In this document: one piece after another, positions 1 through 22,001 of the stretch | Position numbering within the stretch: the first letter of the stretch is position 1 | Layout of the letters: each line of letters starts with the position of its first letter | IMG/VR virus record: IMGVR_UViG_3300045988_109008 | DNA length: 22,001 bases | Strand: one strand, 5' to 3' | Origin: a virus | Taxonomy: Duplodnaviria; Heunggongvirae; Uroviricota; Caudoviricetes | Made by a program: the position numbers and the translations under genes | The notes under the pieces: model-generated | Told to the model about the DNA's origin: nothing | The model's database searches: none | Seen by the model: the letters and a program-made list of their open reading frames with translations, nothing else

Positions 1-420
1 TGCCATGATCGTATGTGCCTTTATGATTGGTCTGTAGATAGTGTAGAGCAGAAAACAAAAGGTGGAGTCAGAACAGGATGAAAGTCGGAGGATAAAAAGT
101 CAGTTCAAGTATGGAGGATTCAGTGGTTACCACCAGGAGCTTGCAATGGGGACAGCGAATACTAACGGCTGCCACCGATAAATTTCAAAAAAGAGCATAT
201 GCCTAATATTCAACCAAACAGTGGCATCTTAAATATACTATTCCAAATATATTAAAGCCCCCATGGAGTTACCCTGAAGGGCCTCAATGTCCGTAATTCC
301 TACTTATGTAGGAAATGTTGTACAGAACATTTATTATAATCCTATTCAATTATAATAATCATGCCATTATTATATTTAAACACTAGAGAGTGTCGTTGGT
401 ATTTAATGGGGGAAGGTGAG

Positions 421-738
421 ATGAAAAAGATAGCTGCTATATCATTAATTAGTATTTTTATTATGTCTGGTTGTGCTGTGCATAATGATGAGACAAGTAT
501 CGGTAAATTTGGTCTTGCATATAAAAGTAATATTCAGCGTAAACTCGATAACCAATACTACACCGAAGCCGAAGCTTCTTTAGCCAGGGGCAGAATATCT
601 GGTGCAGAAAATATAGTAAAAAATGATGCAGCCCATTTCTGTGTTACTCAGGGCAAAAAAATGCAGATAGTTGACCTGAAGACAGAAGGTGCAGGATTAC
701 ATGGCGTCGCTCGTCTGACATTCAAATGTGGAGAGTGA
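421..738 (+). CDS. Small putative lipoprotein (about 105 aa) in the host-side flank, function unknown
   Basis: ATG at 421 preceded by GGAAGGTGAG; N-terminus MKKIAAISLISIFIMSGC has a hydrophobic core ending in a lipobox-like IMSGC. The tool ORF starts at 361 but that start has no RBS. AT-rich, outside the att core. Confidence 0.5.
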   Translation: MKKIAAISLISIFIMSGCAVHNDETSIGKFGLAYKSNIQRKLDNQYYTEAEASLARGRISGAENIVKNDAAHFCVTQGKKMQIVDLKTEGAGLHGVARLTFKCGE

Positions 739-800
739 GAATATTTTTTGGTAAGCGTCAAACATGCGCGTTCTGGTTGTGCTTAGCCGGAACCTGTGCG

Positions 801-833
801 AGCACGATGCCGTTACGTGAAAGGCATCGTGCT
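801..833. repeat. Perfect 11-bp inverted repeat (agcacgatgcc ... ggcatcgtgct) with an 11-nt loop, in the host flank about 60 bp upstream of the att core
   Basis: Read directly from the sequence. No U-tract follows, so it is not a canonical intrinsic terminator. Confidence 0.6.
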
Positions 834-896
834 ATGAAGGGAGATTCTATCGATGTGGTCAATGGAAGACGGTGACCAGGGATAGGGCTTATGCAT

Positions 897-923
897 AAAA
901 AATAAGCCCGTGTAAGGGAGATT
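897..923. other. attL: P2-type attachment site core (attL), the left prophage boundary
   Basis: The sequence aaaaaataagcccgtgtaagggagatt matches the 27-bp P2 att core as I recall it. It sits about 80 bp beyond the 3' end of int, as in P2. Confidence 0.7.
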
Positions 924-1002
924 TAGGGTGTCACCAGTAGGGGCTTTCAACGGTACAATGCGGGGTTGAGCGGCATAAATTACCACTGAAAGCCCTTAAA
1001 CG

Positions 1003-2016
1003 TTACTCTACTGTGGACACTGTGTGGACACTCTCAACCTCAGTACCACCTCTTAGCGGATTAAGAGAAATGGCGTCCTGAAGGTACTCTGGCGCAAAAT
1101 GAGCGTAAACCATAGTTTGCTCAATCCGTGTGTGACCTAGTATCCGTTGTAGCGTGATAATACTTCCTCCATTAATCATGAAATGAGTGGCAAAGCTGTG
1201 CCTTAGTGCATGTGTGGCTTGCCCCATTGGCAAATCCGGTTTTATTGCTTTCATTGTTCGTCTGAAGCGAGGGTAATCAGCATCAGGGAATAAAAAACCT
1301 CGTTTGTTATCCGCGATTATTTTGGCAACAGCCTCTGAGATCGGGACGGTGCGTGGTTTGTTTGTTTTCGTTTTAACAAACGTGACGCGGTTATGGATGA
1401 TATTTTCTGCTTTCAAACGAGCTGCTTCTCCCCAACGTGCTCCAGTACTCAGGCAAAGAATCGCAATCTTTTTGTTGTCGCCGTCAAGAGCAGCAAGCAG
1501 TAAGGCAATTTCTTCCTGCGTGAGATAGCCTGTGTCTGGTTTTTCCTCCTTAAGCCTTTTTGTCCCTCTGATAGGGTGCTCACCAAAGAATAACTCCGCT
1601 TCAATCAGGGCTGTAAACATGCCGCTAATACATGTTAAATCACGATTGATACTCGAAGGTTTAATACCCTGACTTCTTCGGGTGGCGCAGTACTGGCTGA
1701 TAAGCGATTTCGTAATTTGAAATGCGCATGGGTCATTCGTTATTTTTGTGAAGATTTCAATTTTTCCAAGATTAGATCTCCCATGCTCTTCGTGTTTACC
1801 CTTTAAATCCCACCAGATCTGTGTCAGCTCCGACAGACGTCGCTTGTCTGTTGGTTTTGATAGCCATTCTTTATTGTGGTGGTTGTACAACGTGTATTTC
1901 TCGAAAGCGACAGCTTCGCTTTTCTTATCAAACTTCCTACGGATGCGTTTTCCATTACGTCCAGTAGGGCGGATGTCCACTTCATATCGACCATCATCGA
2001 GTTTTTTGATTGCCAT
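1003..2016 (-). CDS. int: Tyrosine integrase, P2 Int-like (337 aa)
   Basis: Full-length ORF; N-terminus MAIKKLDDGRYEVDIRPTGRNGKR and C-terminal catalytic region HALRHSFATHF...GHTRIEQTMVYAHF (R-H-R-Y type) match P2 integrase as I recall it. Adjacent to the att core. Confidence 0.93.
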   Translation of the reverse strand: MAIKKLDDGRYEVDIRPTGRNGKRIRRKFDKKSEAVAFEKYTLYNHHNKEWLSKPTDKRRLSELTQIWWDLKGKHEEHGRSNLGKIEIFTKITNDPCAFQITKSLISQYCATRRSQGIKPSSINRDLTCISGMFTALIEAELFFGEHPIRGTKRLKEEKPDTGYLTQEEIALLLAALDGDNKKIAILCLSTGARWGEAARLKAENIIHNRVTFVKTKTNKPRTVPISEAVAKIIADNKRGFLFPDADYPRFRRTMKAIKPDLPMGQATHALRHSFATHFMINGGSIITLQRILGHTRIEQTMVYAHFAPEYLQDAISLNPLRGGTEVESVHTVSTVE

Positions 2017-2131
2017 CAGAAAACCCTCCGAGTGGTGTGTTTTTTTGCGACTACTAATCGCTTTTTTCGTGGTGGCTGAAATTTAGCCACCAATAGTAGG
2101 CACTTGTGATGAATATATTCACGATGAATTG

Positions 2132-2431
2132 TTAACCAGTCTTTTGACCGGAGTGGGGCGACGTTGTTTCGTTTTGCCCAAAGTGTGCGAGAGCGGGCGC
2201 AATTTGCCCGGACTCAGGAGCGATCTGATTGGTCATGAACCATAAAGTGTATTTGGTGAATTGTGGGGTCTGCAGGATGTTCATCATGACATCTGTTGGA
2301 GGTGTTGAACGACCACTTTCATAGTAACTCAGCGTGCCATACGGAACCCCTGTTAAATCAGCAAGTTGTTGTCTGCTCAAATACTCTGATTTTCGCATTA
2401 AGACTATCTTCTCGCTTATCGTGTTTGACAT
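2132..2431 (-). CDS. C: Immunity repressor C (99 aa, HTH)
   Basis: Position between int and cox, divergent from cox. Sequence LSRQQLADLTGVPYGTLSYYESG is a helix-turn-helix; the size matches P2 C. Confidence 0.85.
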   Translation of the reverse strand: MSNTISEKIVLMRKSEYLSRQQLADLTGVPYGTLSYYESGRSTPPTDVMMNILQTPQFTKYTLWFMTNQIAPESGQIAPALAHFGQNETTSPHSGQKTG

Positions 2432-2545
2432 GGTGTTTAGATCTCAATAGTATTTAGTTTAGATGTAGATTGTTTAGTGCTTGGATGTGGGCACTAAAAG
2501 GCATTATAAGGCATTAAACGCAATTCATGAGGGCTAGAGGACGAC
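2432..2545. promoter_or_regulatory. C/cox lysis-lysogeny switch region with direct repeats
   Basis: Intergenic between divergent C and cox. Repeated TTTAG(AT) motifs at 2436-2442, 2453-2464 and 2473-2477, and a tandem AAGGCATTA at 2498-2506 and 2508-2516 spaced one helical turn apart. Exact promoter elements not assigned. Confidence 0.5.
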
Positions 2546-2821
2546 ATGAGCAAGCAAGTAACACTCATGACTGATGCGATTCCTTATCAGGAGTTCGCAA
2601 AGCTAATAGGAAAATCGACAGGAGCGGTTCGTCGGATGATCGATAAAGGAAAGTTGCCTGTAATTGATATGACCGATCCACAATCAGCTTCAGGTCGTGC
2701 TGGTGAATATTGGGTATACCTTCCGGCATGGAATAACGGACTAAAACTGGCTTATGAAAGCCGCCCTAAAGAAATTCGTGACGGCTGGTTAATGTGGTTA
2801 GGTCTCGGTGAACCACGTTAA
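2546..2821 (+). CDS. cox: Cox, excisionase and repressor of the lysogenic promoter (91 aa)
   Basis: Position and size match P2 Cox; first gene of the rightward early operon. Confidence 0.85.
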   Translation: MSKQVTLMTDAIPYQEFAKLIGKSTGAVRRMIDKGKLPVIDMTDPQSASGRAGEYWVYLPAWNNGLKLAYESRPKEIRDGWLMWLGLGEPR

Positions 2822-2831
2822 GGAGAACCGT

Positions 2832-3002
2832 ATGAATGAGCCGCGTTGTATTGCTCAGTTATTGCGTAACGAAAGCCCCAGGGCGATTGACTTCACCATA
2901 ACCCACGGTAAGGGGCGTAAGGGAATCATTATCCGCACCAAAAAACAGAGTCCGTTAAAAAAGGCTCTGACCTTTCTGAAAAGCCGGAGGGTCTGGAAAT
3001 GA
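2832..3002 (+). CDS. Small early protein, P2 orf78-like (56 aa)
   Basis: ATG at 2832 preceded by AAGGAG at 2821-2825. The tool ORF starts at a GTG at 2808, which would overlap the 3' end of cox. Lies between cox and B. Confidence 0.55.
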   Translation: MNEPRCIAQLLRNESPRAIDFTITHGKGRKGIIIRTKKQSPLKKALTFLKSRRVWK

Positions 3003-3499
3003 CAGTGATGACGCTCAATCTCGTTGAAAAACAGCCAGCAGCTATGCGCCGGATAATTGGTAAGCATCTGGCCGCCCCTCGCTGGCAGGAGACATGCGAT
3101 TATTATAATCAGATGATGGAACGCGAACGGCTAACGGTTTGCTTCCATGCGCAGTTAAAACAGCGTCACGCAACGATGCGTTTTGAAGAAATGAACGACG
3201 TCGAACGTGAACGGCTGGTTTGTGCAATTGATGAATTGCGTGGGGCATTCTCAAAACGCCGTCAGGTTGGCGCAAGTGAGTATGCATATATTAGTTTTTT
3301 AACAGTCAGTCAGCGTCGTACTTTATTTATGCATGCCGGATTGACTGAAAAAGAATTTAACCAGCCATACTGGCGAATTAATGAAGAATCATGTTACTGG
3401 CGTGATGCTTTATTCCGTGCATTACGTGAATTATTCAGCCTGTTTGAGTATGCACCGACAATTCTGACGTCGGTAAAACCAGAGCAATATCTGCATTAA
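2999..3499 (+). CDS. B: Replication protein B (166 aa)
   Basis: Position and length match P2 gpB; start overlaps the upstream stop. Confidence 0.8.
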   Translation: MTVMTLNLVEKQPAAMRRIIGKHLAAPRWQETCDYYNQMMERERLTVCFHAQLKQRHATMRFEEMNDVERERLVCAIDELRGAFSKRRQVGASEYAYISFLTVSQRRTLFMHAGLTEKEFNQPYWRINEESCYWRDALFRALRELFSLFEYAPTILTSVKPEQYLH

Positions 3500-3562
3500 G
3501 TAATTAACCAGAGTTTTTAACGCACTTAATTGTGCGGGGCTTCTTTTTGCCTGGAGAAAGTC

Positions 3563-3787
3563 ATGCATACAGTTTCTGAAAGTCAGTGCGGTAAATACGC
3601 ATTACTGCTGCAACAGGCCAGAACCGAAGCACAGGCCGACGCAGCGACGCGCTTTTCTTCTCATCTTGACGCCATGATTCGCCACATCACAAAGGCGGAG
3701 TTATCCCGCGTGGAGATAGTCGAGCTGCTCAGTCAGGAGTCGGAAAAATTTCACAATATCGGATTATCTCGCGGGGAGGTGCTTTGA
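3563..3787 (+). CDS. Small early protein, P2 orf80-like
   Basis: ATG at 3563 preceded by GGAGAAAG; the tool ORF start at 3530 has no RBS. Confidence 0.6.
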
Positions 3788-4089
3788 TGTCCTGTTCTCA
3801 TTCAGTTGTATTACTGAATAACGCCTTAAAAATCGCTGTTATGAAAAATGGCGATTTATCTCTTATTCAACTTGGTCTTGATAAAGAAAAACGCGAAATA
3901 ACTGAGTCTGTTATCGCGATTTATCAGAACGAATTAAATCTCCTGTCTGATGTGGTCAATTTACTTGTTAAACGCGCTGTATTTCACAAGCAAATCTCCT
4001 CCGTGGATGAACTGACGAAATTAACGACAGAAATTGCCAGCTATTGCGCTGATGAATTTAAAAAACTTAACGACAAAAGGAGCTGGTAA
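3784..4089 (+). CDS. Small early protein, P2 orf81-like (101 aa)
   Basis: Translationally coupled (ATGA overlap) with the upstream gene; position as in P2. Confidence 0.6.
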
Positions 4090-4313
4090 TGCCGGACAAC
4101 GTAGATTTTATTCAGGAACAACAGGCTGAATTACTGGAGCGCCAGATTAACGCGGCAAGGGTAAAGCATTGCGGTGTTTCTGCGCTGGTTTGCGAAGAGT
4201 GTGACGCGCCAATACCTGCTGCCCGTCGTGCGGCTTATCCGTCAGCCACGCGTTGTGTTTCCTGTCAGTCAGTCTTTGAAGCAAAAAACAAACATTACCG
4301 GAGAATGGCATGA
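4089..4313 (+). CDS. TraR/DksA-family C4 zinc-finger protein, P2 orf82-like (74 aa)
   Basis: Sequence CEECDAPIPAARRAAYPSATRCVSCQ gives a CxxC-N17-CxxC zinc finger. Confidence 0.7.
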   Translation: MPDNVDFIQEQQAELLERQINAARVKHCGVSALVCEECDAPIPAARRAAYPSATRCVSCQSVFEAKNKHYRRMA

Positions 4314-4585
4314 GTATTCGTATCGAAATTGGCGAACGTTATGTCGTTACCAGTGACAGCTTTCAGTTTATTCTCCACGAGAAAAAGAGAGCGGAAAGCG
4401 GTAAAAACGCCGGTCAGGAATGGCTGGCGGTGGTTGGTTATTACCCGAAATTAAGCCAGCTCGTTTCCGGCCTGATGCATCACGATATTCTGACCGGAAG
4501 CGCAAAGTCTTTTGCTGATTTAAACGCGCAGGTTGAGCAACTCAGCAAGCGTTGTTCAGAGGCTTTTGGCTCATATGGCCGTTAA
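4310..4585 (+). CDS. Small early protein, P2 orf83-like (91 aa)
   Basis: Coupled ORF immediately upstream of A. Confidence 0.6.
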   Translation: MSIRIEIGERYVVTSDSFQFILHEKKRAESGKNAGQEWLAVVGYYPKLSQLVSGLMHHDILTGSAKSFADLNAQVEQLSKRCSEAFGSYGR

Positions 4586-6842
4586 AGCCTCTGGGCGTTT
4601 TGTCCCTCCGTCAGCATTTGCCGCAGGCACCGGTAAGGCGTTTACCGGTGCTTATGCATGGAACGCGCCACGCGAGGCTGTCGGGCGCGAAAGACCCCTT
4701 ACACGTGACGAGATGCGTCAGGTGCAAGGTGTTTTATCCACGATTAACCGCCTGCCTTACTTTTTGCGCTCGCTGTTTACTTCACGCTATGACTACATCC
4801 GGCGCAATAAAAGCCCGGTGCACGGGTTTTATTTCCTCACATCCACTTTTCAGCGTCGTTTATGGCCGCGCATTGAGCGCGTGAATCAGCGCCATGAAAT
4901 GAACACCGACGCGTCGTTGCTGTTTCTGGCAGAGCGTGACCACTATGCGCGCCTGCCGGGAATGAATGACAAGGAGCTGAAAAAGTTTGCCGCCCGTATC
5001 TCATCGCAGCTTTTCATGATGTATGAGGAACTCAGCGATGCCTGGGTGGATGCACATGGCGAAAAAGAATCGCTGTTTACGGATGAGGCGCAGGCTCACC
5101 TCTATGGTCATGTTGCTGGCGCTGCACGTGCTTTCAATATTTCCCCGCTTTACTGGAAAAAATACCGTAAAGGACAGATGACCACGAGGCAGGCATATTC
5201 TGCCATTGCCCGTCTGTTTAACGATGAGTGGTGGACTCATCAGCTCAAAGGCCAGCGTATGCGCTGGCATGAGGCGTTACTGATTGCTGTCGGGGAGGTG
5301 AATAAAGACCGTTCTCCTTATGCCAGTAAACATGCCATTCGTGATGTGCGTGCACGCCGCCAGGCAAATCTGGAATTTCTTAAATCGTGTGACCTTGAAA
5401 ACAGGGAAACCGGCGAGCGCATCGACCTTATCAGTAAGGTGATGGGCAGTATTTCTAATCCTGAAATTCGCCGGATGGAGCTGATGAACACCATTGCCGG
5501 TATTGAGCGTTACGCCGCCGCAGAGGGTGATGTGGGGATGTTTATCACGCTTACCGCGCCGTCAAAGTATCACCCGACACGTCAGGTCGGAAAAGGCGAA
5601 AGTAAAACCGTCCAGCTAAATCACGGCTGGAACGATGAGGCATTTAATCCAAAGGATGCGCAGCGTTATCTCTGCCATATCTGGAGCCTGATGCGCACGG
5701 CATTCAAGGATAATGATTTACAGGTCTACGGTTTGCGTGTCGTCGAGCCACACCACGACGGAACGCCGCACTGGCATATGATGCTTTTTTGTAATCCACG
5801 CCAGCGTAACCAGATTATCGAAATCATGCGTCGCTATGCGCTCAAAGAGGATGGCGACGAAAGAGGAGCCGCGCGAAACCGTTTTCAGGCAAAACACCTT
5901 AACCAGGGCGGTGCTGCGGGGTATATCGCGAAATACATCTCAAAAAACATCGATGGCTATGCACTGGATGGTCAGCTCGATAACGATACCGGCAGACCGC
6001 TGAAAGACACTGCTGCGGCTGTTACCGCATGGGCGTCAACGTGGCGCATCCCACAATTTAAAACGGTTGGTCTGCCGACAATGGGGGCTTACCGTGAACT
6101 ACGCAAATTGCCTCGCGGCGTCAGCATTGCTGATGAGTTTGACGAGCGCGTCGAGGCTGCACGCGCCGCCGCAGACAGTGGTGATTTTGCGTTGTATATC
6201 AGCGCGCAGGGTGGGGCAAATGTCCCGCGCGATTGTCAGACTGTCAGGGTCGCCCGTAGTCCGTCGGATGAAGTTAACGAGTACGAGGAAGAAGTCGAGA
6301 GAGTGGTCGGCATTTACGCGCCGCATCTCGGCGCGCGTCATATTCATATCACCAGAACGACGGACTGGCGCATTGTGCCGAAAGTTCCGGTCGTTGAGCC
6401 TTTGACTTTAAAAAGCGGCATCGCCGCGCCTCGGAGTCCTGTCAATAACTGTGGAAAGTTCACCGGCGGTGACGTTCCGGTTATGCACCCTACACCGTCT
6501 GAGCATGCCGCAGCGGTGTTAAATCTTGTTGATGATGGGGTTGTCGTATGGGGTGATCCTGAAGCCATGAGGGTGCTCAGGGATGTGCTAAAACATGACG
6601 TGCCGCAACCAAATCGACACCAGCGGAGCAGGGAACCACTAAAACAGCAGGAAATCGCGCTATCAGCCAGACTGACCAAAGCAGAGCGGGAGCAGATACC
6701 GCACATCCGTTATGACTTAGCACAGCATAATATCACACCGAAACGTTGGGAACTTGAGGCGCTGGCGCGAGGGGCGACTGTCATTTATGATGGAAAAACA
6801 TTTACATATCAGGTTGTAAATGAATGGGAAAATGAATTTTAA
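4575..6842 (+). CDS. A: Replication initiation protein A, rolling-circle HUH endonuclease
   Basis: HUH motif PHWHMMLF and paired tyrosines in GYIAKYISK. Start is assigned to the in-frame ATG at 4575 (MAVKASGRF...) rather than the tool start at 4533, giving about 755 aa. Confidence 0.9.
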   Translation: MAVKASGRFVPPSAFAAGTGKAFTGAYAWNAPREAVGRERPLTRDEMRQVQGVLSTINRLPYFLRSLFTSRYDYIRRNKSPVHGFYFLTSTFQRRLWPRIERVNQRHEMNTDASLLFLAERDHYARLPGMNDKELKKFAARISSQLFMMYEELSDAWVDAHGEKESLFTDEAQAHLYGHVAGAARAFNISPLYWKKYRKGQMTTRQAYSAIARLFNDEWWTHQLKGQRMRWHEALLIAVGEVNKDRSPYASKHAIRDVRARRQANLEFLKSCDLENRETGERIDLISKVMGSISNPEIRRMELMNTIAGIERYAAAEGDVGMFITLTAPSKYHPTRQVGKGESKTVQLNHGWNDEAFNPKDAQRYLCHIWSLMRTAFKDNDLQVYGLRVVEPHHDGTPHWHMMLFCNPRQRNQIIEIMRRYALKEDGDERGAARNRFQAKHLNQGGAAGYIAKYISKNIDGYALDGQLDNDTGRPLKDTAAAVTAWASTWRIPQFKTVGLPTMGAYRELRKLPRGVSIADEFDERVEAARAAADSGDFALYISAQGGANVPRDCQTVRVARSPSDEVNEYEEEVERVVGIYAPHLGARHIHITRTTDWRIVPKVPVVEPLTLKSGIAAPRSPVNNCGKFTGGDVPVMHPTPSEHAAAVLNLVDDGVVVWGDPEAMRVLRDVLKHDVPQPNRHQRSREPLKQQEIALSARLTKAEREQIPHIRYDLAQHNITPKRWELEALARGATVIYDGKTFTYQVVNEWENEF

Positions 6843-6933
6843 TGATATTAAGATACTAGGAACTAAAGAGGTATATACCCGCGATAATTGAAGGTGCTTG
6901 ATTTCGAAGATAATCAGGTTCATGTTAACAGCT

Positions 6934-7077
6934 ATGAATATTGAGTTGACCGTAGAACAAAAAATCGCCATCGAAGCATTGCAACGAAAAAGTCGTGATC
7001 TTCATATCCGCGATCGGGTCTGCTGCGTATTGCTTTCTTCTGAAAGCTGGTCAATCACAATGATTGCACCATCCTAA
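6934..7077 (+). pseudogene. Remnant of an IS630/Tc1-family transposase, N-terminal HTH only (47 codons then stop)
   Basis: Translation MNIELTVEQKIAIEALQRKSRDLHIRDRVCCVLLSSESWSITMIAPS resembles the N-terminal HTH of IS630-family transposases. A full transposase would be about 340 aa. Confidence 0.45.
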
Positions 7078-7216
7078 TATATCCATAAAACAACCGCTTT
7101 GTGACACCTGAATGACTGGACTGGTAGTAAAAAAGTAAACTTGAAACTGGTATTGAGTTTTAAGTGCGCGGGTTTTCGGTAGGGAGGTGACACACATTAA
7201 ATTAAAAGTTTCTGGT

Positions 7217-7247
7217 AAGGGGGCGGGGCCCCCTTTATAGGTTTTTT
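7217..7247. terminator. GC-rich hairpin (aaggggg-cgggg-ccccctt) followed by a T-run on the plus strand, between convergent genes
   Basis: 7-bp G/C stem at 7217-7223 and 7229-7235, then tataggtttttt. It lies immediately 3' of the minus-strand 976-aa ORF, so it may terminate transcription from either side. Confidence 0.5.
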
Positions 7248-10177
7248 CAGGAATGAATAACCTTTCTAACCTGGAAGCTATCATTATGAGATGGGATTAT
7301 TTCTCCTTTGAAAATAAGCCCTTCTCTCAAATACTGCCTGCTTTCAGAGGAAAATATTGTTACGTGGAAAAATATATCTACAGGGAGTTTGTCACAACTA
7401 CAGAATCCATATCCTCGTTGTGGAAAGTATCTTTTAATGATGCACTCCCCACTGATTGCTTCAACGTTTGGTGATTCTTTGCTATAAATATGACTAATCA
7501 CCATGCCTATCTCTGTTCTGGAAATGTCACACATCAAAGTGTCGCCATCAACGACGGAATCTATATTATATTGTTTTAATAAATTTTGAGAAATATCGAT
7601 GGGCCCATCAATGTCATTAACAATTAGATATCCAAGGCCACGCTCAACATCATAGCTATCTACAATTGCCCTAGCATGTTTTTTTACGATGCCTAGTTTA
7701 TAAATGTCGCCAAGAGTATTCTCTGGTGGTTCGCTTTCATCATATCTATTTTGTTTAAAGACTAATAGTCGATTGATTAACTCTTTTTGGCATTCATATT
7801 TTTCATGTGTTATCTCATTGCTAATATAAACAGAGTCTTCAGATATTAAATACTCTAGAAATAGATTTCTAATATTGTACATTTTAGAGATGTGATTGCC
7901 TTTGGAAGCATAAGTATCTTTTATTTTATTTGCGATAGAACTGTCGGTGATCGCTGTTGTTAATGCCATTTGATAGAAGTAAACGCTATTACGAGATGCG
8001 AGCTTTAAATGTGCTCTACCTTTATAAGAAATTGCTAATTTCTGATTTGATGAGAGTGTAGTTGATGACATATCATAGGGTTCTATTAATTTTGCCATAA
8101 TTAAGCTCTCTAAAGCTTTATCGACAGCTAGTTCTGTTGCTCCTAAAGCATCGAAATAACTGCTGATAGATTGTACGCTTAAATGTTTATCCTCAATGCT
8201 TTTTCCAGGCACTTGAATGGAGTTAAGTAAAGTAAGGATTCTTAACGCTTGCAATGGTGATTGTCTTACTTGACTATCAACTTGGAATATAGGATATATT
8301 TCTGGGATGTCACCATTTTTATAAACTTCATAATCACCGCGAATTAACGCGTCCATGAAGCGAGTGAAATTTATCGAAGGAAGTTCACCACTAATATAAG
8401 ATTTTATCAAATCCTCTATTTTAATTGCAGGGGATGTGATTATTCTTTTTGATAATAATAATGTGCTGCGTATATTATAGTTGGCAAGCTCACCAAGAGT
8501 TTGTGATGTGTAATCATGATTCACAAAAATATTTTCAATCACTTTAGAAAATTTATTTATATCTTCAATGGAAATTTTAATACCTTTTGATAAAAGATAG
8601 CTTTTCTTTTGTTCATTAGTATCTTTATTGTTAAGTTGTGATGTGATGAAGTTAATTCGCTTTCTGAATACTTCCCGTGGGGACGGAGTTGGTAGAAAAA
8701 ATGATTTCGATTGATAGATGCTAAATATATCTGTCTTGGAGAAAATCCAAGCTGATTTATCTGTTACGGGGAAAATAACAAGGCAGTGTTTAATGTTTTT
8801 TTTAATTGAATTGCTAAACTGGAAGACTTTTGTTTTAAAGTCAAGTGTGAATTCATCAGTGTTATCTACGACTATTATTGGAAGCATTTTTCTATTGCTT
8901 ACAACATTGTGAAGGATGCGTTTTAAATATCCCTCTCGATCATTTTCAACAGCTTCATCTAAATAACGTCCAAATTTTTCCTTGAACTCATCTTTACTTC
9001 TATTGTAAAGAGCTGCGTCCGCTCCTCTTGATTTTCTTTTATATTCATTGTGATAAAGTCCAAGGAGATCATTCCATTCAGGTACGCCGTCCTTGTAAAG
9101 CTGGGTCTCAAGGGTTTTTATTATTTCTTCAGTCATCCAATCTAGAACTGTATCTTCTCGCCCTGTAGCTTCTAAGCAGTTTATTTTAATAAGTAAGCAT
9201 CGTTCTCTAATCGTTTTATTAAGGGTACGACTGAAAAAACGGTCTAAAAAAGTCGACTTCCCAGAGCCAGTTGGTCCAACTATAAAAACGGATTGTTCTG
9301 ACTCTAGATTTATATCAGACTCAATATTTGACATTATTAAATCAGAAAGCTCATCTCCAACTTTATTTTTATTATGGTTTATATTTGACAAGACGCTAGT
9401 TGTTATTTTCTCAAGTGAATAGTCTGCAATTCTACTTTCATATGATTCAACAAAACATTCCATCATCATCTCGTCATCTCCCTCTAATCGAGAGAAGAAA
9501 CTAGAGAATACCCTTTCTAAATCATAAGCCATATCACTTTTTCTTGTTATTTTTATATCAGATCCAATGATTGGGGCTGTTAATTCATTATTTAACAATA
9601 AACGTTTGTTGTGAATATCATCAAATATAGTGTTATACAATCTCTTGTTAAATGCTTCTTTTGATAATAATTCATAGAACACGCTAAATGATTTTTCGAC
9701 TGCCTCGATACTAGGGAATACAATTGCCTCTTTACTCTTGAAGTTTTCACCAGGTATAAATGTTTTGAATATTACCCAACATAACCCATCAGTTAGAATA
9801 GAAAGAGGTATGCCATTTGGCGATGCGTAGCTAAATGCCTGGTTAATTCCTGTCTCGCATTTCTTTAAAGCAGAACCTGATATTTTTAAATGTCTTACAG
9901 TGTTTTTTTGAGCTGTTTCAACTTCTAAAATGCCGATTTTTTTGGCTTCGACAACAAAGGAGGGATGATCATCAGTGGAAAGAATGTAGTCAGAGAATCC
10001 ATTGTCATGAGCAGTTTCACAAGCAATATCAGAGTGCATCCATCCAAGCGTCTCTGTTAATATGCGAGTTATGATTTGAATTTTAGCATCTTCTTCTGAT
10101 TGGATTTTTGTGATGTTATGATTAACATCACTCATAATTTTTAAGAATTTTTTTTCGCTGGAATCTAAACTAGTCAT
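7247..10177 (-). CDS. Large multidomain protein (976 aa): PD-(D/E)xK nuclease fold, P-loop NTPase and C-terminal cold-shock domain; candidate anti-phage defence protein in the P2 tin/old hotspot
   Basis: N-terminal GFSDYILSTDDHPSFVVEAKK (aa 60-80, nt 9938-10000) resembles the HsdR N-terminal nuclease motif. Walker A VGPTGSGKST is at nt 9251-9280, and a Walker B-like IIVVDNTDE is at aa 434-442. The C-terminus RGYGFCSCD...DIFFHVTIF has RNP1/RNP2-like cold-shock motifs (nt about 7250-7450). The gene is AT-rich against a GC-rich phage backbone and sits between A and cos. Confidence 0.8.
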   Translation of the reverse strand: MTSLDSSEKKFLKIMSDVNHNITKIQSEEDAKIQIITRILTETLGWMHSDIACETAHDNGFSDYILSTDDHPSFVVEAKKIGILEVETAQKNTVRHLKISGSALKKCETGINQAFSYASPNGIPLSILTDGLCWVIFKTFIPGENFKSKEAIVFPSIEAVEKSFSVFYELLSKEAFNKRLYNTIFDDIHNKRLLLNNELTAPIIGSDIKITRKSDMAYDLERVFSSFFSRLEGDDEMMMECFVESYESRIADYSLEKITTSVLSNINHNKNKVGDELSDLIMSNIESDINLESEQSVFIVGPTGSGKSTFLDRFFSRTLNKTIRERCLLIKINCLEATGREDTVLDWMTEEIIKTLETQLYKDGVPEWNDLLGLYHNEYKRKSRGADAALYNRSKDEFKEKFGRYLDEAVENDREGYLKRILHNVVSNRKMLPIIVVDNTDEFTLDFKTKVFQFSNSIKKNIKHCLVIFPVTDKSAWIFSKTDIFSIYQSKSFFLPTPSPREVFRKRINFITSQLNNKDTNEQKKSYLLSKGIKISIEDINKFSKVIENIFVNHDYTSQTLGELANYNIRSTLLLSKRIITSPAIKIEDLIKSYISGELPSINFTRFMDALIRGDYEVYKNGDIPEIYPIFQVDSQVRQSPLQALRILTLLNSIQVPGKSIEDKHLSVQSISSYFDALGATELAVDKALESLIMAKLIEPYDMSSTTLSSNQKLAISYKGRAHLKLASRNSVYFYQMALTTAITDSSIANKIKDTYASKGNHISKMYNIRNLFLEYLISEDSVYISNEITHEKYECQKELINRLLVFKQNRYDESEPPENTLGDIYKLGIVKKHARAIVDSYDVERGLGYLIVNDIDGPIDISQNLLKQYNIDSVVDGDTLMCDISRTEIGMVISHIYSKESPNVEAISGECIIKRYFPQRGYGFCSCDKLPVDIFFHVTIFSSESRQYLREGLIFKGEIIPSHNDSFQVRKVIHS

Positions 10178-10232
10178 TTCTTATCATCCAAAGTGATGTA
10201 AGTAAGTTACGGATAAATTCTTATGTATTGAG

Positions 10233-10260
10233 ATTGTAAGGTAATTAGCCATGAGTTCAA
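10233..10260 (-). promoter_or_regulatory. Candidate sigma70 promoter for the 976-aa ORF
   Basis: On the minus strand: TTGAAC (complement of 10255-10260), 16-nt spacer, TACAAT (complement of 10233-10238), about 55 nt upstream of the start codon. Confidence 0.3.
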
Positions 10261-10389
10261 GTAGTTAGTTTGCATATCCTTGCGTGAAAATGCATCTGTC
10301 GTCTGAAATTGGTTTGCTGACACAAACCCAGCCGCCGCTGGGCAGGGTTTGAAGCGCACCTGCATTAAAACCGCCCCGTGAAGCGGGCG

Positions 10390-10408
10390 GGCGAGGCGGG
10401 GAAAGCAC
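10390..10408. other. cos: cos cohesive-end site (19 nt)
   Basis: The sequence ggcgaggcggggaaagcac matches the P2 cohesive-end sequence as I recall it. It lies between the hotspot and Q, as in P2. Confidence 0.6.
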
Positions 10409-10440
10409 TGCGCGCTGGCGGTGGTGCTGATTTTATTTTT

Positions 10441-10480
10441 TCAGCGTCTCAGCGTCTCAGCGTCTCAGCGTCTCAGCGCG
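10441..10480. repeat. Tandem octamer repeat (TCAGCGTC, four perfect copies plus one degenerate) in the cos-proximal region
   Basis: Read directly: tcagcgtc tcagcgtc tcagcgtc tcagcgtc tcagcgcg. Confidence 0.8.
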
Positions 10481-10601
10481 TCGTGACGGCGTTTGGATTG
10501 TGCGCCGGGGCGTTGGTGTGTCTGCGGGGTGTTTTGTGCGGTGGTGAGCGTGTGAGGGCGTGATGACGGGGTGTAAAAAAGCCGCCCGCAGGCGGCGATG
10601 T

Positions 10602-11636
10602 TCAGCCGTTGTCAGTGTCCAGTGAGTAGTTTTTAAAGCGGATGACCTCCTGACCGAGCCAGCCGTTTATCTCGCAGATCCTGTCCTGTAACGGGATAAG
10701 TTCATTGCGGACAAAGACCTTTGCCACTTTCTCAATATCACCCAGCGACCCGACGTTCTCCGGCTTGCCGCCCATCAACTGAAAGGGGATGCGGTGCGCG
10801 TCCAGCAGGTCAGCGGCGCTGGCTTTTTTGATATTAAAAAAATCGTCCTTCGTTGCCACTTCACTGAGCGGGATAATTTTAATGCCGTCAGCTTTCCCCT
10901 GCGGGGCATAGAGAAACAGGTTTTTAAAGTTGTTGCGGCCTTTCGACTTCACCATGTTTTCGCGAAGCATTTCGATATCGTTGCGATCCTGCACGGCATC
11001 AGTGACGTACATGATATATCCGGCATGAGCGCCGTTTTCGTAATACTTGCGGCGGAACAGCGTGGCCGACTCATTCAGCCAGGCAGAGTTAAGGGCGCTG
11101 AGATATTCCGGCAGACCGTACAGCTCCTGATTAATATCCGGCTCCAGCAGGTGAAACACGGAGCCGGGCGCGAAAGGTGTCGGCTCGTTGAAGGACGGCA
11201 CCCACCAGTAAACATCCTCCTCCACGCCACGGCGGGTATATTTTGCCGGTGAGGTTTCCAGTCTGATGACCTTACCGGTGGTGCTGTAACGCTTTTCCAG
11301 AAACGCATTACCGAATACCAGAAAATCCAGCACAAAGCGGCTGAAATCCTGCTGAGAAAGCCACGGGTGTGGGATAAACGTTGAGGCCAGAATATTACGT
11401 TTGACGTAAATCGGTGAGCTGTGATGCACGGCAGCACGCAGGCTTTTTGCCAGACCGGTAAAGCTGACCGGTGGCTCATACCATCTGCCGTTACTGATGC
11501 ACTCGACGTAATCCAGAATGTCACGGCGGTCGAGTACCGGCACCGGCTCACCAAAGGTGAATGCCTCCATTTTCGGGGCGCTGGCGGTCATTTTTTTTGC
11601 CGCAGGTTGCGGTGTTTTCCCTTTTTTCTTGCTCAT
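10602..11636 (-). CDS. Q: Portal protein (344 aa)
   Basis: Length and N-terminus MSKKKGKTPQPAAKK match P2 gpQ; first gene after cos, leftward. Confidence 0.9.
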   Translation of the reverse strand: MSKKKGKTPQPAAKKMTASAPKMEAFTFGEPVPVLDRRDILDYVECISNGRWYEPPVSFTGLAKSLRAAVHHSSPIYVKRNILASTFIPHPWLSQQDFSRFVLDFLVFGNAFLEKRYSTTGKVIRLETSPAKYTRRGVEEDVYWWVPSFNEPTPFAPGSVFHLLEPDINQELYGLPEYLSALNSAWLNESATLFRRKYYENGAHAGYIMYVTDAVQDRNDIEMLRENMVKSKGRNNFKNLFLYAPQGKADGIKIIPLSEVATKDDFFNIKKASAADLLDAHRIPFQLMGGKPENVGSLGDIEKVAKVFVRNELIPLQDRICEINGWLGQEVIRFKNYSLDTDNG

Positions 11637-13408
11637 CAGTAAAACTCCAGAATGGTGGATGTCAGCGGGGTGCTGATACCGGCGGTGAGTGGCTCATTTA
11701 ACAGGGCGTGCATGGTCGCCCAGGCGAGGTCGGCGTGGCTGGCTTCCTCGCTACGGCTGGCCTCATAGGTGGCGCTGCGTCCGCTGCTGGTCATGGTCTT
11801 GCGGATAGCCATAAACGAGCTGGTGATGTCGGTGGCGCTGACGTCATATTCCAGACAGCCACGGCGGATGACGTCTTTTGCCTTGAGCACCATTGCGGTT
11901 TTCATTTCCGGCGTGTAGCGGATATCGCGCGCGGCGGGATAGAACGAGCGCACGAGCTGGAACACGCCGACACCGAGGCCGGTGGCATCAATTCCGATGT
12001 ATTCGACGTTGTATTTTTCGGTGAGTTTGCGGATGGATTCCGCCTGAGTGGCAAAGTCCATGCCTTTCCACTGGTGACGCTCAAGTATTCTGAATTTACC
12101 TCCGGCCACCACCGGCGGTGCCAGCACCACGCATCCGGCGCTGTCGCCACGGTGTGACGGGTCGTAACCAATCCATACCGGGCGGGAGCCGAACGGATTG
12201 GCGGCAAACGGCGCATAGTCTTCCCATTCTTCCAGCGTGTCGACCATGCAGCGTTGCAGCTCCTCGAACGGGAACACCGACGCCTTGTCGTCAACAAATT
12301 CACACATGAACAGGTTTTTAAAATCGTCGGCGCTGTTTTCACGTTTGAGCTGCTCAATGTCGAACAGCGTGCAGCCACCTTTCAGGGCGTCCTCAATGGT
12401 GACAATCTGCCGCCACTGGCCGTCCGCACAGAGAAGCCCCCCGGCAAGGGCGTTATGACTGACGTCGATTTCCACGCGTTCGGCGGCGCTGGCGCGTCCC
12501 CGGTTGAACAGTTCACCCGACCAGAATGGGTAGGCGTCGTGCGCCAGCGTGGACGGGGTGGAGAAATAGGTCGAGCGCAGGTGGCTCTGTGAGGCCATAC
12601 CTGATGCCACCTTTCGCAGTACCTGAAAATTCGGGATCCAGAAAATCTCGTCGACGTACAGGTCGCCGTTATGGCTCTGTGCGGTGTTGGAGTTGGTGCC
12701 GAGAAAAATCAGTTTTGCGCCGTTATTGCCCAGGACAATCGGGTCACCGGTCAGGTCAACGTCAACCAGCCGGGCAAAGGCGATGATGTATTCGCGGAAC
12801 ACATACGCCTGCGTTTTACTGGCCGACAGAAAAATCTGGTTATGACCGGTTTTCAGGGCGCGCAGCAGCGCCTCGCGGGAAAAATAAAACGTCGCGCCAA
12901 TCTGGCGGGATTTCAGGATATCGCGGATGCGGTGCTCAAGCCCGGCGCGATACCAGTGCAACTGATAGTCGAAAGACTGCTCAAAGAAAATCTGCTCCAG
13001 CTTTTCGATGGCCTCGTCACTGAAAAAATTCTTTTTCGGTTTGCGCCGCCCGCCTTTGTTGCGGTTAGCGACGTTCGGATTAAGGTCTGCCTCGTTGCCG
13101 GTCTGGCTGTAGCGGTTGACCCGTGCCAGTCGTTCAATCTGGCGTCCCAGCAGGTCAATTTCCTTGAAGTCACTGCCGGTTTTCTGCGGTTTGATGATGA
13201 GCTGGGTCAGCCGCGCTTCCAGGCTCATTTCGACACGGCTGATGGGGGCAACGCTGTCCCAGCCGTCGCGCTGTTTCCAGCTCTGCACCGTCGGGCGTTT
13301 CATCTGCAACATGGCGGCAATCTGCGGCACGGAAAACCCCTGCCAGTACAGCAGCGCCGCCTGACGACGCGGGTCGTGTAAAAGAGTGGTGTCTGTGGTG
13401 ATGGTCAT
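11636..13408 (-). CDS. P: Terminase large (ATPase) subunit (590 aa)
   Basis: Start assigned to MTITTDTTLLHDPRRQ with GAGG 5 nt upstream (tool ORF starts 10 codons earlier). Overlaps the Q start by 1 nt. Confidence 0.9.
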   Translation of the reverse strand: MTITTDTTLLHDPRRQAALLYWQGFSVPQIAAMLQMKRPTVQSWKQRDGWDSVAPISRVEMSLEARLTQLIIKPQKTGSDFKEIDLLGRQIERLARVNRYSQTGNEADLNPNVANRNKGGRRKPKKNFFSDEAIEKLEQIFFEQSFDYQLHWYRAGLEHRIRDILKSRQIGATFYFSREALLRALKTGHNQIFLSASKTQAYVFREYIIAFARLVDVDLTGDPIVLGNNGAKLIFLGTNSNTAQSHNGDLYVDEIFWIPNFQVLRKVASGMASQSHLRSTYFSTPSTLAHDAYPFWSGELFNRGRASAAERVEIDVSHNALAGGLLCADGQWRQIVTIEDALKGGCTLFDIEQLKRENSADDFKNLFMCEFVDDKASVFPFEELQRCMVDTLEEWEDYAPFAANPFGSRPVWIGYDPSHRGDSAGCVVLAPPVVAGGKFRILERHQWKGMDFATQAESIRKLTEKYNVEYIGIDATGLGVGVFQLVRSFYPAARDIRYTPEMKTAMVLKAKDVIRRGCLEYDVSATDITSSFMAIRKTMTSSGRSATYEASRSEEASHADLAWATMHALLNEPLTAGISTPLTSTILEFY

Positions 13409-13581
13409 GAATACCTCGCCGTGATGAATACACGGCAAGGCTACTGAGTCGCGCCCCGCGATTCGCTAAGGTGCTGTTGTGTCAGTGATAAGCCATCCGG
13501 GACTGATGGCGGAGGATGCGCATCGTCGGGAAACTGATGCCGACATGTGACTCCTCTAATCACTATTCAGGACTCCTGACA
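13409..13581. promoter_or_regulatory. Divergent late promoter region (PP/PO-equivalent)
   Basis: Intergenic between divergent P and O, as in P2, where Ogr-dependent late promoters lie. I did not confidently locate a TGT-N12-ACA element by eye. Confidence 0.4.
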
Positions 13582-14436
13582 ATGGCAAAAAAAGTCTCAA
13601 AATTCTTTCGTATCGGCGTTGAGGGTGACACCTGTGACGGGCGTGTCATCAGTGCGCAGGATATTCAGGAAATGGCCGAAACCTTTGACCCGCGAGTCTA
13701 TGGTTGCCGCATTAACCTGGAACATCTGCGCGGCATCCTGCCTGACGGTATTTTTAAGCGTTATGGCGATGTGGCCGAACTGAAGGCCGAAAAGATTGAC
13801 GATGATTCGGCGCTGAAAGGCAAATGGGCGCTGTTTGCGAAAATCACCCCGACCGATGACCTTATCGCGATGAACAAGGCCGCGCAGAAGGTCTACACCT
13901 CAATGGAAATTCAGCCGAACTTTGCCAATACCGGCAAATGTTATCTGGTGGGGCTGGCCGTCACCGATGACCCGGCAAGCCTCGGCACGGAATACCTGGA
14001 ATTCTGCCGCACGGCAAAACACAACCCCCTGAACCGCTTCAAATTAAGCCCTGAAAACCTGATTTCAGTGGCAACGCCTGTTGAGCTGGAATTTGAAGAC
14101 CTGCCTGAAACCGTGTTCACCGCCCTGACCGAAAAGGTGAAATCCATTTTTGGCCGCAAACAGGCCAGCGATGACGCCCGTCTGAATGATGTGCATGAAG
14201 CGGTGACCGCTGTTGCTGAACATGTGCAGGAAAAACTGAGCGCCACTGAGCAGCGCCTCGCTGAGATGGAAACCGCCTTTTCCGCACTTAAGCAGGATGT
14301 GACTGACAGGGCGGATGAAACCAGCCAGGCATTCACCCGCCTGAAAAACAGTCTCGACCACACCGAAAGTCTGACCCAGCAGCGCCGCAGCAAGGCCACT
14401 GGCGGTAGCGGTGATGCCCTGCTGACGAACTGCTGA
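13582..14436 (+). CDS. O: Capsid scaffolding protein (284 aa)
   Basis: Start at MAKKVSKFFRIGVEG with AGGA upstream; the tool ORF start at 13516 is too far upstream. Confidence 0.88.
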   Translation: MAKKVSKFFRIGVEGDTCDGRVISAQDIQEMAETFDPRVYGCRINLEHLRGILPDGIFKRYGDVAELKAEKIDDDSALKGKWALFAKITPTDDLIAMNKAAQKVYTSMEIQPNFANTGKCYLVGLAVTDDPASLGTEYLEFCRTAKHNPLNRFKLSPENLISVATPVELEFEDLPETVFTALTEKVKSIFGRKQASDDARLNDVHEAVTAVAEHVQEKLSATEQRLAEMETAFSALKQDVTDRADETSQAFTRLKNSLDHTESLTQQRRSKATGGSGDALLTNC

Positions 14437-14494
14437 CCGGCGTCAGTCAGTCCGGGAAAACCTTCACGATTAACCCTTAATTTCAGGAAAAACT

Positions 14495-15568
14495 ATGCGC
14501 CAGGAAACCCGCTTTAAATTTAATGCTTACCTGTCCCGTGTTGCCGAACTGAACGGCATCGACGCCGGTGATGTGTCGAAAAAATTCACCGTTGAACCGT
14601 CGGTCACCCAGACCCTGATGAACACCATGCAGGAGTCCTCTGACTTTCTGACCCGCATCAACATTGTGCCGGTCAGCGAAATGAAAGGGGAAAAAATTGG
14701 CATCGGTGTCACCGGCTCCATCGCCAGCACCACCGACACCGCCGGTGGCACCGAGCGTCAGCCGAAGGACTTCTCGAAGCTGGCGTCTAACAAGTACGAA
14801 TGCGACCAGATTAACTTCGATTTTTATATCCGCTACAAAACGCTGGACCTGTGGGCGCGTTATCAGGATTTCCAGCTCCGTATCCGTAACGCCATTATCA
14901 AACGCCAGTCCCTTGATTTCATCATGGCCGGTTTTAACGGCGTGAAGCGTGCCGAAACCTCTGACCGCAGCAGTAATCCGATGCTACAGGATGTGGCGGT
15001 CGGCTGGCTGCAGAAATACCGCAATGAAGCCCCGGCGCGCGTGATGAGCAAGGTCACTGACGAGGAAGGGCACACCACCTCTGAGGTTATCCGCGTGGGT
15101 AAGGGCGGTGATTATGCCAGCCTTGACGCACTGGTGATGGATGCGACCAACAACCTGATTGAGCCGTGGTATCAGGAAGACCCTGACCTTGTGGTGATTG
15201 TGGGACGTCAGCTACTGGCGGACAAGTATTTTCCCATCGTCAACAAGGAGCAGGACAACAGCGAAATGCTGGCCGCTGACGTCATCATCAGCCAGAAACG
15301 CATCGGCAACCTGCCAGCGGTACGCGTCCCGTACTTCCCGGCGGATGCGATGCTCATCACGAAGCTGGAAAACTTGTCCATCTACTACATGGATGACAGC
15401 CATCGCCGCGTGATTGAGGAAAACCCGAAACTCGACCGCGTGGAGAACTACGAGTCAATGAACATTGATTACGTGGTGGAGGACTACGCCGCCGGTTGTC
15501 TGGTGGAAAAAATTAAGGTCGGTGATTTCTCCACACAGGCCAGGGCAACCGCAGAGCCGGGAGCGTAA
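14495..15568 (+). CDS. N: Major capsid protein (357 aa)
   Basis: Size and position match P2 gpN. Confidence 0.9.
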   Translation: MRQETRFKFNAYLSRVAELNGIDAGDVSKKFTVEPSVTQTLMNTMQESSDFLTRINIVPVSEMKGEKIGIGVTGSIASTTDTAGGTERQPKDFSKLASNKYECDQINFDFYIRYKTLDLWARYQDFQLRIRNAIIKRQSLDFIMAGFNGVKRAETSDRSSNPMLQDVAVGWLQKYRNEAPARVMSKVTDEEGHTTSEVIRVGKGGDYASLDALVMDATNNLIEPWYQEDPDLVVIVGRQLLADKYFPIVNKEQDNSEMLAADVIISQKRIGNLPAVRVPYFPADAMLITKLENLSIYYMDDSHRRVIEENPKLDRVENYESMNIDYVVEDYAAGCLVEKIKVGDFSTQARATAEPGA

Positions 15569-15571
15569 CCG

Positions 15572-16315
15572 ATGACGAGTCCCGCACAGCGCCACATGAT
15601 GCGGGTCTCGGCAGCGATGACCGCGCAGCGGGAAGCCGCCCCGCTGCGACATGCAACTGTCTATGAGCAGATGCTGGTTAAGCTCGCCGCAGACCAGCGC
15701 ACACTGAAAGCGATTTATTCAAAAGAGCTGAAGGCCGCAAAAAAACGCGAACTGCTGCCGTTCTGGTTGCCGTGGGTGAATGGCGTGCTGGAGCAGGGCA
15801 AAGGTGCACAGGATGACATTCTGATGACGGTCATGCTGTGGCGTCTGGATACCGGCGATATTGCCGGTGCGCTGGAGATTGCCCGTTATGCCCTGAAGTA
15901 CGGTCTGACCATGCCGGGTAAACACCGCCGCACCCCGCCGTACATGTTCACCGAGGAGGTGGCGCTCGCGGCCATGCGCGCTCACGCTGCCGGTGAGTCT
16001 GTGGATACCCGCCTGCTGACGGAGACCCTTGAACTGACCGCCACGGCTGACATGCCTGATGAAGTGCGCGCAAAGCTGCACAAAATCACCGGTCTGTTTC
16101 TGCGTGACGGTGGTGATGCCGCCGGTGCGCTGGCTCACCTGCAACGTGCGACACAGCTCGACTGTCAGGCAGGCGTCAAAAAAGAGATTGAACGACTGGA
16201 GCGGGAGCTGAAACCGAAGCCGGAGCCGCAGCCCAAAGCGGCCACCCGCGCCCCGCGTAAGACCCGGAGCGTGACACCGGCAAAACGTGGACGCCCGAAA
16301 AAGAAAGCCAGTTAA
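15572..16315 (+). CDS. M: Terminase small (endonuclease) subunit (247 aa)
   Basis: Size and position match P2 gpM; basic C-terminal tail. Confidence 0.88.
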   Translation: MTSPAQRHMMRVSAAMTAQREAAPLRHATVYEQMLVKLAADQRTLKAIYSKELKAAKKRELLPFWLPWVNGVLEQGKGAQDDILMTVMLWRLDTGDIAGALEIARYALKYGLTMPGKHRRTPPYMFTEEVALAAMRAHAAGESVDTRLLTETLELTATADMPDEVRAKLHKITGLFLRDGGDAAGALAHLQRATQLDCQAGVKKEIERLERELKPKPEPQPKAATRAPRKTRSVTPAKRGRPKKKAS

Positions 16316-16414
16316 CAACCGAATGCGCCCCGCGCCAGGGCGGCACGCCGGTCAGTGAGGGTGAATCACCTGACACTGCACCGGCGTCCACCGCCCGACT
16401 TTTCAGAGGTAGTC

Positions 16415-16924
16415 ATGATGACGCTGATTATTCCGCGAAAGGAGGCTCCCGTGTCCGGTGAGGGTACGGTGGTCATCCCGCAACCGGCAGGCGACGAGCC
16501 GGTGATTAAAAACACGTTCTTTTTTCCCGATATCGACCCGAAGCGCGTCCGGGAACGTATGCGCCTTGAGCAGACCGTCGCCCCCGCCCGTCTGCGTGAG
16601 GCTATCAAGTCAGGCATGGCGGAGACGAATGCGGAGCTGTACGAGTACCGCGAACAGAAAATTGCCGCCGGTTTTACGCGTCTGGCGGACGTCCCGGCGG
16701 ACGACATCGACGGTGAAAGCATCAAAGTTTTTTACTACGAGCGCGCCGTGTGTGCGATGGCGACCGCGTCGCTTTATGAGCGTTACCGCGGCGTGGATGC
16801 CAGTGCGAAAGGTGACAAGAAGGCTGACAGCATTGACAGCACCATTGATGAACTGTGGCGGGATATGCGCTGGGCGGTGGCGCGTATCCAGGACAAGCCG
16901 CGCTGCATCGTGAGTCAAATCTGA
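16415..16924 (+). CDS. L: Head completion protein (169 aa)
   Basis: Start at MMTLIIPRKEAP with GAGGT upstream; the tool ORF is extended at the N-terminus. Confidence 0.88.
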   Translation: MMTLIIPRKEAPVSGEGTVVIPQPAGDEPVIKNTFFFPDIDPKRVRERMRLEQTVAPARLREAIKSGMAETNAELYEYREQKIAAGFTRLADVPADDIDGESIKVFYYERAVCAMATASLYERYRGVDASAKGDKKADSIDSTIDELWRDMRWAVARIQDKPRCIVSQI

Positions 16925-17127
16925 TGAAGACCTTTGCGCTACAGGGCGACACGCTCGACGCCATTTGTGTCCGGTATTACGGGCGCACTGAGGGCGTGGT
17001 TGAGACCGTGCTCGCCGCAAATCCGGGACTGGCTGAACTGGGTGTGGTGCTGCCACACGGCACCGCCGTCGAACTGCCCGACGTTCAGACCGCGCCCGTG
17101 GCTGAAACTGTCAATCTGTGGGAGTAA
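16924..17127 (+). CDS. X: Tail protein X (67 aa)
   Basis: Start MKTFALQGDTLDAICVRYYG, overlapping the L stop. Confidence 0.85.
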   Translation: MKTFALQGDTLDAICVRYYGRTEGVVETVLAANPGLAELGVVLPHGTAVELPDVQTAPVAETVNLWE

Positions 17128-17130
17128 CGC

Positions 17131-17412
17131 ATGACAGCAGAAGAAAAAAGCGTCCTGTCGCTTTTCATGATTGGGGTGCTGATTGTTGTCGGCAAGGTGC
17201 TTGCCGGTGGTGAACCCATCACCCCGCGTCTGTTTATCGGGCGAATGTTGCTCGGTGGTTTTGTCTCGATGGTTGCCGGTGTTGTTCTGGTGCAGTTTCC
17301 TGACCTGTCACTGCCTGCGGTGTGCGGCATTGGCTCCATGCTGGGTATCGCCGGTTATCAGGTGATTGAGATTGCCATTCAGCGCCGCTTTAAGGGCAGG
17401 GGGAAACCGTAA
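17131..17412 (+). CDS. Y: Holin (93 aa)
   Basis: Small protein with hydrophobic segments and a charged C-terminus, immediately upstream of the endolysin. Confidence 0.88.
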   Translation: MTAEEKSVLSLFMIGVLIVVGKVLAGGEPITPRLFIGRMLLGGFVSMVAGVVLVQFPDLSLPAVCGIGSMLGIAGYQVIEIAIQRRFKGRGKP

Positions 17413-17909
17413 TGCCGGTAATTAACACACATCAGAATATCGCCGCCTTTCTCGACATGCTGGCCGTGTCCGAAGGGACGGCGAATCATCCGCTGACGAA
17501 AAACCGGGGCTATGACGTGATAGTCACCGGACTGGACGGGAAGCCGGAAATTTTCACCGACTACAGTGACCACCCGTTCGCGCATGGCCGACCGGCGAAG
17601 GTGTTTAACCGTCGCGGTGAAAAGTCCACGGCATCCGGTCGCTATCAGCAGCTTTACCTGTTCTGGCCGCACTACCGCAAACAGCTTGCCCTGCCGGATT
17701 TCAGTCCGTTGTCACAGGACAGGCTCGCCATTCAGTTGATCCGCGAACGCGGTGCACTGGATGACATCCGGGCGGGACGCATTGAGCGCGCTATTTCACG
17801 CTGTCGCAATATCTGGGCGTCCCTGCCGGGAGCCGGTTACGGTCAGCGTGAGCATTCACTGGAAAAACTGGTCACCGTCTGGCGTACCGCTGGCGGCGTA
17901 CCGGCTTAA
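17412..17909 (+). CDS. K: Endolysin (165 aa)
   Basis: Position after the holin with a 1-nt start/stop overlap; size matches P2 gpK. Confidence 0.9.
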   Translation: MPVINTHQNIAAFLDMLAVSEGTANHPLTKNRGYDVIVTGLDGKPEIFTDYSDHPFAHGRPAKVFNRRGEKSTASGRYQQLYLFWPHYRKQLALPDFSPLSQDRLAIQLIRERGALDDIRAGRIERAISRCRNIWASLPGAGYGQREHSLEKLVTVWRTAGGVPA

Positions 17910-17923
17910 ACGGAGTAAACACC

Positions 17924-18349
17924 ATGAAGAAATTATCCCTTTCACTGATGCTGAACGTGTCGCTGGCGCTGATGCTGGCACTGTCCCTGATTTACCCGCA
18001 GAGCGTGGCCGTCAGTTTTGTCGCCGCCTGGGCGATTCTGGCGACGGTTATCTGTGTGGTTGCCGGTGGTGTCGGCGTGTATGCCACTGAGTATGTACTG
18101 GAACGCTACGGGCGGGAGCTGCCGCCGGAATCGCTGGCCGTGAAGATTGTCACGGCGCTGTTTTTGCAGCCGGTGCCGTGGTGCAGACGGGCGGCGGCTC
18201 TGGTGGTGATGGTGGCGACGTTTATCTCGCTGGTTGCCGCCGGGTGGATTTTTACTGCGCTGATTTACCTCGTGGTGTCGGTGTTCTTCCGGCTGATACG
18301 TACGGCCTGCCGTCAGTGTTTTGAGGGGCGGGAACCATGTCAAGGCTGA
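17924..18349 (+). CDS. lysA: Lysis-timing membrane protein LysA (141 aa)
   Basis: Multiple hydrophobic helices; position as in P2. Confidence 0.85.
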   Translation: MKKLSLSLMLNVSLALMLALSLIYPQSVAVSFVAAWAILATVICVVAGGVGVYATEYVLERYGRELPPESLAVKIVTALFLQPVPWCRRAAALVVMVATFISLVAAGWIFTALIYLVVSVFFRLIRTACRQCFEGREPCQG

Positions 18350-18762
18350 TGATTGTGCTGGTTGTGTTGTTATCACTGGCGGTGGCTGGTCTGTTTCTGG
18401 TGAAACACAAAAATGCCAGCCTGCGCGCCTCGCTGGACAGGGCGAACAACGTCGCCAGCGGGCAGCAGACGACCATCACCATGCTGAAAAATCAGCTTCA
18501 TGTTGCCCTCACCAGAGCAGACAAAAACGAGCTGGCGCAGGTGGTACTGCGTCAGGAACTGGAGAACGCCGCGAAGCGTGAAGCACAGCGCGAGAAAACC
18601 ATCACGAGGTTACTTAATGAAAACGAAGATTTTCGCCGCTGGTACGGCGCTGACCTGCCTGATGCTGTGCGCCGGTTGCACCAGCGCCCCGCCTGCACCG
18701 ACGCCAGTGATTGTCCACAACGCCTGCCCGAAAGTGAGTCTTTGCCCGATGCCGGGCAGTGA
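18337..18762 (+). CDS. lysB: Rz-like inner-membrane spanin LysB (141 aa)
   Basis: N-terminal transmembrane helix and coiled-coil-like body; position as in P2. Confidence 0.85.
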   Translation: MSRLMIVLVVLLSLAVAGLFLVKHKNASLRASLDRANNVASGQQTTITMLKNQLHVALTRADKNELAQVVLRQELENAAKREAQREKTITRLLNENEDFRRWYGADLPDAVRRLHQRPACTDASDCPQRLPESESLPDAGQ

Positions 18763-18907
18763 CCCGGAGACGAACGGTGATTTAAGTGCCGATATCCGGC
18801 AGCTTGAGAACGCGCTGGCGCGCTGTGCCAGCCAGGTAAAAATGATTAAACACTGTCAGGACGAAAACGATGCTCAAACCCGACAGCCTGCGCAGGGCGC
18901 TGACTGA
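18617..18907 (+). CDS. lysC: Rz1-like outer-membrane lipoprotein spanin LysC (96 aa), starting inside lysB in the +1 frame
   Basis: MKTKIFAAGTALTCLMLCAGC has a lipobox (LCAGC) and a Pro-rich mature region. It overlaps the 3' end of lysB and the 5' end of R. Confidence 0.8.
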   Translation: MKTKIFAAGTALTCLMLCAGCTSAPPAPTPVIVHNACPKVSLCPMPGSDPETNGDLSADIRQLENALARCASQVKMIKHCQDENDAQTRQPAQGAD

Positions 18908-19337
18908 TGCCGTCACGGTGCTGAAAACTAACCCCGATATGCTGCGGATATTCGTGGATCACGGGAGTATTGCCTCCACGCTGGCGGCGTCGTTGTCATT
19001 CGAAAAGCGTTACACGCTCAATGTCATTGTGACCGACTTTACCGGTGATTTTGACCTGCTCATCGTGCCGGTGCTGGCGTGGCTGCGGGTAAATCAGCCC
19101 GACATCATGACCACCGACGCAGGTCAGAAAAAGGGCTTCACGTTTTATGCAGACATCAACAATGACAGCAGCTTTGATATCAGCATCAGCCTGATGCTGA
19201 CCGAGCGAACGCTGGTCAGTGAGGTGGACGGCGCACTGCATGTGAAGAATATCCCGGAACCTCCGCCGCCGGAGCCGGTCACCCGCCCGGTGGAGCTTTA
19301 TATCAATGGCGAACTGGTGAGCAAGTGGGATGAATGA
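18870..19337 (+). CDS. R: Tail completion protein R (155 aa)
   Basis: Size and position match P2 gpR. Confidence 0.88.
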   Translation: MLKPDSLRRALTDAVTVLKTNPDMLRIFVDHGSIASTLAASLSFEKRYTLNVIVTDFTGDFDLLIVPVLAWLRVNQPDIMTTDAGQKKGFTFYADINNDSSFDISISLMLTERTLVSEVDGALHVKNIPEPPPPEPVTRPVELYINGELVSKWDE

Positions 19338-19782
19338 GTTTAAGCGTTTTGAAGACCGGCTGACCGGACTTATTGAATCGCTGTCACCGTCAGGGCGTCG
19401 GCGACTGAGCGCCGAACTGGCGAAACGTCTGCGGCAGAGTCAGCAGCGCCGGGTGATGGCACAGAAAGCCCCGGACGGCACACCCTACGCACCACGCCAG
19501 CAGCAGAGCGCCAGAAAAAAGACCGGTCGCGTTAAGCGAAAAATGTTTGCGAAACTTATCACCAGTCGTTTTTTGCATATCCGCGCCAGCCCTGAACAGG
19601 CATCAATGGAGTTTTACGGCGGGAAGTCACCGAAAATCGCCAGTGTGCATCAGTTTGGTCTGTCGGAAGAAAACCGGAAAGACGGTAAGAAAATTGATTA
19701 TCCGGCGCGTCCTCTGCTCGGCTTTACCGGTGAGGATGTGCAGATGATTGAAGAGATTATCCTGGCTCACCTCGACCGTTAG
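19330..19782 (+). CDS. S: Tail completion protein S (150 aa)
   Basis: Size and position match P2 gpS. Confidence 0.88.
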   Translation: MNEFKRFEDRLTGLIESLSPSGRRRLSAELAKRLRQSQQRRVMAQKAPDGTPYAPRQQQSARKKTGRVKRKMFAKLITSRFLHIRASPEQASMEFYGGKSPKIASVHQFGLSEENRKDGKKIDYPARPLLGFTGEDVQMIEEIILAHLDR

Positions 19783-19813
19783 TTGTGCCATTCCCGACAC
19801 CTCATCGTTACAT

Positions 19814-19835
19814 TGCCGCCGGTATGACCCGGCGG
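19814..19835 (+). promoter_or_regulatory. Perfect 8-bp GC inverted repeat (gccgccgg-tatgac-ccggcggc) in the S-V intergenic region, upstream of V
   Basis: Read directly. It lies in the expected PV late promoter or leader region. A TGT (19784-19786) with ACA 10 nt downstream is nearby, which resembles but does not exactly match the TGT-N12-ACA Ogr site. Confidence 0.4.
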
Positions 19836-19848
19836 CATCCTTCCCGTT

Positions 19849-20484
19849 ATGAACACTCTCGCAAATATCCAGGAACTCGCGCGCGCACTGCGCAACATGA
19901 TTCGCACCGGCCTTGTCGTCGAAACCAACCTTAAAGCCGGTCGCTGCCGTGTGCAGACCGGTGGCATGTGCACCGACTGGCTTCAGTGGCTGACCTGTCG
20001 TGCCGGTCGTTCGCGCACATGGTGGGCACCTTCCGTGGGGGAGCAGGTGCTGATTCTGGCCGTGGGCGGTGAACTTGACACGGCGTTTGTTCTGCCGGGG
20101 ATTTATTCCGGCGATAACCCCGCGCCGTCTGCGTCGGCGGATGCCCTGCATATCCGTTTCCCTGACGGGGCGGTGATTGAGTATGAACCCGAAACCAGTG
20201 CACTCACGGTAAGCGGAATTAAAACGGCCAGCGTTACGGCTTCTGATTCTGTTACTGCCACGGTGCCGGTGGTCATGGTGAAAGCATCAACCCGCGTCAC
20301 CCTGGACACACCGGAGGTGGTCTGCACCAACAGGCTGATTACCGGCACGCTGGAAGTGCAGAAGGGCGGGACGATGCGCGGCAACATTGAACACACCGGC
20401 GGTGAACTCTCATCAAACGGTAAGGTACTGCATACCCATAAACACCCCGGCGACAGTGGCGGCACAACAGGGGGACCTCTATGA
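19849..20484 (+). CDS. V: Baseplate spike protein (211 aa)
   Basis: Size and position match P2 gpV. Confidence 0.88.
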   Translation: MNTLANIQELARALRNMIRTGLVVETNLKAGRCRVQTGGMCTDWLQWLTCRAGRSRTWWAPSVGEQVLILAVGGELDTAFVLPGIYSGDNPAPSASADALHIRFPDGAVIEYEPETSALTVSGIKTASVTASDSVTATVPVVMVKASTRVTLDTPEVVCTNRLITGTLEVQKGGTMRGNIEHTGGELSSNGKVLHTHKHPGDSGGTTGGPL

Positions 20485-20828
20485 CAGCGCGTTATCTCGG
20501 AATGAATCGCAGTGATGGCCTGACTGTCACTGACCTTGAGCATATCAGCCAGAGTATCGGCGATATCCTGCGCACACCGGTCGGCTCACGGGTGATGCGT
20601 CGTGATTACGGCTCGTTGCTGGCGTCAATGATTGACCAGCCGCAGACCCCGGCGCTTGAGTTGCAGATTAAAGTCGCCTGTTACATGGCAGTGCTGAAAT
20701 GGGAACCCCGCGTCACCCTGTCATCCGTCACCACGGCGCGCAGTTTTGACGGGCGAATGACGGTCACGTTAACCGGCCAGCACAACGACACCGGCCAGCC
20801 ACTTTCGTTAACCATCCCTGTGAGTTGA
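20481..20828 (+). CDS. W: Baseplate wedge protein (115 aa), gp25-like
   Basis: Size and position match P2 gpW. Confidence 0.88.
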   Translation: MTARYLGMNRSDGLTVTDLEHISQSIGDILRTPVGSRVMRRDYGSLLASMIDQPQTPALELQIKVACYMAVLKWEPRVTLSSVTTARSFDGRMTVTLTGQHNDTGQPLSLTIPVS

Positions 20829-20832
20829 AACC

Positions 20833-21741
20833 ATGCCGATTATCGACCTGAACCAGCTACCCGCACCGGATGTGGTCGAGGAGCTGGACTTTGAAACCAT
20901 TCTTGCCGAACGCAAGGCGACACTGATTTCCCTTTACCCGGAAGACCAGCAGGAGGCGGTCGCCCGTACCCTGACACTGGAATCTGAGCCTCTCGTCAAA
21001 CTGCTGGAGGAAAATGCTTATCGTGAGCTTATCTGGCGTCAGCGTGTGAATGAGGCTGCACGGGCGGTGATGCTGGCCTGTGCAGCCGATAATGACCTTG
21101 ATGTGATTGGTGCCAATTACAACACCACACGCCTGATTATCACCCCGGCAGATGATTCAACCATCCCGCCGACACCGGCAGTAATGGAATCTGACACCGA
21201 TTATCGGCTGCGTATTCAGCAGGCGTTTGAGGGCTTAAGCGTCGCCGGGTCGGTGGGAGCCTATCAGTATCATGGTCGCAGTGCCGACGGGCGTGTCGCC
21301 GATATTTCTGTCACCAGTCCGTCTCCGGCCTGCGTCACCATCTCTGTGCTGTCACGTGAAAATAACGGTGTCGCATCCGAAGACCTGCTGGCCGTGGTGC
21401 GTAACGCCCTTAATGGCGAGGACGTCAGACCGGTGGCCGACCGCGTGACCGTGCAGTCTGCCGCCATTGTTGAATACCAGATAAACGCCACGCTTTACCT
21501 TTACCCTGGTCCCGAAAGCGAACCCATCCGCGCGGCCGCCGTGAAAAAACTGGAAGCATACATCACGGCACAGCACCGGCTGGGGCGCGACATCCGTCTG
21601 TCTGCCATTTATGCCGCCTTGCATGTTGAAGGTGTGCAGCGTGTCGAACTGGCTGCACCGCTGGCCGACATCGTGCTCAACAATACGCAGGCGTCTTTCT
21701 GTACCGAATACCGCGTCGTGACCGGAGGCTCGGATGAGTGA
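20833..21741 (+). CDS. J: Baseplate protein J (302 aa)
   Basis: Size and position match P2 gpJ. Confidence 0.88.
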   Translation: MPIIDLNQLPAPDVVEELDFETILAERKATLISLYPEDQQEAVARTLTLESEPLVKLLEENAYRELIWRQRVNEAARAVMLACAADNDLDVIGANYNTTRLIITPADDSTIPPTPAVMESDTDYRLRIQQAFEGLSVAGSVGAYQYHGRSADGRVADISVTSPSPACVTISVLSRENNGVASEDLLAVVRNALNGEDVRPVADRVTVQSAAIVEYQINATLYLYPGPESEPIRAAAVKKLEAYITAQHRLGRDIRLSAIYAALHVEGVQRVELAAPLADIVLNNTQASFCTEYRVVTGGSDE

Positions 21742-21961
21742 TTCGCTCCTGCTGCCAACCGGCTCATCGCCGCTTGAAGTCGCCGCCGCAAAAGCCTGTG
21801 CGGAAATTGAAAAAACGCCGGTCAGTATTCGTGAGCTGTGGAACCCGGACACCTGTCCGGCAAATCTGCTGCCGTGGCTGGCGTGGGCGTTTTCGGTCGA
21901 CAGATGGGATGAAAAGTGGCCGGAAGCGACCAAACGCGCCGTTATCTGCGTATTACCGTGA
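21734..21961 (+). pseudogene. I: Baseplate protein I, truncated after 75 codons (P2 gpI is about 176 aa)
   Basis: N-terminus MSDSLLLPTGSSPLEVAAAKACAEIEK matches gpI through ...KRAVI. The ORF then reads CVLP-stop at 21959-21961, and the other two forward frames also stop by 21978. Confidence 0.6.
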
Positions 21962-22001
21962 AGGAGATCGGTGAGTAACATCGATGGAGATCGGTTCGTG
22001 T

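What the first reader, a model, noticed from the sequence alone, without database searches (positions are those of the whole stretch)
6843..10389. The A-to-cos cargo slot lacks tin/old and holds compositionally foreign DNA
The gene order on both sides is strictly P2-like, but the segment between A and cos is visibly AT-rich and contains no Tin or Old homologue (Old would have an ABC-ATPase plus TOPRIM). It holds only the 976-aa ORF and an IS remnant. This slot is a known hotspot for exchangeable anti-phage cargo in P2-like prophages.
Basis: partly seen in the sequence, partly recalled or inferred. Interest (0 to 1): 0.6.

Follow-up and report, generated by a model that had tools for sequence, protein, structure and literature searches.

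The report
P2 prophage hotspot with nuclease-ATPase cargo
In this E. coli P2-like prophage, the known swap-in slot next to the packaging site has lost the classic tin/old exclusion genes and instead carries one foreign, AT-rich gene for an untested nuclease–ATPase–cold-shock-domain protein that is probably a phage-defence gene.

Summary
P2 homology (95.3%) stops at window 6827 and resumes at 10361, 29 nt from cos (10390-10408). The 3.5-kb module 6828-10360 replaces P2's orf91-tin-old. Tin, Old and Orf91 have no homologue anywhere in the window. Cargo GC is 0.35 against 0.54 for the backbone, with no overlap between 500-nt windows. The ORF's GC3 is 0.28 against 0.54-0.72 for the phage genes.

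The module holds a 5' remnant of an IS630-family element (6871-7137) and one intact 976-aa gene (7247-10177, minus strand) with a promoter-like site of its own. The protein, WP_032286573, consists of:
- an HsdR-N-type PD-(D/E)xK nuclease
- an ORC/Cdc6-like AAA+ ATPase
- a helical region
- two cold-shock domains

All catalytic motifs are invariant in 58 homologues. The family has 580 representatives at E<=1e-30. In eight sampled contexts it is a lone, AT-rich gene, six of them in prophages, a satellite-like island, an ICE or an integrase island. It matches no PADLOC defence family, and I found no paper that tests it. Rousset 2022 lists it only as "AAA_22".

The hotspot itself is already known. 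The cargo is an untested, probably new single-gene defence candidate. The proposed mechanism (nucleic-acid sensing, then ATP-driven assembly, then nuclease activation) is inferred, not shown.

The parts
4575..6842 (+). P2 gene A (replication endonuclease), the left anchor of the slot
   Evidence: Pfam Phage_GPA E=2e-124. 94% aa identity to P2 gpA over residues 1-751. RefSeq start as in L001. P2 DNA homology ends at 6827, so the last 5 codons belong to the swapped module.
6828..10360 (.). Cargo module (3,533 bp) that replaces P2 30287-33545 (orf91-tin-old)
   Evidence: blastn against P2: 95.3% identity at 4000-6827 and at 10361-11915, with nothing in between. GC 0.346. Present in only 7 of 5,426 complete E. 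coli genomes.
6871..7137 (+). 5' remnant of an IS630-family insertion sequence (left end plus the first ~68 transposase codons; the rest is deleted)
   Evidence: tblastn of the 47-aa peptide against plasmids: IS630-family transposases, up to 79% identity, E=3e-16. 72% nt identity over 250 nt to L010 1438-1686. Transposase residues 1-68 of 342 are matched, E=3e-20.
7217..7235 (.). GC-rich hairpin (AAGGGGGC-GGG-GCCCCCTT) 12 nt downstream of the ORF stop codon. It is terminator-like, and the U-tract is better on the + strand.
   Evidence: Terminator scan: 8 pairs, 6 of them G-C. Sequence read.
7247..10177 (-). 976-aa cargo gene (WP_032286573.1, 'AAA family ATPase'), a candidate single-gene defence protein
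   Evidence: Intact ORF. Identical to cluster P0001, which has 110 member sequences. AF2 model with pLDDT 79.9 and pTM 0.68.
9608..10177 (-). Residues 1-190: HsdR-N-type PD-(D/E)xK nuclease domain (D63, E77-x-K79, Q113-xxx-Y117)
8678..9325 (-). Residues ~285-500: ORC/Cdc6-like AAA+ ATPase core (Walker A G301-PTGSGKS-T309, Walker B D438..D441-E442, conserved R505/R507 after strand 5)
7703..8677 (-). Residues ~501-825: helical region (lid plus helical bundles with a small beta-hairpin at 698-716). No recognisable repeats. This is the conserved C-terminal part of the core family.
   Evidence: AF2 secondary structure. The CSD-less relatives of 800-870 aa match the profile through about position 810.
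7475..7693 (-). Residues 829-901: cold-shock domain 1. It is degenerate in this copy (RGLGYL / IDISQ in place of the family's KGFGF / FxH).
   Evidence: Family profile against PDB sequences: YB-1 and CspA, E=6e-9, at profile positions 823-899. Beta-barrel in the model. Motif comparison.
7253..7456 (-). Residues 908-975: cold-shock domain 2, with canonical RNP1/RNP2-like motifs (RGYGF / IFFH)
   Evidence: Pfam CSD E=1.5e-3 at residues 915-953, below the gathering score. Weak profile hits to UNR and a CSD-containing Cmr6. Motifs conserved family-wide. Beta-barrel in the model.
10233..10260 (-). Promoter-like site TTGAAC-16-TACAAT inside the cargo, about 56 nt upstream of the ORF's ATG. It would drive leftward transcription, as for P2's old-tin mRNA.
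   Evidence: Consensus scan, 9 of 12 matches. This is a pattern match only. The P2 old-tin transcript starts are annotated at the equivalent place.
10390..10408 (+). cos cohesive-end core GGCGAGGCGGGGAAAGCAC, the right anchor of the slot. P2 homology starts 29 nt to its left.
   Evidence: Exact match to P2 cosL/cosR.
10602..11636 (-). P2 gene Q (portal)
   Evidence: Pfam Phage_portal E=2.6e-14. RefSeq annotation. 95.3% nt identity to P2.

Best explanation
Window 6828-10360 is the cos-proximal accessory slot of a P2-like prophage. This is the gpA-gpQ hotspot, called the 'tin-old' region in P2. Here the orf91-tin-old module of P2 has been replaced by non-homologous exchange with a horizontally acquired AT-rich module. 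That module is a decayed IS630 end plus one self-contained gene, transcribed leftward from a promoter-like site next to cos.

The gene encodes a 976-aa protein with an effector-switch-sensor layout:
- an N-terminal HsdR-type PD-(D/E)xK nuclease (the effector)
- an ORC/Cdc6-STAND-like AAA+ ATPase (the switch)
- a helical region and two C-terminal cold-shock domains (nucleic-acid-binding sensor or targeting modules)

I propose it is a single-gene superinfection-exclusion or anti-phage defence protein made by the lysogen. In this model the helical/CSD end binds a nucleic-acid cue produced during infection, most likely single-stranded DNA or RNA. ATP-dependent assembly of the AAA+ module then licenses the nuclease to cut phage and/or host nucleic acid.

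Shown here: the swap and its breakpoints; the foreign composition; the absence of tin/old; the domain identities; the conservation of catalytic residues; the lone-gene, MGE-borne distribution.

Inferred: the defence function, the nature of the trigger, the oligomerisation step, and the nuclease substrate.
For: Swap and breakpoints. Composition and codon usage.

A known defence hotspot at exactly this locus, and this protein listed there as 'AAA_22'.

AAA+ domain: AAA_22; Cdc6/ORC, BrxC, TnsC, NLR and RdrA neighbours; Walker A and B and the post-strand-5 arginines invariant.

CSDs: profile hits to CspA and YB-1 at 6e-9; RNP-type motifs conserved.

Distribution: always a lone gene with no conserved partner. 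It sits in a P2-like prophage, a lambdoid prophage, a prophage end, an integrase/AlpA/Rep island, an ICE tra operon, and an integrase island next to a SIR2 gene. It is 8-19 GC points below its flanks in 7 of 7 hosts. There are 13 viral contigs with relatives and a PHROG family of unknown function. The family has 580 representatives at E<=1e-30. The gene is intact and identical across a 110-member cluster.
Against: There is no experimental evidence of defence for this protein or any homologue. I found no paper that names or tests it.

It has no significant hit to any PADLOC v2 defence model, only P-loop-level matches.

The slot also carries non-defence cargo in other prophages, such as partition systems and cdt toxin (Rousset 2022), so location alone is not proof.

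In this E. coli copy CSD1 has lost its aromatic binding motifs. A large sub-family lacks CSDs altogether, so the CSDs cannot be the universal sensor.

This copy's own HSDR_N and CSD Pfam scores are below the gathering thresholds.

The promoter is only a consensus match. No effector-swapped variants, which are a hallmark of Avs/NLR-type families, were seen among the best 150 relatives.
Confidence: 0.68

Rival explanations
1. The protein is a constitutive, restriction-like enzyme. It would be Type IV-like or an HsdR-like solitary nuclease. The NTPase would drive binding or processing of foreign or modified DNA and the nuclease would cut it directly. There would be no infection-triggered switch and no abortive infection.
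For: The N-terminal domain is of the Type I HsdR nuclease type, including the QxxxY motif. It is coupled to an NTPase, as in McrBC and Type I enzymes. P2 hotspots do carry restriction enzymes. A Rhizobium homologue sits next to an HNH_2 gene.
Against: The NTPase is an ORC/Cdc6-type AAA+ fold. It is not an SF2 translocase (ResIII hit only E=0.085, at the P-loop) and not a McrB-type GTPase. There is no methyltransferase or specificity partner in any of the 8 contexts. No known modified-DNA reader domain was detected. CSDs bind single-stranded nucleic acid, which is not the usual substrate of restriction enzymes.
Confidence: 0.15
2. The protein targets RNA. The CSDs would recruit it to phage or host transcripts, and the PD-(D/E)xK domain would act as an RNase, shutting down translation. 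This resembles what has been predicted for the CSD-bearing CoCoNuT systems.
For: Tandem CSDs with RNP-type motifs are classic ssRNA/ssDNA binders. CSD-like domains in CoCoNuT Type IV systems were predicted to indicate RNA targeting (PMC11090510). Another P2-slot cargo pairs an S1 RNA-binding OB-fold with HSDR_N and a KAP NTPase.
Against: HsdR-N-type domains are DNA nucleases in all characterised cases (established knowledge of Type I R-M enzymes). ORC/Cdc6, BrxC and TnsC relatives act on dsDNA. CSD-less relatives keep the same nuclease.
Confidence: 0.12
3. The gene is not a defence gene. It would serve the mobile element itself, for example in replication initiation or control, maintenance, or host takeover, by using an ORC/Cdc6-like DNA-binding ATPase. 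Alternatively it is simply a neutral passenger.
For: The closest structural neighbours are replication initiators. In Plesiomonas the homologue lies directly after a lambda-P-like replication gene. About a quarter of P2 slots carry plasmid-partition cargo rather than defence genes. There is no defence-database hit.
Against: The same gene rides on unrelated replicons: P2-like and lambdoid prophages, an ICE, and small islands. It is rare and patchy (7 of 5,426 E. coli genomes), which does not fit a replication or maintenance role tied to one element. A strictly conserved nuclease active site plus an ATPase argues against a neutral passenger. P2 replicates with A and B alone (P2 annotation).
Confidence: 0.1

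Closest known systems
P2 tin-old region / gpA-gpQ defence hotspot (Odegrip 2006; Rousset et al. 2022; Vassallo et al. 2022)
   Same: Same locus, between the replication gene A and cos/portal Q. Same leftward orientation, with a promoter near cos. Same AT-rich character (P2 tin GC 0.33, old GC 0.35). Same pattern of rare, exchangeable cargo between conserved flanks. This exact protein is listed in Rousset's Table S5A.
   Different: The cargo is unrelated to Tin, Old or Orf91. It is not among the systems that these papers cloned and validated.
P2 Old / OLD-family nucleases (also GajA, PARIS AriA/AriB)
   Same: An ATPase-plus-nuclease protein encoded in the same slot of a P2-type prophage, presumably serving the lysogen.
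   Different: Old is an ABC ATPase plus a TOPRIM nuclease. This protein is an ORC/Cdc6-like AAA+ ATPase plus a PD-(D/E)xK nuclease, with the nuclease at the N-terminus and CSDs at the C-terminus. There is no sequence similarity (E>1).
Avs / bacterial NLR-like (STAND) defence proteins, including Rousset's TIR-NLR and its nuclease-headed variants
BrxC (BREX) and RdrA (RADAR): ORC/Cdc6-like AAA+ ATPases of defence systems
   Different: Those are components of multi-gene systems (PglX/PglZ/BrxB, or the RdrB deaminase) and carry no fused nuclease. This gene stands alone in all 8 contexts examined.
Type I restriction enzyme HsdR
   Same: The N-terminal nuclease domain is of the HsdR type, with D..ExK plus QxxxY motifs.
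   Different: There is no SF2 helicase/translocase motor, and there are no HsdM or HsdS partners.
'KAP_NTPase + S1/HSDR_N' two-gene cargo of other P2 slots (Rousset 2022, Table S5A)
   Same: The same three functional parts (an HSDR_N nuclease, an OB-fold single-strand-binding domain, and a P-loop NTPase) at the same prophage locus.
   Different: The parts are split over two genes. The NTPase is a KAP type rather than ORC/Cdc6-like, and the OB-fold is S1 rather than CSD. I did not find it among the validated systems either, and homology between the two nuclease domains was not tested.

Membership tests
P2 gpA-gpQ (tin-old) hotspot cargo | Lies between replication gene A and cos/portal gene Q of a P2-like prophage | tested here: met
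   A at 4575-6842, cos at 10390-10408, Q at 10602-11636. 95.3% identity to P2 on both sides.
P2 gpA-gpQ (tin-old) hotspot cargo | Content varies between otherwise related prophages (conserved flanks, rare cargo) | tested here: met
   Flanks match in 2,153 of 5,426 complete E. coli genomes, and the cargo is in only 7. Listed as an A-Q locus ('AAA_22', WP_032286573) in Rousset 2022 Table S5A.
P2 gpA-gpQ (tin-old) hotspot cargo | Confers anti-phage protection | not testable with these tools
   This needs a plaque or efficiency-of-plating assay. No published test was found.
Old (OLD-family nuclease) | ABC-type ATPase plus a C-terminal TOPRIM nuclease, with sequence similarity to P2 Old | tested here: not met
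   blastp of Old against the ORF: best E=1.5. tblastn of Old against the window: best E=1.1. ABC_tran matches only the Walker A residues 289-314 (E=0.0045, below cut-off). The fold is ORC/Cdc6 AAA+.
Tin | Sequence similarity to P2 Tin | tested here: not met
   Best tblastn E=0.15, located in an unrelated late gene. blastp against the ORF gives E=4.5.
HsdR-N / PD-(D/E)xK nuclease domain | Catalytic D...(D/E)xK triad plus the QxxxY motif | tested here: met
   D63, E77-A-K79 and Q113-AFS-Y117 are invariant in 58/58 homologues.
HsdR-N / PD-(D/E)xK nuclease domain | Profile and fold match to HsdR N-terminal domains | tested here: met
HsdR-N / PD-(D/E)xK nuclease domain | Nuclease activity | not testable with these tools
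   Requires biochemistry.
Type I restriction enzyme (HsdR holoenzyme) | SF2 helicase/translocase motor and HsdM/HsdS partners | tested here: not met
   There are no helicase domains (ResIII E=0.085, P-loop only). No methyltransferase or specificity gene is in the slot or in 7 other contexts.
ORC/Cdc6-clade AAA+ ATPase | Walker A, Walker B and an AAA+ fold closest to the initiator clade | tested here: met
ORC/Cdc6-clade AAA+ ATPase | Arginine finger after strand 5, a helical insert after strand 2, and a winged helix after the lid | tested here: inconclusive
   R505 and R507 are conserved right after strand 491-494. The model has an ~85-residue helical insert between strands 327-333 and 432-438. 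Assignment of a winged helix (hairpin 698-716) was not verified.
Avs / NLR-like STAND defence proteins | STAND NTPase (NACHT, NB-ARC or nSTAND) by profile | tested here: not met
Avs / NLR-like STAND defence proteins | C-terminal repeat sensor (TPR, LRR or WD40) that recognises a phage protein | tested here: not met
   No repeat families appear in Pfam at E<=0.1. The C-terminus is a helical region plus two CSD barrels.
Avs / NLR-like STAND defence proteins | Tripartite effector-NTPase-sensor layout in one polypeptide | tested here: met
   Nuclease at residues 1-190, AAA+ at 285-500, helical region plus CSDs at 501-976.
Cold-shock domain (CSD) | OB-fold barrel with RNP1 (K/R-G-F/Y-G-F) and RNP2 (F-F/V-H) motifs | tested here: met
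   CSD2 has RGYGF and IFFH. In this copy CSD1 is degenerate (RGLGYL / IDISQ), but it is canonical family-wide. Profile hits to CspA and YB-1 at E=6e-9. Two barrels in the model. This copy's own Pfam CSD score is 18.8 bits against a cut-off of 27.
BREX (BrxC) | Co-occurrence with PglX, PglZ, BrxA and BrxB | tested here: not met
   It is a single gene in the slot and in all other contexts.
Any PADLOC v2.0.0 defence family | Significant full-length match to a defence-protein HMM | tested here: not met
   The best hit is mad8 at E=3.2e-5 over the P-loop region only. Ten shorter relatives gave none, or the same weak hit. Databases newer than 2023 (for example current DefenseFinder) could not be queried.
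IS630-family insertion sequence | Complete DDE transposase (~340 aa) between terminal inverted repeats | tested here: not met
   Only transposase residues 1-68 and ~63 nt of upstream IS sequence are present. It is therefore a remnant, not a functional IS.

The most novel reading that the evidence does not exclude
The family would be a previously unrecognised class of single-protein immune sensor, a nucleic-acid-sensing analogue of NLR/Avs proteins. Tandem cold-shock domains, together with the helical region, would detect single-stranded phage DNA or RNA (replication or packaging intermediates, or transcripts). They would switch an ORC/Cdc6-type AAA+ module into an oligomer that activates an HsdR-type nuclease. 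The CSD-less and one-CSD relatives would then represent sensor-swapped versions of the same chassis.
Probability: 0.2. Interest if true: 0.7.

Novelty: new variant of a known kind. Interest (0 to 1): 0.42.

Why it matters
The slot phenomenon itself adds nothing new. It is the textbook P2 defence hotspot, and this locus is already catalogued.

The value lies in the cargo. It is a widespread family (about 580 clusters at 50% identity) of MGE-borne proteins that fuse a restriction-type nuclease, a replication-initiator-type ATPase and cold-shock domains. No defence database I could query recognises it, and I found no paper that has tested it. If it defends against phages, it would add a new single-gene system. 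It could also be an example of immune sensing through cold-shock domains, that is, recognition of single-stranded nucleic acid rather than of phage proteins.

The gene is small (2.9 kb) and self-contained, and it comes from E. coli, so the test is cheap.

Tried and rejected
- Old/Tin/Orf91 homology was rejected (tblastn and blastp).
- Known defence families: PADLOC, for the protein and for 10 distant relatives, gave only P-loop-level hits. NCBIfam gave only sub-threshold P-loop and orc1/cdc6 hits.
- PHROGs returned a family of unknown function.
- The sequence profile of the N-terminal domain against PDB sequences found nothing meaningful. The fold search was needed to link it to HsdR.
- The BFVD viral fold search gave only generic AAA+ and RFC matches.
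- AFDB50 was not available on the machine.
I replaced them with sub-alignments and samples.
- The DNA search of the 408-bp spacer in E. coli genomes found only the same 7 prophages, so there is no intact parental IS in E. coli at the DNA level. The IS630 identity came only from a protein-level search of plasmids.
- Literature searches for the accession, for CSD-bearing defence proteins, for 'HsdR-like' PICI systems and for DefensePredictor hits found no paper that names or tests the protein. The supplements of two of those papers were not held. I recalled from memory a DefenseFinder entry called 'FS_HsdR_like', but I could not check it.
- I looked for N-terminal effector swapping in relatives, which would support an Avs-like model. 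None was seen among the best 150 representatives.
- The small overlapping ORF at 7051-7284 (minus strand, 77 aa) had no family hits, and I treat it as non-coding. The ORF at 6717-6971 (minus strand, 84 aa) was not scanned against any family library. I treat it as non-coding as well, only because it overlaps the 3' end of A and the IS630 remnant on the opposite strand.

Full report
**What the window is.** The window is an E. coli P2-like prophage integrated next to yegR. The gene order is integrase, C repressor, cox, early genes, A, then cos, Q, P, O, N, M, L and the lysis and tail genes (ORF list; RefSeq annotation of a 99%-identical sister prophage). Gene A (4575-6842) scores 2e-124 against Pfam Phage_GPA. 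The gene on the other side of the slot is a portal protein. The 19-nt P2 cohesive-end sequence GGCGAGGCGGGGAAAGCAC lies at 10390-10408.

**Checking the observation.** The sliding-window profile shows GC of 0.30-0.37 from about 7250 to 10250, against 0.50-0.60 on both sides. In 500-nt windows the cargo averages 0.342 (maximum 0.388) and the phage backbone 0.542 (minimum 0.428). The two distributions do not overlap (Mann-Whitney p=7e-9). At codon level the 976-aa ORF has GC3 of 0.28, against 0.54-0.72 for A, Q, P, O, N and M. Its synonymous codon usage correlates with the pooled phage genes at r=0.13, where the phage genes themselves give 0.70-0.92.

A direct blastn against the P2 reference gives 95.3% identity over window 4000-6827 and again over 10361-11915, with nothing in between. 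The exchanged module is therefore 6828-10360 (3,533 bp). It replaces P2 30287-33545, which holds orf91, tin and old. The left breakpoint falls inside the last 15 nt of A, and the right one falls 29 nt before cos.

tblastn of P2 Tin, Old and Orf91 against the entire window finds nothing better than E=0.15, and blastp against the big ORF finds nothing better than E=1.5. One qualification applies: P2's own tin and old have GC of 0.33 and 0.35, so AT-richness is typical of cargo in this slot rather than special to this prophage.

**The IS remnant.** At the DNA level the 408-bp stretch between A and the ORF matches only the same seven E. coli prophages. At the protein level, however, the small ORF at 6937-7077 matches the N-terminus of IS630-family transposases on enterobacterial plasmids (up to 79% identity, E=3e-16). 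When aligned to a complete copy from a Citrobacter braakii plasmid, window 6871-7119 corresponds to the IS left end plus the first codons (72% nt identity). Only residues 1-68 of the 342-residue transposase are present.

**How common the cargo is.** The flanks match in 2,153 of 5,426 complete E. coli genomes, but the cargo is present in only 7, all at about 99% identity. It is in no deposited phage genome. Two IMG/VR viral contigs carry the identical protein. Rousset et al. 2022 define precisely this gpA-gpQ, cos-proximal locus as a hotspot of anti-phage systems, with 1,650 arrangements in 18,150 loci (PMC9122126). Their Table S5A lists this very accession, WP_032286573, as a locus annotated 'AAA_22'. 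Vassallo et al. 2022 independently found four new defence systems at this position (PMC9519451).

**Domain anatomy of the cargo gene.** The gene (7247-10177, minus strand) is intact. It has a promoter-like site inside the module (TTGAAC-16-TACAAT, 10260->10233) and a GC-rich hairpin just past its stop codon (7217-7235). This is the same leftward layout as P2's old-tin transcript. RefSeq calls it only 'AAA family ATPase'.

Pfam finds AAA_22 (E=2.9e-7) and a weak CSD hit. Homologues add HSDR_N. An AlphaFold2 model built on 58 homologues (pLDDT 79.9, pTM 0.68) shows five parts:
- an N-terminal alpha/beta domain (residues 1-190)
- a P-loop core (~285-500)
- a helical region (~501-825)
- a beta-barrel at 829-901
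- a second beta-barrel at 908-975

The following residues are invariant in all 58 aligned homologues:
- PD-(D/E)xK residues D63 and E77-x-K79
- the HsdR-type Q113-xxx-Y117 motif
- Walker A (G301...G306-K307-[ST]-T309)
- Walker B (D438...D441-E442)

R507, just after strand 5, is also invariant, and R505 is nearly so.

The CSD RNP-type motifs are conserved across the family (KGFGF/FxH and RGYGF/AFFH). In this E. coli copy CSD1 is degenerate (RGLGYL/IDISQ), while CSD2 is canonical.

**The family and where it lives.** An exhaustive profile search of 1.84 billion representatives finds 580 proteins at E<=1e-30 and 1,807 at E<=1e-10. The closest relative outside E. coli is only 59% identical. There are two main architectures. 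The ~975-aa form has two CSDs. An ~800-870-aa form matches only through about position 810 and lacks them. At least one relative has a single CSD. The CSDs are therefore an add-on to a conserved nuclease-ATPase-helical chassis.

In eight independent genomic contexts the gene stands alone, with no conserved neighbour:
- a P2-like prophage (this window)
- a lambdoid prophage just after a lambda-P-like gene (Plesiomonas)
- the integrase-proximal end of a prophage (Yersinia)
- an integrase/AlpA/Rep/resolvase island (Citrobacter)
- the tra operon of an ICE, on the opposite strand (Serratia)
- an integrase island beside a SIR2 gene (Methylomonas)
- one-gene islets (V. cholerae and Rhizobium)

 In all seven non-E. 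coli hosts the gene is 8-19 GC points below its surroundings. PHROGs holds the family as 'unknown function'.

**Known or not.** PADLOC v2 (2023) gives only P-loop-level hits (mad8, E=3e-5) for this protein and for ten distant relatives. NCBIfam gives nothing above threshold. Full-text searches found no paper that names or tests it. I searched for the accession, for CSD-containing defence proteins, for ORC/Cdc6-type defence ATPases, for PICI 'HsdR-like' systems, and in the DefensePredictor and modularity screens. The CoCoNuT Type IV systems are the only defence context in which I found CSD-like domains discussed (PMC11090510), and they are built on McrB GTPases, not on this chassis. I could not query defence databases newer than 2023.

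**Most likely mechanism.** Shown: the domain identities, the intact catalytic motifs, and the lone-gene, MGE-borne, AT-rich, patchy distribution at a validated defence hotspot. Inferred: that the protein is a lysogen-expressed exclusion or defence factor built as effector (HsdR-type nuclease), switch (ORC/Cdc6-STAND-type AAA+) and sensor or targeting end (helical region plus CSDs).

By analogy with initiator-clade and STAND ATPases, ATP binding and a ligand would drive assembly, using the conserved post-strand-5 arginines as fingers. Assembly would bring the nuclease domains into an active arrangement. CSDs bind single-stranded DNA or RNA, so the cue or the substrate is plausibly a single-stranded nucleic acid made during infection. 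I put about 0.68 on 'exchanged hotspot cargo encoding a nuclease-ATPase defence protein', and only about 0.2-0.3 on the specific trigger and assembly model.

**Rivals.**
- A constitutive restriction-like enzyme (0.15). The HsdR-type nuclease fits, but there is no translocase, no methylase partner and no modified-DNA reader domain.
- An RNA-targeting enzyme recruited by the CSDs (0.12). CSD-less relatives and the DNA-acting structural neighbours argue against it.
- A non-defence function for the element itself (0.10). The ORC-like fold and the non-defence cargo known from this slot fit, but the gene rides on unrelated replicons and keeps a nuclease active site.

**Membership.** The locus is a member of the P2 gpA-gpQ hotspot class (position and variability tested and met; the defence phenotype is not testable here). 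It is not an Old or Tin homologue, not a Type I HsdR holoenzyme, not a BREX component, not a profile-level STAND/Avs protein, and not a member of any PADLOC family. It works most like an Avs/NLR-type tripartite protein, but it fails the defining STAND-profile and repeat-sensor tests.

**Verdict.** The slot phenomenon is already known and this locus is already catalogued. The cargo protein is an uncharacterised, fairly widespread architecture, best described as a new variant of the nuclease-NTPase single-gene defence kind, pending an inexpensive experimental test. Interest is moderate (0.42).

Noticed in passing
window 10441-10478: A perfect tandem 8-mer TCAGCGTC, x4.8 copies, lies 33 nt to the right of the cos core. 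P2 and the 99%-identical sister prophage (L001) have only 1.8 copies at the same place. This window therefore carries a private 24-bp (3-unit) expansion in the cos-Q spacer, which explains the 4051 against 4027 nt length difference.
   Followed up: partly
window 6828-6842: The left recombination breakpoint lies inside gene A. The last 5 codons of A, and its stop codon, belong to the swapped module and differ from P2 (P2 gpA aligns only through residue 751 of 761). The mechanical ORF list starts A at a TTG at 4533, whereas RefSeq starts it at 4575.
   Followed up: partly
Rousset 2022 Table S5A; not in this window: [quoted passage not shown] That is the same three functional parts (HsdR-type nuclease, OB-fold single-strand binder, P-loop NTPase) split over separate genes. 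It may be an independent solution to the same task. Homology of the nuclease domains was not tested.
   Followed up: no
P0135-P0268; L023 5992-8463: A large sister sub-family of ~800-870 aa keeps the nuclease, ATPase and helical chassis but lacks both CSDs. P0159 (894 aa) has one CSD. One CSD-less member sits on a 121-kb viral contig.
   Followed up: partly
L017 9071-9826 and 10001-13015 (Methylomonas sp. 11b): The homologue lies 175 nt downstream of a 251-aa SIR2-domain gene on the same strand, beside two integrases and RadC. This may be a two-gene variant or a defence islet. The pairing was not seen in the other contexts.
   Followed up: no
L015/L016 10001-12928 (Serratia nevei): The homologue is inserted on the opposite strand in the middle of an ICE conjugation operon, between the DUF1525/TraU and TraC genes. 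This is an unusual cargo position.
   Followed up: no
L006-L008 (Citrobacter freundii and a metagenome): The homologue is the only large cargo of a ~10-kb integrase/AlpA/Rep(REP_ORF2-G2P)/resolvase element integrated next to focA-mlaA. The element looks like a phage satellite or a small integrative element, and it has different left flanks in three samples.
   Followed up: no
window 7217-7235: A strong GC hairpin (8 pairs, 6 of them G-C) lies between the IS630 stub and the ORF stop codon. The T-tract is better on the + strand, so it may terminate read-through from the A operon at least as much as it terminates the cargo gene.
   Followed up: no
window 10371-10390, minus strand: A terminator-like hairpin CCGCCC-GCTTCACG-GGGCGG followed by TTTT lies within the 29 conserved nucleotides left of cos and touches the first base of the cos core. 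It lies within the stretch that aligns to P2 at 95.3%, and it might be part of the terminase recognition region rather than a terminator.
   Followed up: no
window 1-1000: The left end (GC 0.37-0.45) is chromosomal. The 125-aa ORF at 361-738 probably corresponds to yegR, as in the sister genome (not verified). The prophage integrase follows at 1003-2016. The att site was not mapped.
   Followed up: no

Follow-up and report, generated by a model that had tools for sequence, protein, structure and literature searches.

What is carried in place of tin and old in a P2-type prophage, and does it protect the host against other phages? We examined this at the locus between the replication gene and cos in a 22,001-nucleotide stretch of viral DNA (IMG/VR record IMGVR_UViG_3300045988_109008; hereafter, the window). 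The setting is a P2-type prophage of E. coli. An ORF of 976 aa occupies 7247..10177 on the minus strand (ATG start; coordinates include the stop codon), and the RefSeq entry for its product, WP_032286573.1, is named 'AAA family ATPase'. The locus has the following features.

6843..10360, no strand: variable cassette that separates replication gene A from the cos block, in place of P2 orf91-tin-old; low GC, with P2 homology only from 10361 on
7217..7235, no strand: GC-rich hairpin, 12 nt beyond the stop codon, with a T-run on the plus strand
10233..10260, minus strand: candidate sigma-70 promoter TTGAAC-16-TACAAT, a consensus match only, lying about 56 nt upstream of the ATG
10361..10408, no strand: cos-proximal block, identical to the P2 right end, with the cosR equivalent at 10390-10408; right edge of the hotspot

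Phage P2 has the layout A-orf91-tin(-)-old(-)-cosR. In the window gpA ends at 6842, P2 homology is back from the cos block at 10361-10408, and the portal gene Q follows at 10602-11636. The gene thus occupies the interval between gpA and cos that in P2 holds orf91-tin-old, as the preliminary description of this DNA had proposed. That description had also pictured a single AT-rich gene in a GC-rich backbone, and composition bears this out: GC is 0.30-0.35 (about 0.33) across 7501-10000, whereas the structural genes on its right (10501-22000) have 0.53-0.63 and the early region on its left has 0.43-0.57. Among 5426 complete E. coli genomes just 7 carry the gene, and the 404-bp spacer at 6843-7246 is found in the same 7 E. 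coli genomes only. By its GC and its rarity, the gene is foreign, horizontally acquired cargo. Two independent experimental studies found the gpA-cos locus rich in defence systems (PMC9122126, PMC9519451). A 47-aa ORF at 6934-7077 was considered as a remnant of an IS630-type transposase and dropped for want of Pfam support.

A candidate promoter and terminator of its own had likewise been ascribed to the gene. The promoter survives as a consensus match, and since a consensus scan of the region returned 18 sites against 13.6 expected, it is weak evidence; no homology was found between this region and the P2 old promoter region. The hairpin lacks a clean U-tract on the minus strand and, because its T-run is on the plus strand, seems a better fit for the termination of rightward (gpA) transcription. 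We therefore rejected it as a terminator dedicated to the 976-aa gene.

The encoded protein divides into the following domains and motifs, from its N-terminus onwards.

9608..10105, minus strand: N-terminal PD-(D/E)xK nuclease, HsdR-N/BpuSI-N-like, residues about 25-190
9941..9991, minus strand: catalytic core D63 ... E77-A-K79; E54 and Q113 lie outside this span
9308..9607, minus strand: helical linker, residues 191-290; pLDDT 45-70, below 50 at 246-271
8693..9307, minus strand: P-loop NTPase core, ORC/Cdc6-STAND type, residues 291-495
9254..9277, minus strand: Walker A, GPTGSGKS(T), residues 301-308; G301, P302, G304, G306 and K307 invariant
8852..8878, minus strand: Walker B, IIVVDNTDE (hhhhDxxDE type), residues 434-442; D438, N439, D441 and E442 invariant
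8258..8692, minus strand: lid/helical domain, residues 496-640, starting with an invariant LPTPxP motif; helical in both models
8027..8257, minus strand: winged-helix domain, residues 641-717
7703..8026, minus strand: C-terminal helical bundle, residues 718-825; fast-evolving, structure from two models
7475..7696, minus strand: cold-shock domain 1 (CSD1), residues 828-901; the family profile matches YB-1/Csp at 2e-8, RNP motifs degenerate in the E. coli protein
7250..7456, minus strand: cold-shock domain 2 (CSD2), residues 908-976; canonical RNP1 (RGYGF) and RNP2 (IFFH), profile match 1.7e-5, Pfam CSD at 915-953

The nuclease and the NTPase had both been named before, and both assignments hold. 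Family profiles and the AlphaFold model agree on an HsdR-N/BpuSI-like PD-(D/E)xK nuclease, in which E54, D63, E77, K79 and Q113 are all invariant among 34 sequences with 44-58% identity to the query. Walker motifs about 130 residues apart had been noted for the P-loop NTPase; the distance from Walker A K307 to Walker B is 131 residues, the AlphaFold model agrees, and AAA_22 scores above the Pfam cut-off in the query (2.9e-7) and is present in 34/34 members. NCBIfam gave sub-threshold P-loop matches only, the best being orc1/cdc6 at 4.4e-5 (cut-off 181 bits). Fold searches with the NTPase gave their best matches to ORC/Cdc6 and weak ones to NACHT and nSTAND5, and do not separate STAND from ORC/Cdc6-type AAA+; the fold neighbours are ORC/Cdc6, BrxC, TnsC, RdrA, CED-4, NLRs and Avs5. 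As modelled, this region is a switch ATPase of the ORC/Cdc6-STAND (NLR-like) kind; behind it come a lid, with L495, P496, T497, P498 and P500 invariant, then a winged helix and a helical bundle. The three-part anatomy of the preliminary description was therefore right in its three folds but overlooked the lid, winged helix and helical bundle that precede the cold-shock part.

The C-terminal third evolves fastest, at 36-38% identity versus 52-61% elsewhere (mean pairwise identity 0.38 for the helical bundle versus 0.61 for the NTPase), with the RNP residues of CSD2 fixed. Input modules of immune receptors tend toward fast evolution. The C-terminal cold-shock OB-fold seen earlier is real, as are the RNP motifs of CSD2, but it is a tandem pair and not a single domain. 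CSD2 has the five-stranded OB fold with both RNP1 and RNP2; R921, G924 and F925 are invariant, and Y923, F936, F937 and H938 nearly so. CSD1 of the E. coli protein keeps the fold and has lost RNP aromatic residues (L848, D861, S863): the positions at which the family has F/Y, F, F/Y and H read L848, Y850, D861 and S863 here. Pfam OB_RNB, an OB fold of the RNase II type, matches 14/34 members. The wider nuclease-NTPase family, with many relatives of about 800-875 aa, does without cold-shock domains, and the pair is an addition to it.

The distribution of the family is sparse and patchy, with 168 loci in GTDB; its carriers are prophages, an ICE, plasmids and islands. The Serratia homologue lies in an ICE transfer region, that of Citrobacter in an integrase/AlpA/Rep islet, that of Methylomonas next to SIR2 and integrases, that of Yersinia at a prophage edge beside RelB/ParE, and that of Plesiomonas in a lambdoid prophage. 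Acinetobacter, Phaeobacter and Pseudoalteromonas carry plasmid-borne homologues, and the copies in V. cholerae, Rhizobium and Aquimarina stand alone among housekeeping genes. Sequenced phage genomes gave no match (tblastn versus INPHARED), which leaves prophages and IMG/VR contigs as the only known sources of the gene. PHROG 14719, a phage family whose function is unannotated, aligns over its full length (residues 1-832 versus profile 1-833 of 833, E = 0, 1326 bits), and its profile stops before the cold-shock domains. All-against-all clustering of neighbours at about 40 independent loci yielded no conserved partner gene for the clade with cold-shock domains. We also ran PADLOC on 113 ORFs, two on each side of 33 loci; in this uncontrolled tally the matches were DarT with DarG, IetA with IetS, a type I REase, Hhe, PDC-S06, PDC-M54A, PDC-S37, PDC-M72A and mad3, and about two thirds of the sampled neighbourhoods held no recognisable defence gene.

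The architecture had not been recognised as any named system. This stands in so far as no PADLOC system fits, but the protein itself has been catalogued since 2022. Rousset et al. 2022 (PMC9122126) list the exact protein in Table S5A, as 'AAA_22', and in Table S5B as system 106, 'BpuSI_N/NB-ARC/S1-like', with 30 occurrences and the comment 'NLR-like protein'. Their domain reading is essentially the same as ours. The 976-aa sequence is absent from the tables of tested systems in that paper. PADLOC v2 (2023), at E up to 1, gave P-loop-local matches (mad8, mad3, RtcR, HEC-01A) and CSD_V, with no Avs or bNACHT model; for two relatives that lack cold-shock domains it gave nothing beyond P-loop-local matches. 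We found no published description of the family in the literature, supplements of DefensePredictor included, and the main text of the 2026 STAND census contains no cold-shock, OB or HsdR terms. A sequence search for solved structures matched Csp structures only, with none for the family. Some database records name homologues 'type I restriction endonuclease'.

The protein thus has intact catalytic, Walker and RNP motifs on recognisable domain folds, and its gene is a single one, mobile cargo, at the hotspot position. It is very probably an anti-phage gene. We give a probability of about one half to a stand-alone gene of the NLR/Avs type, with the nuclease as effector, the NTPase as NTP switch, and the helical bundle and cold-shock domains as an input triggered by nucleic acid. 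What we infer is activity against phages, together with the ligand, the oligomerisation, the substrate and a possible abortive outcome, and these would fit together as follows. In uninfected lysogens the protein would be a quiescent monomer or low-order form, its nuclease held inactive. During infection the cold-shock pair, in E. coli mainly CSD2, would bind single-stranded nucleic acid; phage ssDNA intermediates of replication or recombination, or abundant phage RNA, are candidate ligands. Binding would free the NTPase for NTP binding and oligomerisation, which would gather the nuclease domains and switch on DNA cleavage. Either the phage genome would be destroyed or the cell would die before progeny release.

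A narrower form of this scheme holds that an NLR-like receptor senses single-stranded nucleic acid directly through the cold-shock tandem and not a phage protein, the relatives that lack the tandem being the ancestral form with another trigger. We regard it as doubtful. CSD1 of the E. coli protein lacks the nucleic-acid-binding residues, which counts against a cold-shock sensor, and, since many relatives are without them, the cold-shock domains cannot do the sensing throughout the family. Sensing may instead lie with the winged helix and the helical bundle. If the direct mechanism were true, prokaryotes would have in this protein an equivalent of the innate immune receptors that sense nucleic acids, and the executioner would be a nuclease built into the same chain.

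A stand-alone NLR/Avs-type receptor has to be weighed against a direct, non-suicidal, ATP-dependent nuclease with a restriction-like action comparable to that of OLD, Gabija or type IV enzymes. Its winged helix and cold-shock domains would load onto single-stranded or unusual phage DNA, and the NTPase would license the cutting of that molecule only, with no oligomerisation-to-death switch. The HsdR-N/BpuSI domain is of the restriction type, the gene replaces old, itself an ATPase-nuclease acting on DNA, and the best structural matches (ORC/Cdc6, TnsC, BrxC) are DNA-bound ATP switches. Nuclease-NTPase pairs that cut phage DNA are furthermore a common defence design, according to 10.1101/2025.07.10.664194. 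However, the protein has no translocase or helicase motor (its ResIII match is confined to the P-loop, E 0.085), there is no methylase or other self/non-self partner among the neighbours, and NLR-like receptors, the class to which Rousset et al. assign the protein, have the same succession of effector, NTPase and variable C-terminus. We consider a direct nuclease unlikely.

Could the system be directed at RNA? The cold-shock pair would then recognise phage or host RNA, and the effect would come from the PD-(D/E)xK domain or from translation arrest by RNA binding, a mode proposed for the type IV CoCoNuT systems that bear cold-shock domains. For CoCoNuT systems, which combine cold-shock domains, an NTPase and PD-(D/E)xK, RNA is the predicted target (PMC11090510). 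RNA is the most frequent ligand of cold-shock domains, the RNP motifs of CSD2 are invariant or nearly so, and the OB_RNB matches point the same way. Relatives that lack cold-shock domains nevertheless keep the nuclease and the NTPase, and Pfam shows no HEPN or other dedicated RNase domain. To our knowledge, HsdR-N/BpuSI-type nucleases are DNases in every characterised case, which also speaks against an RNA target, and we hold this reading to be very unlikely.

It is likewise highly improbable that the gene is not anti-phage, being either a selfish or addiction-type nuclease or an accessory that serves P2 (control of replication or packaging near cos, or interference with P4-type satellites or plasmids): the P2 hotspot does hold cargo unrelated to defence, partition systems and cytolethal distending toxin among it (PMC9122126), and both the neighbourhoods without recognisable defence genes and the solitary copies among housekeeping genes favour such a role, but the same gene is found in prophages of unrelated types, on plasmids, in an ICE and in chromosomal islets and therefore cannot serve a P2-specific function, no conserved antitoxin-like partner accompanies it, and its architecture matches immune receptors.

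If the NLR/Avs-type receptor is active, a compact (<3 kb) single-protein defence joins the E. coli P2 hotspot repertoire, one in which an NLR-like switch is paired with a nucleic-acid-binding input and not with a protein-binding repeat. Whether bacterial STAND/NLR-type receptors can sense nucleic acids would become a question testable in E. coli, and relatives with two cold-shock domains, with a degenerate first one and with none form a natural comparison series. If it is inactive or otherwise employed, it is one more hotspot cargo gene, catalogued in 2022.

Among known systems, HsdR and BpuSI share the N-terminal nuclease fold and motif, of the HSDR_N type. Unlike HsdR, the 976-aa protein lacks an SF2 helicase/translocase motor, and its gene has neither HsdM/HsdS nor a methylase beside it. 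The type IV systems of the CoCoNuT/McrBC kind likewise combine cold-shock OB folds, an NTPase and PD-(D/E)xK in a predicted defence role (PMC11090510). They are multi-gene systems with the GTPase McrB, McrC and coiled coils, whereas here one gene encodes an ORC/STAND-type NTPase, and searches of Pfam, PADLOC and NCBIfam gave no McrB or McrC similarity. P2 Old has in common with our gene the genomic slot, the leftward orientation from beside cos, the status of a single gene of the lysogenic-conversion type, and the pairing of ATPase and nuclease. Old, however, joins an ABC-type ATPase to a TOPRIM nuclease, whereas the 976-aa protein joins an AAA+/STAND-type NTPase to PD-(D/E)xK; neither Pfam nor PADLOC found TOPRIM or OLD in it, and sequence and promoter homology to P2 Old is absent.

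According to PMC12680541, Avs9 and SAMD9-SAMD9L unite in one antiviral protein an effector that cleaves nucleic acid, a STAND-like NTPase and an OB fold at the C-terminus, a combination that our protein shares. In the same account they have an AlbA_2 nuclease, SIR2 and TPR, whereas the 976-aa protein has an HsdR-N-like nuclease and a cold-shock tandem, with no SIR2 or TPR; no sequence relationship between them was detected.

Characterised Avs proteins sense phage proteins via repeat domains. Unlike these, the 976-aa protein has no TPR or other repeat sensor: Pfam found no repeat families, and the models show the winged helix, the helical bundle and two cold-shock OB folds instead. It is also much shorter than typical Avs proteins, and the scores of its NTPase against STAND proteins are no better than those against ORC/Cdc6. 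With Avs-type proteins it shares the single polypeptide, the order of PD-(D/E)xK nuclease, switch NTPase with lid and winged helix, and variable C-terminal module, the status of prophage or satellite hotspot cargo and the lack of a partner gene. The tripartite plan of Avs and bacterial NLR-like STAND proteins, in which an N-terminal effector and a central NTPase precede a C-terminal input module, is found here as well, with the nuclease at residues 25-190, the NTPase at 291-495, the lid and winged helix up to 717, and the variable C-terminus at 718-976.

The window is an E. coli P2-like prophage inserted adjoining yegR/yegS; yegR, yegS and gatD adjoin its integrase end (window 1-1000; positions 1-3000 of locus L001). 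The gene lies at 7247..10177 on the minus strand and encodes 976 aa (WP_032286573.1), exactly as first reported. In a near-identical locus (99.9%), RefSeq gives the order integrase, C repressor, cox, early genes, replication endonuclease gpA, the gene, Q, P and late genes, with the gene annotated as one 'AAA family ATPase' between gpA and portal Q, on the opposite strand. The corresponding order in phage P2 is A-orf91-tin(-)-old(-)-cosR. Since gpA stops at 6842 and the sequence matches the P2 right end again only at 10361-10408, the cassette 6843-10360 sits in the P2 tin/old slot, as the preliminary description had proposed. It had also called the gene AT-rich, and the GC of the ORF is indeed 0.30-0.35, below that of both the early region on its left (0.43-0.57) and the structural genes on its right (0.53-0.63). 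Features around the gene are:

7217-7235: GC hairpin shortly after the stop codon, T-run on the plus strand
10260-10233, minus strand: candidate promoter TTGAAC-16-TACAAT, a consensus match only
10361-10408: cos block, homologous to the P2 right end
beyond the gene, after gpA (RefSeq order at the 99.9% locus): portal Q, terminase P, late genes

The promoter and terminator attributed to the gene both exist as sites, but only as consensus matches; the region holds 18 promoter-like sites vs 13.6 expected by chance. Because its T-run is on the plus strand, the hairpin may chiefly end rightward gpA (early) transcription, or it may work both ways. Comparison with P2 shows that the sequence upstream of the gene does not correspond to that phage's old promoter region. 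Among E. coli genomes, the 404 bp separating gpA from the gene's 3' end (6843-7246) are confined to the 7 that carry the gene. This spacer holds a 47-aa ORF (6934-7077, plus strand, MNIELTVEQKIAIEALQRK...), which two RefSeq records may span as 'hypothetical protein'; a reading of this ORF as a transposase HTH remnant found no Pfam support. Between the cos block and a terminator-like hairpin downstream of portal Q, at 10441-10478, 4.8 copies of the 8-bp unit TCAGCGTC stand in perfect tandem, outside the stretch alignable to the P2 right end.

As a single Pfam query, the E. coli protein matched AAA_22 (2.9e-7) and, below cut-off, CSD (cold-shock domain, 1.5e-3), with no match for the nuclease domain. 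The protein has more than 400 homologues, mostly 965-1005 aa and 45-60% identical, of which we aligned 34 (alignment A1). Scanned member by member, all 34 matched AAA_22 and AAA_16, 32 CSD (best 9e-18), 28 ATPase_2, 21 HSDR_N (best 9.6e-8), 18 nSTAND_NTPase5 and 9 NACHT. E54, D63, E77, K79 and Q113 are invariant in A1, an HsdR-N/Mrr-type PD-(D/E)xK signature; likewise invariant are Walker A (G301-P-x-G-x-G-K307), Walker B (hhhhD438-N-T-D441-E442) and LPTPxP (residues 495-500), which starts the lid. These results uphold both the nuclease and the P-loop NTPase proposed earlier. We take the DxxDE form of Walker B to resemble NACHT/STAND Walker B motifs. An AlphaFold2 model built from A1 (mean pLDDT 77.9, pTM 0.69), searched with Foldseek against the PDB, ranked ORC4, Cdc6 and Orc1 at the top (7.7e-7 onward), and BrxC of BREX matched at 2.9e-5. 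Structurally, the NTPase is closest to ORC/Cdc6, TnsC, BrxC, RdrA, CED-4, NLRs and Avs5, which act as switches for nucleotide-dependent assembly rather than as translocases. The A1 profile matched PDB sequences of YB-1, CspA and CspB (~2e-8) at positions 826-900 and, separately, a Csp at 913-976 (1.7e-5), indicating two cold-shock domains in tandem. Thus the earlier domain reading was right but incomplete: the cold-shock fold is at the C-terminus, as a pair where one domain had been assumed. By residue, the protein comprises:

about 25-190: PD-(D/E)xK nuclease
191-290: linker
291-495: NTPase
496-640: lid
641-717: winged helix
718-825: helical bundle
828-901 (window 7475-7696): first cold-shock domain, CSD1
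908-976: second cold-shock domain, CSD2

The C-terminal third evolves fastest, with a mean pairwise identity of 0.36-0.38 (NTPase 0.61, nuclease 0.52). The RNP-like motifs described at the outset are present and fully canonical in CSD2, whose nucleic-acid-binding residues (R921, Y923, G924, F925, F936, F937, H938) vary little or not at all across the family. In the E. coli protein, CSD1 has L848 and D861 at RNP aromatic positions. It carries L848, Y850, D861 and S863 vs F/Y, F, F/Y and H in the family, L848 and D861 being unique to the E. coli protein among 34 sequences, and the domain may have decayed or been repurposed.

Judged from its distribution among homologues, the cold-shock pair is an add-on to a nuclease-NTPase core. 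Searched exhaustively with the profile, 1.84 billion representatives yielded 563 proteins with E ≤ 1e-30; full-length clusters (roughly 965-985 aa) that bear CSDs number about a dozen, and many clusters of 800-875 aa align to profile positions 1 to about 810 only. CSD-less proteins of 823 and 844 aa were inspected directly on IMG/VR contigs, and PHROG 14719, matching residues 1-832 of the E. coli protein, is this CSD-less core. In GTDB, members of the CSD form come from Alpha- and Gammaproteobacteria and Bacteroidota, and those of the CSD-less form from Nostoc, Anabaena, Calothrix, Microcoleus, Chlorobiales, Acidobacteriota, Planctomycetota, Bdellovibrionales and Burkholderiales. Among filamentous cyanobacteria, ~805-aa relatives without CSDs are common (loci L076-L093, from the same four genera); two of these loci, L089 and L090, come from a single Nostoc MAG, the ORF call of L090 spanning residues 390-804 only.

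The gene is rare, being present in 7/5426 complete E. coli genomes, chromosomal every time; a pattern-based scan of about 185,000 GTDB species genomes found its family in 168. It is a recurrent cargo of unrelated mobile elements. It lies within ICE transfer genes in Serratia, in a small integrase/AlpA/Rep islet in Citrobacter, next to SIR2 and two integrases in Methylomonas, by the integrase/excisionase end of a prophage and adjoining RelB/ParE in Yersinia, behind the lambda-P-like replication gene in a lambdoid Plesiomonas prophage, on plasmids in Acinetobacter, Phaeobacter and Pseudoalteromonas, and alone amid housekeeping genes in V. cholerae, Rhizobium and Aquimarina. On one IMG/VR contig (L013, 1408-2314 and 2703-5630), a 47%-identical full-length homologue adjoins a P2-type virion morphogenesis gene (Phage_tail_S), a position in a P2-like genome different from the gpA-cos hotspot.

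All-against-all clustering of ORFs within 4 kb at about 95 non-duplicate loci (about 40 of the CSD clade) found no partner gene conserved beyond close relatives; the gene is therefore a one-gene system, as the preliminary description held. A distant IMG/VR subgroup (L018, L020-L023; about 22% identity, about 845 aa, without CSD) has a conserved 166-aa ORF directly upstream in every member (for example L018, 9404-9904 and 9956-12490), which suggests a two-gene variant. At 33 independent loci of the CSD clade we took the two nearest ORFs on either side, 113 in total, among which PADLOC (E ≤ 1e-5) identified DarT+DarG, IetA+IetS, a type I REase, Hhe, PDC-S06, PDC-M54A, PDC-S37, PDC-M72A and mad3; Pfam found integrases, a resolvase and otherwise unrelated genes. 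This count, taken over family-flanking ORFs alone, is suggestive of defence-island behaviour.

The E. coli protein and two CSD-less relatives match no PADLOC v2 model beyond the P-loop. NCBIfam has no family for the protein, the PDB no structure of any relative, INPHARED phage genomes no copy of the gene, and literature text searches found no paper describing the family. However, Rousset et al. 2022 (PMC9122126), who defined the gpA-gpQ hotspot, list WP_032286573 as an 'AAA_22' single-gene locus (Table S5A) and the identical sequence as system 106, 'BpuSI_N/NB-ARC/S1-like', with 30 occurrences and the comment 'NLR-like protein' (Table S5B). Their Table S2, which covers validated systems and others additionally tested, does not contain the sequence; thus it was recognised and classified, and we found no sign of testing. 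In the same gpA-cos hotspot of other E. coli they report system 23, 'HSDR_N_2/KAP_NTPase/NB-ARC' (140 occurrences), and a split cassette, 'S1/HSDR_N + KAP_NTPase', so nuclease, P-loop switch and OB fold recur there fused and unfused. The suggestion of novelty is thus weakened: no named system fits, but the gene is an unnamed variant of a known NLR-like/nuclease-NTPase kind, already catalogued.

The predicted anti-phage role is well supported by context; a non-defence role, selfish or accessory, is improbable. Effector, switch and variable C-terminus stand in the same order as in NLR-like immune receptors, which together with the switch-type relatives of the NTPase favours an NLR-like mechanism. 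The cold-shock pair would bind infection-derived single-stranded nucleic acid, binding would permit NTP-dependent oligomerisation, and the HsdR-N-type nucleases, active by proximity, would degrade DNA. Extrapolating from intact domains and motifs, we give this sequence of events a probability of about 0.5. Because CSD-less relatives exist and CSD1 has decayed, the real sensor may instead be the winged helix and helical bundle, with the cold-shock pair as a targeting or tuning module. Direct action as a restriction-like ATP-dependent nuclease seems unlikely, and an RNA-directed system, as proposed for CSD-bearing CoCoNuTs (PMC11090510), is as improbable as a non-defence role.

For the domain combination, Avs9 and SAMD9/9L (PMC12680541) provide a precedent, joining a STAND-like NTPase, a nuclease and a C-terminal OB fold, but they differ from the E. 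coli protein in having another nuclease and SIR2 and TPR modules. Here a cold-shock tandem stands where characterised relatives carry protein-sensing repeats, so that the idea of a bacterial NLR-like protein sensing nucleic acids becomes a concrete hypothesis, easily testable in E. coli.

Follow-up and report, generated by a model that had tools for sequence, protein, structure and literature searches.

An ISEc12 terminus within tail gene I of a P2-like prophage, at an insertion point shared with fourteen other contigs

The window, by which we mean the whole stretch of 22,001 nucleotides analysed here, carries a P2-like prophage whose tail gene I stops early. With a probability of about 85%, we attribute that stop to transposition of the insertion sequence ISEc12 into an otherwise intact prophage. 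Positions 21947-22001 are exactly the first 55 bases of this element (55/55), and the insertion within gene I that a preliminary description of the DNA had proposed is borne out, the bases after the breakpoint being an IS21-family terminus. ISEc12 is a 2,581-bp element that encodes an IstA DDE transposase and an IstB AAA+ helper. Its genes would lie past the end of the window and on the minus strand, pointing against gene I. The window itself covers only the terminal 2% of the element, and istA and istB lie beyond it. ISEc12 in a prophage gene is an ordinary event of an already known kind, and a truncated gene explained by a routine IS insertion has little importance in itself. The features around the junction are as follows.

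20833-21741, plus strand: gene J, baseplate wedge protein, 302 aa, intact (Pfam Baseplate_J, E = 2e-23)
21734-21946, plus strand: 5' part of gene I, comprising codons 1-71 (intact relatives have 176-203) and ending …KRAVI
21942-21946, no strand assigned: presumed left target-site duplication TTATC, of 5 bp on the assumption that this copy follows the majority of ISEc12 copies; 6 or 7 bp (GTTATC, CGTTATC) would also be possible
21947-22001, minus strand: outermost 55 bp of ISEc12, istB-proximal end, 55/55 identical to the PGAP-annotated copies in L001 and L002
21947-21969, plus strand: terminal repeat R1, TGCGTATTACCGTGAAGGAGATC, which holds AAGGAG and the gene I-frame stop TGA at 21959-21961
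21970-21992, plus strand: terminal repeat R2, GGTGAGTAACATCGATGGAGATC, which holds TGA at 21972, TAA at 21976 and ATG at 21984

As in P2, gene I directly follows J with an 8-nt overlap, and J is collinear both with P2 J and with its counterpart in the prophage of E. coli strain E1 (L005). The gene I frame runs from ATG at 21734 to TGA at 21959-21961, specifying a 75-aa product that ends …KRAVICVLP, of which the last four codons are IS-derived; the remaining forward frames close at TGA 21972-21974 and TAA 21976-21978. A script reproduced all of these coordinates, as well as the earlier observation that the frame tracks P2 to KRAVI and then diverges. The fragment is recognised by Pfam model Tail_P2_I (PF09684; E = 7e-26, 91.3 bits, cut-off 20.6), although only over profile positions 1-65 of 139, and by NCBIfam model TIGR01634 (E = 2e-30, 105.2 bits, cut-off 30.05). 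Against P2 gene I, 8 of 213 nucleotides differ in an ungapped alignment, and codons 1-71 are identical to those of P2 gpI at 70 of 71 residues. Unlike P2 gpI, the window copy is cut at residue 71 of 176-203 and is without the C-terminal region that tethers gpH. At 75 codons, the ORF thus falls short of a full-length gpI, which has 176-203 aa and includes the C-terminal fibre-anchoring region.

BLAST alignments with P2 and its relatives (96-99% identity) extend to 21950. In the ungapped alignment with P2 (NC_001895), mismatch begins at 21947 and no similarity is seen past 21950; the three matches at 21948-21950 (GCG) are due to chance, and the true breakpoint is therefore 21946|21947. The insertion point is between nucleotides 213 and 214 of gene I, where intact relatives have the empty site …GTTATC|CGCGATGCC…. 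Alignment to P2 gene I had been suggested in the preliminary description as one way to follow up the early stop; similarity does end abruptly, at 21947, and the inserted element could be named as ISEc12.

When 5,426 complete E. coli genomes were searched by BLAST with a 57-base query covering 21947-22001, matches came from 1,831 of them and numbered 5,472. Most of these matches are at 100% identity, they occur on chromosomes as well as plasmids, and the number of copies per genome has a median of 3 and a maximum of 14. Two annotated matches are the outer end of an 'IS21-like element ISEc12 family', adjoining istB. The copies that we read are 2,579-2,581 bp long, begin TGCGTATT…, finish …AATACGCA and are flanked by short target duplications. 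The termini are of the TG…CA type, with TG at 21947-21948 and the CA end, which falls outside the window, seen in the reference copies (…AATACGCA). By the ISfinder convention, elements with >95% nucleotide identity are the same IS; when compared with the PGAP-annotated copy in L002, identity is 55/55 for the window, 119/119 for contig L004 and 1,054/1,054 for contig L007. In the L002 copy, IstA matches NCBIfam transpos_IS21 (NF033546) with an E-value of 1e-92 and IstB matches Pfam IstB_IS21 (PF01695) with an E-value of 2e-67. The closest known counterparts are the annotated ISEc12 copies of E. coli, for example the one that splits tssM in EC958, of ST131 clade C (PMC10711316). Annotated ISEc12 is identical over the 55 bp visible in the window and the 119 bp of L004, has the TG terminus and two terminal repeats phased by 23 bp, and likewise disrupts a gene of a contractile-tail-like machine by simple insertion. 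The target here is instead P2 gene I, and whereas the tssM insertion is a single ancestral event that has been clonally inherited, the gene I site appears to have been hit repeatedly and in both orientations.

The direct repeat noted earlier, GGAGATCGGT, was recovered at 21963-21972 and 21986-21995, a spacing of exactly 23 bp. It occurs nowhere else in the 22 kb, the chance expectation being 0.02 matches, and two copies arose in 0 of 100 shuffles. IS21-family ends carry direct repeats, L1/L2 and R1/R2, with a spacing of about 23 bp, and IstA binds every one of them (PMC10122671). The observed spacing equals this published value; the pair represents the IstA-binding terminal repeats of an IS21-family end, two phased units that correspond to R1 and R2. 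ISEc12 in this respect resembles IS21 and IS5376 (PMC10122671, PMC11208146), which have R1/R2 repeats about 23 bp apart, terminal CA/TG, both IstA and IstB, and target duplications of about 5 bp. At the istA-proximal end of ISEc12 (L002 4003-6583), four (G)AGATC repeats lie in a 23-nt register at positions 18, 41, 64 and 87, as compared with two at the istB-proximal end. A 209-aa minus-strand ORF (21352-21981) takes its ATG from within the IS end (MLLTDLLHGNT…) and runs outward, antisense through I and J. This ORF is almost certainly spurious, and it shows an outward-facing start codon at the istB-proximal end of ISEc12.

The junction is found well beyond the window. Other contigs that encode the 75-aa truncated product were traced by exact look-up, and ISEc12 is found at the identical gene I nucleotide (21946|21947) in 15 sequences, namely the window and 14 other contigs (L004, L006-L015 and L075-L077). 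L004, a MEGAHIT k119 metagenome contig (ERZ27234621), shows no difference from the window for 10,213 bp, after which it continues through 119 of 119 ISEc12 bases. L007 and L008, in which the element has the opposite orientation, extend 1,054/1,054 and 1,167/1,168 bases into the istA side and read into an rve-domain ORF. Short-read contigs break off k or k-1 bases into the multicopy ISEc12, as can be seen from how many IS bases each contig retains.

Logan contigs (k = 31): 29-30 IS bases
MEGAHIT contig (k = 119): 119 IS bases
SPAdes-style scaffold L009: 55 IS bases
Window: 55 IS bases

Among recorded contigs that encode precisely this 75-aa product, the longest has 22,016 nt and exceeds the window by 15 nt. 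The 55 IS bases of the window therefore probably mark the end of the source contig, or a point within 15 nt of it, and a break at this place is expected because ISEc12 is multicopy. The same break explains why the window sequence cannot be extended, so that the 2-3 kb extension proposed in the preliminary description is not possible within that record.

These contigs, together with the alignments, bear on two explanations that dispense with transposition. One holds that the early stop is a point error, a frameshift or a natural short allele of gene I, and that AAGGAG with GTG or ATG opens a new gene downstream. The coordinates from which the preliminary description drew its strong ribosome-binding site were confirmed by script (AAGGAG 21961-21966, GTG 21971, ATG 21984), and it speaks for this explanation that AAGGAG lies 4 nt ahead of GTG and 17 nt ahead of ATG. 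The gene start itself does not survive, however. Followed into the complete ISEc12, the ORFs opened by GTG and ATG reach only 17 and 30 codons, and they run antisense to istB; no gene begins at these signals, all of which, along with the three stops, fall within R1/R2. Gene I similarity breaks off at 21947 and the next 55 nt are 100% ISEc12. A sequencing error as the source of the stop is further contradicted by the identical junction in contigs built by different assemblers. As for a naturally short gene I, the gene is full-length in related prophages and phages (P2 gpI has 176 aa, that of the closest prophage 203), and some 1,500 complete E. coli genomes match through the site without an IS. 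Refuted by the P2 and ISEc12 alignments, contig L004 and the ORF lengths, this explanation has next to no chance of being correct. The other explanation, to which we give hardly more credence, is that the junction is an assembly artefact, in which an IS end was chimerically joined to gene I during repeat-rich short-read assembly. It is true that the window stops inside a multicopy repeat, where assemblers misbehave. Nevertheless, the identical junction occurs in at least 14 other contigs from different sequencing runs, three kinds of assembler (Logan unitig-based, MEGAHIT and SPAdes-style) agree on it, and flank SNPs linked to it are no more than one k-mer away.

A third alternative accepts the insertion and concerns what follows it. 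If ISEc12 simply transposed into gene I, the DNA downstream of the window would consist of the rest of the element, a 5-7 bp target duplication and then the 3' part of gene I. The far junction would read …CATGAAAATACGCA, then TTATC, GTTATC or CGTTATC, then CGCGATGCC…; for the other orientation, it would read …CGGTAATACGCA followed by the same three possible duplications and CGCGATGCC…. Target-site duplications in the IS21 family range from 4 to 8 bp. In a survey of IMG/VR loci L016-L054 plus L001, L002, L078 and L079, ISEc12 duplications were 5 bp in seven IMG/VR loci and in L078 and L079, 6 bp in three and 7 bp in five. This 5-7 bp range differs from IS21 and IS5376, the latter having a 5-bp duplication (PMC10122671), as does the EC958 tssM copy of ISEc12 (PMC10711316). 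Among full-length copies in the IMG/VR loci, 3 of 18 (L018, L038 and L051) have no duplication. For the gene I site, neither a far junction nor a target duplication was found in any collection searched. Exact-pattern scans of GTDB species representatives, JGI metagenomes and IMG/VR did not return the junction, and BLAST of 5,426 complete RefSeq E. coli genomes returned it in neither orientation. When the C-terminal part of gpI, tagged with MKIRI, was used as a homology query, no IS-gpI fusion ORF at this site emerged, although ISEc12 did come up elsewhere in gene I (P0157, P0051 and P0025). Ten predicted fusion products, chosen to represent three alleles, either orientation and duplications of 5, 7 and 8 bp, were likewise absent on exact look-up. 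Some 113/114-aa C-terminal gpI ORFs (P0155, P0049 and P0151) were considered as far-junction products and rejected, being frameshifts and deletions unrelated to the hotspot. Contigs L065-L068 start at ATCCGCGAT…, TATCC… or TTATCC…, starts that fit a 5-bp duplication and a break at the -4 SNP alike.

The IS might accordingly be the boundary of a rearrangement such as a deletion or inversion, in which the remainder of gene I and the tail genes beyond it were lost or relocated, either after insertion or by recombination with another ISEc12 copy, so that gene I does not resume. The three full-length IMG/VR copies without matching flanks, the multiplicity of ISEc12 (median 3, maximum 14 per genome), which supplies substrates for recombination, and the absence of the far junction from the collections searched all speak for it. 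On the other hand, the remaining 15 of the 18 IMG/VR copies, as well as those in L001, L002, L078 and L079, have duplications of 5-7 bp and are thus simple insertions, and the 21 kb of prophage ahead of the insertion shows no damage, pointing to a recent single event. We regard a rearrangement as unlikely, albeit distinctly less so than an artefact, and retain simple transposition of ISEc12 into gene I as the preferred reading.

The consequences of that transposition for the phage can be predicted from the structure of the baseplate. The P2 wedge is composed of two gpJ and one gpI, and the C-terminus of gpI holds the gpH fibre (bioRxiv 10.64898/2026.09.14.750843). A gpI cut at residue 71 could neither build the wedge nor anchor the tail fibre, and a polar effect would likely disturb transcription of the downstream genes H and G. 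Unless complemented, the prophage would yield no infectious particles. Since the truncated gpI is without its fibre-anchoring part, the prophage should be tail-defective, and this probable loss of gpI function, as judged from sequence, means that it is to be scored as probably tail-defective even though every other gene in the window is intact.

More consequential than the insertion in the window, and the only part worth following up, is its recurrence. Among the 15 junction sequences, ISEc12 lies one way in 10 and the other way in 5, and the two orientations imply at least two insertion events. The 1,100 nt preceding the junction fall into 11 distinct flank haplotypes; over the flanking 1,300 nt these diverge from each other by 2-4%, and the polymorphisms nearest the junction are at -1, -4, -7, -16 and -19 nt. 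The 90%-identity cluster of the truncated product contains seven distinct 75-aa variants, of which four end …VICVLP, from the istB-proximal end as in the window, and three …VICVFS, from the other end of ISEc12. One ancestral insertion spread by recombination was rejected in view of the flank SNPs at -1 to -19 nt listed above and the presence of both orientations. We therefore think it likely that position 213|214 of P2-type gene I is a base-precise hotspot for ISEc12, one that has been used independently at least five times, and probably at least 11 times, in both orientations. IS21 and IstB are described as having no strong sequence specificity and as choosing targets by structure (PMC11208146). 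Against the little target specificity reported for IS21 and IS5376, ISEc12 shows a nucleotide-precise recurrent site. If the hotspot is real, IstA/IstB, described as lacking target sequence specificity, would recognise a local sequence or DNA-shape feature there, and work on IstB/IstA site choice would gain a target that is preferred in nature. Insertion at the site would also be a way in which P2-like prophages are repeatedly inactivated in E. coli, and a marker of such inactivation. No report that ties ISEc12 to P2 prophages was found in the searchable literature.

The neighbourhood of the hotspot has the following sequence.

Around 21946|21947: flanking CGCG motifs, a TTATC core and, downstream, TGCCTATTTCAT

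No general ISEc12 target consensus is apparent in 39 flanks; the flank-similar sites H118 and H119 were given no weight, as they had been selected by BLAST for that very similarity. A pseudo-end 5 nt downstream, TGC(C/G)TATTTCAT, which resembles the IS terminus, was considered as an attractant for IstA and is treated as unsupported. With the common GCC allele, the region ranks no higher than the 84th percentile among prophage windows, whereas with the GCG allele it comes within about the top 1%; end-like words at the other ISEc12 sites examined show no enrichment over controls. Codon 72 of gene I, directly 3' of the insertion point, varies in intact alleles among CGC (Arg), Cys and His, as seen in relatives P0002, P0005, P0026 and P0031. 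The Cys allele, which would be TGC, would read ATC TGCGAT and so mimic TGCG, the start of the IS terminus. ISEc12 is also present at three or more further positions of gene I in relatives P0157, P0051 and P0025, where the evidence is IS-derived extensions (MKIRN-KGTIG…, MISFHENTQ-PLGY… and …PASA-AYFHERRSLNNFHRDRVITFEQIAE).

The window as a whole is a P2-like prophage, collinear at 98.3% with the intact prophage of strain E1 (L005), in which gpI has 203 aa. No phage ORF between int and J, these two included, is damaged, which suggests that the insertion is recent. The left end is laid out as follows.

Left part of 1-2016: host DNA, the end of yegS and then yegR (361-738)
1003-2016, minus strand: phage integrase, following host yegR

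By comparison with strain E1, the prophage sits at the yegR / trhP(yegQ)-ogrK locus. A 976-aa P-loop NTPase (7247-10177, minus strand) stands alone between replication gene A and portal gene Q, a gap that in P2 is the old/tin cargo position. It matches AAA_22 weakly (residues 293-463), gives weak PADLOC hits to mad8 and mad3, aligns along its whole length with PHROG 14719 ('unknown function') and has no sequence relative in PDB. It is put forward as a candidate defence gene, unclassified by the libraries searched. Lastly, relatives P0027, P0069 and P0079 are fusion proteins in which the N-terminus of the gpO scaffold, holin or LysA is followed by C-terminal gpI sequence that starts at about codons 83-97. 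They reflect deletions within P2-like prophages, with one endpoint in gene I.
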